This document shows, in pieces, positions 1 to 64,000 of a DNA stretch of 64,000 nt; the stretch's first letter is position 1, and the number at the start of each line of letters is the position of its first letter. The translations under genes were made by a program, and so were the position numbers. The notes under the pieces were generated by a model, which was not told the DNA's origin, searched no databases, and worked only from the letters and a program-made list of their open reading frames with translations. The DNA comes from Escherichia virus TH10, in the sequence record MT446388.1. The stretch is one strand, 5' to 3'.

Positions 1-144
1 CCCCTCTTACTCCCCCTCTCCCCAAAAGTCAAGAGAAAAATTTGTAGAGGATTGAAAAATAATTCTTGATTTGTGTTCTGTTTTGTGGTAGTCGTGTGCG
101 CCCGTTTCATTACAGTTTTGCCAAAAATATTTTTAAAATTTTTC

Positions 145-173
145 TTGACTCTTTGAACGTGGTTATCTAGTAT
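145..173 (+). promoter_or_regulatory. sigma70-like promoter (TTGACT-17-TAGTAT)
   Basis: -35/-10 hexamers with 17-bp spacer, A/T-rich upstream; precedes first leader cassette. Confidence 0.5.
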
Positions 174-183
174 TTGCATCAAC

Positions 184-204
184 GGGGAGGGAATGACCTT
201 CCCC
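184..204 (+). promoter_or_regulatory. leader stem-loop, family A (GGGGAGG..CCTTCCC)
   Basis: 7-bp stem with one G-U, 6-nt loop, followed by conserved ACTAAA..CCTAAACTGGAGATTCAAAA-ATG. Confidence 0.5.
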
Positions 205-236
205 ACTAAACAAAGTCCTAAACTGGAGATTCAAAA

Positions 237-620
237 ATGGCATACCGTGCACCTAAATTCGTGAACAAAGACAACTTTCGCAACGCACTGGAGAAGTCAC
301 TTGATGAGAATTTTAAAGGTAACGTTATTGTTATTCACTCATTTAATTTCAAGTACGATATCAACGGGAATAAAATCAACCATTACACAGCTACAATGCT
401 AGATGGTACTCTTTCAAGTGAAAAATCCATTCTCCATACACTTGCAGGACGTGGAAAAAACCTGATAAGATGTGACAAGAGACGTTATCAGGGTGGCGCA
501 TACGGTTACGATGATGCTATTTATCATCTTGAAAATATGGGCTATCAAGTAGAAAAAGCTGGAGCGTCTCAAATAATCGGTAGTGATGGTTACGTAACTA
601 TCTTCAAAATTAACAAATAA
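237..620 (+). CDS. hypothetical early protein (127 aa)
   Basis: ORF with GGAG RBS 9 nt upstream, preceded by leader cassette. Confidence 0.6.
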   Translation: MAYRAPKFVNKDNFRNALEKSLDENFKGNVIVIHSFNFKYDINGNKINHYTATMLDGTLSSEKSILHTLAGRGKNLIRCDKRRYQGGAYGYDDAIYHLENMGYQVEKAGASQIIGSDGYVTIFKINK

Positions 621-632
621 AGTACTTTACAA

Positions 633-661
633 GGGGCTTATAGTCCGATAAAGTAAGCCCC
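633..661 (+). promoter_or_regulatory. leader stem-loop, family B (GGGGCTTA..TAAGCCCC)
   Basis: perfect 8-bp inverted repeat, variable loop, followed by conserved AGATAAAGA..CTTTACCACTAAATCCTAAA-TGGAGA-ATG. Confidence 0.5.
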
Positions 662-706
662 AGATAAAGAACTTTACCACTAAATCCTAAATTGGAGAAC
701 TTAAAA

Positions 707-964
707 ATGGCTATTATCAAAAACGTTGTAATTACTGTAAAAACTCGTGATGACGCTCGTATCATGGCTAAAAAGTTATGCGGGAAAGTGGTTGACAACG
801 GAAAACAATCTGCTGTAAGGTGGGGCGTGAAGGTTGATAAACAACTAACCTTAAAACGCAGTTCAAACAACCTTTTTAAAGGTGTAAAATCACTCGGTAA
901 AGTGAACGTCTTTACCAAAAAAGGCTATAAAATGCACTTATCATTAACTGGCAATTTAATCTGA
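707..964 (+). CDS. hypothetical early protein (85 aa)
   Basis: ORF track 692..964 begins at TTG; first ATG at 707 is 8 nt after GGAG. Confidence 0.55.
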   Translation: MAIIKNVVITVKTRDDARIMAKKLCGKVVDNGKQSAVRWGVKVDKQLTLKRSSNNLFKGVKSLGKVNVFTKKGYKMHLSLTGNLI

Positions 965-978
965 TAAAGTACTTTACA

Positions 979-1008
979 GGGGGCTTAAAAGCTGATACCT
1001 TAAGCCCC
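979..1008 (+). promoter_or_regulatory. leader stem-loop, family B
   Basis: GGGGGCTTAA..TTAAGCCCC inverted repeat, same flanks as 633-661. Confidence 0.5.
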
Positions 1009-1052
1009 AGATAAAGAGCTTTACCACTAAATCCTAAACTGGAGATTCAAAA

Positions 1053-1265
1053 ATGAACATTAATCAAAAACTGAAAACCGCCTCACAAGTCCTGTTCACA
1101 GATGATGACTATTTCAATAAAGACCTTACAGGTTTGAAATCTCTCAAAGAGATTAAAGAGCGCATGAAAATTTATGGAAAACCTCGGTTAGTTGGTGTAT
1201 TCTCTAACTGTTATGTTTATCAGCTTAATGGTCATTACAATTTTACGATTACTATTTTATCCTAA
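1053..1265 (+). CDS. hypothetical early protein (70 aa)
   Basis: ORF after family B cassette with GGAG RBS. Confidence 0.55.
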   Translation: MNINQKLKTASQVLFTDDDYFNKDLTGLKSLKEIKERMKIYGKPRLVGVFSNCYVYQLNGHYNFTITILS

Positions 1266-1280
1266 ACTGGAGATTCAAAA

Positions 1281-1577
1281 ATGAAATTATCAAATAAAGT
1301 TCGTGAAAATCTAAGCAAGTTACTCAACAAAATTGATTTCATTGAAACATCAAGAAACAGCCATGATGTTATGGAATGGTTACACGGCAAAATAAAAGGT
1401 CGTCGTGTAGTGATTTGCTTATGGAATAGTTGCATGGGGTATAAAAAACCTGTATTGCAAGTTAATATCTATGATGATACTCTTAAAAGTCCTGTCAAAG
1501 CTAAAAGCGATTTACTAGATTCTTATGAGATAACTGTAAATGGCAAAGTGTCACGTAAAGAGGAAGCACCATGTTAA
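1281..1577 (+). CDS. hypothetical early protein (98 aa)
   Basis: ORF preceded by the conserved CCTAAACTGGAGATTCAAAA initiation region (no hairpin). Confidence 0.55.
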   Translation: MKLSNKVRENLSKLLNKIDFIETSRNSHDVMEWLHGKIKGRRVVICLWNSCMGYKKPVLQVNIYDDTLKSPVKAKSDLLDSYEITVNGKVSRKEEAPC

Positions 1578-1903
1578 TGATGGCCATAACTGCAATCATC
1601 GCTATTCTGGCGCTCTATAAGGCTTATAGCGCCTATAATCTGGCAAGTAAGGCAATCACACAACAGGTTAGTAATAGCCTTGTAATGAGCTTTCTAGAGC
1701 GTTTAAGTGATGAACAATTAAAACGGTTAGAGATGAGTTTCAGATTCAGGGCAAGAACTTATCAAATCAGTGACATTTTCAAAGATGATTTTCAATTAGT
1801 CGATGATTATAATTCTCTGACAAATGCTTTAAATATTAGTGACTTAAAAGACTATTACGCTGTAATTGTTCAAGAATTGAGCAAACGAAAACAAAACTGT
1901 TGA
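1571..1903 (+). CDS. hypothetical membrane protein (110 aa)
   Basis: hydrophobic N-terminus (MLMMAITAIIAILALY); start overlaps upstream stop. Confidence 0.55.
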   Translation: MLMMAITAIIAILALYKAYSAYNLASKAITQQVSNSLVMSFLERLSDEQLKRLEMSFRFRARTYQISDIFKDDFQLVDDYNSLTNALNISDLKDYYAVIVQELSKRKQNC

Positions 1904-1928
1904 CACTGATTTTTAGATAGATTAAATT
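1900..1928 (+). promoter_or_regulatory. sigma70-like promoter (TTGACA-17-TAAATT)
   Basis: near-identical about 95-bp promoter+leader copy also at 2766-2857. Confidence 0.5.
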
Positions 1929-1937
1929 ACTCATCAA

Positions 1938-1957
1938 CGGGGAGGCAATAACCTCCC
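1938..1957 (+). promoter_or_regulatory. leader stem-loop, family A
   Basis: GGGAGG..CCTCCC; compensatory change relative to the other copies. Confidence 0.5.
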
Positions 1958-1993
1958 TACTAAATAAAGTCCTTAAACTAGGAGATTCTAAAA

Positions 1994-2266
1994 ATGTACA
2001 CTACTAACAACGGTCGCACCTTAAACGTAACCCTACGCCACTATGTGAACGGTGTAATGCACTTCGAGGATTTACAAGCTGAACAGCACATTTTGGATTG
2101 GCAACTAGCAGGACTCCAAAAAACTGCTACCGGATACGGCAAAAAGATTCCAACTAGCTGGAAAGTACACTATGAAGGACGTTTGCGCAGAATTTACCAA
2201 GATGTATGCAGCAATAGCGCATCTAGTTACATCATAGTAAAAGGTAAAAAGCTGCATTTAGTATAA
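1994..2266 (+). CDS. hypothetical early protein (90 aa)
   Basis: ORF after promoter+leader cassette. Confidence 0.55.
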   Translation: MYTTNNGRTLNVTLRHYVNGVMHFEDLQAEQHILDWQLAGLQKTATGYGKKIPTSWKVHYEGRLRRIYQDVCSNSASSYIIVKGKKLHLV

Positions 2267-2278
2267 AGTACTTTACAA

Positions 2279-2307
2279 GGGGCTTATAAGTCTGTACAGT
2301 AAGCCCC
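2279..2307 (+). promoter_or_regulatory. leader stem-loop, family B
   Basis: GGGGCTTA..TAAGCCCC inverted repeat. Confidence 0.5.
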
Positions 2308-2352
2308 AGATAAAGAGCTTTACCACTAAATCCTAAATTGGAGAACTTAAAA

Positions 2353-2757
2353 ATGGCTATTAATAACCGTGAGTTATCAATCTTAAAAGCACGTTTGACC
2401 GTTAACCGGATTAATGTTATCACGTCATCAGCACCAGATGAAACACTGCAAAATATTATTGGGAAGATTCAAAGTGTTATCTTAGACGTTGAAAGCGTAA
2501 AAAACTCATTGGCTGACGTTGCAGCAGGTATCACGCTAGACGGTGCACAACATGAGATGTCCGACATGTTAGGTAAATCTAAGGTAATGAATAAAGAGTT
2601 AGACTTGAAAATGTTTAGATTTGCCGTGAAAGTATGGCTATCTGTCGAGTATGACGCTAATTTTGCAATCGCTGATTTCTTTGCCACTTGGTTGCAACGT
2701 AATTTGGCAAGTCATGACTTCCGTGACATCTGTGATGCAATTTACGCAGAACTCTAA
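2353..2757 (+). CDS. hypothetical early protein (134 aa)
   Basis: ORF track starts at TTG 2338; ATG at 2353 follows GGAG. Confidence 0.55.
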   Translation: MAINNRELSILKARLTVNRINVITSSAPDETLQNIIGKIQSVILDVESVKNSLADVAAGITLDGAQHEMSDMLGKSKVMNKELDLKMFRFAVKVWLSVEYDANFAIADFFATWLQRNLASHDFRDICDAIYAEL

Positions 2758-2765
2758 AAATTTTA

Positions 2766-2794
2766 TTGACACTGATTTTTAGATAGATTAAATT
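2766..2794 (+). promoter_or_regulatory. sigma70-like promoter (TTGACA-17-TAAATT)
   Basis: duplicate of 1900-1928. Confidence 0.5.
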
Positions 2795-2804
2795 ACTCAT
2801 CAAC

Positions 2805-2824
2805 GGGGAGGGAATAACCTTCCC
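2805..2824 (+). promoter_or_regulatory. leader stem-loop, family A
   Basis: GGGGAGG..CCTTCCC hairpin. Confidence 0.5.
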
Positions 2825-2857
2825 ACTAAATAAAGTCCTTAAACTAGGAGATTCAAA

Positions 2858-3106
2858 ATGATGAATTTTTTAAATATCCCTGATACTTGCCGACTGTTGA
2901 CGCAACCAGAAAATTTAGGCAAACCTTTCCTGTACCATATGCCAGACAATACACCAAAAACATATAGTTACACGGTTAACCGCTTTACGGGTTACGCTGC
3001 AAAAAACGGTTACAAGGTTACTACTCAAAAAGTAACACTATTTACAAATATCGAAGAGCTTCCAACAGTCGCAGTAAAACTAATATTTACGAAGAAGACG
3101 CAATAA
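2858..3106 (+). CDS. hypothetical early protein (82 aa)
   Basis: ORF after cassette. Confidence 0.55.
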   Translation: MMNFLNIPDTCRLLTQPENLGKPFLYHMPDNTPKTYSYTVNRFTGYAAKNGYKVTTQKVTLFTNIEELPTVAVKLIFTKKTQ

Positions 3107-3117
3107 AGTACTTTACA

Positions 3118-3147
3118 GGGGGCTTAAAAGCTGATACCTTAAGCCCC
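3118..3147 (+). promoter_or_regulatory. leader stem-loop, family B
   Basis: same hairpin sequence as 979-1008. Confidence 0.5.
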
Positions 3148-3191
3148 AGATAAAGAGCTTTACCACTAAATCCTAAACTGGAGATTCAAAA

Positions 3192-3734
3192 ATGAAATGT
3201 TTTCACGGTACTACTCAAGAAAATTTCATCAACCTGATTAATAACGGTGATAAACCATCAGGCGCATGGAATTGTTCGGATATGGATGGCAATTTTTACG
3301 TGTATCCAGAAAATAAAATCTATGGCGACGATGATGAAGAGATAACATCGGAAGGTATTCAGCAAGCTCTAGGCAATGCCACTATTACGGCGGCCTTCCA
3401 GATGAAAACCCAAAATATTGTTATCTTAGAACTCGATATTCCAGAGGATGAGCTAAATGATGATTATTCTTGTGATAATATGTCGAGTGTAGCAAGTTTT
3501 ACAGAGTACTTTGATGTAAATTGGATTAAAAAGGTCTATACAACAGAGTTTAACGCTATGTATTCGCCTTTTTGTCTTCCTTCATTGGATAACCCAAATT
3601 TAAACTATCTTGATGAGTCTCTGGAGCTTCTTGCTAAAAGTGTTCAACAGTCGGACAGTATTCAGGTTTTTTGTGACATCATGGATACACTGACAGGAAA
3701 CATTGCAGAAGAGGATTTAAAGAGCTTTTTCTAA
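3192..3734 (+). CDS. hypothetical strongly acidic protein (180 aa)
   Basis: Asp/Glu-rich translation (DDDEE, EDELNDDY, EEDLKS); early-region location. Confidence 0.6.
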   Translation: MKCFHGTTQENFINLINNGDKPSGAWNCSDMDGNFYVYPENKIYGDDDEEITSEGIQQALGNATITAAFQMKTQNIVILELDIPEDELNDDYSCDNMSSVASFTEYFDVNWIKKVYTTEFNAMYSPFCLPSLDNPNLNYLDESLELLAKSVQQSDSIQVFCDIMDTLTGNIAEEDLKSFF

Positions 3735-3766
3735 AAACCTATGCAATCACCTTATAAACACTAATC

Positions 3767-3786
3767 AGCCCCTTGTAGGGGCTTTT
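3767..3786 (+). terminator. terminator-like hairpin
   Basis: AGCCCCT-TGT-AGGGGCT followed by TTTTAG. Confidence 0.4.
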
Positions 3787-3800
3787 AGAGGGCTTAAATC

Positions 3801-4034
3801 ATGCTTACAACCATTTACCTCATCCTTTCCATCTGTAATGGCCATTCATGTGACTTTAAAGGGCTTGAAGAGTTTACAGGAAGTAAAGAAAATGCTATTC
3901 AAGTTTGCCAGATAGCAAGGAAAGACTATCCCGCTAGTGATGATATACAATGTTACTTTAAGACAGAAGATGACGACGGAATCTATTTCGACAGTGTTGA
4001 CGGTCAATATGAAATTGTCATTGAAAAAGACTAG
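3801..4034 (+). CDS. hypothetical small protein with hydrophobic N-terminus (77 aa)
   Basis: ORF; N-terminal MLTTIYLILSIC. Confidence 0.5.
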   Translation: MLTTIYLILSICNGHSCDFKGLEEFTGSKENAIQVCQIARKDYPASDDIQCYFKTEDDDGIYFDSVDGQYEIVIEKD

Positions 4035-4070
4035 ACAAGCCCGATAAAAGTCTGTAAATTGTCAATCAAC

Positions 4071-4091
4071 GGGGAGGGAATGACCTTCCCC
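4071..4091 (+). promoter_or_regulatory. leader stem-loop, family A
   Basis: about 80-bp element 4046-4126 repeated at 5200-5282. Confidence 0.5.
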
Positions 4092-4126
4092 ACTAAGTAA
4101 AGTCCTTAAACTAGGAGATTCAAAAA

Positions 4127-4468
4127 ATGGCTTATGTAACCGTAATTACCGATAAAGCTGGCGCATCTTGGTCAACTCAGGTTAGTGATAAGATGTCACC
4201 TATGCAGTGCCTAAAATACTTTGAACAGTGGAACAAAGGCGAGGACACAAGCCCCTTTCAAGTGATGCAGATTATCCATGTAGACAACGAAGGAAATAAA
4301 ACGACGCTGAATAGTGAGTACTATGCAAGCCGTTTTGAAACGAGAAGTAAAACAATGAAACTTTTACGTGAATCCGGTTATGCCCATATCGCCGCGTTAA
4401 TCTGGGATGACCTGCTAAAAAGTCAGCGTATCAGCTATGTAAAACCTGAAAAAATATTCATCAGTTAA
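4127..4468 (+). CDS. hypothetical early protein (113 aa)
   Basis: ORF after cassette. Confidence 0.55.
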   Translation: MAYVTVITDKAGASWSTQVSDKMSPMQCLKYFEQWNKGEDTSPFQVMQIIHVDNEGNKTTLNSEYYASRFETRSKTMKLLRESGYAHIAALIWDDLLKSQRISYVKPEKIFIS

Positions 4469-4635
4469 TCAATAACTTACAAAAAACTTTTAAAAAGTGT
4501 TGACAATACCCCTTGACATTGGTAACTTTGTTCGAGGGGGTTTATCTAAAAGGGATTAACTTAAAAGATTCTTTATAGATAAGCTTAAAAAATTGCTTGC
4601 AATCAGCTATCAAAACAAGTAAATTACTAATCAAC

Positions 4636-4653
4636 GGGAGGGATGACCTCCCC
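4636..4653 (+). promoter_or_regulatory. leader stem-loop, family A variant
   Basis: GGGAGGG-ATGA-CCTCCCC; upstream TTGCAA..TAAATT promoter-like hexamers. Confidence 0.45.
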
Positions 4654-4685
4654 ACTAAATAAAGTCCTAAACTGGAGATTCTAAA

Positions 4686-5216
4686 ATGAACAAATTTCAA
4701 GCTATCAACTTCATTCGTTCAAATGCTGTAATGTCTAAGCCTGTAAAAGATACATACGAATTTCGTTGTAATGGGGTACATTTCGCAACAATCACCAAAT
4801 CAGAAAACGGGGCTTATTACGTTCATCGTCGTAATGTCTCAACCGTTGTAGTCTCTCACTTTATGCAAGCTGTAGCGGAATTATTACCGTTATTCTTAGA
4901 GATTTATCTAGATGAGTGTAAAAACGTTCACAACCACGTTAAAAGCCTTTTAAACGGTTATAAAATGGCTTATGAACGTTCTATCAAGTCACTAAACAAG
5001 TTTTACAATGCACCTGCAAATACTGTTTCAATGGCTTATGATGTAAACGGTGAGTTAGCTAGCCTCTTTAAAGTGGAAGAAATTAAACTGTATAATTTAC
5101 GTCCTAGTGGTTACTCTAAGACTCTTGGTGAAGGTTTAACGTTCAATATCAAGAACTTAGAAAAAACTTTAAAAGATATTGAAAAAGATATTGACGAGAC
5201 AATCAAAAGTCTGTAA
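4686..5216 (+). CDS. hypothetical early protein (176 aa)
   Basis: ORF after cassette. Confidence 0.6.
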   Translation: MNKFQAINFIRSNAVMSKPVKDTYEFRCNGVHFATITKSENGAYYVHRRNVSTVVVSHFMQAVAELLPLFLEIYLDECKNVHNHVKSLLNGYKMAYERSIKSLNKFYNAPANTVSMAYDVNGELASLFKVEEIKLYNLRPSGYSKTLGEGLTFNIKNLEKTLKDIEKDIDETIKSL

Positions 5217-5229
5217 ATTGTCAATCAAC

Positions 5230-5250
5230 GGGGAGGGAATGACCTTCCCC
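5230..5250 (+). promoter_or_regulatory. leader stem-loop, family A
   Basis: GGGGAGG..CCTTCCC. Confidence 0.5.
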
Positions 5251-5282
5251 ACTAAATAAAATCCTAAACTGGAGTTATCAAG

Positions 5283-5546
5283 ATGGAAAACGTAGAATTA
5301 ACCACACTTTTACAAATTGCAACCGACAAAGAAGATGTAGCATTATTTCACCGTATCGAAAGTGATTTGTTCAATGGTGAAATCATCAAAGAATCTTACG
5401 AAGTTGTCGGATTCAAAGATGGTAAAGCGTTTGGCTTTTTTGACCTCGATAAAGGCAACGCTGTTACAAAGTATGATGTTGTATCTTGTGAGATTCTTAC
5501 AAAATACAACGAAAAAAGGCTTGCAACATACGCCAATATGCAGTAA
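5283..5546 (+). CDS. hypothetical early protein (87 aa)
   Basis: ORF after cassette. Confidence 0.55.
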   Translation: MENVELTTLLQIATDKEDVALFHRIESDLFNGEIIKESYEVVGFKDGKAFGFFDLDKGNAVTKYDVVSCEILTKYNEKRLATYANMQ

Positions 5547-5559
5547 ATTACTAATCAAC

Positions 5560-5576
5560 GGGGATGACCTCCCCCC
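5560..5576 (+). promoter_or_regulatory. leader stem-loop, family A variant
   Basis: GGGG-ATGA-CCTCCCC. Confidence 0.45.
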
Positions 5577-5610
5577 ACTAAGTAAAGTCCTAAACTGGAG
5601 AATCTAAATT

Positions 5611-5859
5611 ATGTCAACTATCCGCGTAACTGTTAATGCTTATGGCTGCCACGAACTTGATGCAAAATTCGATATCGGTGGAACAGATAACACCTTTGAC
5701 CTTATCAAAATGCTGATTCAGCAGGTGCTACCAGATTATAACCCTACCGATGACTTTTGGAAGGACGCTGTAAAAGAAGCCATAAACGAGGAATATCACT
5801 ACCACTACTGGGGAGAAAAAATCGTCTCCCTATACTACAGCAAACAAGGTTACAACTAA
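5611..5859 (+). CDS. hypothetical early protein (82 aa)
   Basis: ORF after cassette; last + strand gene before the non-coding region. Confidence 0.55.
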   Translation: MSTIRVTVNAYGCHELDAKFDIGGTDNTFDLIKMLIQQVLPDYNPTDDFWKDAVKEAINEEYHYHYWGEKIVSLYYSKQGYN

Positions 5860-5894
5860 TCGACGCAACGGGGCTATTTAGCCCCAGATACCTG

Positions 5895-5922
5895 AAAAGC
5901 TCCTTCTCATAGGGGCTTTTTT
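5895..5922 (+). terminator. rho-independent terminator
   Basis: AAAGCTCC..GGGGCTTTT hairpin followed by T-run; preceded by GGGGCT-ATTT-AGCCCC hairpin at 5870-5885. Confidence 0.6.
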
Positions 5923-5929
5923 ACGTCTA

Positions 5930-7520
5930 TCCAATCCCTTCCCAGAATCTTCCCAGACTCCCCTAACAAGTTAGAATCTTACCAGACCTTAAAAGCAATA
6001 ACTCTATAGTCTACTCTATATCTTCTTATCAAATCAACTTAAATATAAGCCCATAACCCGAAAGGGAAGGGCAACCACTAAAACGCTCTATAAAGCTCTA
6101 TAACAGCCTTATCAACCTAACTTAAGCAATCATATTAACCTGCTCTAAAAAGCCCTTTATAAAGCTTCCTAGAACCTTAAAAGAATCTTATAAGGGTGTA
6201 AGCTTTATTATCTCGTTAGCTATCTTGTGAACTACTAAACAAGCCCCTTGATAGTAACTGAAAAGTATGTTATAGGGGCTATAAAGTTACTTCAAAGTTG
6301 CTTAAAAGTTACGTAAATGCTAGCCCCCTTAACATTTTCTTAACAATTTCTTAACAATCCCTACATAGTTATGCTTTTAAGGCACTTGTTAGAGACTTGT
6401 TAGCCCCTTGTTAAATCTCTGTTAAGACCACGTAAAAACCTTGTAAGAACCTTTGACATAGCCTTTAAAGCCCCTGTAAAGCCCTATAAAGAGGTATCTG
6501 TATAGTTGGGGTGTAATTACTAGGAAGAGGCTTAAAAGAGCTTACAAGGAGCTATAGAGAGCTTTTAAGAGGTATGTTTAAAGAATCACTAAGAGGGGAA
6601 GGGAACGATAAGAGAAGAGTAGTGACCATGTTAATAGCTTGTTAAAAAGATTAAACACTTGTTAGAAACTTGTTAATCATCTTAATTGGTATTGTTACCA
6701 ATCCCTACAAAATAACTCTTAAAAATTAACTTGTTAGCTCTTGTTAGTCATCTGTTAAGAGACTATAAAGACCATGTATCGTCTGTTAAGAAACTGTTAA
6801 GCCCTTGTTAGTTCTGTTAAGAATCTGTTAAGACCTTTGAAGAGTTGTTAAGAAGATGTGAGAACTGTTAAGAGATTGTTAAGGATATTTTAAAATTTTG
6901 CAAAGGGGATGTTACAGGGATGTTAAGGGCTACCAAGCAGATATACATCTTCTACAGATATTTTTCAGTTCCTTCAAAGACCCTAAAAAATGACTTGATA
7001 GTCCTATTTTATAAAAATTTTAAAAATCTGAATAATTACCTATACAGTCTTTCTAAAATACAGGTAGAAACAGGCTTATAAGATACCTTGTTAGTACCGT
7101 GTTAGACCTTGTGAGATAAGGTCTGTAAAGATATTCCTGTTAAGTTTGTTAAAACAGTCTATATAGAGGCTTAGTAATACCTAGTGAACACCTATAGAGT
7201 GTCATCTATGTGACATAGAGATTAAGAGGTGTATAGGAGCTTCTAAGAGGGTATAGAGAGATGGTTAAGGTGATTGTATAGGTTGTTAAGAAGGCTTGTT
7301 AGAAGAGTGTTTAGAAGGCTATTTAGAAGGGCTATACAGAGGGGCTATTAAGACCACTAGATAGTTACTAAGATACTATATAGTACTATATAACTATATA
7401 GAGAGTAAGATTAAGAAGGTTGTTAAGAAGGATAGATATTTTATTCACATATGATGGTGACCCAGAGGTTGGGACAACCGATAAAATTTTATAAAAAATA
7501 TAAATTTCGTAAATTTTACT
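5930..7520. repeat. ORF-free iteron-rich region
   Basis: no ORF of 60 aa or more in any frame; at least 25 copies of (C/T)TGTTA(A)G in mostly one orientation, often about 11 bp apart (densest 6650-6900), plus CTATA(A/G)AG family. Confidence 0.8.
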
Positions 7521-7524
7521 CAAT

Positions 7525-7548
7525 AAAAAGCCCCCAATTAAGGAGGCT
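7525..7548 (-). terminator. rho-independent terminator (minus strand)
   Basis: reverse complement GAGCCTCC-TTAATT-GGGGGCT followed by TTTTT; near-identical element in + orientation at 60090-60113. Confidence 0.6.
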
Positions 7549-7559
7549 CTTAAGATATT

Positions 7560-8153
7560 TTAAATCAGTGTTTCCAGAACTGTTTTTAGTGATGACTTGG
7601 TTGTCTGATAAAAATGAGTAAAGCCATTGTTGTTATCAAATACCTGCATCATGATATCATCTCCCTTGATTGGGTACACTCGGATATCATAGTGAAAACC
7701 ATTAAAGACACAAGAGCCATTACAGAATGCACTAAAGTCATCAACTGAGATATACTCTTCATGTCCTGTGATTTTTATACAAACACCTTTACTCGGTCTC
7801 TTAGGGTTGATATCTTCCATCACAGACATATTCTGCCCACCAAGAGATACCATAGTGACCACTTTACGGTTCTTCTGCCTAAAGTACATCTTAACTTTCT
7901 GTAAAGTGTCTTCATAGAACGGATAAGACCTTTCTACAAAGATTCCTTCAAGTGGCTCTTTACCATTTTCAACCTCTCTGTTATGCCGTACTGCAAAGAT
8001 AATTTGTTCGAACCAGTCAAGATTTTCTTCGGAGAGTGCTTCCCGAACATCCTTCCAGTCAAGTACTAAGTAGTTACCTTCAACTTCTTTTAAGTTATCT
8101 TTTTCCATATCTATCACACCATTATCGTAAAACTTGGTAGGCTGGTACTGCAA
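7560..8153 (-). CDS. hypothetical protein (197 aa)
   Basis: ORF; start may be internal Met at 8108. Confidence 0.55.
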   Translation of the reverse strand: MQYQPTKFYDNGVIDMEKDNLKEVEGNYLVLDWKDVREALSEENLDWFEQIIFAVRHNREVENGKEPLEGIFVERSYPFYEDTLQKVKMYFRQKNRKVVTMVSLGGQNMSVMEDINPKRPSKGVCIKITGHEEYISVDDFSAFCNGSCVFNGFHYDIRVYPIKGDDIMMQVFDNNNGFTHFYQTTKSSLKTVLETLI

Positions 8154-8586
8154 ACTTGTTGCTGTTGTTCTTAATAAGGTCTTCTTCTGTTACTAAGAAT
8201 GTAATCCCACATAAGTGCGTATAGTGGCTGTCATACTCAAATATTTTAAGTAGGTATTTACCATCATGGTAGACAGATTCTACTACACCTTTTGCAACAA
8301 TCTTTCCAGTCTTGAAGTCTTTAAGACGGTACACATTACCAACTTTAGGGACTGTTTTCACTTCAGGTTCTTTTAGCTTTTCGCCAGCTTCTACATCACC
8401 TAGCAAGTGAGAACTTTCAAACGCTACATATTGCATATAAGCTTCTGAGCATTCCCAGATAAAACAATGTACAAGAACCTTAGCAGCATGTCTTGAGCAA
8501 TTCAACTTATCACAAATTTCTGTGTACATCTCATCTTTAGTTGAGTTGTTAAGCATTGCTTTTTGAACTACTTCTTTAATTTTCAT
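8122..8586 (-). CDS. hypothetical protein (154 aa)
   Basis: ORF in co-directional block. Confidence 0.55.
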   Translation of the reverse strand: MKIKEVVQKAMLNNSTKDEMYTEICDKLNCSRHAAKVLVHCFIWECSEAYMQYVAFESSHLLGDVEAGEKLKEPEVKTVPKVGNVYRLKDFKTGKIVAKGVVESVYHDGKYLLKIFEYDSHYTHLCGITFLVTEEDLIKNNSNKFAVPAYQVLR

Positions 8587-9004
8587 AAGCTCTCCGAATA
8601 ACCCTATTAAGCATCTCTAAAGTCAGCTTTCCAGATTCTAAATGTGGCATAACAAGCTTTAAAGCTTTTTCAACATCATGCACAACATCTATTATACCTT
8701 CTTCATAGGCTTCTACAAGGATATCTTTTACGTTTTGTTGGTTATCTTTTTGTGGTATTGCTAGACGCATATTAAACTCATTTGCTTGAGGGTGGTCACT
8801 ACCACGCCAGTAACCATCTTTGTTAAAGCTGATGTAGTCACCGTGGTAAAAGTGTACACCATTAGCTTTAAACTTCTCCAGCACAAGGCATTGAATTGGG
8901 TATTCAGTATTCCACTCCCTGACTCCTATAACCTTCACTGTTGCGATGTACTCCTGTGTTTTTGCATCTATGATGTCAAGTTCTTGACCAGCTATGATTT
9001 GCAT
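8576..9004 (-). CDS. hypothetical protein (142 aa)
   Basis: ORF in co-directional block. Confidence 0.55.
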   Translation of the reverse strand: MQIIAGQELDIIDAKTQEYIATVKVIGVREWNTEYPIQCLVLEKFKANGVHFYHGDYISFNKDGYWRGSDHPQANEFNMRLAIPQKDNQQNVKDILVEAYEEGIIDVVHDVEKALKLVMPHLESGKLTLEMLNRVIRRAYEN

Positions 9005-9057
9005 ATTCGCTACCTTCTAAGTTTCTACAAAGGGGCTATCAAGTAACCCCTAAGTTA

Positions 9058-9282
9058 TTACTCAGACTTTTCAGTCTTCTTATCGGATTTCTTACTAGTC
9101 TTCTTCTCAGCTTTCTGCTCAGGTTCCTTCTCAGAAGTTGCCTTGATAACCATATCAAGAAGCTCTGATAAGTCACTCTTCAGCAAAGTAACAGGCTGCT
9201 CGTTATAGAAGTTTTTGTCAAGATATACTTTAAATTCTTCTATAGAAGGAAATCCAAAAATTGGTACAGGTGTCTTAATCAT
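9058..9282 (-). CDS. hypothetical lysine-rich small protein (74 aa)
   Basis: ORF; K/E-rich C-terminus. Confidence 0.45.
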   Translation of the reverse strand: MIKTPVPIFGFPSIEEFKVYLDKNFYNEQPVTLLKSDLSELLDMVIKATSEKEPEQKAEKKTSKKSDKKTEKSE

Positions 9283-9358
9283 TACTTAGTCTCTCCATAG
9301 GCATCTTTTAAGATTGCCTTGTTAATCATTTCAGCGATTGCAAAACGAACACATACAG

Positions 9359-9892
9359 CTATAATTGTAGGTTGCATTCTTTACTTACCTCTTCAAGTTT
9401 AACCTCAGAATCCTTAAGTCGTTTCTTATGAACTCTGAACCTCATTAGTGAGATGATGATACCAGCTAAAGGAACAACATACAAGTACCAGACATCATGC
9501 AACTTTGCAGTAATCTGTGTAATGGTCAAGTCTTGAGCTATGTAGCTGATTGCTGATACAGCTAGTAATGTTGCTAAGAAGAAAACCAGTATCATAACAA
9601 TATTCAGACAACCTCTGGCATGGTATTCATGCTTAATGCACTTATTCTTCTCTTCAACAACCCTGTTGTAGTCATTTGTAAAGTCTCTGTAGAAAGCTTT
9701 TAAGTATTCTTGAGTGTAGCCTTCAAAGCAACCTGTACCGTACCAATAATCACCACCAAAATGTGCTATGATACCAGTATCCCCATTTGGTTTGGTTACT
9801 CTTAGTGAAGTATGATGACCAGTCTTCTGATAATCTATCTTGTATCTTTCTTCGTAAATCATTTCCCAACCCCTCTCAATCGTTTGTTCCAC
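9359..9892 (-). CDS. hypothetical membrane protein (177 aa)
   Basis: two hydrophobic segments in C-terminal half. Confidence 0.55.
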   Translation of the reverse strand: MEQTIERGWEMIYEERYKIDYQKTGHHTSLRVTKPNGDTGIIAHFGGDYWYGTGCFEGYTQEYLKAFYRDFTNDYNRVVEEKNKCIKHEYHARGCLNIVMILVFFLATLLAVSAISYIAQDLTITQITAKLHDVWYLYVVPLAGIIISLMRFRVHKKRLKDSEVKLEEVSKECNLQL

Positions 9893-10077
9893 TCAAGGTC
9901 AACAAGTCTTTGCAGGACTTTCCCTCTAGGTGTTACACCTTTTAAATCTGCATCGTAGCAACGGTAAAAGTCACCTTCAGCGTGTTTACCGTAGCATTTT
10001 CTGATATTCTGGCTCCTACGATACTGCTCTAACAGGGACAGTTTGTAGTAGTCTTCAACTGTAGTTAGTTTTTTCAT
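9859..10077 (-). CDS. hypothetical protein (72 aa)
   Basis: ORF with overlapping stop/start to neighbours. Confidence 0.45.
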   Translation of the reverse strand: MKKLTTVEDYYKLSLLEQYRRSQNIRKCYGKHAEGDFYRCYDADLKGVTPRGKVLQRLVDLEWNKRLRGVGK

Positions 10078-10619
10078 TCTTTCACCATAGCGTTTCTGAA
10101 CTGGCGTTGTGTTTCTCTTGTAATTTCGTTTGGAGTAAAACCAGCTTTTAGCATATCTCTGAAAAGAACTTCTAAATGGTTCCTCTCAATGATGTAAATA
10201 GCATTCTGAATAGCTGTTTTGCGCTCCTTCAGGTCACTACTAATCTCTTCGCACTTACTGGTAAGTTCTGTATCAACTTTCTTATAGACTGGCATAACAT
10301 GTGCATAGCAACCTTTATTAGTCTCCATGAAAAATTTAAAAGATTCTTCAGAGTCCTTTAGAGCAATCCCTATAAAGTTTTTGTAAGCACCTGTGAAAGA
10401 TAAGGAATCAATCTCAGCAGTTGAGTATACAGTCCCTGCACACAGTCTTGCAGAAGTACTGAATGTGTGGTTTGGTGTTGTGTCAAAGTCTAAGTTCTTC
10501 AGTGGTCGGAAATAAACTGTACCATTGTGTGAGATGTGTGTTACAACAGCCTCAACACTCTTTGAAGGGTTCTGTTTAACATACAAAATAATTTTATCGT
10601 GCTCTTTCACTTTAGCCAT
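10074..10619 (-). CDS. hypothetical protein (181 aa)
   Basis: ORF. Confidence 0.55.
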   Translation of the reverse strand: MAKVKEHDKIILYVKQNPSKSVEAVVTHISHNGTVYFRPLKNLDFDTTPNHTFSTSARLCAGTVYSTAEIDSLSFTGAYKNFIGIALKDSEESFKFFMETNKGCYAHVMPVYKKVDTELTSKCEEISSDLKERKTAIQNAIYIIERNHLEVLFRDMLKAGFTPNEITRETQRQFRNAMVKE

Positions 10620-10691
10620 AACTATTCTCCAGAAACTAAAAAGGGAACTACCTCTCGATAGCTCCCATCATAGTCAATATTGTATACTCGG

Positions 10692-11273
10692 TCAAGAGTA
10701 TTTTTTAGGCAGTAATGCACTGCGCTTGTTACTCTCTTCACTCAATAGTGCAATGAAATCATCACTTTTACCTTTCCACGGGCTGAATGAAGGGATATGC
10801 TCACGAATGGCTTCAATCACCGTTTTCAGTGCTGTATTTTTCATCCACCAATCAGAATCTGCTGATGCTACCACGTAGTATCCACCGTCATCAGTTAAAA
10901 TTGGCTCTGAAATACATGGTGAAATCAAAGTGGTGATGATTGAACCATTGTTCATGTAGTATGTTCGTTTCATAACCTTTTCAAGAAGCTTGTGAAGGTC
11001 ACCAAACAGTGTTACAAGTTCTTTGTGGTCAATGTCTTTTTCAAGATTTGCACGATACTTCAACAAAGCTGCATCAACTTCTCTGTCATTGAACTTGAAA
11101 TATTGAACTTCTTCAACAAGGCAAACACTGATATTGTTGACATTCATAGTTAACTTACAAACTTTTACGGGAGAGTTAATACTTGGTTGAAAAAGTGCAA
11201 TACACCCTTCAATATTTCCAAAATGTTGTACCAATGTTACTTGTGGAGTGATATTCTGTTGCTCTTCGGACAT
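10692..11273 (-). CDS. hypothetical protein (193 aa)
   Basis: ORF. Confidence 0.55.
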   Translation of the reverse strand: MSEEQQNITPQVTLVQHFGNIEGCIALFQPSINSPVKVCKLTMNVNNISVCLVEEVQYFKFNDREVDAALLKYRANLEKDIDHKELVTLFGDLHKLLEKVMKRTYYMNNGSIITTLISPCISEPILTDDGGYYVVASADSDWWMKNTALKTVIEAIREHIPSFSPWKGKSDDFIALLSEESNKRSALLPKKYS

Positions 11274-11617
11274 TACAGTTTCCTCATTAAATACTTTTTA
11301 AGTTGTGTGTTAGGTTTCTCAAAAACTTCTATAGAAGATATCTTGACAGATTCACCACGCATACCTGTATGCTTGAATATATAGTACTCTAACATTCCTA
11401 TATACTTTGCTGGTAAGTCATGTTTGACATACACTGTTACAGAATCTTCAAATTCAACAACCTTTGTACCATCTTTGTAGTTAAACTCTTTAGGATGGTT
11501 GTAGTTGTCTATGTCATACATTAAAAAGAGTCTTTTACGTTGTAAATCAAGCTTATTTGTTAAAGACTCTTTAATATCTGAGAAGTTTTTGTACACTGTG
11601 ACATGGAGCTTACTCAT
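11273..11617 (-). CDS. hypothetical protein (114 aa)
   Basis: ORF; stop/start overlap with neighbours. Confidence 0.55.
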   Translation of the reverse strand: MSKLHVTVYKNFSDIKESLTNKLDLQRKRLFLMYDIDNYNHPKEFNYKDGTKVVEFEDSVTVYVKHDLPAKYIGMLEYYIFKHTGMRGESVKISSIEVFEKPNTQLKKYLMRKL

Positions 11618-11903
11618 CGTTAAACTCTCTGACGAAGAAATAGTTGACTTTATTATTACCTACCATAAGGTCAAAGCAGGTATTCTCAAAAGGTTTGTTG
11701 TAGGCATCGTATGAAGTGTACGTATCAGCTACTTGTTTAGTGTTGAGCTTTTTACTTGATGGGTTTAAGAGGCCACCATACAGTTTCTTGATAGCCTCTT
11801 CTACAACAGACCAGATGATTTCGTCAGTAATTTCTTCGTACAGGTCAAGTTCACGCTCTAGTGAGAAGTCACAAATTGGGAAAATAACCTGTACTTTACT
11901 CAT
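11610..11903 (-). CDS. hypothetical protein (97 aa)
   Basis: ORF. Confidence 0.5.
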   Translation of the reverse strand: MSKVQVIFPICDFSLERELDLYEEITDEIIWSVVEEAIKKLYGGLLNPSSKKLNTKQVADTYTSYDAYNKPFENTCFDLMVGNNKVNYFFVREFNDE

Positions 11904-12307
11904 TAACGAATAACCTGTGTTACCTGAATAGCTTCAGTCACTGACAAATCACCAACCTTTTCTTCTTTGATGAAGGTGAAGGTGAGTTCAACAGGCTCTT
12001 GCTCTTCTTGCTCTTCTTGCTCAACCGGAATACCGTTAAGCTCATCAAAGATTGATTGAGTTGTCCAGTCTTCTCCACCATCTGGGTAGTGGATGGCATA
12101 AAGAGGGAACTCTAAATTGTACCAAGCAAAAACAGGGCAACCGTCTGCATCATCTCGGCATCTGTGGAGATATGTGTTTGTACCTTCAAAATGCAAATGG
12201 AGATTACCATTCTTCTCAAAGAGAAGAGCATCTTGAAGGTCTAGTTCCTCATTTTCACTGTAACGGCTGACATCAACTTTAACGTGAATATGGCTGTTAT
12301 TATTCAT
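11903..12307 (-). CDS. hypothetical protein (134 aa)
   Basis: ORF; acidic EQEEQEEQE stretch. Confidence 0.55.
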   Translation of the reverse strand: MNNNSHIHVKVDVSRYSENEELDLQDALLFEKNGNLHLHFEGTNTYLHRCRDDADGCPVFAWYNLEFPLYAIHYPDGGEDWTTQSIFDELNGIPVEQEEQEEQEPVELTFTFIKEEKVGDLSVTEAIQVTQVIR

Positions 12308-12698
12308 AAAAACCTCTCTCTGCTTGTTCGATTTTTGCTCTTAAAGTTTCGCAATGCTGTAAATGGTAGTTAGCTTCTTGTTCATGTGTTGCTAACTGCC
12401 TTTCCAGAACAGTTTTATAGTAACCTGCAAGTTGCTCTTTTGTCAATGGGTGCTCTGAAATAATATCAAGTCCACTTTCACCAAGAGGATTGAATTGTCC
12501 ATGCTCATTGACATTGTAAGTCTCAAACTTGAACATGCCATTGTTCACAGACTCAATAGGTGACAGTTCAACAAGCTCTACAGTAAACCGTGTATACACC
12601 TTGTCGCCTCTTGAAACTACATTGTTTCCAATGATGCGTACAAGTGAACCGTTACGAGTGCACTTAAAAGTTCCAAAGTCACTAGCCCAAAGTTTCAT
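12300..12698 (-). CDS. hypothetical protein (133 aa)
   Basis: ORF track 12300..12773 trimmed to Met preceded by AGGAG RBS, because the longer version would cover the terminator. Confidence 0.55.
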   Translation of the reverse strand: MKLWASDFGTFKCTRNGSLVRIIGNNVVSRGDKVYTRFTVELVELSPIESVNNGMFKFETYNVNEHGQFNPLGESGLDIISEHPLTKEQLAGYYKTVLERQLATHEQEANYHLQHCETLRAKIEQAERGFYE

Positions 12699-12713
12699 AG
12701 TTTTCTCCTTAGA

Positions 12714-12740
12714 AAATAAAAAAAGGCTCCCGAAGGAGCC
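12714..12740 (-). terminator. rho-independent terminator (minus strand)
   Basis: GGCTCC-CGAA-GGAGCC hairpin followed by T-run on minus strand, just downstream of endolysin stop. Confidence 0.65.
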
Positions 12741-12750
12741 TATGAAGATA

Positions 12751-13215
12751 TTACTTTGGATATACACTGTCAAGATAAATGTCAGCTTCCATTCTTCGTC
12801 TATTTTTCAGACCGTTTGAAGTGACCTTCTGACCTTTGACTGTAACCTTGTTCCACCACTGCATAGCTTCTGCACAACCTACCTTATTACCAGCATTGTG
12901 GCGCTTGATAAATGTAGAATCCTGCATAGCTGTAATACCGATGTTGTATGTTTCACTTACAAGAGCATCGAACTCATTCTGAGAAGTAGGAACCTTGATA
13001 GCTTTGTTCACTGCTGCAACAAACTTTTCAACATCTGCAAGAAGATACTGTTCAGCTTGTTCAGCCGTGATTTTCATACCCATCTTAACAGGTTTTCCGT
13101 CAATACGGATTGTACCATACCCGATTGTTGGGATTCCGGCAGAGTCTTCGTAAGCCTCTAACTTCAGACCTTCAAAGAACTTAATAGCTTCTAAACCTTT
13201 TCTTGAGAGTTGCAT
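12751..13215 (-). CDS. endolysin, T4-lysozyme-like muramidase (GH24)
   Basis: N-terminal FEGLKLEAYEDSAGIPTIGYGT matches the T4 lysozyme catalytic Glu/Asp/Thr region. Confidence 0.85.
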   Translation of the reverse strand: MQLSRKGLEAIKFFEGLKLEAYEDSAGIPTIGYGTIRIDGKPVKMGMKITAEQAEQYLLADVEKFVAAVNKAIKVPTSQNEFDALVSETYNIGITAMQDSTFIKRHNAGNKVGCAEAMQWWNKVTVKGQKVTSNGLKNRRRMEADIYLDSVYPK

Positions 13216-14348
13216 TATGCCCCTCCTACTGGACTAACTGTAACTGTTGCAGCGTTAGACGTTACAGAGCCACCTGCACCAGTAACTACACAGGTGTAGC
13301 TTCCTGAATCAGCAGCGGTTGCACCTTCTTTAGTGTAAGTTGCAGCGGTTGCATCAAGGATATCTTCCTCACCTTTCTTCCACTGGTAACCTGTTGCACC
13401 TGTTGCCACAACATTCAGTGTTAAGGTCTCACCTTCATTGATTTCTTGATTGGTTGGCTGTTGAGTGATTACTGGAAGTGCATTCACAGTAACTGTTGCA
13501 GCGTTAGACGTTACAGAGCCACCTGCACCTGTTACAACGCAAGTGTATGAACCAGCATCTGCTGGAAGTGCACCAGATTTGCTATATGTAGCCTTTGTAG
13601 CCGAAGGGATGTCAGAACCATCTTTCTTCCACTGGTAACCAGTTGCACCTGTTGCAGTAACTGCTAAGCTGATGTTTCCACCTTCATTAATAGTCTGGTT
13701 AGAAGGTTGCTTGGTAATCACAGGTAGTGCGTTCACAGTCACTGTTGCTGCATCTGATGTAACACTTGTTCCACCCTCTCCAGATACAACACAAGTGTAT
13801 GAACCAGCGTCAGAAGGTGCTACTGACTGTTTTGTGTAAGTTGCAGAATTGGCACTAGGGATGTCCTCACCATCCTTTTTCCACTGATATCCAGTGGCAT
13901 TAGTTGCTAGAATGCTTAGAGTAAGTGTGCCACCCTCATTGACTGTTTGACCTGTTGGTTGCTGAGTAATCGCTGGTGGCTTAATAGCATCCTTCAACTT
14001 AGCATTCAACATTGAGAACGGCTTAACTCTTGCCAACCATTCACAGTAAATTGTGTCAACATCTTTACCATTGATGATTGCATACTGCAAATCCATGAAG
14101 AAATCAGCAGTTCTCATCTGTGCACCAACACTGTAAAGGAGTTCATTACTAAAAGGAACTTTGTAGTCTGGTTTGTAATCAAACTTCTCAACTTCTGCAA
14201 TATCAGCTTCAGGCCAATATGAGCTATAGGTGAGTGGTAAAATAGCCTCTTGATATGTTCTAAAATCATATCTCTTACCAGCTTTTACGTTTGCAATGAA
14301 GCCCTTCACAAACTCTTTGAAGTCTGGGTAAGTCTTTGCTTTAATCAT
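13215..14348 (-). CDS. protein with three tandem Ig-like domains (377 aa)
   Basis: three repeats of about 82 aa with (Q/K)QP..Q..NEGG.L.L...ATGATGYQWKK.G.DI..A..ATY.K....A.D.GSYTCVV.G.GG; N-terminal 125 aa paralogous to 14345..14716. Confidence 0.75.
   Translation of the reverse strand: MIKAKTYPDFKEFVKGFIANVKAGKRYDFRTYQEAILPLTYSSYWPEADIAEVEKFDYKPDYKVPFSNELLYSVGAQMRTADFFMDLQYAIINGKDVDTIYCEWLARVKPFSMLNAKLKDAIKPPAITQQPTGQTVNEGGTLTLSILATNATGYQWKKDGEDIPSANSATYTKQSVAPSDAGSYTCVVSGEGGTSVTSDAATVTVNALPVITKQPSNQTINEGGNISLAVTATGATGYQWKKDGSDIPSATKATYSKSGALPADAGSYTCVVTGAGGSVTSNAATVTVNALPVITQQPTNQEINEGETLTLNVVATGATGYQWKKGEEDILDATAATYTKEGATAADSGSYTCVVTGAGGSVTSNAATVTVSPVGGA
13240..13985. repeat. three tandem DNA repeats of about 246 bp
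   Basis: near-identical blocks, e.g. ACTGTTGCAGCGTTAGACGTTACAGAGCCACCTGCACC at about 13245 and 13493; encode the Ig-like repeats. Confidence 0.7.
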
Positions 14349-14716
14349 TTCTTTTTAGCCTCTAAATGTGCGTTTAGTCTAAAATAACCTTTGTGGTGTG
14401 GAGATACATCACCAACAACAATACCTTTAACCTTATAACCTTTACCAATTACATACTGGATATCCATAAGGAATCTACCAAGACCAACAATATGGAACAT
14501 TGGATATAATAGATTCTCAGAATCTGGAATATTGATTTCAGGTTTGTAGGTGCGTTGTTCGCTTGTTGGTGTAATATCTTCTTCAGGCCATTTACTGAGT
14601 CTCCATGTCAAAGGTGTTGGGATAACATCATTAAGATTGTACCTCTCACCATTTTTCACGGAATTGATGTAGGATTGTAGGAAGCAATAAAAGTCTTTTG
14701 CACTCTTAGCCTTCAT
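14345..14716 (-). CDS. hypothetical protein, paralog of the N-domain of the Ig-repeat protein (123 aa)
   Basis: shared motifs (KDF..F...I..VK.G.RY, EADI/EEDI, YKP, F.MDLQY.I.GK). Confidence 0.6.
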   Translation of the reverse strand: MKAKSAKDFYCFLQSYINSVKNGERYNLNDVIPTPLTWRLSKWPEEDITPTSEQRTYKPEINIPDSENLLYPMFHIVGLGRFLMDIQYVIGKGYKVKGIVVGDVSPHHKGYFRLNAHLEAKKK

Positions 14717-14763
14717 TAAATATCCTTATAAACAGATAAAGGGGCACTAGCCCCTATTTACAC

Positions 14764-15354
14764 TTAAGCTTTAGTCTTAAGTAGGTTCTTAAGCTTTTTG
14801 AGATTCATACTCTCGTCAAACTTAAAACCAAATCCATTGACGTAATCAATGAACTCGGATTTTTTACTAAGTGATAGCGCATAATCCATATCAAAGCTGT
14901 TACTTGTTTCTGCGTCTGGACTAGAGTTCACATCAAATGAAATTTCTGTAGGCTCTTGCTTATTCTTTCTCATATTATCAACCAATAAGCAGGTATAGTT
15001 TGCTGGATAGAAGTTAACACTACCATCAACATAGCTATACTTATTATTGTGAATAAGATTGGAAAATACCTTAAAGAATGTTTCTGAGTCGTGGCACACA
15101 AGTTTGAATTGACTGCTCTCTCCAAGAGCAACTAATGAGTACGGACTTTCACTATCAAAGTCATAGTTTGGATTCGATGCCGTCACTGTTACACGCATCA
15201 AATTGTTAGCAATTGTCTTTTGCTTAAAAGAGTTTTGAACATAGAAAAGACCTCTACCACACTGGTTAACTAACTCTTTAAGTAGGTCATTTGCATATGG
15301 TGAATTAATTGATACAGAACCATCACTATTGTAATTAAAACTTACTGTTAACAT
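14764..15354 (-). CDS. hypothetical protein (196 aa)
   Basis: ORF. Confidence 0.55.
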   Translation of the reverse strand: MLTVSFNYNSDGSVSINSPYANDLLKELVNQCGRGLFYVQNSFKQKTIANNLMRVTVTASNPNYDFDSESPYSLVALGESSQFKLVCHDSETFFKVFSNLIHNNKYSYVDGSVNFYPANYTCLLVDNMRKNKQEPTEISFDVNSSPDAETSNSFDMDYALSLSKKSEFIDYVNGFGFKFDESMNLKKLKNLLKTKA

Positions 15355-15581
15355 TTTTCAGTTCTCCTGCGATTTATAATTTTGCTGCAATAGAGAAACG
15401 AAGTAAACTCACTGGAAGAAACCATTAAGTGTTGTTCACTAGATTGAGCCATTGCCCTGAAATACATTCCAGTCAAAGCATCATAGTGACTATTCTTTCC
15501 AATTGAGGTTATATAGCCATGACTCTTTGCAGTTTGGTATAAATCAATAATATCTGCGATTTCTAATTGGGAACTACACAT
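15348..15581 (-). CDS. hypothetical protein (77 aa)
   Basis: ORF. Confidence 0.45.
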   Translation of the reverse strand: MCSSQLEIADIIDLYQTAKSHGYITSIGKNSHYDALTGMYFRAMAQSSEQHLMVSSSEFTSFLYCSKIINRRRTEKC

Positions 15582-15745
15582 AGATAATCCTCTTGTCTTC
15601 TGTAATTTTGAAAGAACAGGTACAGACCAATTTCAGAGGACGAATAGTAGAATAATTCTACCCTTTTTGATTCCTTACAGTGATTGGTATTTTTACCTTT
15701 CTTCGGTTTATTTGATTTTCTCATTAAGTCTCCTTTGTAGAACAA
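15563..15745 (-). CDS. hypothetical basic small protein (60 aa)
   Basis: ORF; first gene of minus block. Confidence 0.4.
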   Translation of the reverse strand: MFYKGDLMRKSNKPKKGKNTNHCKESKRVELFYYSSSEIGLYLFFQNYRRQEDYLCVVPN

Positions 15746-15823
15746 GGCAGACCTACAGCTTTAAGTAAGATGGTACAGTAATCCATACAACAAGTCAAGA
15801 ACTATTGCAAGTTAAAAAAGTTG

Positions 15824-15852
15824 TTGACAAAGTACTTGACAAGGTGTAGGCT
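15824..15852. promoter_or_regulatory. conserved tandem TTGACA motif in divergent intergenic region
   Basis: TTGACAAAGTACTTGACAAGGTGT; near-identical motif at 58639-58665 in another divergent region. Confidence 0.45.
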
Positions 15853-15973
15853 TATAAATACTTAGAAGATTACTTAAAAGGTTCCTCTAAAAAGGCTATT
15901 TAAACAGATATCTTTCTGGATATCTATCTTTTATCTTAAAAGCCTTTTAAGAGGTCTTATAAGAGGCATACCA

Positions 15974-16345
15974 ATGAAAAACAGAACAAACAAAGGCCAG
16001 TTTAAAAAAGGCCAATCTGGAAACCCATCTGGAAGACCAAAAGGCTCTCGCAACAAAAGCTCACTTGTAAAAGCTCAACTGACCATTGACAATTCTGCTG
16101 AGTTTGCTGCAAAGTTATTTGAAGCGATTGTTACAAGGGATGCTGCTAAGCTTGCAGAGTTCGGGTTAAACACAGATGACGTAACCATCAAGAGCATGAT
16201 TGAAGTTGGTAAAACTATCATGACTCACTCAGCAGGTGAGATGAAAGCAATTGCAGCAGACACTAAGAAGACCCCTGATAACGGTGGTCAACCTCAGACA
16301 GATAACAAACCAACGTTCTCTGCTGTAGCGACTCTTAAAAAATAA
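15974..16345 (+). CDS. hypothetical protein with GQSGNPSGRPKG motif (123 aa)
   Basis: ORF; basic Gly/Pro-rich N-terminus. Confidence 0.55.
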   Translation: MKNRTNKGQFKKGQSGNPSGRPKGSRNKSSLVKAQLTIDNSAEFAAKLFEAIVTRDAAKLAEFGLNTDDVTIKSMIEVGKTIMTHSAGEMKAIAADTKKTPDNGGQPQTDNKPTFSAVATLKK

Positions 16346-16357
16346 TTTTAAAAGGTG

Positions 16358-16387
16358 TTGACAGACTCTACAAAGTTGCTCTATAGT
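16358..16387 (+). promoter_or_regulatory. sigma70-like promoter (TTGACA-18-TATAGT)
   Basis: hexamers upstream of 16427 gene, A/T-rich UP region. Confidence 0.55.
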
Positions 16388-16426
16388 CTGTCACATCAAA
16401 CAACAAATGAGAGAAGAGAGTAAAAT

Positions 16427-17842
16427 ATGAGCGAATTATTTAAACATGCGCACCTTCATGCAGGTCGAACTGAAAATGGTGCTGTAAACCATACTTCATC
16501 AATGTCTGCTCTTGTAGACTTTTACAAAGCTGCTGGTTCTAGCCGTAGCAATGTAGAAATCTTACCAGACTTGTTCTACAAAGCTTTGCATGAGGATGTT
16601 GATGTTGCAGTTCGTATTTTACTGCATATGCGAGATGTACGAGAAGGTATGGGTGAGCGTAAAGCTTTCCGAACTGTTTTACTTCAAGCAATTGAAGATA
16701 AGATTTTAGAGCCTACACAGGTTCTTCGCATTATGGATAAGATTGCAGAGCTTGGTCGTTTTGATGACTTCAAAATCTTCGTCGGTACTCGTTTCGAAAC
16801 AGATGCCTTCAAACATTTAGAAGCTGCATTACTAGACCCTGCAACAGCAGGTTTGGCAGCCAAGTGGTTACCACGAGTCAAACCACGCCATAAGCATTTT
16901 GTAAAACGTTTCTGCAAGTTTGCAAACTTAAGTGAGAAAGAGTACCGCACACTGTTGTCTGCACTATCTGATACAGTTGAGCAAAAAATCTCTGCTAATG
17001 AGTTTGGTAAGATTGACTACAGTAAGATTCCTTCACTTGCTGCTGCACGTTACCAAAAACTGTTTAACCGTAAAGATGGAGAGCGCTACAAAGCTTACAT
17101 CGAGTCATTATCAAAGGGTGAGGCTAAGATTAATGCTGGTGCTGTTTACCCATACGATGTGATTAAATCTGTTAAGTATGGTAATGCAGATGTTGCTAAT
17201 GAGCAGTGGAAAGCACTACCAAACTGGATGGCAGAGGGTGAAAACATTCTATGTATGTCTGATGTTTCAAGTTCAATGTCTTGGGTGAATTTTGGCTCAA
17301 TTACTGCCCTTGATATTGGTGTATCACTTGCCTTGTATGTAGCAGAACGCAATACAGGTTGCTTTAAGAACGAGTTAATGGTTTATTCAACAAACCCTCA
17401 TTTCATCGAACTGAGTGGCGATTTAAAGAACCGTCACCGTCAGGTAATGCGACATGTTGAATACGGTTCAACTAACTTACAAGCAGCTTTTGACCGCATC
17501 CTTGAGACAGGTAAGAGAAACAACTTGACTCAGAAAGATATGCCAAGTAAGCTTATCATCTTCTCTGATATGGAGTTCAATCAGGTTGACGGTGCAAATG
17601 GTCGTACAAACTTTGAAGCAATTCAGAGTAAGTACAAAAAAGCTGGATATGAGATGCCACAACTGGTATTCTGGTACTTAGCAAACCGTAATGGTACTTG
17701 CGAAGTATCTGTTAAGGATAACGGTGTAGCAATGGTATCTGGTTTCTCTCCAGCCACTTTAAAAGCTCTGCTTGGTGGTGAGAAGTTTGACCCAATCAGT
17801 GTAATGCTCAAAGCAGTAATGATTGACCGTTATATCTGGTAA
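16427..17842 (+). CDS. vWA-domain protein with Ro60 (TROVE+vWA)-like architecture (471 aa)
   Basis: C-terminal MIDAS motif D-V-S-S-S (LCMSDVSSSMSW) and later FSDME typical of vWA; about 270-aa helical N-terminal domain; sits immediately 5' of the tRNA/Y-RNA-like array. Confidence 0.6.
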   Translation: MSELFKHAHLHAGRTENGAVNHTSSMSALVDFYKAAGSSRSNVEILPDLFYKALHEDVDVAVRILLHMRDVREGMGERKAFRTVLLQAIEDKILEPTQVLRIMDKIAELGRFDDFKIFVGTRFETDAFKHLEAALLDPATAGLAAKWLPRVKPRHKHFVKRFCKFANLSEKEYRTLLSALSDTVEQKISANEFGKIDYSKIPSLAAARYQKLFNRKDGERYKAYIESLSKGEAKINAGAVYPYDVIKSVKYGNADVANEQWKALPNWMAEGENILCMSDVSSSMSWVNFGSITALDIGVSLALYVAERNTGCFKNELMVYSTNPHFIELSGDLKNRHRQVMRHVEYGSTNLQAAFDRILETGKRNNLTQKDMPSKLIIFSDMEFNQVDGANGRTNFEAIQSKYKKAGYEMPQLVFWYLANRNGTCEVSVKDNGVAMVSGFSPATLKALLGGEKFDPISVMLKAVMIDRYIW

Positions 17843-17860
17843 AAAGTTTTAAAAAGGGTA

Positions 17861-17889
17861 TTGACAATGTGTTTAATACCCTTTAATAT
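17861..17889 (+). promoter_or_regulatory. sigma70-like promoter (TTGACA-17-TAATAT)
   Basis: hexamers between the vWA gene and tRNA array. Confidence 0.5.
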
Positions 17890-17951
17890 GTTCTACATAG
17901 AAACGAAATGAGAGCTTTTCTAAGATACTGAAAAATATTTTAAAAAAGTTC

Positions 17952-17980
17952 TTGACAATCACTAAAAAATAATGTTAAAG
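17952..17980 (+). promoter_or_regulatory. possible promoter (TTGACA .. TTAAAG)
   Basis: -35 good, -10 weak; about 30 nt upstream of first tRNA. Confidence 0.35.
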
Positions 17981-18007
17981 TGGTTACATAGAGTTTGAAA
18001 AGTTTAT

Positions 18008-18084
18008 CTCTGTTTAGCTCAGCTTGGTAGAGCGTTCCGTTTGGGGCGGTAAGGCCGGAGGTTCAAGTCCTCCAACAGAGACCA
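18008..18084 (+). tRNA. tRNA-Pro (UGG)
   Basis: 7-bp acceptor CTCTGTT/AACAGAG, T-arm GGAGG-TTCAAGT-CCTCC, loop ttTGGgg, encoded CCA. Confidence 0.75.
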
Positions 18085-18091
18085 AATTAAT

Positions 18092-18169
18092 GTTCCAGTA
18101 GACAAAATGGTAAAGTCACCACTCTTTCAAAGTGGATATCTGAGGGTTCAAATCCCTTCTGGAACGCCA
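18092..18169 (+). tRNA. tRNA-Glu (UUC)
   Basis: acceptor GTTCCAG/CTGGAAC, anticodon stem CCACT/AGTGG, loop ctTTCaa, CCA. Confidence 0.8.
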
Positions 18170-18176
18170 GTTTTGA

Positions 18177-18248
18177 CAGAAGACCAATTACAGCAAACTT
18201 AATCTACTCATCTGAAAGTTAATCGGACAAAGAAGATATTTGGTCTGG
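18177..18248 (+). ncRNA. structured element 1 (CAGAAGACC..GGTCTGG helix)
   Basis: 5' CAGAAGACCAA pairs with 3' TTGGTCTGG; no ORF; one of 4 copies with compensatory changes. Confidence 0.4.
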
Positions 18249-18259
18249 TCATTAAGAAT

Positions 18260-18336
18260 TGCGGGTATAGAGAAAGGGCGTCTCACATGTCTCATTAGCA
18301 TGGTATCGGCAGGTTCGACTCCTGCACCCGCCTCCA
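18260..18336 (+). tRNA. tRNA with CAU anticodon (Met or Ile2), atypical
   Basis: T-arm GCAGG-TTCGACT-CCTGC, acceptor with 1-72 mismatch, loop ctCATta, CCA; irregular D arm and 6-nt variable region. Confidence 0.55.
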
Positions 18337-18342
18337 ATTTTG

Positions 18343-18401
18343 CAGAAGACCGTATTCAGCAACAAAATACTTTTTGCGGATAAAAGAAAAACACGGTCTG
18401 G
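18343..18401 (+). ncRNA. structured element 2 (CAGAAGACC..GGTCTGG helix)
   Basis: 5' CAGAAGACCGT pairs with 3' ACGGTCTGG. Confidence 0.4.
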
Positions 18402-18412
18402 CAATGTATTAA

Positions 18413-18489
18413 GGTTAGGAAGCACATAAGGTATGTGCGGTCGCCTGTTAAGCGAATGGCACAGGGTTCGAATCCCTGACTAACCGCCA
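18413..18489 (+). tRNA. tRNA-Asn (GUU)
   Basis: T-arm CAGGG-TTCGAAT-CCCTG, D-stem GCAC/GTGC, loop ctGTTaa, CCA. Confidence 0.75.
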
Positions 18490-18497
18490 AATTAAAT

Positions 18498-18585
18498 GTG
18501 TCGTTATCCCGTAGATGGTAGCGGTGGGGACTGTAAATCCCTTGTCATTGAGACTCGGTAGGTTCGACTCCTACACGGCACACCA
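18498..18585 (+). tRNA. tRNA-Tyr (GUA), type II
   Basis: acceptor GTGTCGT/ACGGCAC, anticodon stem GGGGA/TCCCT, loop ctGTAaa, long variable arm, T-arm GTAGG-TTCGACT-CCTAC, CCA. Confidence 0.8.
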
Positions 18586-18590
18586 ATAAA

Positions 18591-18667
18591 GGCTATGTAG
18601 TTTAACTGGAGAAAATACTCCCCTGTCACGGGAGATGATGTGAGTTCAAGTCTCATCGTAGCCGCCA
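18591..18667 (+). tRNA. tRNA-Asp (GUC)
   Basis: acceptor GGCTATG/CGTAGCC, anticodon stem CTCCC/GGGAG, loop ctGTCac, CCA. Confidence 0.8.
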
Positions 18668-18728
18668 ATTTTGAGAGGGCTATTTAGCCCCTCCCTTAAA
18701 GAGTTCTTACGAGTATTCTTTAAAGGAG

Positions 18729-18804
18729 CAGAAGACCAAATACAGCAAGAACGTATGAAAATTTCAAGCCAATTTAATTTTGAAAAATTTAAAACTTGGT
18801 CTGG
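18729..18804 (+). ncRNA. structured element 3 (CAGAAGACC..GGTCTGG helix)
   Basis: 5' CAGAAGACCAA pairs with 3' TTGGTCTGG; interior A/T-rich. Confidence 0.4.
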
Positions 18805-18817
18805 CTCAACAAATTTA

Positions 18818-18948
18818 CAGAAGACCGTTTACAGCAAAACTTAAACAATCTATTTCTCGGTAAAGAAAAGGCGAAGGTTCGATTCCTTCACTCGGCAGAT
18901 GTCGAGTTGGTGTAATGGTAGCACTTAAGATGATAAACAACGGTCTGG
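18818..18948 (+). ncRNA. candidate Y-RNA-like RNA: permuted tRNA-like module closed by terminal helix
   Basis: order is helix strand (CAGAAGACCGTT), T-arm (GAAGG-TTCGATT-CCTTC), acceptor 3' strand ACTCGGC, 4-nt loop, acceptor 5' strand GTCGAGT (7 bp incl. one G-U), D-arm GTG-TAATGGTAG-CAC, helix strand (AACGGTCTGG). Confidence 0.5.
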
Positions 18949-19097
18949 TAATTGTCTTTGTAGATAAGTTATTAAGCTTACCTGTGAGTATGCGACCACA
19001 AAGGGTGAAAGGGTAAATTCTAGATTTAAACCCAAAAAGGCACATCGCTACAGACCTTAAGCAAGTCTGGGTAGCTTATCTACAAAGATAATTTAAT

Positions 19098-19173
19098 GGA
19101 AGTGTAGCAGAATGGTGATGCGGCAGACTTTTAATCTGACAGGCGATGGGTTCGAATCCCTCCACTTCTACCA
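19098..19173 (+). tRNA. tRNA-Lys (UUU)
   Basis: acceptor GGAAGTG/CACTTCT, anticodon stem CAGA/TCTG, loop ctTTTaa, GGGTTCGAATCCC T-arm, CCA. Confidence 0.7.
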
Positions 19174-19251
19174 AATTCACCCTTAACTGAGAAACACCTG
19201 CGCGGCTGGAAACACCCACTCAACAGTTTCTCTAACTAGGGTACTTATTCT

Positions 19252-19328
19252 GGTTCAGTCGCAGATAAGGTAATGCAAGGGTCTCATAAGCCCTATGAAT
19301 GTGGGTTCGATTCCCATCTGAACCTCCA
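19252..19328 (+). tRNA. tRNA with CAU anticodon (Met/Ile2)
   Basis: acceptor GGTTCAG/CTGAACC, anticodon stem AGGGT/GCCCT, loop ctCATaa, T-arm GTGGG-TTCGATT-CCCAT, CCA. Confidence 0.7.
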
Positions 19329-19329
19329 A

Positions 19330-19405
19330 GCTGGTATAGTTAAGAAGGTTATAACACTCCCCTGATAAGGGAACATCGGTGGTTCGATTCCACCTACCAG
19401 TACCA
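19330..19405 (+). tRNA. tRNA-Ile (GAU)
   Basis: acceptor GCTGGTA/TACCAGT, loop ctGATaa, T-arm GGTGG-TTCGATT-CCACC, CCA. Confidence 0.75.
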
Positions 19406-19420
19406 ATTTCAATAAAGTTG

Positions 19421-19449
19421 TTGACATTGAGATGTGACAGCTTTATAGT
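19421..19449 (+). promoter_or_regulatory. sigma70-like promoter (TTGACA-17-TATAGT)
   Basis: consensus hexamers inside tRNA array; followed by about 200 nt ORF-free transcript before tRNA-Arg. Confidence 0.55.
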
Positions 19450-19652
19450 AACCTTAGTTTTCGTTGCGTAGCGTCTATTTTGCAAATTTAAAATAAATGC
19501 AAACGACAATGTTTTTCTGGCAGTAGCTTGATAGGCTAAACACCAGTGAGGTCTTCCAACCCCTCATCAAAGAATTTGGCGTACTAGCCCACGGTATGAT
19601 TAATAAGGTGGGCATCTTTAAGGGCTTTCTCAGAGAGTCTTTAAAGATTAAT

Positions 19653-19729
19653 GCACCCTTAGTTCAATTGGATAGAGCAACGGTCTTCTAAATCGTTAGT
19701 TACAGGTTCGAATCCTGTAGGGTGTGCCA
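19653..19729 (+). tRNA. tRNA-Arg (UCU)
   Basis: acceptor GCACCCT/AGGGTGT, D-arm AGTTCAATTGGATAGAGC, loop ctTCTaa, T-arm ACAGG-TTCGAAT-CCTGT, CCA. Confidence 0.8.
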
Positions 19730-19877
19730 AATAGTTAGCAGATTGCTTAGACGACCTTATCGGGTCTCCGTGTAAGGAGGTGGTCTGTATCTCATGTTTT
19801 CCAGAACATGTAAATAATCTGAGAAGGGGCTTTACAGTGTTGAGATAATACGGTAAGCTTCGAATTATAGTTTTAAT

Positions 19878-19948
19878 AGGGGTGAGCTATGGCAGCAATA
19901 GAGTCTCCAAAATTCTTGATTAGAGTTCGAATCTCTACACCCCTGCCA
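19878..19948 (+). tRNA. tRNA-Trp (CCA), short
   Basis: perfect acceptor AGGGGTG/CACCCCT, T-arm TAGAG-TTCGAAT-CTCTA, loop ctCCAaa, CCA. Confidence 0.65.
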
Positions 19949-19962
19949 GAACAGGTGCTTGT

Positions 19963-20367
19963 ATGAAACTTTGTAGAAAATGTTCTCAAGAAAAGCCTTT
20001 AAGCTGCTTTCATAAAAGAGGTAATGGCTATCAGTCTGCTTGCAAAGATTGTAAAGCTAAGTACTCAGCAAAGAGATACAAAGAAGACCCTACTTATAAA
20101 GCAAAAAGAAAAGTTAGGGCAAAATATGACAAAAAGAGGAACAGAGAGTTCCTTAGTAGATATAAAAAGTTTTGCAAATGCAGAATATGTGGCGAATCTG
20201 AGCCAGTAGCTTTGGATTTTCATCACTTAGACCCTAAAGAGAAAGATTTTGCTCCAAGCAATCTTAAAACTTACTCTAGGGGCACTATTAAGCGTGAAGT
20301 CCGTAAGTGTGTTGTGCTTTGTTCAAACTGTCATAGGAAAGTTCATGCAGGACTGTTAAGTATTTAA
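19963..20367 (+). CDS. HNH endonuclease (134 aa)
   Basis: Cys-rich zinc-binding N-terminus; HNH motif DFHHLDP..N..VVLCSNCHRKVH; embedded in tRNA array. Confidence 0.8.
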   Translation: MKLCRKCSQEKPLSCFHKRGNGYQSACKDCKAKYSAKRYKEDPTYKAKRKVRAKYDKKRNREFLSRYKKFCKCRICGESEPVALDFHHLDPKEKDFAPSNLKTYSRGTIKREVRKCVVLCSNCHRKVHAGLLSI

Positions 20368-20380
20368 CAGTCTTATTAGG

Positions 20381-20468
20381 GGTAGGTAGCGGCTAATGGC
20401 AGCCAAACAGTCTTGAAAACTGTTGCCACTGTAGAGATACGGTGAGGGTTCGACTCCTTTACTTACCG
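20381..20468 (+). tRNA. tRNA-Ser (UGA), type II
   Basis: acceptor GGTAGGT/ACTTACC, anticodon stem ACAGT/ACTGT, loop ctTGAaa, long variable arm, T-loop TTCGACT; CCA not encoded. Confidence 0.75.
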
Positions 20469-20626
20469 CCTAATAAGATTTAAAGCCAAGCTTCATTCGG
20501 ATGTTGCTTTGGTATCCCTCGTGTATTGTCGTACACGCACAGTAAAACACCTAGTAGGTGTCACGGAGAAGAGATAATATCAAGCTCTCCAAAGGTTCTA
20601 GTCACCGGATTAAACAAGACTATGCA

Positions 20627-20647
20627 AAGACCTTTTTAGGTCTTTTT
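20627..20647 (+). terminator. terminator-like hairpin inside tRNA array
   Basis: AAGACC-TTTTTA-GGTCTT followed by TTTA. Confidence 0.35.
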
Positions 20648-20726
20648 AGAGGGCTTCTAAGGTTATTACAGCTTGTTGTGGAACCTTGTTGCTTAGGTTC
20701 TTAGAAGTTCTCTAAAAAGGTTTAAT

Positions 20727-20804
20727 GGGAGATTGACGGTAATTGGTAAACCTACCATCCTTAGAAGTTGGTGTTTGAGGGTTCGAATCCCTTGTCTCCT
20801 ACCA
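20727..20804 (+). tRNA. tRNA, anticodon UAG (Leu-like), short variable arm
   Basis: acceptor GGGAGAT/GTCTCCT, T-arm GAGGG-TTCGAAT-CCCTT, loop ctTAGaa, CCA; lacks type II arm. Confidence 0.6.
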
Positions 20805-20811
20805 AATTAAT

Positions 20812-20887
20812 GCAGGTGTAGCAAAATGGTTATGCGGCTGACTCTTAATCAGTAAGACGATGGGTTCAATTCCCTCCACCTGTACCA
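20812..20887 (+). tRNA. tRNA-Lys (CUU)
   Basis: acceptor GCAGGTG/CACCTGT, anticodon stem GCTGA/TCAGT, loop ctCTTaa, GGGTTCAATTCCC T-arm, CCA. Confidence 0.7.
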
Positions 20888-20893
20888 AACAAT

Positions 20894-20969
20894 GGGGATG
20901 TAGTTTACATGGTTAAAACATAAGTTTTGCAAACTTAAGTACAGGGTTCAATTCCCTGCTTCTCCACCA
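20894..20969 (+). tRNA. tRNA-Ala (UGC)
   Basis: acceptor with G3:U70 pair (Ala identity element), anticodon stem TAAGT/ACTTA, loop ttTGCaa, T-arm CAGGG-TTCAATT-CCCTG, CCA. Confidence 0.8.
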
Positions 20970-20975
20970 ATTAGT

Positions 20976-21050
20976 GCATCCATAGTTTAAACGGGAAAAT
21001 TACAGTCTTCCAAACTGAGGTTGAGGGTTCGATTCCCTCTGGATGCTCCA
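20976..21050 (+). tRNA. tRNA-Gly (UCC)
   Basis: perfect acceptor GCATCCA/TGGATGC, loop ctTCCaa, T-arm GAGGG-TTCGATT-CCCTC, CCA. Confidence 0.75.
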
Positions 21051-21056
21051 AACAAT

Positions 21057-21133
21057 GCTGCTTTCGTATAATTGGCTATTACACATCCCTTGTAAGGATG
21101 GAAATGCAGGTTCGAGTCCTGTGAGCAGCACCA
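21057..21133 (+). tRNA. tRNA-Thr (UGU)
   Basis: acceptor GCTGCTT/GAGCAGC, anticodon stem CATCC/GGATG, loop ctTGTaa, T-loop TTCGAGT, CCA. Confidence 0.8.
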
Positions 21134-21137
21134 ATTC

Positions 21138-21226
21138 AGAGGTCAAGTGAAAGACCGCTTTGAGTCAACTGAAGACCGTAACAAATTCCACGGAGTTGAG
21201 TTAGCGGCACAACTCCAGACCTCTTT
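21138..21226 (+). ncRNA. structured ORF-free element (nested inverted repeats)
   Basis: outer AGAGGTC..GACCTCT and inner GGAGTTG..CAACTCC inverted repeats; contains GAAGACCG motif. Confidence 0.35.
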
Positions 21227-21229
21227 CAT

Positions 21230-21304
21230 ACTCGCTTAGTTTATATGGTAAAACACCACCCTTACAAGATGAAGAAAAAGGTTCAAGTCCTTTAGTGAGT
21301 ACCA
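21230..21304 (+). tRNA. tRNA, isotype uncertain (possibly Val UAC)
   Basis: acceptor ACTCGCT/AGTGAGT, T-arm AAAGG-TTCAAGT-CCTTT, CCA; anticodon stem poorly paired. Confidence 0.55.
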
Positions 21305-21305
21305 T

Positions 21306-21383
21306 GTTCCAGTATCCCAATTGGCAGAGGATGCAAGCTCAAACCTTGTACTAGTGACGGTTCGAATCCGTCTTGGAACACCA
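21306..21383 (+). tRNA. tRNA, anticodon CAA (Leu-like), short variable arm
   Basis: acceptor GTTCCAG/TTGGAAC, anticodon stem GCAAG/CTTGT, loop ctCAAac, T-arm GACGG-TTCGAAT-CCGTC, CCA. Confidence 0.6.
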
Positions 21384-21399
21384 ATTTTAGGAGAACACT

Positions 21400-21507
21400 A
21401 TGAGTAATAAGTCAATTGCAAAAAAGTTTATAGCGTCATTCAAAAACAGACGTAAAAACAACTCTTGTGAAAAACTGTATGGTGTTCTTGTAGGTAAGCA
21501 GGATTAG
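21400..21507 (+). CDS. possible small basic ORF (35 aa)
   Basis: AGGAG RBS 7 nt upstream of ATG; not in ORF track (<60 aa); 3' end overlaps next tRNA by 10 nt. Confidence 0.3.
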   Translation: MSNKSIAKKFIASFKNRRKNNSCEKLYGVLVGKQD

Positions 21508-21573
21508 TTCAAATGGATAGAGCAACAGTCTACGAAGCTGTTAATAGGGGTTCGAATCCCTTATCCTGCACCA
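21498..21573 (+). tRNA. tRNA-Arg (ACG)
   Basis: perfect acceptor GCAGGAT/ATCCTGC, D-arm AGTTCAAATGGATAGAGC, loop ctACGaa, T-loop TTCGAAT, CCA. Confidence 0.8.
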
Positions 21574-21592
21574 ATTTAAAGAGGCTATTTAG

Positions 21593-22150
21593 ATGAGATA
21601 TTTGAAGTATGCTTCATGGATTTTCTTAGCTTTGTTAGAACCATTTGCAGCAACCCTAGCAGTCATCTTAGCACCTTTTGTAGTTCCATTCTACAGTGAG
21701 AAGAAAGGACACTTACCTTTCGGGTTCAGATGGATGGAGACATATGACAACCCAATTGATGGTGATGAAGGTCACGTTAAAAGATGGGCTAATATTAGAT
21801 GGATTGGTAAACTAGGCGTCTACATGCAAAGAGTCGGATGGCTCTGGAGAAACAAAGCTTATAACTTCTCTTACCATGTATTAGGAAGAGATGTAAAAGA
21901 TGTTACTAAGTGGAAAGGTAATATCAACGTAAGTTCTGACCCTGAAGATAATCAGACTGGTTATCTCCTAATGTGGAACAGTAATGCTTGGGGATTATTC
22001 GCCTTTATCCCATCAATTAAAGTCTTTGGTAAACAGTTTTACTGGAGAATTTATATTGGATGGAAACTAAAAAGTGTTGTCCCAGAAGAAAGAGCATTCT
22101 CAAGGGAAAGAGTTATGTTGGCATTCTTTATTCATCCACTGAGAAAGTAA
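21593..22150 (+). CDS. hypothetical membrane protein (185 aa)
   Basis: AAGAGG RBS; hydrophobic N-terminal segment; Trp-rich; embedded in tRNA array. Confidence 0.6.
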   Translation: MRYLKYASWIFLALLEPFAATLAVILAPFVVPFYSEKKGHLPFGFRWMETYDNPIDGDEGHVKRWANIRWIGKLGVYMQRVGWLWRNKAYNFSYHVLGRDVKDVTKWKGNINVSSDPEDNQTGYLLMWNSNAWGLFAFIPSIKVFGKQFYWRIYIGWKLKSVVPEERAFSRERVMLAFFIHPLRK

Positions 22151-22158
22151 AGATTTAA

Positions 22159-22234
22159 AGGGGATTAGTTTACAAGGTTAAAACCTCGGTCTTTGAAATC
22201 GAAGAAGTTGGTTCAATTCCAACATCCCCCGCCA
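22159..22234 (+). tRNA. tRNA-Gln (UUG)
   Basis: acceptor AGGGGAT/ATCCCCC (1-72 mismatch), anticodon stem TCGGT/ATCGA, loop ctTTGaa, T-arm GTTGG-TTCAATT-CCAAC, CCA. Confidence 0.7.
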
Positions 22235-22236
22235 AT

Positions 22237-22315
22237 GCTCCATTACTCCAATTGGCAGAGAGGCCAGACTTAAAATCTGTGTTATGTATCGGTTCGAATC
22301 CGATATGGAGTACCA
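22237..22315 (+). tRNA. tRNA, anticodon UAA (Leu-like), atypical variable region
   Basis: acceptor GCTCCAT/ATGGAGT, T-arm ATCGG-TTCGAAT-CCGAT, loop ctTAAaa, CCA. Confidence 0.55.
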
Positions 22316-22320
22316 AATTT

Positions 22321-22396
22321 AGCGGTATAGCATAACTGGCAATGCAGCAGTCTCTGAAGCTGTCCTATTAAGGTTCAAATCCTTATGCCGCTGCCA
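22321..22396 (+). tRNA. tRNA-Gln (CUG)
   Basis: acceptor AGCGGTA/TGCCGCT, anticodon stem GCAGT/GCTGT, loop ctCTGaa, T-arm TAAGG-TTCAAAT-CCTTA, CCA. Confidence 0.7.
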
Positions 22397-22427
22397 CTTC
22401 TAAGGATTCTTACGAGAGTCCTTAAAT

Positions 22428-22503
22428 GTGGCCTTATCATAAATGGTAATGACCCATGCTGTGAACATGGTCTATACGGGTTCAAATCCCGTAGGTCACC
22501 CCA
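22428..22503 (+). tRNA. tRNA-His (GUG)
   Basis: acceptor GTGGCCT/AGGTCAC, anticodon stem CCATG/CATGG, loop ctGTGaa, discriminator C, CCA. Confidence 0.8.
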
Positions 22504-22508
22504 ATTTA

Positions 22509-22585
22509 TAGTCCAAGTAGCTTATATGGTTAAAGCGCGTGTCTGAAAAACATGAGAAGAGGGTTCAAATCCCACTGGACTACCA
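22509..22585 (+). tRNA. tRNA-Phe (GAA)
   Basis: acceptor TAGTCCA/TGGACTA, anticodon stem CGTGT/ACATG, loop ctGAAaa, T-loop TTCAAAT. Confidence 0.7.
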
Positions 22586-22601
22586 ATTTCAAAGGTGCTT
22601 A

Positions 22602-23336
22602 ATGAAAGAGATGACAGAACAAGGTAAGGAGATTTTTAATCTCTTAAAAACTGGTAAAGGGTTTTCTAATCCCCTTATTACTGGTGCAGCAGTTCTCAGT
22701 GGAACCGTAGCTGCCTCTACATCACTTGTAAGCTCTATTAGCTCTGTAACAGACCCAACAATAAAAGATAAACTTGTTGCTGCTGGACTTACAACAGTTC
22801 TGCTTAACAGCTTTACAACGAGCCTGACAAGCACTACATCAACTACCAAAACACTGACAGATTACGGTCAAAAGTCCATTGATGAGTTTTCATCACGTAT
22901 GCAGGTAGCAAAAGGTTATTCTAATGTTATGGGTGCAGCAGGTGAACAAGTTGGCTGTACACCATTTAGTGGTATTATGGGTGTTGCTACAGAGTATGGT
23001 CAAAAAGCTATTGATACGATTAACAGTGCACTAGACGGTGTTAATGATGTATTAAGTGACTTACAAGACGCTATTGACAAAGGTCTTGATACTATTTCTG
23101 ATTTAGCTAACCAAGCTGTTAGTAAGATTAATGAAGGTATTTCGAAGATTACAGCTTATGCAGATGAAGTTGTGCAGATGATTGAAGAAGAAGCTGCCCT
23201 TATTGCAGAGTACCTTAGAACGAATATCAATGGGTTCTTAGCAGGTATCTTACCAGACTGGTTTGATGATGCTTGTAAAACTGGTGTAATTGATACTATT
23301 GCAACACCAGAAATGAAGAACGCATTACAGAAATAA
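22602..23336 (+). CDS. hypothetical Ser/Thr-rich protein (244 aa)
   Basis: ORF track 22539..23336 starts at GTG inside tRNA-Phe; trimmed to first ATG (MKEMTEQ). Confidence 0.6.
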   Translation: MKEMTEQGKEIFNLLKTGKGFSNPLITGAAVLSGTVAASTSLVSSISSVTDPTIKDKLVAAGLTTVLLNSFTTSLTSTTSTTKTLTDYGQKSIDEFSSRMQVAKGYSNVMGAAGEQVGCTPFSGIMGVATEYGQKAIDTINSALDGVNDVLSDLQDAIDKGLDTISDLANQAVSKINEGISKITAYADEVVQMIEEEAALIAEYLRTNINGFLAGILPDWFDDACKTGVIDTIATPEMKNALQK

Positions 23337-23337
23337 T

Positions 23338-23430
23338 GGAAGATTAACCCTAAAAGGTAAGGGAGCAGTTTGCTAAACTGCCAGTAGCTGAGAAATCGGT
23401 GTACCAGTTCAAGTCTGGTATCTTCCTCCA
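23338..23430 (+). tRNA. tRNA-Ser (GCU), type II
   Basis: perfect acceptor GGAAGAT/ATCTTCC, anticodon stem GCAGT/ACTGC, loop ttGCTaa, long variable arm, T-arm ACCAG-TTCAAGT-CTGGT, CCA. Confidence 0.8.
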
Positions 23431-23434
23431 ATTC

Positions 23435-23510
23435 GAATCCGTGACAGAAATGGCTATGTGCCTGTCTGCAAAACAGGTTTATAAGGGTTCAAGTCCCTTC
23501 GGATTCTCCA
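23435..23510 (+). tRNA. tRNA-Cys (GCA)
   Basis: perfect acceptor GAATCCG/CGGATTC, anticodon stem CCTGT/ACAGG, loop ctGCAaa, T-arm AAGGG-TTCAAGT-CCCTT, CCA. Confidence 0.8.
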
Positions 23511-23547
23511 AGTTATTTTACTCTCTCTCAATTAAAATAATAATAAT

Positions 23548-23607
23548 GCCCTGCTATAAGTATTCTTCCTTTCGCTACCGAAGAGTATTTTTAGACAGGG
23601 CTTTTTT
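23548..23607 (+). terminator. rho-independent terminator (long hairpin)
   Basis: GCCCTG..CAGGGC extended inverted repeat followed by TTTTTT; ends the tRNA operon. Confidence 0.7.
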
Positions 23608-23672
23608 ACAGAGTTATACTTTATAAGAAGCCTTATACAGTATGTCTCTGACGTACATTGTGGTTTCTCCTT

Positions 23673-23696
23673 GACGGTCTCTGTACCGTCTTTTTT
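23673..23696 (+). terminator. rho-independent terminator
   Basis: GACGGT-CTCTGT-ACCGTC followed by TTTTTT. Confidence 0.6.
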
Positions 23697-23732
23697 AAGG
23701 GGAAACATGGTTAACTATTTGGAGAAAACATA

Positions 23733-23933
23733 ATGAGCGAGACCGTTTATAAAGAACTTTACGAAGCTAACAAGAAGCTAGAATTTATGCAGAACACTAT
23801 CATGGCAATTGCAGACAGACTATCTGTAGCAACAGGTATTGATATTCAAGAAGCGTCTATGGATGCACTTCTTGACGCTGTTGATGCAAAGTTCGAAGTT
23901 AAGAAAGAAGAGACTGCTACAGACTCTGAATAA
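23733..23933 (+). CDS. hypothetical small protein upstream of terminase (66 aa)
   Basis: ORF; position suggests a packaging-associated protein. Confidence 0.5.
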   Translation: MSETVYKELYEANKKLEFMQNTIMAIADRLSVATGIDIQEASMDALLDAVDAKFEVKKEETATDSE

Positions 23934-23954
23934 TTCTATTTGCGGAGGTGCTTA

Positions 23955-25556
23955 ATGGACTTAAATGCTGTTAAGCAGAAGCGAGTGGAAGATGTTAGGA
24001 AAGTCCTAGCTGGAGAGTTGGGGCTTTCTGATGAAGTAAAAGAAATTATCAAATCATTCGGTAAAGACCCCTCTAAATTCCTTCCAACTCAAATTCTGAC
24101 TTTATTAAGATACACACCAGACCAAGTTAGACTTATCTTCAAATTGATGACTGATAAGAACTATGTAGCCCCTCAGCCGGGTTCTCAAGAGGTCTTTTTA
24201 AACACTAATGCTGACTTGGTTCTCTATGGTGGTGCTGCTGGTGCTGGTAAGACGGCTGCATTGCTAATGGACTCTTTAAGGTTTATTGATGACCCTAATT
24301 ATAATGCTGTATATTTCCGTCGAAATACAACACAGCTACAAGGTGGTTTGTGGCCTGCTGCAAAGAAACTATTTGGTAAGTTTGGTGGGGTTCCTCACGA
24401 GCAGAAGATGACTATCACATTCCCTTCTGGGGCAACTATCAAGTTTACCTACCTAGAACTTGAAAAGCACGCTGAAGGTCATCAGGGTATTGAATACTCA
24501 GCTATTTACTTTGACGAAGGTACTCACTTCTCTGCTTCACAGATTTCATACCTACAGACTCGTCTGCGTTCTGGGGCTGAAGGTGATTCATACATGAAGA
24601 TTTCTATGAACCCAGACAGAGACCACTTTATTTACGATTGGGTAGAACCATTCTTAGATGAAGAAGGTTACCCAGACCCTGAAAAGTGTGGTCGTATTCG
24701 TTGGTATGTAATGAATGATGGTGTTATGGTTTCTGATTGGGAGAGAGACAAGATTCTTGAAATGTTTCCTCTTGAGATTCCTCAAACATATACATTCATC
24801 TCTGGTACGATTGATGATAACCCAATTCTTGACTTCTTAGAACCAAAATATCGCGGTAAGTTGGAAAACAACACCCCTGTAAACGTTGCAAGACTTCGTT
24901 TCGGTAACTGGAAGGCTCGTGCAGAAGGTTCAAACTATTGGCAAAGACAATGGTGTGAAATTGTTGATTCACTCCCAGAAGATGTATTCGATGTCAGAGC
25001 ATGGGACTTAGCAGCAACTTTACCATCTGAGATTAACCCTAATCCAGACTGGACAGCAGGTGTTAAGATGGGTAAATCTAAAAAAGACGGTTGCTATTAT
25101 ATCATTGATGTAGTAAGATTTAGAGATAGACCCTCTGGAGTCGAAACACAAATTAATTTGACTGCTGAAAGTGACGGTAAGCGAACTGGTATTTTTATCC
25201 CTCAAGACCCAGGCGCTGCTGGTAAATCCTACGCAACATCCCTCATCAGGAAACTTGCCGAGAAAGGTTATCGAGCAAGAGCTAAACCAACAAATAAAGA
25301 CAAAGTTACCCGATTTGCGGGGTTTTCTGCTGCTTCTGAAGCTGGACTTGTAAAAGTCTTGAGAGGTAGTTGGAACGAAGCTTACTTCCAAGAACTTGAA
25401 GGCTTTTGTGGTGATGGTAAAACTAAAGATGACCAAGTGGATGCTACCAGTGATGCTTTCAACAGTCTTAACGAAGTTAAATTATTCAAGCCACCATCAA
25501 TGGGTGCTCACACAGACTTAGTGAGAGGAAACCCATATGAGGGGCTTAGACGTTGA
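23955..25556 (+). CDS. terminase large subunit
   Basis: Walker A LYGGAAGAGKT; about 530 aa; first gene of late module; ATG 23955 after GGAGG. Confidence 0.8.
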   Translation: MDLNAVKQKRVEDVRKVLAGELGLSDEVKEIIKSFGKDPSKFLPTQILTLLRYTPDQVRLIFKLMTDKNYVAPQPGSQEVFLNTNADLVLYGGAAGAGKTAALLMDSLRFIDDPNYNAVYFRRNTTQLQGGLWPAAKKLFGKFGGVPHEQKMTITFPSGATIKFTYLELEKHAEGHQGIEYSAIYFDEGTHFSASQISYLQTRLRSGAEGDSYMKISMNPDRDHFIYDWVEPFLDEEGYPDPEKCGRIRWYVMNDGVMVSDWERDKILEMFPLEIPQTYTFISGTIDDNPILDFLEPKYRGKLENNTPVNVARLRFGNWKARAEGSNYWQRQWCEIVDSLPEDVFDVRAWDLAATLPSEINPNPDWTAGVKMGKSKKDGCYYIIDVVRFRDRPSGVETQINLTAESDGKRTGIFIPQDPGAAGKSYATSLIRKLAEKGYRARAKPTNKDKVTRFAGFSAASEAGLVKVLRGSWNEAYFQELEGFCGDGKTKDDQVDATSDAFNSLNEVKLFKPPSMGAHTDLVRGNPYEGLRR

Positions 25557-25572
25557 TAGCTAGGTGAGAAGA

Positions 25573-27039
25573 ATGGCAGAAATTACAGAAACACAAGAAA
25601 GCTTACCACCATTTAGAATGGGTGAAGTAGGTTCTTTGGGTCTGAAGGTTAAGAATGGAAGAATCTATGAAGAACCTCGTCAGGCACTAAGGTTCCCTGA
25701 AAGTATTAAAACTTTCCAATTAATGATGCGTGACCCTGCTGTAGCAGCATCTGTAAATATTATCAAGATGTTTGTCAGAAAAGTCAACTGGAGATTCGTA
25801 CCTCCAAAGGGAAAAGAGCAAGACCCTAAAATGCTTGAAAGAGCAGACTTCTTTAATTCTTTAATGGATGACATGGAGCATGATTGGGCAGATTTTATTA
25901 ACTCTGTAATGTCATTCTGCACTTATGGGTTCTGTGTTAACGAGAAAGTTTATAAGAAGCGACAGGGTAAAAAAGGAAAGTACCAGTCAAAATTTGATGA
26001 TGGTCTCATTGGATGGGCTAAATTACCAATCAGAAACCAATCAACACTTGATAAGTGGTATTTTGACGAAGACTTTAGAAAAGTTACTGGTGTTAGACAG
26101 AATCTGAGAAATGTTTCACATATTGCTGGAGCAATTAATCTTGGAGAAAGACCGCTAACAAGAAAACTTCCACGAGCTAAATTCATGCTGTTTAAGTATG
26201 ATGATGAATATGGAAACCCAGAAGGTCGTTCACCATTACTTAATGCCTATGTACCGTGGAAGTATAAAGTTCAGATTGAAGAGTACGAAGCTGTTGGTGT
26301 TTCAAGAGACTTGGTAGGTATGCCAAAAATTGGTTTACCACCAGATTATCTGGATGAAAATGCAGAACCTGAAAAGAAAGCTTTCGTACAATACTGCAAA
26401 ACTGTTGTTAACGATATGATTGCTAATGATAGAGCAGGTTTAATCTGGCCTAGATATATCGACCCAGATACTAAAGAGGATATTTTCGAGTTCTCATTAG
26501 TTTCTAGACAGGGTGCTAAAGCATACGATACAGGTTCTATTATTGATAGATATTCCAAGCAGATTATGATGGCATTTATGTCAGATGTTCTTGCTATGGG
26601 TCAGTCAAAATATGGTTCATTCTCTCTTGCAGATTCTAAGACAAGCTTACTAGCAATGTCAGTAGATATTCTGCTTAAGCAGATTAAGAACGTAATTAAC
26701 CGTGATTTAGTTGCACAGACTTATGTTCTTAATATGTGGGACGATGAAGAACATGTACAAATCACTTATGATGATATCGAAACTCCAGACCTTGAAGCAA
26801 TTGGTTCTTATATCCAGAAGACTGTTGCAGTAGGTGCTTTGGAAGTTGACAAAGAGCTATCTAACAAGCTTAGAGAGCATATTGGTCTCCCTCCTGCTGA
26901 TGAGTCTCAGCCAGTATCTGAAAAGCTTTCTCCAAATAGTCAAAGCCGTTCAGGAGATGGTTATAAGACCGCTGGAGAAGGTACTGCAAAGACACCTTCA
27001 GCGAAAGACCCAAGCACAGCAAATAAGGCAAATAAATAA
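25573..27039 (+). CDS. putative portal protein
   Basis: about 490-aa ORF immediately after terminase; conserved gene order only. Confidence 0.6.
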   Translation: MAEITETQESLPPFRMGEVGSLGLKVKNGRIYEEPRQALRFPESIKTFQLMMRDPAVAASVNIIKMFVRKVNWRFVPPKGKEQDPKMLERADFFNSLMDDMEHDWADFINSVMSFCTYGFCVNEKVYKKRQGKKGKYQSKFDDGLIGWAKLPIRNQSTLDKWYFDEDFRKVTGVRQNLRNVSHIAGAINLGERPLTRKLPRAKFMLFKYDDEYGNPEGRSPLLNAYVPWKYKVQIEEYEAVGVSRDLVGMPKIGLPPDYLDENAEPEKKAFVQYCKTVVNDMIANDRAGLIWPRYIDPDTKEDIFEFSLVSRQGAKAYDTGSIIDRYSKQIMMAFMSDVLAMGQSKYGSFSLADSKTSLLAMSVDILLKQIKNVINRDLVAQTYVLNMWDDEEHVQITYDDIETPDLEAIGSYIQKTVAVGALEVDKELSNKLREHIGLPPADESQPVSEKLSPNSQSRSGDGYKTAGEGTAKTPSAKDPSTANKANK

Positions 27040-27539
27040 TGGCTGAAGTTATCTCTATTTCAAATGCTACACGAGTGCATTCGTATAGAGGTGTTCTTAT
27101 CATTACTGACAAATTATCTGTAGAGGCTGGCTCAAGGGTCAGCCTTTCAGGCTATGTAAGTGATGGTGGAACCTCTGACGTTTTCACTATTTGCAGGTTA
27201 CTTGATGCTCCAATGAGTGGAAAACCGTTTATTTCAGGAAATTGTAGTGAAATTGTTAAAATTCCATTTGACAGTTCATGCCTTTTGGGTGTAAAGTTAT
27301 ATAACTGCGAGAATAAACGTATCAATGTTAATAGCATTGAAGCTGCTTTCATTACCCTCGACACTGCATTTCAATCTCCAATGACAGTTAATAAAGAAAC
27401 AAACAGACTTGAGTACATTTTTTCACAAAATGATTACAAAGTACTTGTCAAAGGTAAAGTATATGATATGATTGTAAATGTGGTAGATGAATCTGGTAAC
27501 CATTCAACAGTCCTTAAACAAAAAGTAAGGTTTAATTAA
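27039..27539 (+). CDS. hypothetical head-module protein (166 aa)
   Basis: ORF between portal and protease. Confidence 0.5.
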   Translation: MAEVISISNATRVHSYRGVLIITDKLSVEAGSRVSLSGYVSDGGTSDVFTICRLLDAPMSGKPFISGNCSEIVKIPFDSSCLLGVKLYNCENKRINVNSIEAAFITLDTAFQSPMTVNKETNRLEYIFSQNDYKVLVKGKVYDMIVNVVDESGNHSTVLKQKVRFN

Positions 27540-27871
27540 TGGGAACATTAACTATTGATGGTAAGAATAAAATCCTCGCCACGCTAACCCCAACGACTAT
27601 TATTTTACACAATGTAGACCCAACGGCAGACCCTACAGCAAATAAGGTTACTCAGCCAGTGGCTATTTATTTTTCTGAACCGGATAATGGCTTAATTACC
27701 TCAGAAGATACAGTTAATATTACTGTTCCAGCTTCTGCAACGGTCTCACACTATAGCTTGTGGGATGCTAACGATAAATGCGTGGCAACTGGTGCTCTTA
27801 GCAAACCTCAATTCTTTGCTGAAGAAGGTATCTATGTTATCTCTTCAGTCTCTGTAGATTTAAACAAATAG
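27539..27871 (+). CDS. hypothetical head-module protein (110 aa)
   Basis: ORF with ATGA stop/start overlap. Confidence 0.5.
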   Translation: MGTLTIDGKNKILATLTPTTIILHNVDPTADPTANKVTQPVAIYFSEPDNGLITSEDTVNITVPASATVSHYSLWDANDKCVATGALSKPQFFAEEGIYVISSVSVDLNK

Positions 27872-27882
27872 GGTGAGTAAAA

Positions 27883-29229
27883 ATGAGTTCGAATATCTTC
27901 AGACTTGCTGATAGATTATTCAACCAACCTTTACTAGCCACTGAATCATTAGCTCACTCAGCAGCAACTTATGTGAATAACAGATTGCTGGGTGATGTCC
28001 AAGCAGCAGTAAACTTTGATAAACCCAAAGGCGAAGCAAGAAGTCTTTTAAAAGTAAAAGATGACATTGCTATTATCCCTATTATGGGTGGTTTAACCCA
28101 TCGTATGACATTCATTGATGCAATGTGTACAGGTGGATTAAGCTCTTATGAAGGTTTGCGTAGAGGCTTTGACGAAGCTTTAGCAGATGAGTCAATCAAG
28201 ACTATTGTTCTGCACATCGATTCTGGTGGTGGTGAAGCTTCAGGTTGCTTTGAATTAGCACGTCACATTATGGCTTCAAGAGGCCAAAAGAAAATTATTG
28301 CCTATGTAGATGAGTTCGCTTGTTCCGCTGCATATGCTCTTGCATCTTCTGCTGAAGAAATTATTGCATCACCAGATGCAGATGTTGGTTCTATTGGTGT
28401 AATTATGGTTCATCAGGAATTAACTAAGGCATTTGAAAAGAATGGCGTAACAATTAACGTCATCAAAGCTGGTGAGTTTAAAGGTATGGGTTCACCATTC
28501 CAAGCACTCTCAGAAGAAAGCAAAGAAAGACTTCAAAAGAGAATTAATGATACCTACGCAACCTTTACAGGTTTTGTAGCCGAATCTCGTAATCTCTCTG
28601 AAGAAGCTGTAAAGAATACTGAGGCGAATGTTTATTCTGCTCAGGAAGCTCTTGAACTTGGTTTAATTAACTCAATCATGTCTCAAGATGATTTCTTAAA
28701 TTACTTACAAGGTTCTGAAGAGGCTCCTGTAAGTTTAAACGTTAACAATTCAGGTGAAGAAATGACTGAACAAGAAAAGCAAGAACTAGAAGCTTTGCGT
28801 CTTCAGGTTGCTCAAATGAAAGCTAAAGAACAGGAAGCTGCTTTGTCAGATTTGACTAATAAGATTTCTGCTTCTGCTGAAGCTTTTGGGTTTGATGCAA
28901 AAGAAGCTGCAACGACTATTTTAGGTGCTGGTCTTGATAACCCTCTGAGCGTTCTGTTTATGAATGCTATGGAAGGTGCTAACCAGAAACTTAATGAAAC
29001 TATCGCGTCCCATGCTTCTGCAATGGAAGAAAAAGAATCAGAAATTACCAAGCTGAAAGAAACTGCTGGTGCTGTTCTTGAACATTCCAACGCTATGGAA
29101 GAAATGGGTAATGACGGCGAAGCTGATTTGGTTGAAGAAGAAAAAGAACCAGCTAAGAATGCTTCCGAAGACACCGCTGAACAACGCAAACTGGCTCTCC
29201 AGAATGCTCTAAAATCTCTTATTAAATAA
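27883..29229 (+). CDS. prohead protease (S49/SppA-like) fused to scaffold-like coiled-coil domain
   Basis: LHIDSGGGEA and FACSAAYALAS motifs typical of S49 peptidases; Glu/Ala/Lys-rich C-terminal half. Confidence 0.75.
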   Translation: MSSNIFRLADRLFNQPLLATESLAHSAATYVNNRLLGDVQAAVNFDKPKGEARSLLKVKDDIAIIPIMGGLTHRMTFIDAMCTGGLSSYEGLRRGFDEALADESIKTIVLHIDSGGGEASGCFELARHIMASRGQKKIIAYVDEFACSAAYALASSAEEIIASPDADVGSIGVIMVHQELTKAFEKNGVTINVIKAGEFKGMGSPFQALSEESKERLQKRINDTYATFTGFVAESRNLSEEAVKNTEANVYSAQEALELGLINSIMSQDDFLNYLQGSEEAPVSLNVNNSGEEMTEQEKQELEALRLQVAQMKAKEQEAALSDLTNKISASAEAFGFDAKEAATTILGAGLDNPLSVLFMNAMEGANQKLNETIASHASAMEEKESEITKLKETAGAVLEHSNAMEEMGNDGEADLVEEEKEPAKNASEDTAEQRKLALQNALKSLIK

Positions 29230-29240
29230 GGAACACAATA

Positions 29241-29618
29241 ATGGCATATGAAGGTTTTACTAAGCTAGGTAAAAGAGAACCTCTGAATGATATCATTCTT
29301 TGGGAACAGGTTACCCCAACAGGCCACTCTCGTAAAGAGTACACTCCAGTTGCTTCAACAGAATACCGTGTAGGTGAAGTTCTGAAAGCAGATGGTACTA
29401 AAGTTGCAGCAGGGGAAGAAACTCAGGCTGATTCTGTATGTATCGTTAACTTTTATGCAGACCTGCAACTGTCTTACCACGGTCAGTTGAAAGTTGTTGG
29501 TATTTACCGCGACGCAGAACTAAAAGACCTGCTTACTCTTGAATCAGGTGTTGATGCTGCCGCAGTCAAGACAGCTCTGGCTGCTAAAGGTATCGATTTC
29601 GTACCAACTGGCCTGTAA
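29241..29618 (+). CDS. putative head decoration protein (125 aa)
   Basis: small ORF between protease and capsid gene; position only. Confidence 0.45.
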   Translation: MAYEGFTKLGKREPLNDIILWEQVTPTGHSRKEYTPVASTEYRVGEVLKADGTKVAAGEETQADSVCIVNFYADLQLSYHGQLKVVGIYRDAELKDLLTLESGVDAAAVKTALAAKGIDFVPTGL

Positions 29619-29651
29619 TAACAATAATAAGACATTCTGGAGAATTTTACA

Positions 29652-30755
29652 ATGTTGACTAATTCTGAAAAAAGCAGATTTTTCCTTGCTGACCTGACTG
29701 GTGAAGTCCAGTCTATCCCAAATACTTATGGGTATATTTCCAACTTAGGTCTGTTCCGTTCAGCACCAATCACCCAAACTACTTTCCTTATGGACTTGAC
29801 TGATTGGGATGTTAGCTTGCTTGATGCGGTAGACCGTGATAGCCGTAAAGCAGAGACTAGCGCACCTGAGCGTGTTCGTCAAATCAGCTTCCCAATGATG
29901 TACTTCAAAGAAGTTGAAAGCATCACTCCTGATGAAATTCAGGGTGTACGTCAGCCAGGCACTGCAAACGAACTGACTACTGAAGCTGTAGTACGTGCTA
30001 AGAAACTGATGAAGATTCGTACCAAGTTCGATATTACTCGTGAGTTCCTGTTTATGCAAGCTCTGAAGGGTAAAGTTGTTGATGCTCGTGGTACTCTGTA
30101 TGCTGACCTGTACAAGCAGTTCGACGTTGAGAAGAAAACTGTTTACTTCGACCTTGACAACCCTAATGCTGACATCGACGCTTCTATTGAAGAACTGCGT
30201 ATGCACATGGAAGACGAAGCTAAGACTGGCACTGTAATCAACGGTGAAGAAATTCACGTAGTTGTTGACCGTGTATTCTTCAGCAAACTGGTTAAGCATC
30301 CTAAGATTCGTGACGCTTATCTTGCACAGCAGACCCCACTGGCTTGGCAACAGATTACTGGTTCTCTGAGAACTGGTGGTACTGATGGAGTTCAGGCTCA
30401 CATGAACACCTTCTACTACGGTGGTGTTAAGTTTGTCCAGTACAACGGTAAGTTCAAAGACAAGCGTGGTAAGGTTCATACTCTGGTGAGCATTGATGGT
30501 GCTGGTGCAGAGGTTGGTGTAGGACACGCTTTCCCTAACGTTTCTATGCTTGGTGAAGCAAACAACATCTTCGAAGTGGCTTATGGCCCATGTCCTAAGA
30601 TGGGTTACGCAAATACACTTGGTCAGGAACTATACGTATTCGAATACGAAAAAGACCGTGACGAAGGTATTGACTTTGAAGCTCACTCTTACATGCTGCC
30701 ATACTGTACTCGTCCTCAGTTGCTGGTAGATGTTCGCGCTGACGCTCAAGGCTAA
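29652..30755 (+). CDS. putative major capsid protein (367 aa)
   Basis: strong AGGAG RBS; position after protease/decoration genes; highly expressed-type codon usage. Confidence 0.65.
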   Translation: MLTNSEKSRFFLADLTGEVQSIPNTYGYISNLGLFRSAPITQTTFLMDLTDWDVSLLDAVDRDSRKAETSAPERVRQISFPMMYFKEVESITPDEIQGVRQPGTANELTTEAVVRAKKLMKIRTKFDITREFLFMQALKGKVVDARGTLYADLYKQFDVEKKTVYFDLDNPNADIDASIEELRMHMEDEAKTGTVINGEEIHVVVDRVFFSKLVKHPKIRDAYLAQQTPLAWQQITGSLRTGGTDGVQAHMNTFYYGGVKFVQYNGKFKDKRGKVHTLVSIDGAGAEVGVGHAFPNVSMLGEANNIFEVAYGPCPKMGYANTLGQELYVFEYEKDRDEGIDFEAHSYMLPYCTRPQLLVDVRADAQG

Positions 30756-30776
30756 TATTCTTAAGGAGGGTTATGA

Positions 30777-31226
30777 ATGTGTTATACAGGCAACCCAGCC
30801 AATAACCCTCTTGATAGAGTAAGAATCCTCTGCACAGACACCAATAATGATGAAATTCTTATTGAACAGTCTGTGCTAGAGTGGTTCTATCTAGAATCTG
30901 GAAAGGATGAAAAGAAAGCAGCCATCAAAGCTCTTAAATATTTACTCTTTCAAGTAGCCAAGATGGGAGATGAGAAGGTTGGTGGTGTTTATTTACGTAA
31001 CTCTTCCAGATTCAAATCTCTGAAAGCTGTTTATGACGACCTTGTTAAAAGCTCTGTTTCAGGACTACCCTATGCAGGTGGTATTAATCAGTGTGACATT
31101 GATATGCGTCGTCAGAATCCTTGCTCTGTCAAGAAATACACAGAATATGGTGATGCTGCCAGATACGAAGGCAGAGATTACTGCAACCGTGTTAATGGCG
31201 TATTTATTATCGAGCGAGATGAATAA
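30777..31226 (+). CDS. hypothetical head-tail joining protein (149 aa)
   Basis: position. Confidence 0.45.
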   Translation: MCYTGNPANNPLDRVRILCTDTNNDEILIEQSVLEWFYLESGKDEKKAAIKALKYLLFQVAKMGDEKVGGVYLRNSSRFKSLKAVYDDLVKSSVSGLPYAGGINQCDIDMRRQNPCSVKKYTEYGDAARYEGRDYCNRVNGVFIIERDE

Positions 31227-31708
31227 TGGTTAAAAGGGTTATTCACCCCGCTAGAGCAAAATTAGTCGGGGCTATGAAGAACTTGCAAACGGCTAATGCT
31301 CAAGTTGGGTATTTTCAAGAACAAGGTCAACATAGCTCTGGTTTTTCTTATCCTGCTTTAATGTATTTACAAGAGGTTATTGGGGTTCCTTCAGCTTCTG
31401 GTAAAGTATATCGTAGGTTGTTTGAAATCACTATGATGCTAAACAAACAGACCTTGTTAGAGCAGACTAAGAAGAATCTATATAAGCAACTTAGCAGTCT
31501 CAATACAGACCCTTCAAATACCTTAGAAGCATTTGCAAAGAATGCTCAAAAGGCAATTAAAAGAGGTTTTGGTAATTCTGCTATCCTCCCTCCTAACGCA
31601 CCTTCCACAGTCAAGAAAAAAGGCTTTAATGCACCTCTTGTTGAGACAGGTGACTTAAGGGATAACCTTGCTTATAAAATTTCTACTAAGAAGGGTATTA
31701 AAAAATGA
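31226..31708 (+). CDS. hypothetical head-tail joining protein (160 aa)
   Basis: position. Confidence 0.45.
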   Translation: MVKRVIHPARAKLVGAMKNLQTANAQVGYFQEQGQHSSGFSYPALMYLQEVIGVPSASGKVYRRLFEITMMLNKQTLLEQTKKNLYKQLSSLNTDPSNTLEAFAKNAQKAIKRGFGNSAILPPNAPSTVKKKGFNAPLVETGDLRDNLAYKISTKKGIKK

Positions 31709-32106
31709 GGCTCTTAAACAGACACAGCTTTGTAGTAAAGCGTAAAGTCTCTGAAGACGGTTATTATAATGATGATGGTGATTGGGTAGCTTCACAAGAT
31801 ATTGTTGAGGTTAACTGTAAAGGTAATATCCAGCCATACATCAAAGGTTCTGTAAAGAATGGTACACAGATTGCTTTACCGGAAGGTATTAGGCTAACCG
31901 ATACAAGAATCCTGTATACCACATATAAACTTAGAACTTCAGATGATGTAGAGTGGAATGAGTCTGACATTGTTATGATTGATGGTCATGAGTATGAAGT
32001 ATTTATGACTATGGATTGGTCACAGCAATTAGCCCATACGTCCCATTATGAATATATCATTATTAGAAGGGATAAAATGAATGCAGTTAGAAACAGCAGA
32101 ACTTGA
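31705..32106 (+). CDS. hypothetical head-tail joining protein (133 aa)
   Basis: position. Confidence 0.45.
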   Translation: MRLLNRHSFVVKRKVSEDGYYNDDGDWVASQDIVEVNCKGNIQPYIKGSVKNGTQIALPEGIRLTDTRILYTTYKLRTSDDVEWNESDIVMIDGHEYEVFMTMDWSQQLAHTSHYEYIIIRRDKMNAVRNSRT

Positions 32107-32680
32107 AAAAGGTCTAGTTAGAACCTTAGTGGATGTTATTGGTCACAGACTAGCTCGTGATAAAAATAATAGGCCAAACGTAATTAGAGCTTACCCTTCT
32201 GATAACTCAAATGACAAAGGTTTAAAACCTGACCAGCCATTTATTACCGTATATTGTCAAGATGCTGCAACACCTTATGGTTGGGTTCTTGATAAGTTTG
32301 TTGAGGATGATGTAGTTTGCTACAGAATTGCTTTTCAGATTCCAGTGTTAATTACGGTGAATGGTAAAGGTGCTCACAGTATTATGCTTGAGCTTAAACA
32401 ACGATTAGAGATGAGTTCAGTCAGAGATTTAATCCTTGAAGAAACAGGAGCTACAGTACTAGACACTGGAGCAATCCCTAATGATTACACTTATCTCAAT
32501 ACAGATTTCGAAAATTCTGCACCTCTTGTTGTAACTCTTGTAAAAAACTCAGTCCTGAAAGATGAACGTGGAAGTATTATTGAGCGTGTCATTGTTGATG
32601 GTGAGTTAGTTTATGAAGAAGGACAAGAGCCACCAGAATATACTATCCATCTAGATGTAGACTCCAAAGGGGTAAAATAA
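32081..32680 (+). CDS. hypothetical tail completion/terminator protein (199 aa)
   Basis: position upstream of sheath. Confidence 0.45.
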   Translation: MQLETAELEKGLVRTLVDVIGHRLARDKNNRPNVIRAYPSDNSNDKGLKPDQPFITVYCQDAATPYGWVLDKFVEDDVVCYRIAFQIPVLITVNGKGAHSIMLELKQRLEMSSVRDLILEETGATVLDTGAIPNDYTYLNTDFENSAPLVVTLVKNSVLKDERGSIIERVIVDGELVYEEGQEPPEYTIHLDVDSKGVK

Positions 32681-34033
32681 ATGTGGAATCCAATTGTTAA
32701 TGTAGATATTACATTGAACACCGCAGGAACTACAAGAGAAGGTTTTGGTTTGCCACTATTCTTAGCTTCAACAGATAACTTTGAAGAAAGAGTGCGTGGT
32801 TATACTTCCTTAACTGAAGTTGCTGAAGATTTCGATGAGAAGTCTGCTGCATATAAGGCTGCTAAACAACTTTGGAGTCAAACTCCTAAAGTAACTCAGC
32901 TTTATATTGGTAGACGTGCTATGCAGTACACTGTATCAATTCCTGATGCCGTTACCGAAAGTACAGACTACTCAATTACTGTAGCTGTCGGTGGGGGAAT
33001 GTCACAACCATTCCAGTACACCTCACAAGGTGAAGATACTGCCGAGAATGTATTACAACAGTTTAAAACACAGATTGAAGCTGACCAATCAATTAAAGAT
33101 AAAGTTTCAGTCAATGTTACTGGTAGCAACGGTTCTGCCACAATGATTATTACCAAAGCTGGTGATAATGATTTTGTGAAAGTAACAACCACAGCACAGA
33201 CTGTGTATATTGCAAGCACAACTGCTGATACAGCATCAACTGCTCTGGCAGCTATTGAAGCTTATTCTACCGACTGGTATTTCATTGCAGCAGAAGACAG
33301 AACTCAACAGTTTGTCTTAGCAATGGCTTCTGAAATTCAGGCTCGTAAAAAGATTTTCTTCACGGCTAACTCTGATGTAACAGCACTACAAGGGACAGAA
33401 CTAGCTAGTGCAAATGATGTTCCAGCACAACTCTCTAAGGGTATGTACACCCGCACAGTTTGCTTGTGGCATCACACAGCAGCAGAAGACTATCCAGAGA
33501 TGGCATACATTGCTTATGGTGCTCCATACGATGCAGGGTCAATTGCTTGGGGTAATGCTCAGTTGACTGGTGTAGCGGCTTCTCTACAGCCAGCTAATAA
33601 GAGACCTCTGACAAGTATTCAGAAGTCAGCTTTAGATGCGCGTCACTGTAACTTTATTGACCTTGATGGTGGTGTTCCAGTGGTTCGTAGAGGGATTACT
33701 TCTGGTGGGGAATGGATTGATATCATCCGTGGTGTTGACTGGCTAGAATCAGACCTGAAAACTTCTCTGAGAGACTTGCTAATTAACCAGAAGGGTGGTA
33801 AGATTACTTATGATGATACTGGTATTACCCGTATTCGTCAAGTCATTGAAACCTCTCTACAAAGAGCAGTCAACAGAAACTTCCTGTCATCTTACACAGT
33901 TAATGTTCCTAAAGCCTCTCAAGTTGCTTTGGCAGACAAGAAAGCTCGTATCCTGAAAGATGTTACCTTCGCAGGTATCTTAGCAGGGGCTATCTTGGAT
34001 GTTGACTTGAAAGGTACAGTGGCTTACGAATAA
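32681..34033 (+). CDS. putative tail sheath protein (450 aa)
   Basis: size and position: followed by about 150-aa tube-like gene, chaperone pair and tape measure. Confidence 0.55.
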   Translation: MWNPIVNVDITLNTAGTTREGFGLPLFLASTDNFEERVRGYTSLTEVAEDFDEKSAAYKAAKQLWSQTPKVTQLYIGRRAMQYTVSIPDAVTESTDYSITVAVGGGMSQPFQYTSQGEDTAENVLQQFKTQIEADQSIKDKVSVNVTGSNGSATMIITKAGDNDFVKVTTTAQTVYIASTTADTASTALAAIEAYSTDWYFIAAEDRTQQFVLAMASEIQARKKIFFTANSDVTALQGTELASANDVPAQLSKGMYTRTVCLWHHTAAEDYPEMAYIAYGAPYDAGSIAWGNAQLTGVAASLQPANKRPLTSIQKSALDARHCNFIDLDGGVPVVRRGITSGGEWIDIIRGVDWLESDLKTSLRDLLINQKGGKITYDDTGITRIRQVIETSLQRAVNRNFLSSYTVNVPKASQVALADKKARILKDVTFAGILAGAILDVDLKGTVAYE

Positions 34034-34048
34034 TAGAGGTAAATTGGA

Positions 34049-34495
34049 ATGGCTATGTATCAGCAATATTCCCCTAAAGACGTTGTATGTAGCTGGAATG
34101 GTATTGCCATTGAAGGCTTTGCCCCAGACTCATTTTTACGTCTACAGAGAACATCACCACTTGTGACACCAGTTGTTGGGGCAGGTGGTCAAGTTGCTCT
34201 GACAAGAAATGCAGACAAGACAGGTACTATTGAGATTGAGCTAATGCAGACTTCTCTCTCTAACCAGATGCTTTCTGCAATTCAAGCTAAACAAGACAAC
34301 ATGGAACTTGAAGAAGATATCTCTTCTAACTTCGTAATCTACGACCCATCAGGCTCTGTTCTGGCAACTGGTATTAATGCTTGGTTGCAGGAATTACCAC
34401 AGATTGAACTTGGGCGTGACCAGAACTCTAAAACTTGGATTTTTGGTTGTGAGAAGCTAGACTACACTTCTACAATTCCAGCGTCAAGTGTTTAA
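34049..34495 (+). CDS. putative tail tube protein (148 aa)
   Basis: size/position; followed by strong terminator. Confidence 0.5.
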   Translation: MAMYQQYSPKDVVCSWNGIAIEGFAPDSFLRLQRTSPLVTPVVGAGGQVALTRNADKTGTIEIELMQTSLSNQMLSAIQAKQDNMELEEDISSNFVIYDPSGSVLATGINAWLQELPQIELGRDQNSKTWIFGCEKLDYTSTIPASSV

Positions 34496-34507
34496 TAAAT
34501 CCTATAA

Positions 34508-34540
34508 GGGGGAGACTTTAAAAGGTCTTCCCCTTTTTTG
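34508..34540 (+). terminator. rho-independent terminator
   Basis: GGGGGAGAC..GGTCTTCCCC 9-bp stem followed by TTTTTT. Confidence 0.65.
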
Positions 34541-34567
34541 TTTCTTTTAAAGTATTAAGGAATCACA

Positions 34568-34966
34568 ATGAAAACAGAATCTAGAGTAATTAATGGTAAG
34601 AAAGTAAATATCGTTCTGCTTGGGGCAAGAGATGGTATTAAGATGTCTATGAAGTTGGGTAAGATTGTTGTTCCAACCTTTGCACAGATGCTGTCAAGTC
34701 TGACTGATAAAGATAAGAAAGAAGCTCCAATGGTTCCATTTAAAGAACTTGTTGAAGCTTGTTTTGACAGAATTGAAGAAATTAACCTTGAAGAAATGGC
34801 TACCCTGTTATTTCAAGGGGCAACTGTTGATGACTTCCCACTTAATATTGATACATACTTCCAAGCAAACTATGGTGAGTTTATTGATTACTTAGCATTT
34901 GCGCTGGAGGCAAACTTCGGAAGTTTTTTCGAAGCAAGCATTTTCAAAAGCCTAACTTCTCAGTAA
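34568..34966 (+). CDS. putative tail assembly chaperone (132 aa)
   Basis: position between tube and tape measure. Confidence 0.5.
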   Translation: MKTESRVINGKKVNIVLLGARDGIKMSMKLGKIVVPTFAQMLSSLTDKDKKEAPMVPFKELVEACFDRIEEINLEEMATLLFQGATVDDFPLNIDTYFQANYGEFIDYLAFALEANFGSFFEASIFKSLTSQ

Positions 34967-34968
34967 AC

Positions 34969-35207
34969 ATGGGTAATACTCTACAGACACCACTGACTGA
35001 TGCTGCTGTAGAGGCAACCTATGAAGAAGCAGACGAGATGAAATTTGTGCTTGCTATTTATGGTATGGAAGGGTGTAAAGAAACACTTGACCAACTCTTT
35101 GCTATGACATTCTCTGATTTATTATCATTGAGACAATTTCTTGAAATTCAGAGGTCGTATAAAGAGGAAATTGCTTACAACGAACTTAGAAGAGCAGGAA
35201 AAATGTA

Positions 35208-35208
<1 letters not shown>
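34969..35208 (+). CDS. putative tail assembly chaperone, second ORF (79 aa)
   Basis: adjacent ORF in different frame; possible frameshift partner. Confidence 0.4.
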
Positions 35209-43221
<8,013 letters not shown>

Positions 43222-43223
43222 TA

Positions 43224-44396
43224 ATGGCAGTAGGTGAAATTCAAATTAGTGCCTTGCCTCAAGCAGCTTTACCAATTGACCTTAGTGATATCTTCCATCT
43301 TAAGCAGGGTATTGAGGATAAGAGGTGTACTCTTGAGCAATTACTTGCTCCACACGCAAGCCTAAGAAATAACCCTCATGGTGTTACTAAAACACAAATT
43401 GGTTTAGATAATGTTATTAATGCTCTTCAGTTAGTCGCTGCAAATAACTTATCAGATATTGTTAATGTAGCTGAGGCAAGAGCAAATCTACAGATTATGT
43501 CTTCAGAAGAGGTTAATAACCTTGTTCAGCAACATATTCAGGACAAGAGCAACCCACACAATACAACTAAGGCACAGGTAGGATTGAGTAATGTTCAGAA
43601 CTGGACAACATCTAACCTTTATAATGAAGATGCAGATAAGTATGCTACAGCAAGAGCAGTAAATAACTTGTACAAGGCTGTTCAGGCTTCCTATCCAGTA
43701 GGTACTATCCATCTTTCCATGAACTCTGCAAACCCTTCTACATACTTAATTTGCGGAGGTACTTGGGAGTTAGTCTCAAAAGGTAGGGCATTGGTTGGTT
43801 ATGCCTCTGATGCAAGACCAGCAGGTTCTGTATTTGGTGCTTCAACTGTCACTTTGTCAGTTAATAATATGCCTCAACACTCCCACTCTGTATCTCTTAG
43901 TGGTGGTGGTCACACTCATAATGCAACTGTGTCAATCTCAGCTTTTGACTATGGAACTAAGACTACCAACTCTTTTGACTATGGAACAAAAGCTACTAAC
44001 ACAACTGGCAACCATACACATAGTGTGTCAGGTAACACGAGTACAAACGGTACTCATGACCATGACGTGTATCCTAGAGAAAATGATGGCACTGGTAATG
44101 CTGTAGCTGACTCTGATGGTGGTGGTGCAAGAAGGACATCAAGGACATCTAGTGATGGCGCACACTCACATAGTTTTAGTGTTACATCTGGTGCATCCGG
44201 TAACCACAGTCATACAGTCGGTATTGGTGCTCACAGCCACACAGTTGGTATTGGTTCACATACACACAGTGGTACTGTGACAGTTTCTTCTTCTGAGCAT
44301 ACACATAGTGGTAACACGAATAGTGTTGGTGGAGGTCAGGCTGTGAATATCGAACAGCCGTCCTTCGTGCTGTATGTATGGCAGAGAACAGCTTAA
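43224..44396 (+). CDS. tail fiber protein with His-x-His repeat tip (390 aa)
   Basis: C-terminal HSHS, HTHN, FDYGTK, NHTHSVSG, HSHSF, HSHTVGIGAHSHTVGIGSHTHSG repeats; C-terminus ..YVWQRTA. Confidence 0.75.
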   Translation: MAVGEIQISALPQAALPIDLSDIFHLKQGIEDKRCTLEQLLAPHASLRNNPHGVTKTQIGLDNVINALQLVAANNLSDIVNVAEARANLQIMSSEEVNNLVQQHIQDKSNPHNTTKAQVGLSNVQNWTTSNLYNEDADKYATARAVNNLYKAVQASYPVGTIHLSMNSANPSTYLICGGTWELVSKGRALVGYASDARPAGSVFGASTVTLSVNNMPQHSHSVSLSGGGHTHNATVSISAFDYGTKTTNSFDYGTKATNTTGNHTHSVSGNTSTNGTHDHDVYPRENDGTGNAVADSDGGGARRTSRTSSDGAHSHSFSVTSGASGNHSHTVGIGAHSHTVGIGSHTHSGTVTVSSSEHTHSGNTNSVGGGQAVNIEQPSFVLYVWQRTA

Positions 44397-44406
44397 TTTC
44401 TTTACA

Positions 44407-44426
44407 GGGGCTTTATAGCCCCTTTT
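44407..44426 (+). terminator. terminator-like hairpin
   Basis: GGGGCT-TTAT-AGCCCC followed by TTTT. Confidence 0.45.
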
Positions 44427-44442
44427 AAGAGGAAAATTTATA

Positions 44443-46800
44443 ATGGCAGATTACAAGTTGAGTGAATTAAACTCAATCGACACAATCCGTTCAGACGACC
44501 TTCTTCATGTCAGAGTTAAAAAGAGACCTGAAATGCTAGGTGATGAAGACCGTCGAATGACCTATCAAGACTTCTTAGCATCTTTTAAGCTTGAAAGATT
44601 TGTCCAGATTGCTGGTAGTACTATGACGGGTGACTTAGGGATTGTTAAGTTACTCTATGGCGGTAAGGCAGTATTTGACCCAACAGATTCTTCTGAGATT
44701 AATATTGGGGATGTTTTAAAGACTTTTAAAATTAACGCAAATGGCCTTAAACTAACTATTGCAGATGCTTCGAGGTCAGCAACTGTTTATCATACTCTGA
44801 ATAAACCAAGTCCTAATGAGCTTGGGATGAGAACTAATGAAGAGAATGATGCAAGATACTCAAGATTGGCTGTAAAAAACACCTTTAGCAGTACTCAAGC
44901 TATTCTCTCTGATAATGAAGCCCTTATTATTAAGAATACCACACAAGGTGCGCCAATCTACATTAGTTGCCAAGATGCAGATGGCACTCAAAGATGGTAT
45001 CTTGGCAATGATGCTTTTAGTAGAGATAACCTTGTTATCAAAAATGTTAAATATGGTGTCTATTTAGCTCTTTTAGACGGCCTATTATCCGTGAACAAAT
45101 CACTCCAGATTGTTGGTCAAGTTCGACCTTCTGATTGGGCTAACTTAGATGCTAGATACTTTACTCAGACAGTCGCTAATCAGAGATTTGCACAGCTAGC
45201 TGGTGATAACACCTTTAGGGGTATTAATAATTTTGTAGGTGAGTTCAAAATTACCAGAGATAATGCTGCGTTAGTTATTAAGAATGCCTCTAATGCAACC
45301 GGACTATACCTACTTGGGGTGAAGGCTGACGGTACAAGCAAATTCTACTTAGGGACTGATACTTCTGACTCTGTAGTTAATCTGCACAACTACAGCACAA
45401 GCACAACCATCTCTTTGTCAGATGTGATTAGTGCTACTAAGACTGTGAGAATCACTGGTCAAGTTCAACCTTCTGATTGGACTAACATTGACTCTAGATA
45501 CGTTCCGGCAGGAACTTTGAGCAATCTTGCTAAACTCAGTGACATGAATACTTTTAGGTCTGCACAAATTATTACACAAAATGGTTCATTGTTGCGACTA
45601 AAAAACACTGTTCAGGATAATGAACTGTACCTTTCTGGTCATAATGCTGATAATGCGAGAAGGTGGTACATCGGGACTGCTGATAGAGCAAACCCATCTA
45701 GATTCATTATCCACAATGATAAAACTGTGACCACTATTTTTATGGAAGATGACTTTTTGCTAAATAAAACTGTAAGGATTACTGGTCAAGTACAACCTTC
45801 TGACTTCTCTAACTTAGATGCTAGATACTATACCCAATCTGCCGCAAACGCAAGATATATGCTTGCAAGCATCACTGGCTCAGCTTCTGAAGCAGATGGC
45901 GGTGATGGTGTTGCATGGAATGCAAAAACAGGTCTCTATAAGGTTACTAACACAAGTGGCCAGTCCTCTCTTCTTGTGTATCACATGTTTTTGGGCACTA
46001 GTTCTACGCCATCTGCACAATTAAAGTTTAATTTTAAAAATGGTGGGATGTGGTATAGAACAGCAAGAGATAGCTATGGTTTTGAGGCCAGTTGGTCTAA
46101 AGTTTACACAGATACTCAAAAACCAACCCCTTCAGAAATTGGTGCATATACTAAAGCCGAAACTGACCAGAAAATTGCAACAGCAATTAGTGACTCTACA
46201 GACCTTAATAAAATCTATCCAGTAGGTATTGTAACGTGGTTTAACAGTAATGTTGACCCTAATACAGCACTTCCTGGGTTAACTTGGACGTACCTTAACA
46301 ATGGTGTTGGTAGGACTATCAGGATTGCAGCAGCAAATGGTTCAGATGTTGCTACAACTGGTGGTTCAGACTCTGTAACGTTGTCTGTTGGTAACTTACC
46401 ATCACACACCCATAGTTTCTCTGCTACCACTTCATCTTTTGATTATGGTACAAAGAACACTAATAACACTGGTGCTCACACCCACTCTGTAAGTGGTACT
46501 GCTAACTCTGGTGGTGGACACGCACATAGAATCTCACAAGGTGACAACGCTAACGTACCATCTGGTCGTGTTGCTTCATCAAACTCTGCTCAAACGCACG
46601 TTGGTTGGACAGAAAGTGATGGTGTTCACACTCACTCTGTAAGTGGTTCTGCTGCATCTGCTGGGGGACATGCTCATTCTGTAGGTATTGGCGCTCACAG
46701 TCACACAGTTAGTGGTAACACTGGTGGTACAGGTTCTGGTTCAGCATTCAGTGTTACTAACCAGTTCTACAAGTTAATGGCTTGGGTAAGAACTGCTTAA
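44443..46800 (+). CDS. long tail fiber protein with triplicated shaft repeats and His-x-His tip (785 aa)
   Basis: three internal repeats (..(V/L)(R/Q)I(T/V)GQV(Q/R)PSD(W/F).N(L/I)D(A/S)RY..); C-terminal FDYGTKNTNNTGAHTHSVSG..HAHSVGIGAHSHTVSG; C-terminus ..MAWVRTA. Confidence 0.8.
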   Translation: MADYKLSELNSIDTIRSDDLLHVRVKKRPEMLGDEDRRMTYQDFLASFKLERFVQIAGSTMTGDLGIVKLLYGGKAVFDPTDSSEINIGDVLKTFKINANGLKLTIADASRSATVYHTLNKPSPNELGMRTNEENDARYSRLAVKNTFSSTQAILSDNEALIIKNTTQGAPIYISCQDADGTQRWYLGNDAFSRDNLVIKNVKYGVYLALLDGLLSVNKSLQIVGQVRPSDWANLDARYFTQTVANQRFAQLAGDNTFRGINNFVGEFKITRDNAALVIKNASNATGLYLLGVKADGTSKFYLGTDTSDSVVNLHNYSTSTTISLSDVISATKTVRITGQVQPSDWTNIDSRYVPAGTLSNLAKLSDMNTFRSAQIITQNGSLLRLKNTVQDNELYLSGHNADNARRWYIGTADRANPSRFIIHNDKTVTTIFMEDDFLLNKTVRITGQVQPSDFSNLDARYYTQSAANARYMLASITGSASEADGGDGVAWNAKTGLYKVTNTSGQSSLLVYHMFLGTSSTPSAQLKFNFKNGGMWYRTARDSYGFEASWSKVYTDTQKPTPSEIGAYTKAETDQKIATAISDSTDLNKIYPVGIVTWFNSNVDPNTALPGLTWTYLNNGVGRTIRIAAANGSDVATTGGSDSVTLSVGNLPSHTHSFSATTSSFDYGTKNTNNTGAHTHSVSGTANSGGGHAHRISQGDNANVPSGRVASSNSAQTHVGWTESDGVHTHSVSGSAASAGGHAHSVGIGAHSHTVSGNTGGTGSGSAFSVTNQFYKLMAWVRTA

Positions 46801-46879
46801 TCCCTTGTTGACTGATTGTTAAGATGGTGTTAATATTCTTTATGGGTATTCTCACCATCTTGGCTGATGAGGTGATTAA

Positions 46880-47077
46880 ATGCCTACAATCCTAGCAATT
46901 CTTCTAAAAAATCTAGGTAGCTTCTTCTGGAAACTCATTTTATCCCTTCTAAGTGAATACATGATTGAGAAAGTGTTCTTTAGGCTTGCAAGATACCTTG
47001 CGAGTAAAACAGACACACCTATTGATGATGAGTTCGTAGATAACTTAGAAAAAGCTTTTAAGGGGGAGAATAAATGA
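46880..47077 (+). CDS. hypothetical small membrane protein (65 aa)
   Basis: N-terminal hydrophobic segment. Confidence 0.45.
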   Translation: MPTILAILLKNLGSFFWKLILSLLSEYMIEKVFFRLARYLASKTDTPIDDEFVDNLEKAFKGENK

Positions 47078-47445
47078 AGTGGCTAGAGGAAGCTTTTAAA
47101 AATAATATTGGTGCAATTGTAGTTGGTATTTTTAGTGTTATTGGGATGTATACCACCATGCAAGTTTCAAGTGGTAAACAAGAAGTGTCTGTCACAACAA
47201 AGTTACAGCAGCTAGATAATTATTCCAAAAGTAACTATTCAGCTATTCGTGATTTACAGTCTGACATGAGATTGATTCAGCTAGGGATGGAGAACCAGAA
47301 AGTTCAGTTAGAGAATGTTAAGGGCGAAAACGCAAAACTTACCAAAACTCTTGATAAATTTTCTGACAGTGTAAATAATCTGGCTCAATCAGTATCAGCC
47401 CTCCAAGCTATTACTGAGAAGAACACAAAGAATACTGAAAAATAA
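47074..47445 (+). CDS. hypothetical membrane-anchored coiled-coil protein (123 aa)
   Basis: N-terminal TM (IGAIVVGIFSVIGMY) then heptad-like region. Confidence 0.5.
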   Translation: MKWLEEAFKNNIGAIVVGIFSVIGMYTTMQVSSGKQEVSVTTKLQQLDNYSKSNYSAIRDLQSDMRLIQLGMENQKVQLENVKGENAKLTKTLDKFSDSVNNLAQSVSALQAITEKNTKNTEK

Positions 47446-47453
47446 AATTTTAA

Positions 47454-47485
47454 GGCTCCTTTTGACGGGAGCCTTTTTTGTTTTT
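47454..47485. terminator. bidirectional rho-independent terminator
   Basis: GGCTCC-TTTTGAC-GGGAGCC flanked by A-run upstream and T-run downstream; sits between convergent genes. Confidence 0.7.
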
Positions 47486-48383
47486 ACTTACCTACTGACA
47501 AAGGCGCTTCAATCTTTCCTGCATGTTGGTAGTTGTTAATTCCACCGATAAAGTCACTTGCAGTGAGATGTTTTAGGTCACTTAAAGTGTTAAGTGGGAT
47601 ACCAATCTCAAAAGTTGGTGCATGGAACTCTTCATTGTTCATCAGTTCATAAACCTGCTTCATATGGTTCTGATAAATCTGAGTATCTCCAAAGACACCT
47701 ATCAAATATCGTGGAGTGTATCCAGTCATCTTACAAAGGACTTCCAGAATAAAACCATAAGATGCAATGTTAAACGGAAGCCCTAAAAAGGTGTCTACAG
47801 AACGCTGATACCATTGTAAGTCAACTTCACCCTCGTTGGTGATATAAATCTGAAACAGAACATGACAAGGTGCTAAAGCCATCGAGTTTGCTGCAATATC
47901 TGCTGCATTCCAAGCATTAACAAGCATGTAACGGTCTGTGATATCACCTTTCATCTTCGTTACTAAGGTTTCTAACTGGTCTACAACACAACCATTATGA
48001 CCTTCAAAGTTTCTCCACTGAACCCCGTAGATTCTCCCACCTGCATCTTCTAACCAGTCTTGCTCAGAAGAATAGTTAGAGCTTAACCAACGTTTAAAAT
48101 CATCTGACCAGATAGTCCAACGTTCTCCATCATTTTCACCCCAAGTGCGATAACGGAGTTCACCAAGTTTATTCTCACCATTCAGGAACCATAAAGCTTC
48201 CCCAATGACTTGCCGTGTAAACACCTGTTTAGATGTTAAGAGTGGGAAACCAGTACGCATATCAAAACGAAACTTAGGTGGAGCAAATGCAGAGATAACA
48301 TCTCCAGTTCGTGTAGTACGCAGTTCACCAACGGATAAAACATGGTTCAGGATATTTTTGTAACTTGTATCTGCTTGTGACAT
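47484..48383 (-). CDS. thyA: thymidylate synthase
   Basis: active-site ALAPCH, LGLPFNIASY and RTGTG-like (RTTRTG) motifs. Confidence 0.9.
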   Translation of the reverse strand: MSQADTSYKNILNHVLSVGELRTTRTGDVISAFAPPKFRFDMRTGFPLLTSKQVFTRQVIGEALWFLNGENKLGELRYRTWGENDGERWTIWSDDFKRWLSSNYSSEQDWLEDAGGRIYGVQWRNFEGHNGCVVDQLETLVTKMKGDITDRYMLVNAWNAADIAANSMALAPCHVLFQIYITNEGEVDLQWYQRSVDTFLGLPFNIASYGFILEVLCKMTGYTPRYLIGVFGDTQIYQNHMKQVYELMNNEEFHAPTFEIGIPLNTLSDLKHLTASDFIGGINNYQHAGKIEAPLSVGK

Positions 48384-48384
48384 A

Positions 48385-48930
48385 TCAAAAGTGTCCTTTT
48401 ACTTGTGGAACATAAATTTCAAAGGTTGCTTTACCATCCTCTGATGGTTTTGACTGTACCTTTGTGAATACACGGTTATCATACAGCTTCTCAAAGAAGT
48501 TTTCAAAAGGTAAATGCACAGTGGCCTCTTCAGTAACTTTATGGAAAACTGTATGGAAAACTACACCAGCATACGGTAAAGCATTGACAAGGACACCTGC
48601 ACCACCAATTACAAAGACATCTTCATCAATAGAGCTATCAAGATAGTTCAAAAATGCTCCAAAGGATTCTTTACTGGCCTTAGCATACATTACCTCATCT
48701 TTGCCAAAGTCTATGCCTAAGTATGGTACAGAATTTGTTAAGATGAGGTTTGCACGTTCTGGTAAAGGCTTACTCCCCAGAGTCTTGAAAGTCTCGTTAC
48801 CCATCACTACTAAGTTGTTTTTAGTAAGTCTCTTAAACTCTTGCATATCCTGTTTATGTCGAGGCCACGGCATACCAGTTGGAGTACCAAACTCCCCATT
48901 TTCACCACTTGCAAAGATTAATTTAATCAT
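48385..48930 (-). CDS. folA: dihydrofolate reductase
   Basis: N-terminal GMPWPRHKQDMQEF and VIGGAGV motifs; adjacent to thyA. Confidence 0.85.
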   Translation of the reverse strand: MIKLIFASGENGEFGTPTGMPWPRHKQDMQEFKRLTKNNLVVMGNETFKTLGSKPLPERANLILTNSVPYLGIDFGKDEVMYAKASKESFGAFLNYLDSSIDEDVFVIGGAGVLVNALPYAGVVFHTVFHKVTEEATVHLPFENFFEKLYDNRVFTKVQSKPSEDGKATFEIYVPQVKGHF

Positions 48931-49187
48931 TTTGTAAATCCTTTCTTAATGAACCAGTTGATAACATTCTTCACAGCTTTATTGCTATGGTAGATTAAGT
49001 GTGGTGTAGGTTGGTATGAACCATAAGCCCAGAAAGCAATGATTGCATTACACCCTGTACACCTTGTACTCTCTTCAGCAATATGACCGTTGACTATTTC
49101 ACTTACCTCACCTTGTAAGTCTGTACATCCACAATGTGGACAACGGATAGGTGCTCCGTCAGACTCATAGCAGTGTTCAATTTTCAT
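48927..49187 (-). CDS. hypothetical zinc-ribbon protein (86 aa)
   Basis: CPHCGC..CTGC Cys pairs. Confidence 0.5.
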   Translation of the reverse strand: MKIEHCYESDGAPIRCPHCGCTDLQGEVSEIVNGHIAEESTRCTGCNAIIAFWAYGSYQPTPHLIYHSNKAVKNVINWFIKKGFTK

Positions 49188-49703
49188 TTATTTAACCTCA
49201 AAAACTGGCTCAAGAGCCAATATAAAGTCTACACAGTCATCTTCTTCATCCAGAATACCATCAAAGTTCTTAGGAACGAAGTCGAAGAGGCTCATAACAA
49301 AGCAGTCAGAAGTAACCCTGATAGTGCCTCCCATATTCTCTACAGTCAACACTGTACGGCTTTCTTTTACCTCTCTCAGAAGATTACTCACAAAGTCATC
49401 TAAGAAGTATTTCATCAGTGACTTAAAGCCTTTAGGGTAATCTGTACCAGAGTATGTTTCAATCTGGGGCACAAGCTTAACATTTATACTAGTCTTTGTT
49501 AAGAACGTGCTAGAGAACATACTGTCAGGTAACTTACAAACAGTCTTTCCAGTACCTTCATGTTCAATCTCAACAAAACCAGCTTCGTCACCACATGTAA
49601 CTATTTTAAAAGATGCTTCATTCTCATACTGTGAAGCCATAAACTTTTTAAGCATCTCTTTAAGGAAATCTGCATGAGCATCTTGTAAGTAGATATCAAT
49701 CAT
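49188..49703 (-). CDS. hypothetical protein (171 aa)
   Basis: ORF. Confidence 0.55.
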   Translation of the reverse strand: MIDIYLQDAHADFLKEMLKKFMASQYENEASFKIVTCGDEAGFVEIEHEGTGKTVCKLPDSMFSSTFLTKTSINVKLVPQIETYSGTDYPKGFKSLMKYFLDDFVSNLLREVKESRTVLTVENMGGTIRVTSDCFVMSLFDFVPKNFDGILDEEDDCVDFILALEPVFEVK

Positions 49704-49716
49704 AGTTAATCACCTA

Positions 49717-50076
49717 TTATGGGAACAGACACTTGATGTCATCGTTTTTAAAAACAAAACTTGTGTAGTTATGACCATCAACATCCAGCCAAACAGCCTG
49801 AACATCTACACCATCAAGGTTGTGGTAAAGCTCTTTGATGAAGTGGTCTTTTACAATCTGGCTGCTAGTTGTTTCCAGCTTAATGTTTGAGATTGCTGAA
49901 CCTACAGCCATATAGCCCATGACACGTTTCTTCTCAGTATGCTTAATCTTACCATCTTTGTAAGCCATAATGAGATTGGAGAGAATCTTCACACCATAAT
50001 ACTTTTCAAGGTGAGTAGGTACACCATAAAAGCCTAATGCAAAGTTTTCAGAGTGGATAATGTTTTCACGTTTCAT
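49717..50076 (-). CDS. hypothetical protein (119 aa)
   Basis: ORF. Confidence 0.5.
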   Translation of the reverse strand: MKRENIIHSENFALGFYGVPTHLEKYYGVKILSNLIMAYKDGKIKHTEKKRVMGYMAVGSAISNIKLETTSSQIVKDHFIKELYHNLDGVDVQAVWLDVDGHNYTSFVFKNDDIKCLFP

Positions 50077-50077
50077 A

Positions 50078-50407
50078 TTAATCTGCCAACCTTAAATTAA
50101 AATTAACACCAAATTTTTCACAGACACCCAACATATACTCAAGGGAGACATTACCAGTGAGGTGGATTATGTTGGATACACGAGCCTGAGAGATACCACA
50201 AATTTTAGCAACTTGCTCTTGAGAAAGACCTCTGGATTTAATCTCTCTCTTAAAACGATGTGCAACGAAATCTCTCATTTCGTCTACATCCATTGGACAA
50301 ATATAACTCTCCATTTCAGCCTCTCTGTCAGCCTCCCAATCATCTTGTGGAGCATAAGGGTCAAAAACCTCATTCATCTTTCTTCTTCCGTTTTCGTGAA
50401 GTGTCAA
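50078..50407 (-). CDS. putative HTH (XRE-type) DNA-binding protein (109 aa)
   Basis: LSQEQVAKICGISQARVSNI helix-turn-helix signature. Confidence 0.6.
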   Translation of the reverse strand: MTLHENGRRKMNEVFDPYAPQDDWEADREAEMESYICPMDVDEMRDFVAHRFKREIKSRGLSQEQVAKICGISQARVSNIIHLTGNVSLEYMLGVCEKFGVNFNLRLAD

Positions 50408-50582
50408 TCAATGAATCTATGTTTGTAGCCCTAACCTTTTCACGTTCATCGTTAAGATAATCGTCAAGAGCCTTTTCAATCTGTGAATCATCCTGACAGA
50501 TGACTGTAAAGACTGTAAAGCCGTCTGTATCGTCAATTATCTTACCATAACCGCTTCTGGGATGTAACTTTTTAAGAGCCAT
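50370..50582 (-). CDS. hypothetical protein (70 aa)
   Basis: ORF; start may be shifted to reduce overlap. Confidence 0.4.
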   Translation of the reverse strand: MALKKLHPRSGYGKIIDDTDGFTVFTVICQDDSQIEKALDDYLNDEREKVRATNIDSLIDTSRKRKKKDE

Positions 50583-50583
50583 A

Positions 50584-50967
50584 TCAAATACCTGTGCAGC
50601 TTCTGTTTTCTAAGAAATACTCAACACCATACATAGCTTTTTGCATCAAATCTTCTTTAAACTGGATACGATGATTGAGCATAGCCTGTACATCAATATC
50701 ATCAGGGTGCTTCTCTTTAATATTTGCAGATTGCAGGAAATACTCTGCAAGAACACGATACTGATAGTCAGTTACCTTATCAGTCATCTCTGTTAAAGAC
50801 TCTTCAGAGATTGGTTTAAGTAGTTCACCTTTAGATAGGGCAACACCTTTAACAATCTGGCAAGTGTCTTCTGGAACACCTGATAAGTCCACATTTGGAA
50901 GTTCTGTTGCATTGACTGGTAAATTCATTGCCATAACCATTGCAGCAGCTAATAAAATCTTTTTCAT
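50584..50967 (-). CDS. hypothetical secreted protein (127 aa)
   Basis: N-terminal signal-peptide-like MKKILLAAAMVMAMNLPVNA. Confidence 0.6.
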   Translation of the reverse strand: MKKILLAAAMVMAMNLPVNATELPNVDLSGVPEDTCQIVKGVALSKGELLKPISEESLTEMTDKVTDYQYRVLAEYFLQSANIKEKHPDDIDVQAMLNHRIQFKEDLMQKAMYGVEYFLENRSCTGI

Positions 50968-51353
50968 AATGACCTCAAAGTTATATTAAATTTTGTATTA
51001 CATTGAGTATAAAAATAAGCTATAACACCTGACTTGTCAACAGATTTTATAGCTTATTTGGCAGATTTTTTATAAGGCTACTGCCATCCTTCCAAACTAT
51101 ACCAAACCTAACCCCACCTAACCCCACCTAACCCTACCACACCAGACCTAGCCTAACCTTGTTAAAAGACCCTCTTAAAGACCTTTTAAAAAGGTAAGTC
51201 TCATTTTAATGTAGCTGAGACTAACTACCCATACCAGACCCTACCTTACCAAACCAGACCTCACTCTACCCCACCATACCGTATACTACCTCATTAAAAG
51301 ACCCTCTTAAAGACCTTTTAAAAAGGAGCCTCCGAAGAGGCTACCTAGTCAAC
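50968..51353. repeat. CA-rich repeat region R1 with conserved core
   Basis: iterated CCAGACC/CCTTACC/CCTAACC units; about 65-bp core (51164-51240) near-identical to 52575-52641; terminator-like AGCCTCCGAAGAGGCT at about 51327. Confidence 0.7.
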
Positions 51354-51794
51354 TTAGAAAGGTTTTCTGCGTTGCTTGTTAATGTTAGCTTTCATAGCAG
51401 CTAAGTGGTTTTGCTGTTCAATTAGTCGTGAACGTTCTTGGTGGCTAAGTGCCATAGTGTTCACATTCTCAATCGCTTGAGTGGCTTGCTTTAAAGCACG
51501 ACCAATCTTACCAGACATTTTACGTTTTGCAATAGTTGCTTGATGCTTAGGTTCAACCACACGATAACCAACACCCATTGAAGCAACCAGATAAATCTTC
51601 TCTTCTTTAAGAAGCTTCTCAATAAACTTCTCAAGTCGGTTTAGACGTGTAAGCGCATAAGCCTTCATTTCATCTTCGTACTTAACAATGTCACCTTGAT
51701 AAGTTGGTTTCACAATACCTAAGAAGGTATCCATCTCAGAATGTGATACAGTGTCACCGTAACTAAACTTTGCTGCTAATGCTTTTGTATTCAT
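51354..51794 (-). CDS. hypothetical protein (146 aa)
   Basis: ORF flanked by repeat regions. Confidence 0.55.
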   Translation of the reverse strand: MNTKALAAKFSYGDTVSHSEMDTFLGIVKPTYQGDIVKYEDEMKAYALTRLNRLEKFIEKLLKEEKIYLVASMGVGYRVVEPKHQATIAKRKMSGKIGRALKQATQAIENVNTMALSHQERSRLIEQQNHLAAMKANINKQRRKPF

Positions 51795-51796
51795 AA

Positions 51797-52833
<1,037 letters not shown>

Positions 52834-53934
52834 TTATTCGTAATCTCGAATAACTAACCCAACAGGGAACTGTAAAGAACCCTTACGAGTCATCTTCTGG
52901 AACTGAACAGTTAAAGGTTTCCCGATAAACTCTTCAGGATGTTCAGCAAGATACTGTTTCTTCTCATGAGTAGTCTTCCATGAGACATCTACAAAGACGT
53001 TAGGAAGAGTCTCTACGACGAACTTACCATGACCACGTTTATCAGTCTTTACACCAGTTACTTTAAACTCTTCAGTGTGCATCTTCTTGTGCTTAATCAA
53101 GAAGTATGAACGGTGACAACACTCATAGAAGGAGTCTTCAGAGATTGAACGGTACATTGCACCTTCAAACTTAGCTTCAACCCACTTATCATGAGCTTCA
53201 TCAAACTCTTCCCAAGAGTTAACACGACGAGACTTAACAGGGACAACTTTACAGCCGTCTCTGAAGTCATTCAATGGTGAAGTCTCAATAATATCTCTAC
53301 GCTCAGGCCACGTCTTAGTGCTGTCACAGATATCATACCAGTAGAACTGGAGTAGATGTCGGTCTGGATTGTCAGCATTCTTAATCATAGACACAATATC
53401 TTCTAAGTCCCAACCATGAGCATAAATCTCACCATCAAAGTCTTCTACTTGTGGATGCAATTTAAGCAACAAAAGCAAATCTGGGATTAGTTCTTCTGGG
53501 ACGTTGTAAATAGTATTCTCACGAGAATAAGCCGTGAAGTTAACTAAATCAGCATCTCTTGAAATCCTACAACGGACACCATCAAGTTTCGGTTGAGCAT
53601 CAGCAGGGAACTTCAGATACTTTGCGTGACTAACCTTTGCAGCATCATGAGCAAGCTGTACACCCACCTTTTCAGTATTCTGTGCAGACTCTTTTGTGTA
53701 AGCATAACCTTTACGGTCAACTTGCTTTTTATACTTAGCAGCAACTTCAAAGAGAGCTTGCTGTTCAGCGTTACGCTCATTCTTTTTACCGATGTTTTTA
53801 GGTTCTGCTGTATACTCTTCAAACATCATCTTGCCATTTTCTTTACCGTAGGTTGTGATAACTTTGTCGCCTACAGCAACACATGACCAGACGTTGAAGG
53901 AACCATCTTTATTTTGTTTGTACAGAATTGTCAT
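52834..53934 (-). CDS. ATP-dependent DNA ligase
   Basis: motif I KLDGVRC (KxDG), EGAMYR and LIKHKK motifs; start trimmed to Met preceded by GAGGT RBS. Confidence 0.8.
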   Translation of the reverse strand: MTILYKQNKDGSFNVWSCVAVGDKVITTYGKENGKMMFEEYTAEPKNIGKKNERNAEQQALFEVAAKYKKQVDRKGYAYTKESAQNTEKVGVQLAHDAAKVSHAKYLKFPADAQPKLDGVRCRISRDADLVNFTAYSRENTIYNVPEELIPDLLLLLKLHPQVEDFDGEIYAHGWDLEDIVSMIKNADNPDRHLLQFYWYDICDSTKTWPERRDIIETSPLNDFRDGCKVVPVKSRRVNSWEEFDEAHDKWVEAKFEGAMYRSISEDSFYECCHRSYFLIKHKKMHTEEFKVTGVKTDKRGHGKFVVETLPNVFVDVSWKTTHEKKQYLAEHPEEFIGKPLTVQFQKMTRKGSLQFPVGLVIRDYE

Positions 53935-54127
53935 TTTTAACCTCTGAGTGATACCAAGTATTGCAAGCATTACATGCGTAAAGCTCTAAGTCATTTTTAT
54001 CTGGTTTATGAAAACAGTTTGCTCCACAGTGGCAACGAAACGGCTTTCCACCAACTGTCAGGATGAAGGATTGAACCTTTCCATCAGGAGTTCGTACAGC
54101 ATTTTTATTCTTGGCTTCTTTACTCAT
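53909..54127 (-). CDS. hypothetical zinc-ribbon protein (about 72 aa)
   Basis: CHCG..C..C..CNAC cysteine cluster; start uncertain (ORF track 53909..54262). Confidence 0.4.
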   Translation of the reverse strand: MSKEAKNKNAVRTPDGKVQSFILTVGGKPFRCHCGANCFHKPDKNDLELYACNACNTWYHSEVKNDNSVQTK

Positions 54128-54283
54128 TTGTGCTATTACCTGTGTCAGATTTAATATAAGACCTATCACTACGTCTTTTAATGAAATGTACAAAGCATTT
54201 TGGTGTATTTTTTGCATCTTTAATATGCAACCTTTCGAAACTGAGTACTGTGAAGATTGCATCTGTCATTGTTTGCTTAGATT

Positions 54284-54490
54284 TCATTTTCTCTTACCAC
54301 CAATTTCCACGTCGATAACCTGAACACCACTAGCAACATCAAACTTGTGAGTAATACTCTCCACAGTGTAAGTCCAACCATCAATGCGAACCCATTCACC
54401 CTCTCGTGGTACTATTGGGTTTTGTTGGGCCACGGTTGCAGTGGAATAAACAACATCGTAGCAGTAGATATAGTGTACTAAAACTTGCAT
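54284..54490 (-). CDS. hypothetical protein (about 68 aa)
   Basis: ORF track 54284..54589 trimmed to internal Met to avoid 90-nt overlap with the lipoprotein gene. Confidence 0.4.
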   Translation of the reverse strand: MQVLVHYIYCYDVVYSTATVAQQNPIVPREGEWVRIDGWTYTVESITHKFDVASGVQVIDVEIGGKRK

Positions 54491-54497
54491 ATTAGTC

Positions 54498-54758
54498 TCA
54501 TCCATCAATAACAGTAGTGTGTGATTGACCATTTTTGCCATATCTATAAGATGTTGTTGTTTGAGAGTTGGGGCATCTGACAACAACAATATCCCTGCTT
54601 ATAGCATCACCATTGAGTTTGTAGATTTTGCAGTCTTGCATCTCTGGAGGGAGGCTGTAAGAGGCATCTTTGTTTTCATAAGATGGGTTACAGCCAGCCA
54701 GAAAAATTACTCCAAGTGCAACCATTGCTTTCACACAACTCTTAACCTTATTGTTCAC
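54498..54758 (-). CDS. putative lipoprotein (86 aa)
   Basis: signal peptide with lipobox FLAGC then small Cys-containing domain. Confidence 0.65.
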   Translation of the reverse strand: MNNKVKSCVKAMVALGVIFLAGCNPSYENKDASYSLPPEMQDCKIYKLNGDAISRDIVVVRCPNSQTTTSYRYGKNGQSHTTVIDG

Positions 54759-54890
54759 GATAGTCTACCTCTCTGTATGTTTTTAAATAGTGAGTGATGA
54801 GTTCTGGTAATTCACTACGCTTAACGTTTGAACGAAGAAGTGTCCAGTCAAAACCTTTACCAACCCTTCCCCAGAGACTGTACATTTTCT

Positions 54891-55124
54891 TCATAGCAAC
54901 TCCAGAATATCAATACGTTCACCTTTGAGTACTCCAGTACGGTCTTTTGCAATCTTACCTTCAACAATAAGAATGTGTGCAGACCTTAAAGTGTCACTGT
55001 TAAAGGCTTTTACGAACTTGCTAGGCATCACTACAATACACATCTCCTGAATCAACTCTGGAGTATAGCAGTTGTCGTGAAGTTGCTGAATAACGTCTGC
55101 AAGTGTCATTTTTGATGTCTCCAA
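54891..55124 (-). CDS. hypothetical protein (77 aa)
   Basis: ORF. Confidence 0.45.
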   Translation of the reverse strand: METSKMTLADVIQQLHDNCYTPELIQEMCIVVMPSKFVKAFNSDTLRSAHILIVEGKIAKDRTGVLKGERIDILELL

Positions 55125-55315
55125 TACTCAATGTCAATAAGTTCTTGTGCAATGCTTTTCAGATTACCTTTCAAGAAAACCTTCTCAGAACCTGAAAGAG
55201 ATGAATTGTCAATTAACCTGCTCATTCTCTCAAACAACTTCTGCTTACGGTTCTTGATAGTCTCCTTTGAAGCACCTTTCATCATCGCTGCATGGGTTCT
55301 TCCACGGTGGCTCAT
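55106..55315 (-). CDS. hypothetical basic protein (69 aa)
   Basis: ORF. Confidence 0.45.
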   Translation of the reverse strand: MSHRGRTHAAMMKGASKETIKNRKQKLFERMSRLIDNSSLSGSEKVFLKGNLKSIAQELIDIEYWRHQK

Positions 55316-55366
55316 AAGCCCTCCTATATAAGATATAGTATAAGGTACTCTTCCATGAGCACCTTG

Positions 55367-55882
55367 TCAACTTAGTTTTGCAAACTCTCCGTGGAGTTTA
55401 ATAGCAGCTTCACAGTAAGCTTTATGGGCTTCTTCTTCCGTTGTGTATGTTCCTATATGTATAGTCTTGCCGTTATGGTTAATCTGGGCTATCCACTTAC
55501 CAGACTTGCTTCTACTTGTACCTTTTAAGTTTTTTGATGTTCTAGGTTGTCTCCTATTAGACATGTTCTGTTCTTTTGTGGCCTCTCTTAGATTGTCCCA
55601 AGCGTTATTCAAACCATCTCCATCTTTGTGGTCAATGTGTTTGTCAGGCCACTTACCTGTCATCCAGAACCAAGCAATTCGGTGATTACCTGTCCTGTAT
55701 CCTAAAATCTGTGTGTGCATATACACACCAGACCTTGTGCGCTTAATTGCTCCGGCTTGGCTTCCAATAACCACCCTACTACTATGTGGAGGTCTGCCAA
55801 TCCATGTTAAGACCCCTGTTTCGGGGTCATAATCTAACCAAGATTTTAACTGTTCATGTGTGAATCCACAATCTCTCATCAA
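55367..55882 (-). CDS. HNH homing endonuclease with AP2-like DNA-binding domain (171 aa)
   Basis: HIDHKDGDGLNNAWDNLREATKEQN (HNH) and SGKWIAQINHNGKTIHIGTYTTEEEAHKAY (AP2-like); directly downstream of DNA polymerase. Confidence 0.8.
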   Translation of the reverse strand: MMRDCGFTHEQLKSWLDYDPETGVLTWIGRPPHSSRVVIGSQAGAIKRTRSGVYMHTQILGYRTGNHRIAWFWMTGKWPDKHIDHKDGDGLNNAWDNLREATKEQNMSNRRQPRTSKNLKGTSRSKSGKWIAQINHNGKTIHIGTYTTEEEAHKAYCEAAIKLHGEFAKLS

Positions 55883-58608
55883 TGTACCTCATACCAGCTC
55901 TTACCAACCTTACCAGTACCAGTTACCAGTGTTTCTTTCTTAAGACCTAAGTTCTTAGAAGCTTGTCCATAATACCAGTCAGTAACCGCTTTCACCTCTG
56001 CCGTCATACTTTCTGGACATTCCCAACTCGTCTCATCGTGATATGCGCAGAGTAAACGAGCACCAATAGCTGGTTTGCGACCATTCAACTTCATCAAGCC
56101 TTCGTCAATCATACGACGACAAGCAAGGTTAATCGCCTCATTTTGAATCTGAGCCTCTGAACCCATCAAAAGATAGTTCAATAATTTGTGTGGAGATTTA
56201 CACCACAACCAAGCTCCAGCAACCTTTACAAAACCACCTTTAGAGATTGCAGCGGTCTTACCAAACACCTCTTCAAGTGCCTTTTTAGTTGCTTTGTAGT
56301 CAGCTTCCAAGTTATCTAATAGTTTCTTAATCTTTGGCAAACGCACAAAGTAAGTCTGTTTAGTTAATGCACCTTCCTGAGTAGTAGCTGCCTTAATAGT
56401 TTTAGCAAACTTCTCATCACCTGCACCGAACAGTAGTGCATAGATACCATTCTTAGCTTTCTTACGACCTTTGCTAATCTCATGAAGAAGATTCTCATCC
56501 TGAGTAGCTCGACAAGTCAAGATATCCTGCTCATCATTCAAGCTAAAGTAAATACTGTTCAGTGTATGTGCATCAGTCCCTGAATAGACAACGTACAGGT
56601 CATTCTCAGAGTCATAGCGAAGGTACTTATCAATCTCTGGGTTTAGGTACTCATCAAAATGTTTGCAGTAATAGCGTCCATCTTCTTGACGAATGAACTC
56701 AATCTCTTCTTTACCTTGCGTTACCGCTTTGGTGAAGTCTTTATCACCCATAAAGTTACAAAGAAGAACTAGCTGGGCTGAGTTCATATCTACAGATACT
56801 ACGTTGGTTCCCTCTTCACAAATCCACACTGCCCTCATTGGTTCCCCATAGACAGCAGCACCAGACGGTACGTTTACAATACCATATTGTGTCATACGTC
56901 CAGTTGAAGTACCAAACACCATTGCACCAGCACTAAGGCGACCATCAGGACGAATCTGGTTCAACCAACCTTTTTCATCATCCTTTGAGTTCTCAATAGT
57001 TCTGCGTCTGTGCATCAAAGTGTAGTATTTAGCAATCTTCTGTCCAAGCTCACCTTCAATCGTATCATAAGATGATTCAGTAAGTTTTGGTGAAGTACGG
57101 ATTAAGCAAGGCTCAAGCAAATCTGTGTATTTCTTCACAGACCAGTTATGCTCGATGTACTGTACACCTTCATGTTCAACATAACTCAAACCACACCGCT
57201 CAATCATTTCCTGCCACTTAGGATGCTTTGTAATCATCTTTTTATTGTCTTTGAAACGACAAACTTTGACAGGGCGACCATCTGAGTCTTTCTTGTAATT
57301 CCAGTCATCTGGAATCCAACCAACTGATTTCAAGTAGTCTTTAACAACTGCTACCTGAGTCATACGAGAAACTTCAAACTCAATTGGTGTATATGGTGCA
57401 TCAATCAATCCTGTGTAGCGACTTGACTCAAGTTCAAAGTGGTTAACAACATGGCTGTTATAGTACTTCACAGTTTTAACAGTTTTTACTGGCTTCCAGT
57501 CTTTGCATTTCTTACCAATCTTTGCATTCAACTCGTTGCAAATTGCACGGGCATCCTTCATTGCTACAAAGCCTTCCTTGTACTCTTCACCAGTTACAGA
57601 GTTGGTTGGTGTATAGCAATTTCTCTTTTCAATGTTAAAAATCTTTGTAGTTGGCTTACCAAATGGCTTGATTTCGTATGTCTGCATCTCACCGTTACGT
57701 ACCTGCTGACGATACTTTGTTTTAGGGTACTTGGTAATTCTCTTCAGTCCATCTGCATGACCGAATGTTTCAACATACTCATTCCAAGCTTTTGCAAACT
57801 CTTCTCCAGTGACTTTACCTTTGGTCTTAATAGTTGGAGGTAGATGTGGTTCAACCTCTGAAGCAAGCTCATTAGTCAACTTGTCAAGTTCCTTTACATG
57901 GAACTCCATAAGCTCTTTATCAGCTTTCCAGCCATTGATAGCTTGTTGACTCATCCAGAAAGATGTTTCTTTAGCTCGCATGTAGGTTTCATAAGTGTCT
58001 ATGCCACACTTCTTAAGCTTGAGATATTCATTATCAAGTGCCCGTTTAGTTTTGGCGTTAATACGGATATCTTCTACAACACGAGTGAAGATTTCTGCAT
58101 TCCACACACCCCAATGTTCAATCTCTGGTTTACGAACACCAACACGAGCACCCCATGCAGCCAAACCATGAGCACCTTTATAACCCTTTGGAGTTGGTCT
58201 ATCCATCCACTGAACACGAGACTGGATAAGAGAATCCTGAAAGAAATTACTCCACGGTTTACACTTTGGATTATCAAAGTTCCATAAATCAGGTGCAATG
58301 TGATTGAAAACCCACCAGTCATAACCGAGGCCGTTATGGATGCAAAGTCGTTTTGCCTTTAACGCAAACTCAACACCTTCACGTAAACCACCCTTGATGT
58401 ACTTAGTGTACTTGTGACCGAGGATAGGCTCATCTGTAAAGACCCATACAGGTGGCTCTTCATCGTCAGATTTATAGTCTGCGAAAGCCATTACGTGCAC
58501 TTTAGTGAACTCAAGGAGTAAACCATCAGTTTCTGTATCACCAACTAAATGTAAGTTTTTAAAATCTACGTTTTCCATTTTTACTCCCTCTAAAATCATT
58601 AACCTCAT
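55879..58608 (-). CDS. DNA polymerase, family A, with 3'-5' exonuclease domain
   Basis: exo I motif DTETDGL near N-terminus; polymerase motif C LLCAYHDE; 909 aa; start may be internal Met (MENVDF). Confidence 0.85.
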   Translation of the reverse strand: MRLMILEGVKMENVDFKNLHLVGDTETDGLLLEFTKVHVMAFADYKSDDEEPPVWVFTDEPILGHKYTKYIKGGLREGVEFALKAKRLCIHNGLGYDWWVFNHIAPDLWNFDNPKCKPWSNFFQDSLIQSRVQWMDRPTPKGYKGAHGLAAWGARVGVRKPEIEHWGVWNAEIFTRVVEDIRINAKTKRALDNEYLKLKKCGIDTYETYMRAKETSFWMSQQAINGWKADKELMEFHVKELDKLTNELASEVEPHLPPTIKTKGKVTGEEFAKAWNEYVETFGHADGLKRITKYPKTKYRQQVRNGEMQTYEIKPFGKPTTKIFNIEKRNCYTPTNSVTGEEYKEGFVAMKDARAICNELNAKIGKKCKDWKPVKTVKTVKYYNSHVVNHFELESSRYTGLIDAPYTPIEFEVSRMTQVAVVKDYLKSVGWIPDDWNYKKDSDGRPVKVCRFKDNKKMITKHPKWQEMIERCGLSYVEHEGVQYIEHNWSVKKYTDLLEPCLIRTSPKLTESSYDTIEGELGQKIAKYYTLMHRRRTIENSKDDEKGWLNQIRPDGRLSAGAMVFGTSTGRMTQYGIVNVPSGAAVYGEPMRAVWICEEGTNVVSVDMNSAQLVLLCNFMGDKDFTKAVTQGKEEIEFIRQEDGRYYCKHFDEYLNPEIDKYLRYDSENDLYVVYSGTDAHTLNSIYFSLNDEQDILTCRATQDENLLHEISKGRKKAKNGIYALLFGAGDEKFAKTIKAATTQEGALTKQTYFVRLPKIKKLLDNLEADYKATKKALEEVFGKTAAISKGGFVKVAGAWLWCKSPHKLLNYLLMGSEAQIQNEAINLACRRMIDEGLMKLNGRKPAIGARLLCAYHDETSWECPESMTAEVKAVTDWYYGQASKNLGLKKETLVTGTGKVGKSWYEVH

Positions 58609-58638
58609 ACATTACTGCAAAAAATTATAAAAAGCAAG

Positions 58639-58665
58639 TTGACAATGCACTTGACAAGGTGTTAA
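58639..58665. promoter_or_regulatory. conserved tandem TTGACA motif in divergent intergenic region
   Basis: TTGACAATGCACTTGACAAGGTGT; matches 15824-15852. Confidence 0.45.
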
Positions 58666-58835
58666 TCTTTGCGAAGTGGGTTTTTACTTAAAAGGTTACT
58701 TAACAGTTTAACTATACAGATACTTTAAAACTCTTAAAAGATTATTTAATAGCTTTTAAAAAGCTTTAAAGTATAACGTATAGAATACGTTAAGATAAAA
58801 GATTAAAACTTAATAGCTACTTAAAAGAGGCTTAC

Positions 58836-59258
58836 ATGCAGAAAATGTTTGTTCACCCAGACATAGCTGACTTTGTTAGAGCTTTGCAGAAGTTGGAAGA
58901 ACTTGACATTGCTGCTCAACGGGAATATGCTCACCATCACAGGAGAATGGTTGATATACAACATGAAATAGAGTTGTCTGAAGACTATGAAGATGACTTA
59001 AAATGCTCTGTATTTGAGCATATGAAAGATGTTGCTACAGCGAGACGTAAAGCTAAAGACACAGTTGCTTTACTAGATTCTCTTAAAAAGAGGTTGCAAA
59101 GTGGTACAGACCTGTGTAATCTAGCATCACTGATTAACGATGTTGAAACTTCTTGGGATAGGCACTATTATCCACGTTCTGAAAAGACACTTGACTTTTC
59201 TTCATCCGAAAACTTAAAATGTTCTAGAAAGAAACTTAACCAACTGAGAGAGAAATAA
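58836..59258 (+). CDS. hypothetical protein (140 aa)
   Basis: ORF. Confidence 0.55.
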   Translation: MQKMFVHPDIADFVRALQKLEELDIAAQREYAHHHRRMVDIQHEIELSEDYEDDLKCSVFEHMKDVATARRKAKDTVALLDSLKKRLQSGTDLCNLASLINDVETSWDRHYYPRSEKTLDFSSSENLKCSRKKLNQLREK

Positions 59259-59259
59259 T

Positions 59260-60072
59260 ATGAATATCGATGTAGAAAAGATGCTTGAAGAGAAAGGTGT
59301 TGATGAAGCATTCTTAATCAATGCTGTAGAAAGCATGGCTATGATTCTTCGTGGAAACAACTATACAGAACAGTTTATGCCAAAAAGCTATAACTTGCCT
59401 GAAGATAAAACTGATAACGGTGCTTTTGCAGAGCAGGTTAATATGATGCTGTGCGACAAAACACTTGCTTTAGCATCTATCGTTGTAGGTGTTGATGCTC
59501 TTGCAGAGTTCATTTTTTATGAAATGCAGAAAAATGACTATGTTGCCATGACCTCTGAAGAGAAAGACCTGCTACTACTCGCAGGTAATGATGAACTAAT
59601 TAACCTGTTAATTTCATCAACGAGTGCTGTAATGGCTGCTCTTGAGAAGCGCATGGAAGAGAAACTTTCACGATATGAAAAACTTGATTGGGGCGTAGAA
59701 GAATTAAACCCACGAATCAAAGAGATTATCCAGCAAACTAAAGAGTCTTTGGAAAAAGCTGTTGAAAATGACTCTGTAGCTGATATAGAACCACTTCAGG
59801 TGAAAGTTGCACTGATGATTCCAGCTATCTCTACGATGATGAATATCGTTGCACTAATCCAACTTTCACAGATGATGGGTGTGAGTGTTGAGTTCATTGA
59901 GGAGATGACTGGTGGCGTTAGTATGCAAGCAATCAATGATGTTCTTATGAGCATCGGTGCATCAATTATTGAAGAGAAACTACGCATCAACTTTGGTGAT
60001 GAGTTTGTGAAGCAAGTTGCAGAGATGGCTGAAAAAGAATCTTCTCAAGTGACTGCTAAACAATTGCACTAA
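59260..60072 (+). CDS. hypothetical protein (270 aa)
   Basis: ORF. Confidence 0.55.
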   Translation: MNIDVEKMLEEKGVDEAFLINAVESMAMILRGNNYTEQFMPKSYNLPEDKTDNGAFAEQVNMMLCDKTLALASIVVGVDALAEFIFYEMQKNDYVAMTSEEKDLLLLAGNDELINLLISSTSAVMAALEKRMEEKLSRYEKLDWGVEELNPRIKEIIQQTKESLEKAVENDSVADIEPLQVKVALMIPAISTMMNIVALIQLSQMMGVSVEFIEEMTGGVSMQAINDVLMSIGASIIEEKLRINFGDEFVKQVAEMAEKESSQVTAKQLH

Positions 60073-60089
60073 TCATTTATAAACTTACA

Positions 60090-60113
60090 AGCCTCCTTAG
60101 TTGGGGGCTTTTT
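60090..60113 (+). terminator. rho-independent terminator
   Basis: AGCCTCC-TTAGTT-GGGGGCT followed by TTTTT; inverse copy of 7525-7548. Confidence 0.6.
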
Positions 60114-60132
60114 AGTAATTGATGGAGATAAA

Positions 60133-60876
60133 ATGAGTAATATCATTGCATTTACTGGAAAGGCACGTTCTGGAAAGGACACCTCTTGTTCTATTGTGAA
60201 GGCTATTTTGGAAGATGAGTATGGTTACAATGTTGCAGTAATGGCCTTTGCAGATAACCTTAAGATATCTGCTTCCAAGATATTTGACCTTACTTGGAAT
60301 GACCTTTATGGTGAAACTAAAGAGACTCCACAAGTATTTGATTTATCATACCATGAACTTATGTTTAAAGTTGCGGAAGCTATGGAGTTCACCTTCAAAG
60401 ATGAGAGATACCATCTTGACTTTAAGCTTATGTCAGAATTAACCGGACGATTAATTATGGAGCTTAAAAAGGTTGCTAAACCAACTTTATTAACACGTCT
60501 GGGGTTTAGTAAAAAATATAAATTCTCATCAAGGCAAATCCAACAGATTTGGGGTACTGAAGTTATCCGTAAAGTTATGGGTGATAAATTCTGGTCTAAA
60601 GACCTTGAAAAAAGGATGGTTAACTTCTTTGACGCTTGTGCAATAAGATATCAAGATGGTGTTGTTTTAATCAGTGATTTGAGGTTTGACTCTGAAGCTG
60701 AGTGGCTTGGAAGATTTCCACACCAAACTATTGAAGTAAAAAGAGACAATGTGGATAAGATTTCGTCACATGTTTCAGAAAATGGTATTTCCACCAAATA
60801 TGAGCGTGACATTATTCATAATAATGGTACTCTTGCAGACCTTGAGAACAAGCTAAGAGCTATTCTGAAAATTTAA
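60133..60876 (+). CDS. deoxynucleoside monophosphate kinase (T4 gp1-like)
   Basis: N-terminal P-loop IIAFTGKARSGKDT resembles the T4 dNMP kinase N-terminus; about 247 aa. Confidence 0.7.
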   Translation: MSNIIAFTGKARSGKDTSCSIVKAILEDEYGYNVAVMAFADNLKISASKIFDLTWNDLYGETKETPQVFDLSYHELMFKVAEAMEFTFKDERYHLDFKLMSELTGRLIMELKKVAKPTLLTRLGFSKKYKFSSRQIQQIWGTEVIRKVMGDKFWSKDLEKRMVNFFDACAIRYQDGVVLISDLRFDSEAEWLGRFPHQTIEVKRDNVDKISSHVSENGISTKYERDIIHNNGTLADLENKLRAILKI

Positions 60877-60884
60877 AAGAGAGA

Positions 60885-61085
60885 ATGAAGATGAGAGTAA
60901 AAGATAATTTTAAAGTTATTGACCATCGTTTAGTGGAACTCTCATCTCTTTCCAATGAAGTGATGTTTGAACGTCTTAAAAGAGTTGAATCACGAAGGAA
61001 AGAGATTGCAGATGAGATTTATGAACTGGACAAGATTGAGAATGGTTTAAAAGCAGAACTACAACGAAGAGGTGCTAATGTCTAA
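60885..61085 (+). CDS. hypothetical coiled-coil protein (66 aa)
   Basis: ORF. Confidence 0.45.
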   Translation: MKMRVKDNFKVIDHRLVELSSLSNEVMFERLKRVESRRKEIADEIYELDKIENGLKAELQRRGANV

Positions 61086-63063
61086 AGGTCGTAAATTAAA
61101 AGAGGCTGGTCAGTTTGTAGGTCATTGTGCATGTCCACGTTGTGGTTCGTCAGATGCTGGTTCAATCTATCACCATGACGATGGCTCTTACTCAATGACT
61201 TGCTTTAGTTGTAACAAAGGTTTCCCAGAATGGGATTTTGATAAAGGACAAATCGTGAGCACTTATTCTACTGGTTCAGATAGCAAAAATCGTACATTCC
61301 GTGGGATGGATTTAGATGATGTAAAAGATAATCTTGAAGCTATGGACTTAAAAGACAGGAAGATTCCTGCAAAAGTCCTTGAGAGATTAGGTATCAAGGT
61401 TGATATTGATAGTGATGGTGAAATTGATGCACACTTCTATCCAACTTACAAACGTAATGAAGATGGAAAGCTAGAGCATGTTGGTTACCGTGTTCGTCAT
61501 CGTTACCCAGAAGACCACCCAAAAGAACACCTACGTGGTAAGTTAAAAGATTTTTCAGGTGGTGTTGGAGACATTAAAGGTGAACTGGCAATGTTTGGTT
61601 CATGGATTGCTCCAGAAGGTGGTAATCGCCTGTTCATCTGGGAAGGCGAGATGGAATGTGCTACAGCAATCTATATGACTTCTCTTGCGATTAAGGACAA
61701 ATCTCGTCGTAAGAATTACTGTCATGTGTCCGTTCCATCAGGTGCAAACATCAAGTCTATCAAAGATAATTATCAGTACATTACATCATTTGATGAAATT
61801 TACTTGTGCTTTGATAACGATGAAGCAGGTGCTAAAGCTACTAAGGAGGCTGCTGGTATCCTACCTATTGAGAAGGTTCGTTTATTCCAGTATCCAGAGG
61901 GTGTAAAAGACCTTAATGAATGGTGGACAAAGTTCTATAAAGAGAAAGATACAGTTCTGGAAGGATTTAAGCAGCGTATCTACAACGCACCTCGTTACTG
62001 CCCTGCTGGTATCAAGAACTTTGCAGACGGTTTTGAGGCAATGAAGAATCGTGGTCAGATTCCATTGATTCCTTTCCCAGAATCTTTCGGGGATTTGAAC
62101 AGACTGACTTATGGTGGCTACGGTTTAGGTGAGATTACAACTATTGCAGCACCATCTTCAGTAGGTAAGTCAGCTTACACTCGTGAGATGATTTACTCAG
62201 CTTGGAAAGAAACTGATTATAATATCGGTGTAATTCCTGTAGAAGATACCTATGAAGAGTTGATGGAGATGCTCTGTGCAATCCACCTGAGCAAGCAGAT
62301 TTCTGAGATTCCTTATGATGAACGGGATTGGGATGAATTAAAAGGAGCACACGCAGAACTATCTAAAGGCCGTCGTATCCATATCGTTGACCATCAAGGG
62401 GCAATTGACCAAGATAACCTGCTAGAGTTTGTTGACTATCTTGTTAACAGTTTAGACTGTAAGATTATCATTCTTGACCCTATCACGTTAGCCCTGTCAC
62501 GTTCTGATACGGATGAAGAGGAAGTTTTGTCTGAGCTATTGCGTCGTTGCAAACGCTACCAGTATGCACAGGTAAACGTCTGTCACGTTCGTAAGAGTGC
62601 AGGTGGTCAGAAAGCTAACTCTGAAGGTGGAGATATCTCTGAAGAGGATATTAAAGGCTCTGGTGCGTATTTCCAGATTTCTATGAACAACATTCTGTTA
62701 ATGCGTAACAAGGTTGACCCAGACCCTGTTAAGAAAAACTTGACAAAAATCAAGTTAACTAAATGTCGTCGTCATGGTAAGTCAACGGGTATTGCTGGTC
62801 ATACTTGGTACAATCCAGATACAGGACGTCTCATTAAAGCATCTGGTTGTGGAGTTGACATTGATGGTGCAGCAGAAAATATCCGTCAACAGTTTGGTAT
62901 TGGTGAGGCTGAAGACCATTACGATGACTCTTTGCCACATTATGAGGATGAAGTGTTTGACCGTGAGACTGGTGAAGTCTATACTGATGAGCAGCGTCAA
63001 AGTTCAACAATTCCACCAGTCGTAAGTGAGGATGCAGATGACTGCCCGTTCGAAACTGAGTGA
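61078..63063 (+). CDS. primase-helicase (T7 gp4-like)
   Basis: N-terminal zinc ribbon CACPRCGS..CFSCNKG, central TOPRIM-like region, C-terminal Walker A APSSVGKSA; ATG 61078 after AGAGG. Confidence 0.8.
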   Translation: MSKGRKLKEAGQFVGHCACPRCGSSDAGSIYHHDDGSYSMTCFSCNKGFPEWDFDKGQIVSTYSTGSDSKNRTFRGMDLDDVKDNLEAMDLKDRKIPAKVLERLGIKVDIDSDGEIDAHFYPTYKRNEDGKLEHVGYRVRHRYPEDHPKEHLRGKLKDFSGGVGDIKGELAMFGSWIAPEGGNRLFIWEGEMECATAIYMTSLAIKDKSRRKNYCHVSVPSGANIKSIKDNYQYITSFDEIYLCFDNDEAGAKATKEAAGILPIEKVRLFQYPEGVKDLNEWWTKFYKEKDTVLEGFKQRIYNAPRYCPAGIKNFADGFEAMKNRGQIPLIPFPESFGDLNRLTYGGYGLGEITTIAAPSSVGKSAYTREMIYSAWKETDYNIGVIPVEDTYEELMEMLCAIHLSKQISEIPYDERDWDELKGAHAELSKGRRIHIVDHQGAIDQDNLLEFVDYLVNSLDCKIIILDPITLALSRSDTDEEEVLSELLRRCKRYQYAQVNVCHVRKSAGGQKANSEGGDISEEDIKGSGAYFQISMNNILLMRNKVDPDPVKKNLTKIKLTKCRRHGKSTGIAGHTWYNPDTGRLIKASGCGVDIDGAAENIRQQFGIGEAEDHYDDSLPHYEDEVFDRETGEVYTDEQRQSSTIPPVVSEDADDCPFETE

Positions 63064-63133
63064 TAGCTATAAAAGAGAGGGGTTCATACCCTTCTTTGAA
63101 GAAAAAAGTTTAAATAAATTTCAGGAAGAGTGT

Positions 63134-63162
63134 TTGACAAAGGTTGATAGGTTCTATAGAAT
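63134..63162 (+). promoter_or_regulatory. sigma70-like promoter (TTGACA-17-TAGAAT)
   Basis: consensus hexamers. Confidence 0.5.
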
Positions 63163-63316
63163 GCTCTACATGAAATGTGATGGGGGTGTCGAAGTAGAGA
63201 AAAAGTCCTATCACAATACTGTCACAGTCATCATCACTATACCTGAACATAATATTGGTTGGCTGTTTGTAATAAAAGAAAATGTGTTTGAATATCAAGT
63301 ATATCGGAGAATATCA

Positions 63317-63457
63317 TGAAACACTCTAAAGCATTTGAAAAAGTTTTTGGGGATTCCTTAAAAGCCACTGCTGGAAAACCAGCAAAATACTATGAAGAGA
63401 AGCGTGTAAGAACTGGAAAAACTGCACGCAAAGCATCTTCTAAAGATAAGCACAACT
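63317..63457 (+). CDS. possible small basic protein (46 aa)
   Basis: GGAG RBS 8 nt upstream; not in ORF track (<60 aa). Confidence 0.35.
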
Positions 63458-63472
63458 TCCAGTAATTAATGT

Positions 63473-63501
63473 TTGACAATAGAGTATCAACAAATTAGAA
63501 T
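63473..63501 (+). promoter_or_regulatory. sigma70-like promoter (TTGACA-17-TAGAAT)
   Basis: consensus hexamers. Confidence 0.5.
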
Positions 63502-63537
63502 TGGTACTCTTCATAAATTGAGATAGAGGTTTAAATA

Positions 63538-64000
63538 ATGTCTAAAGTTGTTAAAATGAAAGCTCCGGTAGAGAAGTACAACGGTACTGAACGTCAAACT
63601 CTGCGTTACCTTCTGAAAGATGTCTGGTTTTATTACCTGAACACTTCACCACGTCCGGGAAAAGGTAAGTCCATTGATAAGAAATTCCCAGGCAAAGACT
63701 GTAACTACAGCGTTTCAATTCTGGCAGAAGATGGTAACAAGCTGTTTAAAGAGTTTACTAAGTCTAAGAAAAACCCAGAAGGTTGGGATAAAGTTACTAC
63801 TGAAGCAGTTGATGCAGATGACTTCGAAGAGAAGTTTGGTTGTAAACCACCTTTTGAAGCAGACACTTACTACATCTTGAAAGTAAGTCGTGCAGCAGCT
63901 TATAAAGACGGTGCTGTGTGGACAGCTAAACAGTCATTCCCTGTGATGCTGATTGAAGAAGTAAATGGTAAGCGTGTAGCTGTTAAACAGCCGATGAAGA
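63538..64000 (+). CDS. hypothetical protein, 3' end truncated by window
   Basis: ATG after GAGGT RBS, open to the last base (at least 154 codons); missing from ORF track because no stop is in the window. Confidence 0.6.
   Translation, partial: MSKVVKMKAPVEKYNGTERQTLRYLLKDVWFYYLNTSPRPGKGKSIDKKFPGKDCNYSVSILAEDGNKLFKEFTKSKKNPEGWDKVTTEAVDADDFEEKFGCKPPFEADTYYILKVSRAAAYKDGAVWTAKQSFPVMLIEEVNGKRVAVKQPMK

Follow-up and report, generated by a model that had tools for sequence, protein, structure and literature searches.

Described relatives of the fibre pair

The C-termini of both side tail fibres of the Felix O1-like phages were published as homologues of T4 gp37 in 2010 (Felix O1 gp76/gp77) and 2015 (VpaE1 gp74/gp75), and the plan of both fibres, in which a collar is followed by a needle with HxH motifs and a head, was published in 2025 from the cryo-EM of Sf14 and Bas63 (Bas63: PMC12609058). 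Bas63 (JohannRWettstein; gp26 and gp27) and Sf14 (gp52 and gp53; 391 and 792 aa) belong to the same genus or subfamily as the phage studied here and agree with it in gene order and roughly in fibre length, and Sf14 encodes no Mu-type chaperone. For the T4 gp37 tip, the histidine numbering and the role of iron are established (PMC6957217; PMC12609058), and its subdomain 932-959 binds LPS and OmpC (PMC6957217).

The window analysed here, a stretch of 64,000 nucleotides from Escherichia virus TH10 (MT446388.1), contains two tail fibre reading frames on the + strand, 43224..44396 (390 aa) and 44443..46800 (785 aa), both located correctly by an earlier sequence-only reading. By homology, 43224-46800 encodes the short and long side tail fibres (STF and LTF) of a Felix-O1-like myovirus of the genus Felixounavirus; compared with E. 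coli phages of this genus, the structural module is ~97% identical at the nucleotide level, the fibres ~91% with gaps. The STF is the orthologue of Felix O1 gp76, VpaE1 gp74 and Bas63 gp26; it matches phrog_2097 ("tail fiber protein") end to end (E 2.7e-137), shares 85-98% identity with many Felixounavirus proteins and falls under features annotated "tail fiber protein" in 232 phage records. The LTF, orthologous to Felix O1 gp77, VpaE1 gp75 and Bas63 gp27, matches phrog_4277 end to end (1276 bits) and is 100% identical to P0121, a singleton 90% cluster, the next-nearest cluster being 86% identical.

The two genes follow those of two wedge proteins, of 489 aa (Baseplate_J) and 287 aa, and a 100-aa ORF (42919..43221, + strand, just 5' of the STF), an order identical to Felix O1 ORF73-77 and matching that described for Bas63 (PMC12609058). 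The 100-aa ORF belongs to phrog_4141, a family without a function label; by synteny and size it is a probable long-fibre platform, corresponding to Bas63 gp25. No gp38-like chaperone gene adjoins the fibres, a difference from T4, and the two downstream ORFs encode small membrane or coiled-coil proteins.

Our overall reading, to which we assign a probability of about 0.9, is that these are two Felixounavirus side fibres with T4-gp37-type tips, variable heads, a repeat-built LTF shaft and a portable tip cassette. They share with Bas63 and Sf14 the baseplate-binding domain, the beta-domain repeats with helix-turn linkers, the collar, the HxH needle and the head; they differ as alleles, no other structural proteins of the genus diverging as much as the fibres. 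The fibre pair is thus real but ordinary within Felixounavirus, its architecture being already published, and the sequence-only reading contains no new point, in view of the 2010, 2015 and 2025 reports.

Tips of the T4 gp37 type

Both fibres end, as judged from homology, in a receptor-binding tip of the T4 gp37 type. In phmmer searches the solved T4 tip (2XGF) is matched by STF aa 146-362 (E 9e-29) and LTF aa 646-764 (E 9.5e-14), and the Pfam families Gp10_C and Phage_fiber match as well. The predicted order in each tip is a collar of gp10/gp12 type, an ascending strand, a head, a descending strand and a C-terminal strand leading back to the collar. This hairpin topology is read from sequence homology and the indel pattern only, because AF2 and Foldseek gave no structural support: the AF2 monomer models of the STF (pLDDT 64, pTM 0.26) and LTF (pLDDT 50, pTM 0.22) are poor and fall below pLDDT 50 in the tip, and a Foldseek search with the low-confidence STF model gave no match at E <= 0.001.

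In the STF, a shaft (43368..43595, +) carrying two copies of a NPH..TK.Q(I/V)GL.NV motif read from the translation (aa 49-64 and 109-124) lies within aa 37-150, which match many tail-fibre PHROGs. The collar that follows (aa 154-218; 43683..43877, +) scores 63.5 bits against Pfam PF21939 Gp10_C, for which the cut-off is 27, and aligns with the T4 gp37 collar (2XGF) and with T4 gp10. The ascending needle strand (aa 219-280; 43878..44063, +), with HxH motifs at 219, 230, 264 and 278, a duplicated FDYGTK and the segment FDYGTKTTNSFDYGTKATNTTGNHTHSVSG at aa 241-270, aligns with T4 gp37 883-931, iron-binding histidines included. A predicted receptor-contact loop, the head (aa 281-313; 44064..44162, +), then occupies the position of T4 subdomain 932-959. 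The descending strand (aa 314-365; HxH at 314, 328, 337, 346 and 359; HSHTVGIGAHSHTVG at aa 328-342), aligned with T4 gp37 966-1012, and the C-terminal strand (aa 366-390, ending VWQRTA) together span 44163..44393 (+).

The LTF tip is built alike. Its collar (aa 589-654; 46207..46404, +) is 94-100% conserved among orthologues and scores 26.2 bits against PF21939, slightly below the cut-off; the ascending strand (aa 655-695; 46405..46527, +; HxH at 655, 679 and 693; FDYGTKNTNNTGAHTHSVSG at aa 666-685) aligns with T4 gp37 and leads to the head (aa 696-728; 46528..46626, +), again a predicted receptor-contact loop. The descending strand (aa 729-757; HxH at 729, 743 and 752; HAHSVGIGAHSHTVSG at aa 743-758) and the C-terminal strand (aa 758-785, ending AWVRTA) together span 46627..46797 (+), residues 751-785 being 97-100% conserved. 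A 58-nt direct repeat, 83% identical (46470..46677, +; copies 46470-46527 and 46620-46677), flanks the LTF head and codes for G(A/V)HTHSVSG..A.S.GGHAH in both needle strands. The C-terminal strings that the sequence-only reading had quoted occur in both fibres, and the two C-termini are related as it had said; its FDYGTK(T/N) requires correction in the STF, where the copy beside HTHSVSG is FDYGTKA.

The two tips would thus share with T4 gp37 (domains D10 and D11) the collar, the six-stranded HxH-iron needle, the small head and a C-terminal strand ending in R(L/T)A, and each of the 7 T4 HxH sites is matched in the STF, 6 of them also in the LTF. Unlike in T4, where the fibre is made of four proteins (gp34-37), they are carried on much shorter single-gene fibres, the STF has two additional collar-end HxH motifs and the LTF one fewer, and the head sequences differ, the cassettes that contain them being 54% and 51% identical to T4.

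Variable heads and the shaft of the long fibre

The ~33-residue head, which separates the final HxH of the ascending strand from the initial HxH of the descending strand, is where these fibres are hypervariable. Mean identity in the STF head is 0.15-0.23 among 48 orthologues versus 0.7-0.99 elsewhere, and the LTF head is the least conserved part of its tip (0.47-0.57 among orthologues), the cassette DNA around it being rare enough that among cultured phages EcoM2 alone matches it at full length (84%). Conservation and the T4 structure suggest that the head is likely the LPS-contacting determinant. In the residue-shuffle test the STF and LTF heads are no more alike than expected by chance (z = -0.1), and the shared tip module proposed by the sequence-only reading must therefore be confined to the collar, needle and C-terminal strand. 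Since the heads are unrelated while the collar and needle are common, the fibres would share a scaffold and not a specificity, and they probably see different ligands.

The LTF owes its length to three tandem beta-domain repeats, which short conserved linkers join, and to a Mu-S-like domain behind them. After an N-terminal baseplate-binding region (aa 1-125; 44443..44817, +; 97-100% conserved in 99 orthologues), a first linker-like motif, KPSPNELGMRTNEENDARY (aa 121-139), which is similar to the linker at aa 560-578 (hhalign E 2e-4), extends into the first of three ~115-aa shaft repeats (44818..45852, +; R1 aa 126-239, R2 aa 240-353, R3 aa 354-470). The three internal repeats of the sequence-only reading are the ends of these larger units, as GQV(Q/R)PSD(W/F).N.D.RY closes each beta-rich repeat (aa 225-239, 339-353 and 448-462). 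The repeats match one another by hhalign (pairwise E 1e-38 to 1e-47), Pfam PF20744 gp37_trimer matches three stretches of the LTF (E 4.7e-52), and a 72-nt repeat occurs in three copies in the DNA at spacings of 342 and 327 nt. In the AF2 monomer the beta domains reach pLDDT 70-85 with short helices between them; Foldseek relates this low-confidence monomer to T4 gp34 (4UXG; E 2e-4, probability 0.94) at a TM below 0.2. The likeness to the gp34 rod thus lies in repeated beta-rich shaft domains and short conserved linkers, the T4 rod being much longer than the three repeats of the LTF; by structure, Bas63 has five beta-helix domains, versus three strict repeats and two related domains recognized by sequence here.

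The Mu-S-like domain (aa 481-586; 45883..46200, +; Pfam PF12604 gp37_C, 72 bits) is homologous to the Mu tail fibre S/S' (8JU3, 5YVQ): LTF aa 481-582 match residues 330-430 of Mu protein S (8JU3) by phmmer (E 4.9e-24), and Foldseek relates the domain to 8JU3 (E 3e-7). Unlike its Mu counterpart, it stands in mid-fibre, with a gp37-type tip beyond it.

Among orthologues, R1-R3 have variable cores and conserved linkers, and identity in these cores and the Mu-S-like domain (0.39-0.62) is as low as in the LTF head, so that the head may not be the sole determinant of specificity. The best-surviving alternative holds that LTF specificity resides mainly in laterally binding shaft domains (R1-R3 and the Mu-S-like domain), the tip being one contact among several. 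Lateral shaft binding has also been raised by the authors of the Bas63 study, and host challenge of a Salmonella Felixounavirus enriched variants of LTF residues 497 and 534, which belong to the Mu-S-like domain and not to the tip (PMC6669636). However, tolerant beta-domains may drift neutrally, or the shaft variation may reflect escape from a defence system, the tip is the cassette that is in fact exchanged, both between fibres and with T4, and T4 specificity is carried by the tip (PMC6957217). We consider a shaft-centred specificity possible, though on balance improbable, and retain the head as the likely determinant.

The tip cassette and its HxH motifs

The distal needle and head, from FDYGTK to GIGAHxHTV, constitute a portable cassette that has been copied between the two fibre genes of relatives of this phage. 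In the relative L001, 278 nt are 100% identical in both fibre genes (gene nt 748-1025), and in Felix O1, UAB_Phi87 and two other phages the STF and LTF cassettes are 73-83% identical versus ~50% in the flanks; clusters of cassettes with both STF and LTF members number 3 of 27. In the window the best STF/LTF DNA matches are micro-homologies that fall exactly on the cassette boundaries, one at the FDYGTK codons (43971..43990, +, versus LTF 46435-46454; 90% over 20 nt, blastn) and one at the GIGAHSHTV codons (44210..44249, +, versus LTF 46674-46713; 85-86%), and these positions coincide with the start and end of the L001 identical block.

This coincidence speaks for the view, suggested by the sequence-only reading, that the tips of the window themselves actively serve as a substrate for homologous recombination within the genome and thereby switch host range. 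The DNA of the two tips, however, is 52% identical, no higher in the cassette than in the collar (49%) or the C-terminus (54%), and the best match extends over 37 nt at 86%. With a longest exact shared word of 14 nt, the window genome is a poor substrate for homologous exchange, which would need microhomology and be rare, and the DNA comparison of the window STF and LTF tips reveals no trace of past conversion. Active recombination in the window is thus unlikely, and the recombination potential that had been proposed holds for the relatives (L001, Felix O1, UAB_Phi87 and two others).

'His-box' recombination was reportedly described in the distal fibre genes of T-even phages by Tetart, Krisch and colleagues in 1996-1998. 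The present case resembles it in that short conserved His motifs bound hypervariable adhesin segments and exchange junctions fall there, the L001 conversion tract terminating within GIGAHSHTV; it differs in that the exchange joins the short and long fibre genes of one genome, in another subfamily, and is seen in relatives only and not in the window.

Felix O1 carries the same head type on both fibres (cassette 83% identical in aa, 81% in nt), and its two fibres seem likely to be redundant. A like redundancy in the window, with STF and LTF binding one receptor through a shared tip, would accord with the common collar and needle and with the 83-85% aa identity of STF and LTF cassettes in Felix O1 and UAB_Phi87. 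It is somewhat less likely again than active recombination, because the window heads are unrelated, the full-length window cassettes share 38% identity, and they fall in separate cassette clusters, each STF-only or LTF-only. Different ligands for the two fibres remain the preferred reading.

The nine STF and six LTF HxH motifs align with T4 H883/885, 915/917, 929/931, 966/968, 980/982, 989/991 and 998/1000. Nine are also counted in most STF orthologues, whereas seven di-histidine motifs are reported for the Bas63 STF (PMC12609058), and six, plus HHxH, for its LTF. Matched insertions, of 21 aa (ascending strand) and 20 aa (descending strand), make the STF needle the longer of the two. The STF HxH histidines are invariant or nearly so in 53 relatives while neighbouring residues vary, and none of LTF H655, H657, H679 and H681 varies among 49 sequences. 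As the motifs are among the most conserved tip residues, they are, by homology to T4, best read as structural staples of the needle shaft, acting as internal metal ligands rather than in receptor contact. On the T4 model both histidines of each HxH would face the axis of the trimer, and two axial histidines from each of three chains would give six ligands for one Fe ion; such sites (up to nine for the STF, six for the LTF) could staple the six-stranded needle without touching the receptor.

The sequence-only reading had associated HxH repeats with receptor-binding tips of T4-type fibres, which is correct as to a metal-binding tip homologous to 2XGF and, judged by homology, incorrect as to the receptor-contact surface, the motifs lying in the needle shaft. 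That the repeats themselves form the receptor-binding surface, for example for LPS phosphates or cell-surface divalent cations, is very improbable: both fibres do carry them in their distal third, and T4 H929A and H931A abolish plaque formation (PMC6957217), but in T4 the histidines are turned towards the trimer axis, where they bind iron, their loss being a folding defect (PMC12609058; PMC6957217), and the motifs are conserved where specificity determinants should vary, the variable part of the tip being the His-poor head.

The view that the C-termini are alike only through His/Ser/Thr/Gly-rich low complexity is refuted, for although the needle strands are compositionally biased (shuffled sequences score 44 +/- 7), the composition-adjusted BLASTP match of STF to LTF has E 3e-28 (38% identity over 187 aa, non-repetitive collar included), residue-shuffle z values are 11.9 in the ascending strand, 12.9 in the descending strand plus C-terminus and 12.2 in the collar, which is not of low complexity, and each tip independently matches the solved T4 tip and the Gp10_C model. 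The collar, needle and C-terminal strand are, on these alignments, everything that the two fibres share.

The two tail fibers and their genomic setting

Sequence comparisons place the window phage among the Felix-O1-like myoviruses, as a member of the genus Felixounavirus (subfamily Ounavirinae). Many E. coli Felixounavirus genomes match a 25-kb stretch containing the fiber genes at about 96-97% identity, and over the 3.6-kb fiber region the identity falls to about 91%, with a coverage of only about 85%, in the best records. Two open reading frames (ORFs) fill exactly the coordinates that a sequence-only reading had assigned to a pair of tail fibers, viz. the short tail fiber (STF; 43224-44396, 390 aa) and the long tail fiber (LTF; 44443-46800, 785 aa). 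They are preceded by a 489-aa Baseplate_J wedge protein, a 287-aa wedge protein and a 100-aa ORF, the same gene order as in Felix O1 ORF73-77; STF matches the PHROG tail-fiber family 2097, and LTF matches family 4277 end to end. Their sequences and their conserved order after the baseplate wedge genes identify the two proteins as orthologues of the Felixounavirus STF/LTF pair (Felix O1 gp76/gp77; Bas63 gp26/gp27). The names STF and LTF are taken from the Bas63 cryo-EM paper, and gp26 and gp27 were compared through the published description (PMC12609058).

The homology of the C-termini of both Felix O1 fibers to T4 gp37 was published with the genome in 2010 (PMC3185647), and the same homology was published for VpaE1 gp74 and gp75 in 2015 (PMC4690856). 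Cryo-EM studies of Sf14 and Bas63 in 2025 described two fibers of 430 and 630 Å (PMC11821841, PMC12609058), and the Bas63 paper additionally reported a tip made of collar, needle and head, conserved His-x-His (HxH) motifs in both fibers, gp34-like repeats, and a high variability of the tips and the repeat domains (PMC12609058). Since these papers cover both the homology and the architecture, what the sequence-only reading had found was already known. The biology of the window is ordinary for the genus and has been published; the interpretation first offered for it is largely right, though imprecise about which part the fibers share and which part contacts the receptor. The value of the present analysis at the level of the window is mainly one of annotation (viz. 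STF and LTF, their domain boundaries and their likely specificity segments).

LTF is followed by two small ORFs encoding a 65-aa hydrophobic protein (phrog_402; 46880-47077) and a coiled-coil protein of 123 aa that weakly matches an Rz-like spanin (phrog_4038; 47074-47445), after which there is a strong bidirectional terminator (47452-47475) and, beyond it, convergent thymidylate synthase and DHFR genes. No fiber-chaperone-like gene of the T4 gp38/gp57A type adjoins the fiber genes among the neighboring ORFs, to which the screen was confined, and a scan for promoters and terminators inside the fiber genes gave nothing above chance. Elsewhere in the window, a baseplate spike ORF (39548-40171, 207 aa) with a PF18352 N-terminal domain carries at its C-terminal end an HxH motif that resembles the iron-binding di-histidine reported for the Bas63 and Sf14 central spikes. 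The + strand carries 27 clustered tRNA genes at 18008-23510, among them one for tRNA-His(GTG) at 22428-22503, whose counterpart in Felix O1 was classed as a pseudo-tRNA in the genome paper (PMC3185647).

A gp37-type tip with a variable head

Searches with phmmer show homology of both tips to the crystal structure of the receptor-binding end of T4 gp37 (2XGF): STF aa 146-362 match residues 18-228 of the 242 in the chain (211 residues) with an E value of 9.2e-29, and LTF aa 646-764 match with an E value of 9.5e-14. BLASTP with compositional adjustment aligns STF with LTF over 187 aa (E 3e-28), and in residue-shuffle tests the collar (STF 154-218 vs LTF 589-654), which is not of low complexity, the ascending strand, and the descending strand together with the C-terminus give z values of 12.2, 11.9 and 12.9, respectively. 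The STF collar also matches the gp10/gp12-type Pfam domain PF21939 at 63.5 bits against a cut-off of 27, with the LTF collar marginally under this cut-off at 26.2 bits. A recent tandem duplication of the whole fiber genes is rejected because their N-terminal two thirds are without significant similarity. A low-complexity artefact is likewise rejected by the composition-adjusted search and the shuffle scores. The motifs quoted for the two related C-termini were all found at the correct location, and the likeness of these C-termini reflects homology rather than a shared His/Ser/Thr/Gly composition.

The tip module that had been described as shared proves to be so for the collar, the needle and the C-terminus, but not for the head (STF 281-313 vs LTF 696-728), where the shuffle test gives z = -0.1. 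From these comparisons, the module common to both fibers is a scaffold with an unshared center.

STF contains nine HxH motifs and LTF contains six. With T4 gp37 numbering anchored on H929 and H931 (PMC6957217), the STF motifs at 230, 264, 278, 314, 328, 337 and 346 align with T4 883/885, 915/917, 929/931, 966/968, 980/982, 989/991 and 998/1000, respectively, so that HxH is present at all seven of the T4 sites in STF and at six of the seven in LTF; the STF motifs at 219 and 359 (collar end) are extra motifs beyond the seven of T4. The STF of Bas63, in contrast to the nine motifs counted here, is reported to have seven di-histidine motifs (PMC12609058). The histidines are invariant or nearly so in alignments that extend to phages of Erwinia, Yersinia and Pectobacterium. 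In T4, the tip histidines coordinate seven iron ions on the needle axis and are required for folding, and LPS/OmpC is contacted by the tip subdomain between H931 and H966 (PMC6957217, PMC12609058); by analogy, STF and LTF would form trimers with axial Fe. Compared with LTF, STF carries 21 additional aa in the ascending strand and 20 in the descending one, and these matched insertions fit a hairpin-like needle, as lengthening a hairpin requires paired changes. Because the histidines are conserved, the head is variable and the strand indels are matched, as in the T4 plan, the HxH repeats are best read, by this analogy, as structural metal staples. Their earlier description as metal-binding motifs of a receptor-binding tip agrees with the homology and register of the T4-type tip, but the motifs belong to the scaffold, and the head is the likelier receptor contact.

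The hypervariable head sits between the two homologous sets of strands. Across 48 STF orthologues, the mean identity to the window STF falls to 0.15-0.23 in aa 281-310, from 0.7-0.99 in the rest of the protein, and across 99 LTF orthologues the conservation of the tip is lowest at aa 691-735, with the collar and the C-terminus 94-100% conserved. In view of these alignments and of the T4 precedent, specificity is likely to be determined by the head, and the specificity segments would then lie at 44064-44162 in STF and at 46528-46626 in LTF. In the AF2 monomer models the head has a pLDDT below 50 and no significant fold match, a confidence too low to bear on the hairpin topology either way.

Shaft domains

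The LTF shaft contains three full repeats of about 115 aa each (R1, 126-239; R2, 240-353; R3, 354-470, in LTF residues), the ends of which are the GQVQPSDW-type motifs. The repeats align pairwise with hhalign E values of 1e-38 to 1e-47, PF20744 (gp37_trimer) matches three stretches of LTF (174.4 bits vs a cut-off of 21.7, E 4.7e-52), and a 72-nt DNA repeat recurs in the shaft at spacings of 342 and 327 nt, in agreement with the triplicated shaft repeat proposed earlier for the long fiber. A further pair of mutually similar linker-like motifs occupies aa 121-139 and 560-578. Five strict repeats were considered and rejected, as nothing but this linker motif (hhalign E 2e-4) is common to the N-terminal and Mu-S-like domains, which have no detectable likeness to R1-R3. 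The Bas63 LTF has five beta-helix domains by structure (PMC12609058), and the arrangement in the window, of three strict repeats and two related domains, is compatible with it.

The Mu-S-like domain (LTF aa 481-586) matches PF12604 at 72.2 bits (cut-off 22.5), and LTF aa 481-582 match the phage Mu fiber protein S (8JU3) with an E value of 4.9e-24. The AF2 monomer models, which were built from family alignments, are poor (mean pLDDT 64 for STF and 50 for LTF); that of LTF has four beta-rich domains (pLDDT 70-85) with short helices between them at the conserved linkers. The best Foldseek matches of the LTF model are to the Mu fiber (3e-7 and 1e-5), and the T4 gp34 rod (4UXG) is matched with an E value of 2e-4 and a probability of 0.94, but with a TM score of 0.11-0.17 for a model of mean pLDDT 50. 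The STF model has no fold match at E <= 0.001, only insignificant ones to the gp10 collar and to long-beta-hairpin toxins. In a Salmonella relative, variants selected by host challenge are found at LTF residues 497 and 534, within the Mu-S-like domain (PMC6669636), and the cores of the LTF repeats vary as much as the head; on these grounds the LTF shaft may also contribute to recognition.

Two copies of a widespread fiber motif, NPH..TK.Q(I/V)GL.NV, are present in the STF shaft (43368-43415 and 43548-43595), and many unrelated tail-fiber PHROGs match only this part of STF. The LTF family (homologues such as P0138, P0142, P0199 and P0211) comprises two length classes, one of about 780-800 aa with PF12604 and another of about 842-849 aa without a PF12604 match, the latter often aligning to only about 61% of the window LTF length. 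The sequences of the longer class suggest that it carries an alternative fifth domain.

Exchange of the head cassette in relatives

The distal needle and the head together form a cassette extending from FDYGTK to GIGAHxHTV, and the shared tips had been taken to imply a potential for intragenomic recombination. In the window, the aligned tip codons of STF and LTF are 52% identical in nucleotide sequence, the cassette being likewise at 52% and no higher than its flanks; the longest exact word common to the two tips is 14 nt, and their best local DNA match is 37 nt at 86%. Comparison of the STF and LTF DNA revealed no recent conversion tract in the window, and by this measure its fiber pair is a poor recombination substrate. 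The two best STF-LTF DNA matches fall exactly on the cassette boundaries, viz. the FDYGTK codons (STF 43971-43990 with LTF 46435-46454) and the GIGAHSHTV codons (STF 44210-44249 with LTF 46674-46713). The adjacent alleles differ greatly in population frequency, as the window STF belongs to a 266-member cluster and the window LTF is a singleton at 90% clustering (nearest cluster 86%; P0121 is the identical protein). The STF cassette is widespread, with matches of 88-93% in about 25 cultured coliphages, and the LTF cassette is rare, only EcoM2 among the cultured phages matching it over its full length, at 84%.

Intragenomic exchange is, however, seen in relatives of the window phage. In the metagenomic Felixounavirus contig L001 (ENA ERZ28588151 scaffold_300), nt 748-1025 of STF and nt 2164-2441 of LTF are 100% identical over 278 nt (L001:6124-6401 and L001:8762-9039), a block that encodes the 95 aa from FDYGTK to GIGAHSHTV and whose flanks are only about 50% identical between STF and LTF; judged by its sequence, the block resembles the trace of a recent conversion within the genome. 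The L001 contig was assembled from a metagenome, so that its repeat might be an assembly chimera; the finished genomes of the isolates Felix O1 and UAB_Phi87 support the same phenomenon at lower identity. Among the 27 genomes compared, which are those with both fiber genes, six have cassettes with STF-LTF nucleotide identities of 100% (L001), 83% (UAB_Phi87, L020), 81% (Felix O1), 74% (L016), 73% (L017) and 64%, and in the others the values are 43-59%; the corresponding values over the 27 genomes are 43-54% for the collars and 49-63% for the C-termini. The recombination idea thus holds at the level of the family but does not fit the present state of the window, where the heads are unrelated.

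Similar cassettes also occur in STF and LTF of different phages, some STF cassettes being 70-91% identical to LTF cassettes of other phages (median 38%), and three of the 27 clusters formed at 65% identity contain both STF and LTF members. A total of 65 phage records contain Felix-O1-type cassette DNA, at 114 places in all, and nearly every one of the 40 listed records has it at least twice. In Felix O1 (L031, NC_005282; fibers at 3752-4918 and 4969-7317) and its Salmonella-type relatives (L020, L016 and L017), the two fibers have the same head type, with nucleotide identities of 73-83% in the cassette and 46-50% in the collars. As both of its fibers carry the same head type, Felix O1 probably directs the two at a single ligand, in contrast to the window phage. 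The T4 gp37 cassette is present in the Felixounavirus LTFs P0177, P0188, P0189 and P0137 at 88-94% aa identity, and in the STF P0016 at 78%; such near-T4 cassettes imply cassette exchange between Straboviridae and Ounavirinae.

We give roughly even odds (about 0.5) to the reading that this cassette of about 95 aa is a portable specificity unit, which has been copied repeatedly between STF and LTF, is shared with T-even phages, and allows lineages to shift between one and two receptors by way of His-motif junctions. Lineages would then alternate between "two fibers, one receptor" (Felix O1) and "two fibers, two receptors" (the window phage), with the conserved His-containing boundary motifs serving as recombination junctions. 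Tetart and Krisch reportedly described "His-box" exchanges in T-even phages, of which STF-to-LTF conversion would be a conceptual extension; our searches of the searchable literature found no description of such conversion. Intragenomic cassette conversion is a modest side lead, and if it is general, it would, together with the sharing with T4, explain the gain and loss of a second receptor specificity, and the boundary motifs would offer ready-made junctions for cassette swapping. As HxH and FDYGTK are markers of the scaffold and of the borders of exchange, it is the head cassette between these motifs, rather than the motifs themselves, that engineering and prediction of host range for Felix-O1-like therapeutic and diagnostic phages should target.

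A 58-nt direct repeat, 83% identical between its copies, flanks the LTF head in the window (46470-46527 and 46620-46677) and codes for G.HTHSVSG..A.S.GGHAH in both needle strands, ascending and descending; unequal exchange between its copies could delete or duplicate the head.

What the first reader, a model, noticed from the sequence alone, without database searches (positions are those of the whole stretch)
54498..54758. Small lipoprotein in the replication module: candidate superinfection-exclusion or receptor-masking factor
An 86-aa product with a canonical lipobox (FLAGC) and a small Cys-containing mature domain is encoded among DNA metabolism genes. Small phage lipoproteins often act in superinfection exclusion by masking the receptor (T5 Llp-type) or as spanin components. 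Its location away from the endolysin favours the exclusion role.
Basis: inference. Interest (0 to 1): 0.45.

Follow-up and report, generated by a model that had tools for sequence, protein, structure and literature searches.

The report
Conserved small phage lipoprotein, function unknown
This is a real, strongly conserved gene of a Felix O1-like phage for a tiny lipid-anchored periplasmic protein of the uncharacterised DUF4884 family; it is neither a T5 Llp-type receptor blocker nor a lysis spanin, and what it does in the cell envelope has never been tested.

Summary
Window 54498-54758 (-) encodes an 86-aa protein with a canonical lipoprotein signal (…VIFLAG|C23) and two further invariant cysteines. 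It lies in a tightly packed minus-strand gene array between DNA polymerase and DNA ligase of a Felixounavirus.

The gene is under strong purifying selection (dN/dS 0.02-0.25). It belongs to a very large family of small lipoproteins carried almost only by phages (PHROG 902, Pfam DUF4884). An exhaustive search found 1310 clusters. Members occur in Felix O1-like, T5-like Vibrio, T4-like, rV5-like, T1-like and jumbo phages.

The Llp reading is not supported:
- The mature domain shows no sequence or fold similarity to T5 Llp or Cor.
- The disulfide topology differs.
- The gene is not next to the receptor-binding gene.
- T1-like phage Henu8 carries a DUF4884 gene, a Cor gene and a spanin as three separate genes.

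The spanin reading is rejected. Relatives have a separate i-/o-spanin pair, and this gene has no partner.

Best inference, untested: an outer-membrane-anchored, disulfide-stapled periplasmic binder, made with the replication genes. It probably acts alone on a conserved envelope component, most plausibly in post-adsorption exclusion or envelope protection. Interest is modest.

The parts
54498..54758 (-). Whole ORF (86 codons plus TGA) for the DUF4884 / PHROG 902 lipoprotein precursor. Alternative starts: GTG 54734 (78 aa) and ATG 54725 (75 aa).
54768..54773 (-). Shine-Dalgarno-like GAGAGG, 9 nt upstream of the GTG at 54758.
   Evidence: read from the sequence
54693..54758 (-). Signal peptide, residues 1-22: n-region MNNKVKSCVK and h-region AMVALGVIFLAG.
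   Evidence: position conserved in the family
54690..54701 (-). Lipobox L20-A21-G22-C23. Cys23 is the predicted lipidated first residue of the mature protein. Asn24 at +2 predicts outer-membrane sorting.
   Evidence: The sorting prediction is an inference from the E. coli +2 rule.
54501..54692 (-). Mature domain, 64 aa: a polar tether followed by five predicted beta-strands. Conserved motifs are LPxEMxDCKIY, VVRCPNS and YGK.
54630..54632 (-). Cys43, invariant. Predicted disulfide partner of Cys62.
   Evidence: The pairing is inferred from the strand register of the model.
54573..54575 (-). Cys62, invariant, within the RCPNS motif.
54748..54894 (-). Upstream 48-aa gene (PHROG 2381, function unknown). 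Its stop overlaps the 86-aa start by 11 nt. It belongs to the same gene array and is not a functional partner.
54284..54490 (-). Downstream 68-aa gene (PHROG 4427, function unknown). Its ATG lies 7 nt after the lipoprotein stop. It has no transmembrane segment, so it is not an i-spanin.

Best explanation
SHOWN. The ORF is a real gene under purifying selection. It keeps the same position, between DNA polymerase and DNA ligase, in Felixounavirus and Mooglevirus. Its product has a canonical lipoprotein signal and belongs to a very large family of 70-150-aa lipoproteins carried almost only by phages (PHROG 902 / Pfam DUF4884). The family has three invariant cysteines and no characterised member. 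The gene moves between unrelated phage lineages as a solitary gene. The family is distinct from Llp/Cor and from spanins.

INFERRED.
1. The precursor is exported, lipidated on Cys23 and cleaved by signal peptidase II.
2. Asn at +2 lets the Lol system deliver it to the periplasmic leaflet of the outer membrane.
3. Cys43 and Cys62 form a disulfide that staples the central beta-hairpin of a five-strand mini-domain held on a roughly 12-residue tether.
4. It is transcribed with the replication genes, so it is present from early or middle infection.
5. Too small to be an enzyme, it acts alone by binding, through its conserved RCPNS / GK / DCK-Y face, a periplasmic envelope component shared by many Proteobacteria.
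6. The most likely outcome is protection of the infected cell's envelope against a second breach. That would be superinfection exclusion at a post-adsorption, periplasmic step (the stage at which T4 Spackle and Imm act), not plugging of one specific receptor.
For: - Gene reality: dN/dS 0.02-0.25; conserved synteny.
- Lipoprotein status: canonical lipobox, kept in about all 259 homologues examined; Pfam LPAM_1 hits in 17 of 117 members.
- Family: PHROG 902, E 4.9e-18. PF16225:DUF4884 is on record for the 99%-identical P0001. There are 1310 50%-identity clusters at E<=1e-3.
- Spread: Felixounavirus, 114-kb Vibrio phages, Plateaulakevirus, Certrevirus, Saclayvirus, jumbo Asteriusvirus and Eneladusvirus, and T4-like Acj61, PX29 and Aeh1.
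- Solitary gene: no neighbouring gene is shared between lineages.
- Mostly phage-borne: no confirmed relative in 185,579 species genomes for the central subtype; none on plasmids.
- Distinct class: Henu8 has DUF4884 gp6, Cor gp45 and u-spanin gp61 as three separate genes.
- Structure: the mature domain is modelled as five beta-strands, pLDDT about 80-84 over its first 40 residues. Cys21 and Cys40 (mature numbering) sit at the facing ends of an antiparallel hairpin.
- Co-transcription: no promoter enrichment and no minus-strand terminator in the gene array between polymerase and the start of the ligase gene; the only minus-strand terminator-like site lies inside the ligase ORF, downstream of this gene. 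Start and stop codons are overlapping or closely spaced.
- Recurrent placement in replication or early modules of unrelated phages.
Against: - There is no functional evidence for any member. The exclusion role rests on analogy with the few characterised early periplasmic phage proteins.
- About a quarter of members have Asp at +2 (63 of 254), including E. coli jumbo phages (CDAS). That predicts inner-membrane retention, so membrane location is not uniform across the family and the target is unclear.
- The C-terminal hairpin of the model has low confidence (pLDDT about 50).
- SignalP and LipoP were not run, and expression timing was not measured.
- The local Pfam copy returned no DUF4884 hit, so that label rests on precomputed annotation.
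Confidence: 0.4

Rival explanations
1. It is another periplasmic host-takeover function that is not exclusion. The lipoprotein would bind and inhibit or re-tune a host envelope enzyme or sensor, for example a peptidoglycan hydrolase, an envelope-stress sensor or a periplasmic nuclease. Alternatively it would modulate lysis timing, to keep the envelope intact until progeny are complete.
For: The same facts apply as for the best explanation: a solitary, small, non-enzymatic, disulfide-stapled periplasmic binder, conserved across phages of many hosts and co-located with early and replication genes. The mixed Asn/Ser/Thr/Glu versus Asp at +2 fits a target reachable from either membrane better than it fits an outer-membrane receptor.
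Confidence: 0.3
2. It is a T5 Llp / Cor-type receptor blocker. An outer-membrane lipoprotein would bind the periplasmic face of the phage's own receptor and allosterically close it, preventing re-adsorption and loss of progeny on debris.
For: It shares the generic architecture: a small lipoprotein with an intramolecular disulfide, a beta-rich domain and predicted outer-membrane sorting (Llp properties from PMC9586334, and the bioRxiv paper 10.64898/2026.03.26.714494). hhalign of the full-length profile against T5 Llp gave 91% probability. A jumbo-phage homologue is labelled 'lytic conversion lipoprotein' and hits the Cor PHROG at E 9e-4.
Against: - Those similarities cover only the signal peptide and the first strand. 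With signal peptides removed, hhalign probability falls to 5%, and the mature-only HMM gives E about 1 for Llp and no hit for two Cor proteins.
- The window protein does not hit PHROG 1119.
- The disulfide is C21-C40, against C11-C58 in Llp.
- The gene is not next to the tail-fibre gene, and no lipoprotein gene is.
- Henu8 has both Cor and DUF4884.
- The mature domain is nearly unchanged across Salmonella, E. coli, Shigella and Citrobacter Ounavirinae. From general knowledge, Felix O1-type phages use LPS core, which has no periplasmic face to plug.
Confidence: 0.1
3. It is the outer-membrane spanin subunit (Rz1-type o-spanin) of the phage, encoded away from the endolysin because Felix O1-like lysis genes are scattered.
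For: It is a small predicted outer-membrane lipoprotein with periplasmic cysteines. It is the only lipoprotein gene in the 64-kb window. Lysis genes of Felix O1-like phages are scattered (PMC4319497).
Against: - Moogle has an annotated overlapped i-spanin/o-spanin pair (CPT_Moogle122/121) beside the PNK and rIIB genes, while its DUF4884 homologue is CPT_Moogle40, 'hypothetical'. That region has no match in this window.
- No i-spanin-like gene with a transmembrane segment flanks this ORF.
- The mature domain has only 4 Pro in 64 residues and a predicted folded beta structure.
- The family also occurs in phages with their own spanins, for example Henu8 gp61.
Confidence: 0.02
4. It is a chance ORF or a non-secreted protein, and the lipobox is coincidental.
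For: The start codon is a GTG of uncertain position. No signal-peptide predictor could be run.
Against: dN/dS is 0.02-0.25. Hundreds of homologues keep the lipobox cysteine at the same place. PHROG 902 matches at E 4.9e-18.
Confidence: 0.02

Closest known systems
Pfam DUF4884 (PF16225) / PHROG 902, e.g. Escherichia phage Henu8 gp6 and Citrobacter phage Moogle gp40
   Same: The window protein is a member. It has the same length class, the same lipobox position, the three invariant cysteines with 18 residues between the second and third, and the C-x-x-Y, RCPNS and SGK motifs.
   Different: Nothing material. The family has no known function, so membership names the protein without explaining it. 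The Ounavirinae branch ends at '…VIDG' and lacks the C-terminal 'VEYVKK' tail of the commonest metagenomic type.
T5 Llp and the Cor proteins of T1/phi80 (PHROG 1119): receptor-jamming superinfection-exclusion lipoproteins
   Same: A small phage lipoprotein, beta-rich, with one intramolecular disulfide, facing the periplasm and made during infection (PMC9586334).
   Different: The mature domain shows no detectable homology or fold similarity. The disulfide staples a hairpin (C21-C40) rather than joining the N- and C-termini (C11-C58). The gene is not adjacent to the receptor-binding gene. The family is shared by phages of quite different hosts, and it coexists with Cor in Henu8.
T4 Spackle (Sp) and Imm: early periplasmic or membrane proteins that block a post-adsorption step of superinfection
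   Same: The proposed working analogy: an early-expressed, solitary, small envelope protein that does not depend on the identity of the receptor (PMC7677548 abstract).
   Different: No sequence relation (no PDB hit). From general knowledge, Spackle is a helical, non-lipidated protein. The resemblance is functional conjecture only.
Rz1-type o-spanins and T1 gp11-type u-spanins
   Same: A small phage lipoprotein predicted to sit in the outer membrane.
   Different: No i-spanin partner, no C-terminal transmembrane segment, not proline-rich and predicted to be folded. Ounavirinae have a separate spanin pair.

Membership tests
Bacterial-type lipoprotein (Lgt/LspA/Lnt substrate) | N-terminal signal with a positive n-region, a hydrophobic core and a lipobox [LVI][ASTVI][GAS]C | tested here: met
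   MNNKVKSCVK-AMVALGVIF-LAG|C. It is the only credible case in the 64 kb.
Bacterial-type lipoprotein (Lgt/LspA/Lnt substrate) | Lipobox cysteine conserved in homologues | tested here: met
   Invariant column C23 in alignments A1, A2 and A3. 254 of 259 members pass a strict pattern. LPAM_1 hits in 17 of 117 members.
Bacterial-type lipoprotein (Lgt/LspA/Lnt substrate) | Prediction by SignalP/LipoP; experimental lipidation and globomycin sensitivity | not testable with these tools
   No such predictor or experiment was available.
DUF4884 (PF16225) / PHROG 902 | Significant match to the family profile | tested here: met
   PHROG 902, E 4.9e-18, residues 2-83. PF16225:DUF4884 is on record (unmarked, so E<=1e-5) for P0001, which is 99% identical. 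The local Pfam copy returned no PF16225 hit for any member, so it probably lacks the model.
DUF4884 (PF16225) / PHROG 902 | Shared motif pattern: C(lipobox)…LPxELxDCKxY…VVRCPNS…GK | tested here: met
   Henu8 gp6, named DUF4884 by NCBI, matches the mature-only profile with the same Cys spacing.
T5 Llp / Cor superinfection-exclusion lipoproteins (PHROG 1119) | Sequence homology of the mature domain | tested here: not met
   No PHROG 1119 hit. No PDB hit at E<=10, although Llp is deposited. hhalign on mature domains gives 5% probability. The mature-only HMM gives E 1.1 for Llp and no hit for pSf-1 or Henu8 Cor.
T5 Llp / Cor superinfection-exclusion lipoproteins (PHROG 1119) | Fold like Llp (PDB 7QJF / 8A60) | tested here: inconclusive
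T5 Llp / Cor superinfection-exclusion lipoproteins (PHROG 1119) | Essential disulfide joining the N- and C-terminal regions (C11-C58 in Llp) | tested here: not met
   Only two non-lipid cysteines are present, 19 residues apart (mature C21 and C40), flanking one hairpin (Llp data).
T5 Llp / Cor superinfection-exclusion lipoproteins (PHROG 1119) | Gene adjacent to the receptor-binding protein gene | tested here: not met
   The tail-fibre gene is at 44443-46800. The thymidylate synthase and DHFR genes and about 10 other ORFs lie between it and this gene. No lipobox ORF lies near the fibre genes. In T5 and Henu8 the llp/cor gene abuts the receptor-binding or tail genes.
T5 Llp / Cor superinfection-exclusion lipoproteins (PHROG 1119) | Blocks adsorption of the cognate phage by binding its outer-membrane protein receptor | not testable with these tools
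   This needs expression and adsorption assays. From general knowledge, Felix O1-type phages use LPS core.
Two-component spanin, o-spanin subunit (Rz1 type) | Embedded, overlapping or adjacent i-spanin gene with an N-terminal transmembrane segment | tested here: not met
   The flanking products have no transmembrane segment. The true pair in Moogle is elsewhere and has no match in the window.
Two-component spanin, o-spanin subunit (Rz1 type) | Proline-rich, largely unstructured periplasmic domain | tested here: not met
   4 Pro in 64 residues and five predicted beta-strands.
Unimolecular spanin (T1 gp11 type) | Lipobox plus a C-terminal transmembrane segment | tested here: not met
   The C-terminus …GKNGQSHTTVIDG is polar. 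Compare Henu8 gp61, which has the segment.

The most novel reading that the evidence does not exclude
DUF4884 proteins may be a widespread, so far unrecognised class of phage envelope effectors. On this reading a solitary, lipid-anchored, disulfide-stapled mini-domain is traded among at least eight unrelated phage lineages, almost all of them virulent phages of Proteobacteria. It would bind one conserved periplasmic host component to provide receptor-independent superinfection exclusion or envelope takeover. That would be mechanistically distinct from Llp/Cor receptor jamming, from T4 Spackle/Imm and from spanins.
Probability: 0.3. Interest if true: 0.6.

Novelty: new member of a known kind. 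Interest (0 to 1): 0.33.

Why it matters
If the inferred role is right, one small gene would give a receptor-independent way for lytic phages to seal or re-tune the envelope of an infected Gram-negative cell. The gene is present in more than 1,300 sequence clusters. It occurs in therapeutic-type phages (Felix O1-like, rV5-like, T4-like and jumbo phages).

That matters for three reasons:
- phage-cocktail design, since it could cause mutual exclusion between co-applied phages;
- understanding of what early 'hypothetical' genes do;
- finding new periplasmic targets.

The immediate practical point is narrower. The 'lytic conversion lipoprotein' label on some homologues is an artefact of signal-peptide similarity and should not be propagated.

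Tried and rejected
- Homology to T5 Llp. The full-length profile comparison looked positive (91%), but the signal came from the signal peptides. It was rejected after the mature-only comparison (5%) and targeted HMM tests.
- Pfam, NCBIfam and PDB sequence searches gave only noise: Zn_ribbon_InsA at 16 bits, and Apolipoprotein E through its signal peptide.
- A conserved partner gene in seven phage lineages: none found.
- Chromosomal or plasmid homologues that might give functional context. The first genome-contig scan failed because the alignment was too diverse. The second found no confirmed relative. Plasmids gave none. One Paraburkholderia copy lies beside RdgC and Band_7 genes, which is not informative.
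- The spanin hypothesis: rejected.
- Literature searches for DUF4884, for phage lipoproteins and for Felixounavirus exclusion found no functional study.
- pSf-1 was fetched as a T1-like example, but it lacks the gene. Henu8 was used instead.
- A first dN/dS run was mis-registered by one codon. It was discarded and redone.

Full report
**Source and setting**

The window is from a Felix O1-like myophage. Region 53500-56000 is 92-95% identical at the DNA level to many Felixounavirus genomes from Salmonella and E. coli.

All of the following genes are on the minus strand, in this order:
- DNA polymerase, 55879-58608;
- an HNH_3+AP2 homing endonuclease, 55367-55882;
- three small genes of unknown function, PHROGs 5180, 4230 and 2381;
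- the ORF in question, 54498-54758;
- three more small genes, PHROG 4427, an unassigned 55-aa ORF and PHROG 5768;
- an ATP-dependent DNA ligase, 52834-53970.

By comparison with the annotated relative SeKF_63, the endolysin is at 12751-13215 and the tail-fibre gene is at 44443-46800. The thymidylate synthase and DHFR genes lie between the fibre gene and this block.

**Checking the observation**

The ORF is there as described: 86 codons from GTG 54758 to TGA 54498-54500. Its product is MNNKVKSCVKAMVALGVIFLAG|CNPSYENKDASYSLPPEMQDCKIYKLNGDAISRDIVVVRCPNSQTTTSYRYGKNGQSHTTVIDG. It has a Lys-rich n-region, a 12-residue hydrophobic core and the lipobox L-A-G-C. A GAGAGG motif lies 9 nt upstream of the GTG.

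The exact start is uncertain. Relatives begin at an ATG (MWKAV…) that is TGT in this lineage. GTG 54758 (86 aa), GTG 54734 (78 aa) and ATG 54725 (75 aa) are all open, and public records differ in which they use. The mature protein is the same in every case.

The feature is not chance. A strict lipobox scan of all six frames of the 64 kb finds only this ORF, and a relaxed scan adds only antisense or implausible frames. Against orthologues from SeKF_63, Tribble, Sf15 and Henu11, synonymous differences far outnumber non-synonymous ones, with dN/dS of 0.02-0.25. The polymerase…lipoprotein…ligase order is kept in Felixounavirus and Mooglevirus.

**The family**

The protein matches PHROG 902 (function unknown) at E 4.9e-18. 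The 99%-identical database protein P0001 carries a precomputed Pfam hit, PF16225, which the context tool names DUF4884. The local Pfam copy returned no PF16225 hit for any of 117 members, so it probably lacks the model.

tblastn against phage genomes finds the protein in 597 records:
- Felixounavirus and Mooglevirus;
- 295 Vibrio phages of about 114 kb;
- Plateaulakevirus (Aeromonas);
- Certrevirus (Vequintavirinae), and further Escherichia phages of about 137-145 kb (A5-4, W70) whose lineage was not checked;
- Saclayvirus (Acinetobacter);
- jumbo Asteriusvirus and Eneladusvirus;
- T4-like Acj61, PX29 and Aeh1.

An exhaustive profile search of 1.84 billion representative proteins gives 1310 clusters at E<=1e-3 and 742 at E<=1e-10. 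All of the best 150 listed are 71-154 aa.

The lipobox cysteine and two further cysteines are invariant. The consensus is C…LPxELKDCK[IF]Y…VVRCPNSTTSTTYxSGK…VVIDGVEY. Of 259 members, 254 pass a strict lipobox pattern and the rest have variants.

The family is essentially phage-borne. A scan of one genome per 185,579 bacterial and archaeal species with the commonest subtype confirmed no relative. Plasmids gave none. The one chromosomal case seen, in Paraburkholderia, sits next to RdgC and Band_7 genes.

**Structure**

AlphaFold2 on the full-length alignment gave pLDDT 63. On a mature-domain alignment of 91 diverse members it gave pLDDT 71. The first 40 residues scored about 80-84 and the C-terminal hairpin about 50.

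The model is a five-strand beta mini-domain after a short tether. Mature Cys21 and Cys40 sit at the facing ends of the antiparallel hairpin formed by strands 22-27 and 35-39. A disulfide there is geometrically natural; this is an inference, because the coordinates were not inspected.

**Is it an Llp/Cor-type receptor blocker?**

T5 Llp was taken from the T5 genome. A full-length profile comparison scored 91%, but the aligned stretch was the signal peptide plus about 10 residues. With signal peptides removed, the probability fell to 5%.

The mature-only HMM gives E about 1 for T5 Llp and nothing for the Cor proteins of pSf-1 and Henu8. The full-length HMM touches them only through the signal peptide. 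The PDB holds Llp (7QJF, 8A60), yet neither the protein nor the family profile matches anything there at E<=10.

The 'lytic conversion lipoprotein' label on the fEgEco12 homologue traces to a weak hit (E 9e-4) of its residues 1-49 to the Cor PHROG.

Other features also differ. Llp's essential disulfide joins C11 to C58, whereas here the two cysteines are 19 residues apart. llp and cor genes abut the receptor-binding or tail genes. This gene is about 7.7 kb from the fibre gene, and no lipoprotein gene lies near the fibre gene.

The T1-like phage Henu8 encodes three separate lipoproteins:
- gp6 is the DUF4884 member. It matches the mature-only profile with the same Cys spacing and the TY-SGK motif.
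- gp45 is Cor, beside the tail genes.
- gp61 is a unimolecular spanin in the lysis cassette.

DUF4884 is therefore a third class of phage lipoprotein. In addition, one family shared by phages of such different hosts, and nearly unchanged across Salmonella, E. coli, Shigella and Citrobacter Ounavirinae, does not behave like a receptor-specific plug.

**Is it a spanin?**

No. The flanking products have no transmembrane segment. The mature domain is not proline-rich and is predicted to fold. There is no C-terminal transmembrane segment.

Citrobacter phage Moogle has an annotated overlapped i-/o-spanin pair next to the PNK and rIIB genes, while its DUF4884 homologue is gp40, annotated as 'hypothetical'. 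That spanin region has no match in the window, so it lies in the part of the genome not covered here.

**How it probably works**

The following is shown: it is a real gene; it has a lipoprotein signal; it belongs to DUF4884; it is a solitary gene with no conserved neighbour across lineages; and it is placed repeatedly among early or replication genes in unrelated phages. There is no promoter enrichment, and no minus-strand terminator in the gene array between polymerase and the start of the ligase gene.

The following is inferred:
- It is exported, lipidated and cleaved.
- DsbA forms the Cys43-Cys62 disulfide.
- It is expressed together with the replication genes.
- It acts as a binder rather than an enzyme, through the conserved RCPNS / GK / DCK-Y residues, on an envelope component shared by many Proteobacteria.

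I favour a post-adsorption exclusion or envelope-protection role, working at the stage where T4 Spackle and Imm act, at about 0.4. Another periplasmic takeover role, such as an inhibitor of a host envelope enzyme or sensor or a lysis-timing function, stands at about 0.3. Llp-type receptor jamming stands at about 0.1.

One observation cuts against any outer-membrane-only model. The +2 residue is Asp in 63 of 254 members, including E. coli jumbo phages (CDAS), but Asn in Ounavirinae. This suggests either mixed membrane anchoring or a target reachable from both membranes.

**Novelty and verdict**

The gene and its family are already catalogued. Identical or near-identical proteins are in public records, under PHROG 902 and DUF4884, but no member has a known function.

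The Llp-type mechanism is not supported, and exclusion in general is untested.

Interest is modest. The value lies in a clear, cheap experimental test of a very widespread phage gene, and in correcting a misleading annotation.

Noticed in passing
window 55367-55882 (-): An HNH_3 + AP2 homing endonuclease sits directly downstream of the DNA polymerase gene, and its start overlaps the polymerase stop. Many relatives align here in two pieces. In phage Tribble the polymerase is annotated as a fragment next to an endonuclease. This looks like a mobile insertion hotspot.
   Followed up: partly
window 18008-23510 (+): A cluster of 27 tRNA genes, including two tRNA-Met, tRNA-Trp and two tRNA-Ser. SeKF_63 has tRNA features numbered up to 23 in the corresponding region, one number being absent from the stretch listed.
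   Followed up: no
window 54725-54758 (-): The ATG start used by most orthologues (MWKAV…) is TGT in this lineage. Public records therefore annotate 75-, 78- or 86-aa versions, and some metagenomic calls extend to 124 aa. The true start is undetermined.
   Followed up: partly
window 53909-54127 (-): A small Cys-rich product (…FRCHCGANCFHKPDKNDLELYACNACNTWYH…, PHROG 5768, function unknown). It looks like a zinc-ribbon protein and lies just upstream of, and overlapping, the ligase gene.
   Followed up: no
window 54284-54589 (-): The mechanical 101-aa ORF overlaps the lipoprotein gene in another frame. The PHROG 4427 match starts at its residue 34, so the real gene most likely starts at ATG 54490, 7 nt after the lipoprotein stop.
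   Followed up: partly
L002 (Escherichia phage fEgEco12) 3007-3895: Two genes are labelled 'lytic conversion lipoprotein'. g526 is a DUF4884 member whose label rests on a signal-peptide-level hit to the Cor PHROG. g528 is a different six-Cys lipoprotein (PHROG 31263) with no Cor hit at all. Both labels look unfounded.
   Followed up: partly
L015 (Escherichia phage Henu8) 3121-3381, 31565-31792, 45954-46340: One 50-kb T1-like genome carries three different small lipoproteins: DUF4884 gp6, Cor gp45 and u-spanin gp61. The related phage pSf-1 lacks the DUF4884 gene at the same spot, so it is an accessory gene there.
   Followed up: yes
family-wide (proteins P0001-P0259): The residue after the lipidated Cys varies: Glu 64, Asp 63, Ser 35, Thr 30, Asn 23. 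Phages of the same host species (E. coli) differ: Asn in Felixounavirus, Asp-Ala in jumbo phages, Glu in Henu8. This implies different predicted membrane sorting within one family.
   Followed up: partly
Every homologue carries a precomputed PF16225 (DUF4884) hit, but the local Pfam-A scan returns no PF16225 match for any of 117 members. The model seems to be missing from that copy.
   Followed up: partly
L011 (Paraburkholderia sp. EG287A contig) 8001-8390: A rare chromosomal DUF4884 copy. It has a 50-residue Arg/Pro-rich C-terminal extension and lies between a Band_7 (SPFH) gene, with an RdgC gene a little further upstream, and two small ORFs followed by a LysR regulator gene. It may be a prophage remnant.
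   Followed up: no
window 12751-13215 (-) and the whole window: The endolysin has no spanin or obvious lipoprotein gene nearby. Lysis genes are scattered, as reported for Felix O1-like phages. The i-/o-spanin pair annotated in Moogle lies outside this window.
   Followed up: yes

Follow-up and report, generated by a model that had tools for sequence, protein, structure and literature searches.

[quoted passage not shown]

The 64-kb stretch of DNA analysed here (the window) belongs to the genome of a Felixounavirus (Felix O1-like phage). Its 170-aa ORF behind the DNA polymerase gene is, in our judgement, very likely a free-standing homing endonuclease gene of the HNH_3/I-HmuI type with an AP2 domain, inserted at the junction of the polymerase stop codon and a TTGACA element. 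The first-pass annotation had already proposed a homing endonuclease, and this interpretation gains support from empty sites in relatives, from a young dS and from a copy at the same site in another Ounavirinae lineage.

Results

Layout of the locus and start of the HNH-AP2 gene

The family-A DNA polymerase gene (55879..58608, minus strand, as are all features given below; 909 aa, stop TGA at 55881-55879) was assigned by profile searches (PF00476, E=1.8e-15; phrog_17, E=3e-114). The HNH-AP2 gene, of a lineage that we call A, occupies 55367..55879 (170 aa from the ATG at 55879; stop TGA at 55369-55367). Both ORFs thus lie where the first-pass annotation had put them, one directly downstream of the other; its span 55367-58608 covers the two genes together, and the endonuclease gene alone is 55367-55879. 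The HNH-AP2 gene is an independent ORF, in another frame than the polymerase and outside any intron or intein. It is flanked by the polymerase gene and by small early genes, and the first gene past the insertion site, in occupied and empty alleles, encodes a 69-aa protein of function unknown (phrog_5180; 55106..55315). A tblastn search detected no HNH-AP2 paralogue elsewhere in the 64-kb window.

The longest form of the ORF (55367..55882, 171 aa) begins at a TTG, and the 4-nt overlap with the polymerase stop initially described for this gene needs that TTG at 55882. The ATG within TGATG is the likelier start, giving a 1-nt overlap in which the ATG at 55879 and the polymerase stop TGA have only the A in common (surrounding sequence: GAGGTacattgATG). 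A Shine-Dalgarno sequence GAGGT (55890-55886) is found 6 nt ahead of this ATG, which was also picked by the annotators of Salmonella phages PMBT20 and NJ12. A hairpin masking this ribosome-binding site was ruled out, as the RNA fold of 55840-55940 is no stabler than that of shuffled sequences (z = -0.18).

Domains and catalytic residues of the protein

The ORF matches PF13392 HNH_3 (53.9 bits, cut-off 24.8), PF00847 AP2 (38.1 bits, cut-off 33.3) and phrog_99 “HNH endonuclease” (E=3.7e-64); the HNH and AP2 matches are far beyond chance. The HNH_3 (His-Me finger) nuclease domain spans 55562..55684 (Pfam stretch, residues 67-107 of the 171-aa ORF) and contains D83-H84 (H84, 55630-55628), N96 (55594-55592) and N105, with N108 (55558-55556) just beyond the Pfam boundary. 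In an alignment of 42 homologues H84, N96, L97 and R98 are invariant, and D83, E99 and N108 are conserved in at least 90%. The catalytic D-H pair and both Asn of the HNN motif are intact (D83-H84, N96, N105/N108); by spacing, we take H84, N96 and N105-N108 to be the equivalents of H75, N87 and N96 of I-HmuI.

The AP2 DNA-binding domain (55388..55516) is predicted to adopt the AP2 fold, a sheet of three strands packed on a C-terminal helix. Upstream of the nuclease domain, the N-terminal region (55688..55879) carries a YDPETG motif found family-wide, with Y17 and G22 invariant in the alignment; it is modelled as beta strands and is probably an extra DNA-contacting module. A single-sequence PDB search returned I-HmuI weakly (E=0.049), so that the likeness to it had to be established by fold comparison: the predicted structure resembles I-HmuI (beta-beta-alpha-metal fold) and plant AP2 domains. 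As modelled, the product fits a fusion of an HNH nuclease of the I-HmuI type with an AP2 DNA-binding domain. The HNH plus AP2-like homing-endonuclease architecture recognised at first reading therefore stands, on the Pfam domains, the predicted fold and the intact catalytic residues. An HNH protein associated with terminase, as a helper of cos packaging, was rejected: there are no terminase or portal neighbours, and the protein has no zinc motifs (no CxxC pairs in its sequence).

Empty sites and boundaries of the insertion

Relatives that have the polymerase but no HNH gene downstream, for which a search had been suggested, do exist. Among 60 GenBank rows, evenly sampled, 23 show a contiguous polymerase junction. 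In these relatives, ~40% of those sampled, the site is uninterrupted and the polymerase stop lies 6 nt from the conserved TTGACA. In Ro111lw, AYO145A, KhF1, FSL SP-107, Barry and LTH02 the joined flanks give one unbroken match. The empty allele reads ...GTACAC TAA TTAGTA TTGACA and the occupied allele ...GTACAT TGATG...AAG TTGACA. Since the HNH stop codon falls inside TTGACA, this motif marks the right edge of the insertion. Judged from these alleles, the insertion of the HNH-AP2 gene falls exactly between polymerase stop and TTGACA element of insert-free relatives.

TTGACA belongs to a conserved element, TTGACA-22 nt-TATACT (55337..55370), which precedes the downstream genes and is annotated as a promoter in phage AYO145A. 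It occurs once in the window, its 22-nt spacer is non-canonical, and it is absent from the output of a sigma-70 consensus scan. We therefore call it only conserved and annotated as a promoter, and on the same grounds we rejected it as a repeated phage promoter.

Ancestry of the gene and of its flanks

The HNH gene of the window is 94.5-98.6% identical in DNA to copies in phages whose adjacent polymerase 3' end is just 68-84% identical. Over its last 500 nt the window polymerase is 93-99% identical to that of the empty-site phage AYO145A, and only 70-90% identical to those of carriers whose HNH gene is 97.5-98.6% identical. Because the dS of the HNH gene is 0.08-0.17, against 1.16-1.40 for the adjacent polymerase codons, the gene is much younger than its flanks.

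The polymerase of a Hafnia-phage-like contig (L035) is 90% identical to that of Hafnia phage Zyzzx and 68% identical to that of the window. This contig has the HNH gene at the same position, with 94.5% nucleotide identity to the window copy; Zyzzx, its closest GenBank relative found, has an empty site. These comparisons indicate that the gene has crossed between Ounavirinae lineages, entering the Hafnia-phage-like genome recently. That the element moves between phages is indicated by relatives with an empty site and by its near-identical copy in another group of phages.

Left breakpoints fall 12-47 nt from the polymerase stop in three independent backgrounds. That of the window lies between -47 and -19 from the stop, and the polymerase sequence upstream of that point is AYO145A-like, as at an empty site; informative sites and sliding identity give 55882..55928 as the maximum extent of the lineage-A-type tract within the polymerase. 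In the alignments the polymerase tail TAT GAG GTA CAT TGA (55879..55893) travels with lineage A: every A carrier sampled has it, the Hafnia-like contig among them. Compared with the empty-site tail CTT GAA/GAG GTA CAC TAA it has an L to Y change, and it creates the ribosome-binding site GAGGT (55890-55886). The ancestry of the HNH gene is thus discordant with that of its flanks, and flanking bases have been co-converted with it. On this comparative evidence, empty sites, transfer and short exchanged tracts form the signature of a free-standing homing endonuclease gene.

The dN/dS of the HNH gene is 0.05-0.17 and every sampled copy is intact: the gene is under strong purifying selection. This selection, with no decayed copies among those sampled, would also fit a domesticated function, in which the protein would regulate the adjacent TTGACA element as an AP2-type DNA-binding protein, or would turn its nuclease on competing phages or on host DNA. 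Points in favour are the position of the HNH stop codon, within the conserved downstream element, and the CasPRs of other phages (bioRxiv 10.64898/2026.02.23.707548), in which an exapted AP2 domain serves as a sequence-specific repressor. We nevertheless consider such a function quite improbable. About 40% of close relatives have no gene here and others have alternatives of 40-52% identity, from which it follows that the role is neither essential nor fixed. A CasPR-like repressor was rejected: CasPRs combine CapR with AP2 and have no HNH domain, while the nuclease motif is conserved in the present protein. A benefit through marker exclusion would be compatible with homing, not opposed to it.

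Divergent lineages at a single site

The HNH-AP2 genes at this same site in relatives fall into at least four divergent lineages (A, B, C and D; 40-52% amino-acid identity). The last ~60-70 nt of the gene (55367..55436; ...EEAHKAYCEAAIKLHGEFAKLS*) are near-constant in all four: in windowed comparisons DNA identity between lineages is 87-100% at the 3' end (100% in most) and 19-80% elsewhere, and 69-70-nt matches of 100% to this end occur in many database records. This segment is likely the right-hand recombination anchor. On the left side the final codons of the polymerase gene differ from lineage to lineage. In L031 the lineage-A polymerase tail is followed by a lineage-B-like gene, and L009 has the lineage-A tail and no HNH gene; from their sequences we read both as traces of lineage replacement.

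We tentatively suggest, as a possibility that we rate below even, that the post-polymerase site is an arena in which these lineages, at least four in number, compete and replace each other. The lineage-specific polymerase codons would be a possible immunity determinant, and the common ~60-70-nt 3' end with the downstream element could be a landing pad for all lineages. As the swapped part includes the DNA-reading AP2 sheet, the lineages may differ in target and cut sites occupied by rivals.

Such a mosaic could in principle result from general recombination in a hypervariable region, the HNH gene being an inactive or irrelevant passenger shuffled by ordinary homologous recombination without homing. 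The whole stretch between the polymerase 3' end and the ligase gene is indeed mosaic, with group I intron, extra small genes and replaced segments varying independently, and the flanks are conserved enough to recombine within the genus. Passive carriage is however improbable in view of the intact catalytic residues and the dN/dS of 0.05-0.17, of breakpoints that cluster, in three backgrounds, within 12-47 nt from the edge of the insertion, and of the convergence of four lineages on a single site. Moreover, the gene reached the same site in a genome with flanks of no more than 53-68% identity, between which homologous recombination should be poor.

Relation to the polymerase intron of relatives

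The polymerase gene of the window is uninterrupted, unlike that of relatives in which polymerase motif B contains a group I intron (RF00028, 60.3 bits), 555 nt upstream of the HNH site; the insertion site of this intron maps to window position 56436|56435. Some versions of the intron are ORF-less and others hold their own Endonuclease_7 gene. In Si3-type loci, an apparent duplication of polymerase residues 215-252 was an alignment artefact, these loci holding the intron with the Endonuclease_7 ORF.

T4 MobE helps the I-TevIII intron, and F-CphI helps the cyanophage psbA intron. The HNH gene might likewise serve mainly to mobilise in trans the ORF-less intron, which occurs together with lineage A in NJ12, Meda and BPS17L1. 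We regard this as highly improbable. The window has the HNH gene without the intron, introns accompany empty HNH sites (L023, L026-L028), and lineages A, B, C and D also occur without intron; across the 37 loci tabulated there is no association between HNH gene and intron, and a link through collaborative or trans homing was rejected. The ORF-containing intron brings its own Endonuclease_7 gene, and the exchanged tracts of 12-47 nt fall short of the intron site.

Discussion

A homing endonuclease gene at this site could work as follows. The HNH gene has no evident promoter or terminator of its own and is probably co-transcribed with the polymerase gene, and its translation would be coupled at TGATG through the ribosome-binding site lying in the final codons of the polymerase. 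When two phages infect one cell, the AP2 and N-terminal modules would bind the insert-free junction of the other phage, which the HNH domain would nick or cut. Repair off the HNH-carrying genome would then copy the gene and only about 12-47 nt of polymerase tail. The very short exchanged tracts narrow the likely target to the region of the polymerase stop; as deduced from the breakpoints alone, the target probably spans the stop codon. A candidate core is AGTACAC-TAA-TTA, across the polymerase stop, and the candidate target AGTACACTAATTA is common to Felixounavirus and Hafnia-phage empty sites. We propose that the carrier would be immune, its own copy of this target being destroyed by the insertion and by the altered tail (TATGAGGTACATTGATG). 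What we infer here is cleavage as such, whether by a nick or by a double-strand break, together with its exact target and its consequences for co-infecting phages, marker exclusion included; in the literature we found no biochemical or genetic data on any HNH gene at this Felixounavirus site, that of the window included.

I-HmuI of Bacillus phage SPO1 (PDB 1U3E), a nickase, is the structural prototype of His-Me finger group 2 and of Pfam HNH_3. It is encoded within a group I intron and binds DNA by NUMOD/helix-turn-helix modules, whereas the gene of the window is free-standing and its protein has a predicted AP2 domain instead. I-HmuI-like His-Me finger nucleases constitute group 2 (PMC5714182). 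The identical architecture, an N-terminal HNN-type HNH and a C-terminal AP2, is that of the free-standing HNN-AP2 or “IPA-HNH” genes of Xanthomonas phages Xp10/OP1/Xop411, Vibrio phage ICP1 and T5 (hegG/hegJ), which occur in several copies per phage lineage, often beside replisome or essential genes (PMC2248197, PMC10448857). For the Xanthomonas phage genes no conserved flanks were seen and a sequence-independent spread was proposed (PMC2248197). At the Felixounavirus site, in contrast, insertion is site-specific and the empty sites are precise to the base pair. We found in the literature no HNN-AP2 or “IPA-HNH” member with a mapped cleavage site.

The SegF, SegG and MobE genes of T4 are intergenic, next to an essential gene, patchy among relatives and associated with flanking co-conversion and marker exclusion. 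The HNH-AP2 gene is like them in being intergenic, beside an essential gene, present or absent among relatives and flanked by co-converted bases, and marker exclusion would be expected of it too. The enzymes differ, the Seg proteins being GIY-YIG enzymes and MobE an HNH protein of another sub-family without AP2.

Co-conversion tracts in T4 are hundreds of bp long. The exchanged tracts described here are much shorter, at 12-47 nt, a difference that counts against the homing reading.

At the very same site behind the polymerase, Felix O1 has ORF218, which also combines HNH_3 and AP2. It is 40% identical in amino acids to the protein of the window, the last ~70 nt being DNA-identical, and its start lies inside the polymerase gene with a 19-nt overlap. 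Six HNH homing-endonuclease-like genes have been reported in Felix O1 (PMC3185647), and public records of relatives already annotate the gene as an HNH homing endonuclease. The class of element is therefore known and the finding itself is ordinary. What is added here is a natural experiment, with empty and occupied alleles that can be compared to the base pair across hundreds of sequenced phages, and the description of four rival lineages at one site with a recent jump into a Hafnia-phage-like genome. Felixounavirus phages are used in typing and biocontrol of Salmonella and E. coli. The site is a convenient system to map the first cleavage site of an HNH-AP2 enzyme, and it could serve to measure the effects of such elements on recombination boundaries and marker exclusion in Felixounavirus.

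The polymerase-HNH junction

The family-A DNA polymerase gene (909 aa, 55879-58608, minus strand; PF00476, phrog_17) is adjoined by a second minus-strand ORF (55367-55882) that matches HNH_3 (53.9 bits, cut-off 24.8) and AP2 (38.1 bits, cut-off 33.3) in Pfam, and phrog_99 "HNH endonuclease" (E=3.7e-64). The arrangement described in the first-pass annotation is thus recovered, with both domain matches above cut-off and one small correction. The junction reads ...TGG TAT GAG GTA CAT TGA TG AGA..., and the two genes do overlap; the 4 nt given there hold for the longest ORF, which begins at TTG 55882. The ATG at 55879, with GAGGT 6 nt 5' of it and likewise picked by the annotators of relatives, reduces the overlap to 1 nt (TGATG stop/start).

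Over 4.2 kb around both genes the window is 93-97% identical to many Felixounavirus genomes (e.g. Salmonella phage SeKF_63, 96.9%; Escherichia phages ASO1A/B and Andreotti), in which the small ORF is labelled "HNH (homing) endonuclease". Next to the polymerase gene, the intergenic region 58609-58835 is divergent and AT-rich (about 32% GC), with a change of sign in both gene orientation and GC skew; it probably holds the divergent promoters of the polymerase operon and of the rightward genes.

In an alignment of 42 homologues of the HNH protein, H84, N96, L97 and R98 are invariant, and conservation is at least 90% at D83, E99, N108 and W129; the motif is of the cysteine-free HNN type. The AlphaFold model built from this alignment is confident (mean pLDDT 93.2), and a PDB sequence search returns the AP2 domain of WRI1 (E=3.3e-8) and I-HmuI (E=0.049). 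HNH_3 proteins with AP2 domains are grouped with I-HmuI among the His-Me finger nucleases (PMC5714182), and HNN-AP2 or "IPA-HNH" genes are described as one class of free-standing homing endonuclease genes in phages, often near replisome genes (PMC2248197; PMC10448857); six HNH homing-endonuclease-like genes are reported for Felix O1 (PMC3185647). All sampled copies of lineage A, the window's allele, are intact with dN/dS of 0.05-0.17, so the protein is being kept functional.

Empty and occupied sites

The two flanks, 476 nt per side, were joined and searched against phage genomes. The Felixounavirus records Ro111lw, KhF1, FSL SP-107, Barry and LTH02 give one contiguous match, and a 114-nt probe of the empty junction matches contiguously in 23/60 rows sampled evenly from 291 records. 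Polymerase genes lacking the downstream HNH gene, which the homing reading calls for, therefore exist among relatives. The polymerase 3' end is present in 302 records; only 158 contain some part of the window's HNH gene, and just 49 contain at least 80% of it. A role in regulation or defence, acquired by domestication in addition to homing, is possible but need not be invoked, since about 40% of the sampled relatives have no gene here.

Aligned empty sites read ...AGC TGG CTT GAA GTA CAC TAA TTAGTA TTGACAAGGTGCTC..., and occupied sites ...AGC TGG TAT GAG GTA CAT TGATG-[HNH]-...AAA CTA AGT TGA CAAGGTGCTC.... The boundaries are thereby resolved to the base pair, and the HNH stop codon falls inside the conserved TTGACA. 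The final polymerase codons are changed in occupied sites (L to Y, GAA to GAG) and in this form supply the HNH ribosome-binding site.

The element to which this TTGACA belongs, TTGACA-22 nt-TATACT (55337-55370, minus strand), lies directly 3' of the polymerase or HNH gene and occurs once in the window. The AYO145A and ASO1A annotations call it a promoter, but a standard sigma-70 promoter would have a shorter spacer; an inner TGCTCA-13 nt-TATACT loosely resembles the T4 middle-promoter layout.

Four lineages at one site

We surveyed the site in 37 loci from GenBank and IMG/VR. It contains nothing, an extra small gene accompanied by a second copy of the TTGACA element, or an HNH-AP2 gene from one of four or more lineages: A; B (DR094 type); C (Felix O1 ORF218, which starts within the polymerase gene); and D. 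Lineages B, C and D are 40-52% identical to A and 41-58% among themselves (protein), and a domain scan of A, B and C confirmed HNH_3 and AP2 in each. The polymerase tail differs from lineage to lineage. Across the four lineages, the final ~60-70 nt of the HNH gene (55367-55436, minus strand) are 87-100% identical in DNA, and in most cases 100%, against 19-80% for the remainder of the gene; this points to recombination repeatedly resolving within the HNH 3' end. The shared stretch is wholly absent from empty sites.

L009 (IMG/VR 2706796270, 87,603 bp) has the lineage-A polymerase tail TGG TAT GAG GTA without an HNH gene, and in L031 (IMG/VR 2974591419) the complete lineage-A tail (TATGAGGTACATTGA) precedes an HNH gene resembling lineage B; these tails may be footprints of lineage-A loss and replacement. 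The extra gene (66-72 aa, MTLSEIEVQLQ...) lies just 3' of the polymerase or HNH gene in L002 (1922-2140; ULIM8), L009, L014, L016, L017 and L019. The window has a diverged paralogue of it at 54891-55124 (product MTLADVIQQLH...), and in ULIM8 a second TTGACA element is inserted alongside the extra gene at the same hotspot. Elsewhere, at about 54200-54400 and 54800-54990, many otherwise near-identical relatives have unrelated sequence (11-37% identity in 100-nt bins); these are additional variable positions in the stretch of small early genes from polymerase to ligase.

Movement between phages

The last 500 nt of the window's polymerase gene are 93-99% identical to AYO145A, whose site is empty. 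Against the carriers L020 and L025 (Si3) the polymerase identity is only 70-90% over the last 500-1000 nt; their HNH genes are 97.5-98.6% identical to the window's. Between the window and PMBT20, dS is 0.08 in the HNH gene versus 1.16 in the last 180 polymerase codons, and between the window and L035 0.17 versus 1.40. L035 is an 84.7-kb IMG/VR contig whose polymerase gene shares 90% identity with that of Hafnia phage Zyzzx, compared with about 68% for Felixounavirus. Lineage A (94.5% nt, 96% aa) occupies the same position in it, again with the TGGTATGAGGTACATTGATG junction, while the Zyzzx site is empty, with a terminator-like hairpin and T-run after the polymerase stop. From these comparisons lineage A appears to have jumped recently into a Hafnia-phage-like genome.

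In the window, the lineage-A-type tract has its left edge 19-47 nt ahead of the polymerase stop; the corresponding distance is at most 12 nt in NJ12 and at most 24 nt in L035. Breakpoints that recur so near the edge of the cassette are better explained by repair of a break at the insertion site than by random recombination, particularly for L035, since the flanks there are only 53-68% identical. Passive shuffling of the HNH gene through general recombination is possible but less likely, as it accounts poorly for the clustered breakpoints, for a cross-lineage transfer that reached the same position, and for the conservation of the catalytic motif.

Expression and proposed target

In the window we found no convincing promoter or terminator between the two genes, and no special hairpin at the HNH ribosome-binding region. 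The HNH gene would therefore be co-transcribed with the polymerase gene, and its translation coupled to that of the polymerase at TGATG.

After invasion the window kept its own polymerase sequence to within those 19-47 nt of the stop. The predicted recognition and cleavage site must thus lie in the short converted tract or span the insertion point, as otherwise the product would stay a target. Empty sites of Felixounavirus and of Zyzzx have AGTACACTAATTA in common across the polymerase stop; those of Erwinia phages differ there, and a search of phage records turned up no Erwinia phage with a lineage-A copy. The polymerase stop-codon region is thus the best candidate for the predicted target. 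The polymerase C-terminus ...VH* is conserved in the Felixounavirus, Hafnia-phage and Erwinia-phage groups, and conserved sequence tends to be what homing endonucleases exploit. The predicted enzyme may nick its target, as I-HmuI-type enzymes do, or make a double-strand break.

A group I intron in relatives

The NJ12 polymerase gene contains a group I intron (RF00028, 60.3 bits) that splits motif B at ...TATGCGT/...G/TATTG (protein ...NGIYA/LLFGAG). The site corresponds to 56436/56435 in the window, 555 nt before the polymerase stop, where the window has no intron. Many relatives carry it, including NJ12, PMBT20, Si3, Mushroom and BPS17L1 (loci L007, 4072-4406, minus strand; L006, L023, L025-L028 and L031), either as a short form of 269-312 nt without ORF or as a long form of ~806 nt with a 160-aa Endonuclease_7-family ORF (PF02945, E=6e-20). 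In GenBank records the split polymerase appears as a pair of separate "DNA polymerase" genes, and a 383-bp gap is mentioned without explanation in the genome note on Mushroom.

That the HNH gene acts as a helper of this intron is not supported: the intron also accompanies empty HNH sites (L023, L026-L028), not just lineage A, HNH lineages exist without it, the window's included, and the long form has an endonuclease ORF of its own. The last 500-1000 nt of the polymerase gene (55883-56900) form a high-dS island (0.8-1.4; 70-90% nt identity) between phages that are 95-100% identical in the remaining polymerase gene and the HNH gene. The intron site and the HNH site bracket it, as if turnover or escape variation there were driven by both mobile elements.

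Significance

Empty sites, discordant ancestry and an intact catalytic motif support the first-pass reading: behind the polymerase gene lies a recurrent insertion site, occupied here by a predicted free-standing HNH-AP2 homing endonuclease gene. Genes of this kind are well known, and public genomes already label this one as such, so that there is little new here. The population-level picture, with precise empty sites, four competing lineages with a common 3' anchor, a recent jump into a Hafnia-phage-like genome and very short exchanged tracts, is no surprise but a useful and testable by-product.

Follow-up and report, generated by a model that had tools for sequence, protein, structure and literature searches.

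At the end of the analyzed DNA (a stretch of 64,000 nucleotides from Escherichia virus TH10, MT446388.1, referred to as the window), a reading frame runs off the last base, which raises the question of whether it represents a gene and, if so, what its product does. The frame is opened by an ATG at positions 63538-63540 and comprises 154 complete codons, free of stops as far as position 63999, leaving one spare base at 64000. Since an in-frame TAA (63532-63534) directly precedes this ATG, the latter is the first possible start. A Shine-Dalgarno-like GAGGT motif, read from the sequence (63526..63530, plus strand), is located 7 nt 5' of the ATG, and a ribosome-binding site is annotated at the corresponding place in phage Moogle's record. 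The original prediction of an ATG with a GAGGT ribosome-binding site opening a frame of at least 154 codons up to the last base was borne out by sequence and translation. Its omission from the ORF track, also pointed out there, is explained by the ORF lister, which drops frames running off the end of the source. The remaining five frames of the span 63538-64000 contain 3-22 stops each, and 154 open codons are expected by chance with a probability of approximately 2.7e-5, as calculated from the base composition of the window. Small overlapping ORFs at 63551-63718 (minus strand), 63674-63880 (plus strand) and 63705-63866 (minus strand) were set aside as spurious ORFs shadowing the conserved frame.

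For the last 3 kb of the window, matches were obtained in 260 phage records, foremost among them Escherichia phage JohannRWettstein (Bas63), a Felixounavirus, with 96.2% identity. Its counterpart of the 63538 frame, bas63_0055 (Bas63_0055; 858 nt, 285 aa), is labelled "hypothetical protein". Residues 1-154 of Bas63_0055 are 100% identical to the window product, and the five nucleotide differences within the 154 codons are all synonymous third-position exchanges. Homology searches, as had been proposed for the partial product, also revealed conservation: the 154-aa fragment covers positions 1-154 of the 285-position family PHROG 3877 ("unknown function"; E=8e-91), and tblastn retrieved homologues of the protein in 301 phage records, nearly all of which bear the names of phages infecting enterobacteria. 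All lineages examined are members of the Ounavirinae, and identity decreases to approximately 45% in Erwinia, Pectobacterium and Hafnia phages. The 63538 frame is coding and constitutes the first 54% of a conserved 285-codon gene; its truncation is a windowing artefact only, in agreement with the assumption of a real gene cut by the window end. A stop just past position 64000 or a lack of conservation, named as possible counter-evidence, was not encountered, as the orthologues run on for 131 more codons. All features past residue 154 described below were taken from orthologues, since the window stops there.

The window gene is a member of the PHROG 3877/Felix01p191 family of Ounavirinae 'hypothetical proteins' and does not differ from it in any respect. 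Among the matches listed, every annotated homologue carries the label "hypothetical", save one: the orthologue in Escherichia phage JLBYU28 (OK272472.1) is called 'putative DNA primase/helicase', which is probably wrong. The orthologue of FelixO1 was identified by cluster look-up as Felix01p191 (Q6KGA9, "Uncharacterized protein"), and the sole exception in this look-up is UniRef entry A0ABX6PT92 of Salmonella phage SapYZU01, named "Single-stranded DNA-binding protein". The family has no function in PHROGs or GenBank, and one automated UniRef name already denotes an SSB (single-stranded DNA-binding protein). Literature on Felixounavirus, FelixO1, Ounavirinae and Bas63 was searched, and no publication assigning an SSB was found. 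As a side observation, 'Campylobacter phage A132' (MG065664.1) harbors a 99.6%-identical copy of the gene, suggesting a Felixounavirus contaminant or a host misassignment.

Upstream of the gene, a sigma-70-type promoter-like site (TTGACA-17 nt-TAGAAT; 63473..63501, plus strand) with 11 of 12 consensus matches was found 36 nt before the start codon, and an identical site precedes the gene in Bas63. Weaker promoter-like sites are present in upstream regions of orthologues (10/12 matches in Erwinia phage M7, 9/12 in the Hafnia phage). Based on the consensus match, the site at 63473-63501 appears to function as a promoter. A second promoter-like site featuring the same hexamers and spacing (TTGACA-17-TAGAAT) is located 340 nt further upstream (63134-63162, plus strand), within the 97-codon ORF 63026-63319. 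Downstream of the gene, a rho-independent terminator was annotated by the depositors directly after it in phages XTG1 and Moogle; terminator-like hairpins also follow it in Erwinia phage M7 and the Hafnia phage, and no hairpin was called in a terminator scan after the Bas63 gene. A dedicated promoter-like site together with a terminator would fit a protein needed in stoichiometric amounts.

Concerning the identity of the product, the 63538 frame (63538..64000, plus strand; 154 of 285 codons) very probably represents the 5' half of the phage's own SSB gene, encoding a divergent member of the T7 gp2.5/Enc34 ORF6 ('T7-type') superfamily. This assignment is based on gene identity, predicted fold and a chain of profile comparisons; with tail features and gene context added to fold and profiles, four independent lines of evidence point to it. 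Direct searches did not reveal it. Neither Pfam nor NCBIfam (both E<=10) yielded anything usable for the 154-aa fragment or the full-length orthologue, and the same applies to phmmer searches against PDB sequences and to a profile of the Felix family only searched against the PDB. In particular, the models PF21265 (SBB_T7) and PF10991 (Enc34_ssDNA-bd) matched neither the fragment nor the full-length orthologue at E<=10, and pairwise BLASTP against T7 gp2.5 was not significant. A TFIIA match on the acidic tail was dismissed as spurious, and hits to BshC and SIR3 reached E-values of 0.2 or worse.

The truncated product retrieved fragments only in a large-database search, after which the full-length orthologue was used as the query. 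An exhaustive HMM search with the tail-trimmed Felix family profile (threshold E<=1e-3) yielded 50 relatives, mostly 200-240 aa in length, which constitute an intermediate family. The Felix family aligned to this intermediate family over residues 24-220 (hhalign, 99.9%, E=5e-36), and the intermediate family in turn aligned to T7 gp2.5 (hhalign, 95.6%, E=1e-8), the match spanning gp2.5 residues 99-186. When the intermediate-family HMM was searched against the whole PDB, 1je5 came first (E=4.3e-7), with 4jg2 and 4klk next in line. Moreover, three intermediate members match PF10991 or PF21265 by themselves, and the PF10991 HMM was reached by only 2 of 42 intermediate relatives. Since hhalign of the Felix profile directly with one gp2.5 sequence gave a weak match (E=0.057) of unchanged register, homology to gp2.5 rests on this transitive chain together with the predicted structure. 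As the curated Pfam HMMs of both families failed, the Felix proteins were filed as a separate divergent branch of the superfamily. By the combination of HMM match and homotetramer-type OB-fold, the protein does not belong to the bacterial SSB family PF00436.

In order to obtain a structural model, AlphaFold2 was run on 12 aligned full-length homologues with identities of 44-99%; over 154 residues, the first of these sequences is identical to the window product. The resulting model is of moderate confidence (mean pLDDT 69, approximately 80 for residues 1-217; three of five models were poor). Its top nine Foldseek matches in the PDB are the T7-type SSB group plus 4jg2, and the named matches in BFVD are ssDNA-binding, helix-destabilizing or DUF2815 proteins; the Foldseek TM-scores are modest (0.39-0.53). 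With respect to the description of the T7-type superfamily (gp2.5, Enc34 ORF6, DUF2815) by Cernooka et al. 2017 (PMC5686142), the model predicts a single extended OB-fold domain that is nearer to gp2.5, Enc34 and DUF2815 than to other OB-fold proteins. In the Bas63 orthologue, the N-terminal domain (residues 1-217) is basic, with a pI of 8.8. The portion of the gene within the window encodes the N-terminal strands, strands beta1-beta3 of the OB-barrel and two short helices; strands beta4-beta5, a GNGS motif and Tyr194, as well as the tail with its acidic residues, are located beyond the window end.

Two independent alignments (hhalign and a 60-sequence MAFFT alignment) place the G-N-G-S motif on gp2.5 G144-S147 and Tyr194, which is invariant in the family, on gp2.5 Tyr158. 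The latter residue is the conserved ssDNA-stacking aromatic of T7-type SSBs (Cernooka et al. 2017, PMC5686142), which is located at the start of beta4 and corresponds to Trp150 in Enc34 (PMC5686142). A polar residue stabilizing the DNA kink was described as Asn161 in gp2.5 and Asn154 in Enc34 (PMC5686142). At the position of gp2.5 Asn161, either Phe196 or Glu197 is aligned, with Asn198 and Asn199 adjacent, in a gap-rich loop, and the assignment is ambiguous.

Compared with T7 gp2.5 (PDB 1je5; PF21265 SBB_T7), the Felix-type protein shares approximately 15% identity over the structural alignment, without a direct HMM match, and is longer (285 vs. 232 aa). Where gp2.5 has a long alpha-helix, the predicted model shows two short ones (residues 66-71 and 93-100), and a beta-hairpin insertion of approximately 35 residues (127-165) is absent from T7 gp2.5 and also from the 200-230-aa relatives. 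In comparison with the Enterobacter phage Enc34 ORF6 SSB/DUF2815 proteins (PDB 5odk/5odl, 4klk, 4jg2; PF10991), the Felix-type protein has no PF10991 match and possesses a longer tail and the insertion. With E. coli-type SSB (PF00436) and T4 gp32, it has the generic logic of an OB-fold and an acidic tail in common. The most fitting description is that of a divergent branch of its own within the superfamily, to which it belongs by fold and transitive profile evidence, and by analogy its mode of action would be that of gp2.5 and Enc34 ORF6.

The C-terminal part of the protein represents a second characteristic feature. Residues 218-285 of the orthologue form a 68-residue tail (pLDDT <50) with 31 Asp/Glu vs. 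1 Lys/Arg and a pI of 4.05, ending in ...EEDFDTED in Bas63. This acidic tail is kept in all 12 full-length homologues. Within their alignment, Phe281 is invariant and part of an F-x-T-E/D tip, with 3-7 residues following the Phe. Furthermore, the tail contains an additional conserved motif, ELDEDELAMLGL, of which D232, L234, L237 and G238 are invariant. Among the distant relatives, an aromatic residue occurs within the last eight positions in 41 of 42 sequences, and at least 10 Asp/Glu are found among the last 30 residues in 30 of 42. An acidic unstructured tail is typical of prokaryotic and phage SSBs (PMC5686142); that of gp2.5 mediates contacts with polymerase and helicase (PMC5686142, PMC12339929), and its C-terminal aromatic residue, Phe232, is needed for partner binding (PMC5686142). 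The gp2.5 tail is considerably shorter (approximately 21-26 residues) than the Felix-type tail with its extra motif, and its Phe is C-terminal, whereas the Phe of the Felix-type protein is internal (F-x-T-E/D plus 0-4 residues).

Many intermediate-family members of 200-230 aa (P0024, P0026, P0039, P0044, P0046-P0048, P0054, P0057, P0063-P0065) end in D-D-[IVT]-P-F or D-x-P-F. A DD[IVT]PF-like ending resembles the tip of E. coli SSB. This hints that the SSBs of those phages recruit host SSB-interacting proteins, unlike those with the Felix-type F-x-T-E tip.

Regarding the genomic context, the gene is part of a replication module. Within the window, this module consists of a family-A DNA polymerase (55879..58608, minus strand; PF00476 at 1.8e-15), a dNMP kinase, a Toprim+DnaB_C primase-helicase and, subsequently, the SSB gene. 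The T7 gp4-like primase-helicase (61072..63063, plus strand) was identified by the Pfam models Toprim_2 (1.6e-9) and DnaB_C (4.9e-8) and by annotation in relatives, and is presumed to be the replisome partner of the SSB. In Bas63, bas63_0055 follows the primase/helicase and two small ORFs and precedes an "exodeoxyribonuclease" gene. The order primase-helicase, SSB gene, exonuclease is maintained in Felixounavirus, Suspvirus, Mooglevirus, Kolesnikvirus, the Hafnia phage and Pectobacterium phage Wc4-1. Even in three distant lineages sharing less than 30% identity, a primase-helicase and a DNA polymerase are encoded no more than a few kb from the SSB relative, and an endonuclease VII, ligase or T7 gp5.9-like gene is located nearby. 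The replication-associated role originally proposed from the position after the primase-helicase is hence supported by structure, profile-profile comparison, tail features and gene context.

The downstream exonuclease shows weak but correctly ordered matches to PF02739 and PF01367, below the Pfam thresholds and stronger in a 47%-identical homologue. Based on these ordered FEN-family matches, its likeness is to T7 gp6 or T5 D15 rather than to RecE, and a partner nuclease of the RecE/lambda-Exo type was rejected on the same grounds. Family-A polymerase, primase-helicase, SSB and FEN-like exonuclease correspond to a T7-like replisome gene set; its further components (Toprim-DnaB fusion, family-A polymerase and 5'-3' exonuclease) are indeed co-encoded with the SSB gene. 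No other SSB and no recombinase are present in the Bas63 annotation.

Further observations were made on neighboring genes. Two small plus-strand ORFs, 63026-63319 (97 aa, PHROG 4982) and 63316-63465 (49 aa, PHROG 4424), are located between primase-helicase and SSB gene; both PHROGs are without function, and the 49-aa product is very basic. They are kept in Felixounavirus, Suspvirus, Mooglevirus and Wc4-1, but in Kolesnikvirus and the Hafnia phage they are absent and the helicase gene is immediately followed by the SSB gene. The product of 59260-60072 (plus strand, 270 aa) is called 'minor tail protein' in PHROG 4251 and XTG1 and 'hypothetical' in Bas63; given the position of the gene between polymerase and dNMP kinase, the former label seems to be an annotation error that has been passed on. 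Beyond the window and after the exonuclease, Bas63 gene 0057 (L001 10489-10986) encodes a GIY-YIG homing endonuclease of the SegE type (PF19835, E=9e-28); its label is 'NAD synthetase' in SUSP1, Moogle and M7 and 'hypothetical' in the Bas63 record.

A link between the SSB and its neighbor emerged from the C-termini of both proteins. The primase-helicase ends in an acidic tail, SEDADDCPFETE (63025..63060, plus strand), featuring the same aromatic-x-T-E tip as the SSB. In the whole Bas63 genome, this ending occurs on the primase-helicase, the SSB and one spurious 40-aa non-acidic segment only. Moreover, the tips of helicase and SSB co-vary across five Ounavirinae lineages: CPFETE and EDFDTED (helicase and SSB, respectively) in Felixounavirus, CPFETD and EDFDTED in Suspvirus, CPFETD and DDFETDDE in Mooglevirus, GSGFQTE and EEGFQTE in Pectobacterium phage Wc4-1, and DDDDIPFRTE and DDDDVPFKTE in Kolesnikvirus. 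T7-like lineages carry a terminal F on both proteins (LNDF and DSPF in L004, PKGF and SSPF in L006, DTDF and DGDF in T7). In the Hafnia phage and in L007, a Felix-like metagenomic lineage, the helicase has no tip and the SSB ends in EWETN and SWRTE, respectively; remnants of a helicase tail were sought in these two and none were found. In L007, a gene for a PIF1-family helicase (6171-7517) is inserted between primase-helicase and SSB gene, so that the primase-helicase has lost its tail where a second helicase has been gained.

In T7, the tail of gp2.5 is anchored on the front basic patch of the polymerase, and gp2.5 cannot do without its terminal Phe (PMC12339929 and the literature quoted there). 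A DTDF peptide mimicking the gp4 tail (PDB 6P7E) served the authors as template for placing the gp2.5 C-terminus (PMC12339929). By analogy to gp4 and gp2.5, the same co-varying tip on the primase-helicase indicates that helicase and SSB probably share one docking site. Tip co-variation is what a shared site would produce and suggests such an arrangement, with the partner assigned after the T7 example. In many Ounavirinae, an internal aromatic-x-Thr-Glu/Asp tip co-evolving on SSB and primase-helicase might even constitute a distinct docking code that is read by one site on the polymerase or another partner and is mechanistically unlike the T7/E. coli mode; this further-reaching idea is put forward tentatively, as its chances are judged to be somewhat short of even. 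In the T7 and E. coli mode, the aromatic is the very last residue, and its free carboxylate is part of recognition. Should the idea of a docking code hold true, the tail motif would represent a second, SSB-specific interaction module.

Based on these findings, the following mode of action is proposed. The SSB gene would be transcribed from its own sigma-70-type promoter, with a terminator following outside the window. The extended OB-fold domain (1-217) would coat lagging-strand ssDNA exposed by the adjacent primase-helicase, contacting it via an aromatic stack including Tyr194, at the position of gp2.5 Tyr158, and via basic residues. When the SSB is off DNA, its acidic tail may occupy the DNA-binding groove, as in gp2.5. 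By analogy to gp2.5 and T7 gp5, the tail would dock via its F-x-T-E tip on partners in the replisome, among which the family-A polymerase is the most likely one and the helicase a possible further one, and this docking may couple SSB displacement to DNA synthesis. Both acidic tails, that of the SSB and that of the primase-helicase, are predicted to target the polymerase encoded at 55879..58608, the counterpart of T7 gp5. A gp2.5-like annealing activity is likewise possible.

The latter activity leads to other explanations that have to be considered for this gene. The protein could mainly be a single-strand-annealing recombinase (a gp2.5-like SSAP) operating in an exo/annealase module with the downstream exonuclease instead of being a replisome SSB. 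According to the main text of Lopes et al. 2010 (PMC2896510), in which FelixO1 is not mentioned, Gp2.5-like proteins show annealing activity in vivo and are often encoded beside an exonuclease gene. An exonuclease gene indeed directly follows the SSB gene in every Ounavirinae lineage examined, and the Bas63 annotation offers no other candidate recombinase. However, the neighboring exonuclease looks like one of the FEN/5'-3'-exonuclease type (T7 gp6, T5 D15) and not RecE- or lambda-Exo-like, a terminator separates its gene from the SSB gene, and the tip common to SSB and primase-helicase points to replisome coupling. A function mainly in annealing is accordingly considered unlikely; since both roles are combined in one protein in T7, annealing would be an additional activity more than an alternative. 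An equivalent of gp2.5 Arg82, which is involved in strand annealing, was not mapped, as the hhalign match spans gp2.5 residues 99-186 only.

Furthermore, an OB-fold protein of gp2.5 architecture could fulfil another task, for example luring away host proteins or defence systems with its acidic tail, or binding RNA or dsDNA. In favor of this, OB-folds serve a variety of functions, the tail has an unusual length (68 aa vs. 21-29 aa in gp2.5 and Enc34) and carries the extra motif, the insertion at 127-165 is absent from the shorter relatives, and the direct family HMMs gave no match. Nevertheless, the best structural and profile matches are T7-type SSBs specifically and not generic OB-folds, the ssDNA-stacking Tyr is invariant, the replication-module context persists in lineages sharing less than 30% identity, and the phage would otherwise be without an SSB, all of which makes a different task very improbable. 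Practically no probability remains for the idea that the frame at the window edge arose by chance or is a piece of a pseudogene, for which only the missing stop codon in the window could be cited. It is refuted by the conservation described above, namely the complete protein identity with synonymous-only differences, the full-length homologues in 301 phage records and the PHROG match, in addition to the low chance expectation for the frame and the presence of a promoter-like site and ribosome-binding site. The T7-type SSB thus remains the preferred interpretation.

FelixO1-like phages, which also feature in the BASEL collection, find wide use in the typing of Salmonella and E. coli, in biocontrol and in therapy. 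No SSB is annotated in their genome records, and the T7-type SSB assignment would correct the annotation of approximately 300 records. It would also complete a T7-like replisome, consisting of family-A polymerase, primase-helicase, SSB and FEN-like exonuclease, in an 87-kb myovirus. Through the co-varying tips of helicase and SSB, the cohesion of this replisome becomes accessible to simple tests. The general picture of phage replication is unchanged by these results; they would mend an annotation and extend the T7 tail-docking paradigm in a testable way, without surprising the specialist.

The predicted SSB is also a candidate for triggering defence systems that sense such proteins, for instance retron Eco8. 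The defence system DRT7 is triggered in Bas63 by Bas63-035, a putative transcriptional regulator (preprint 10.64898/2026.04.18.719102). The DRT7 trigger is hence gene 035 (MZ501086.1 26324-26623) and not the SSB gene, and an orthologue of gene 035 may be located within the window.
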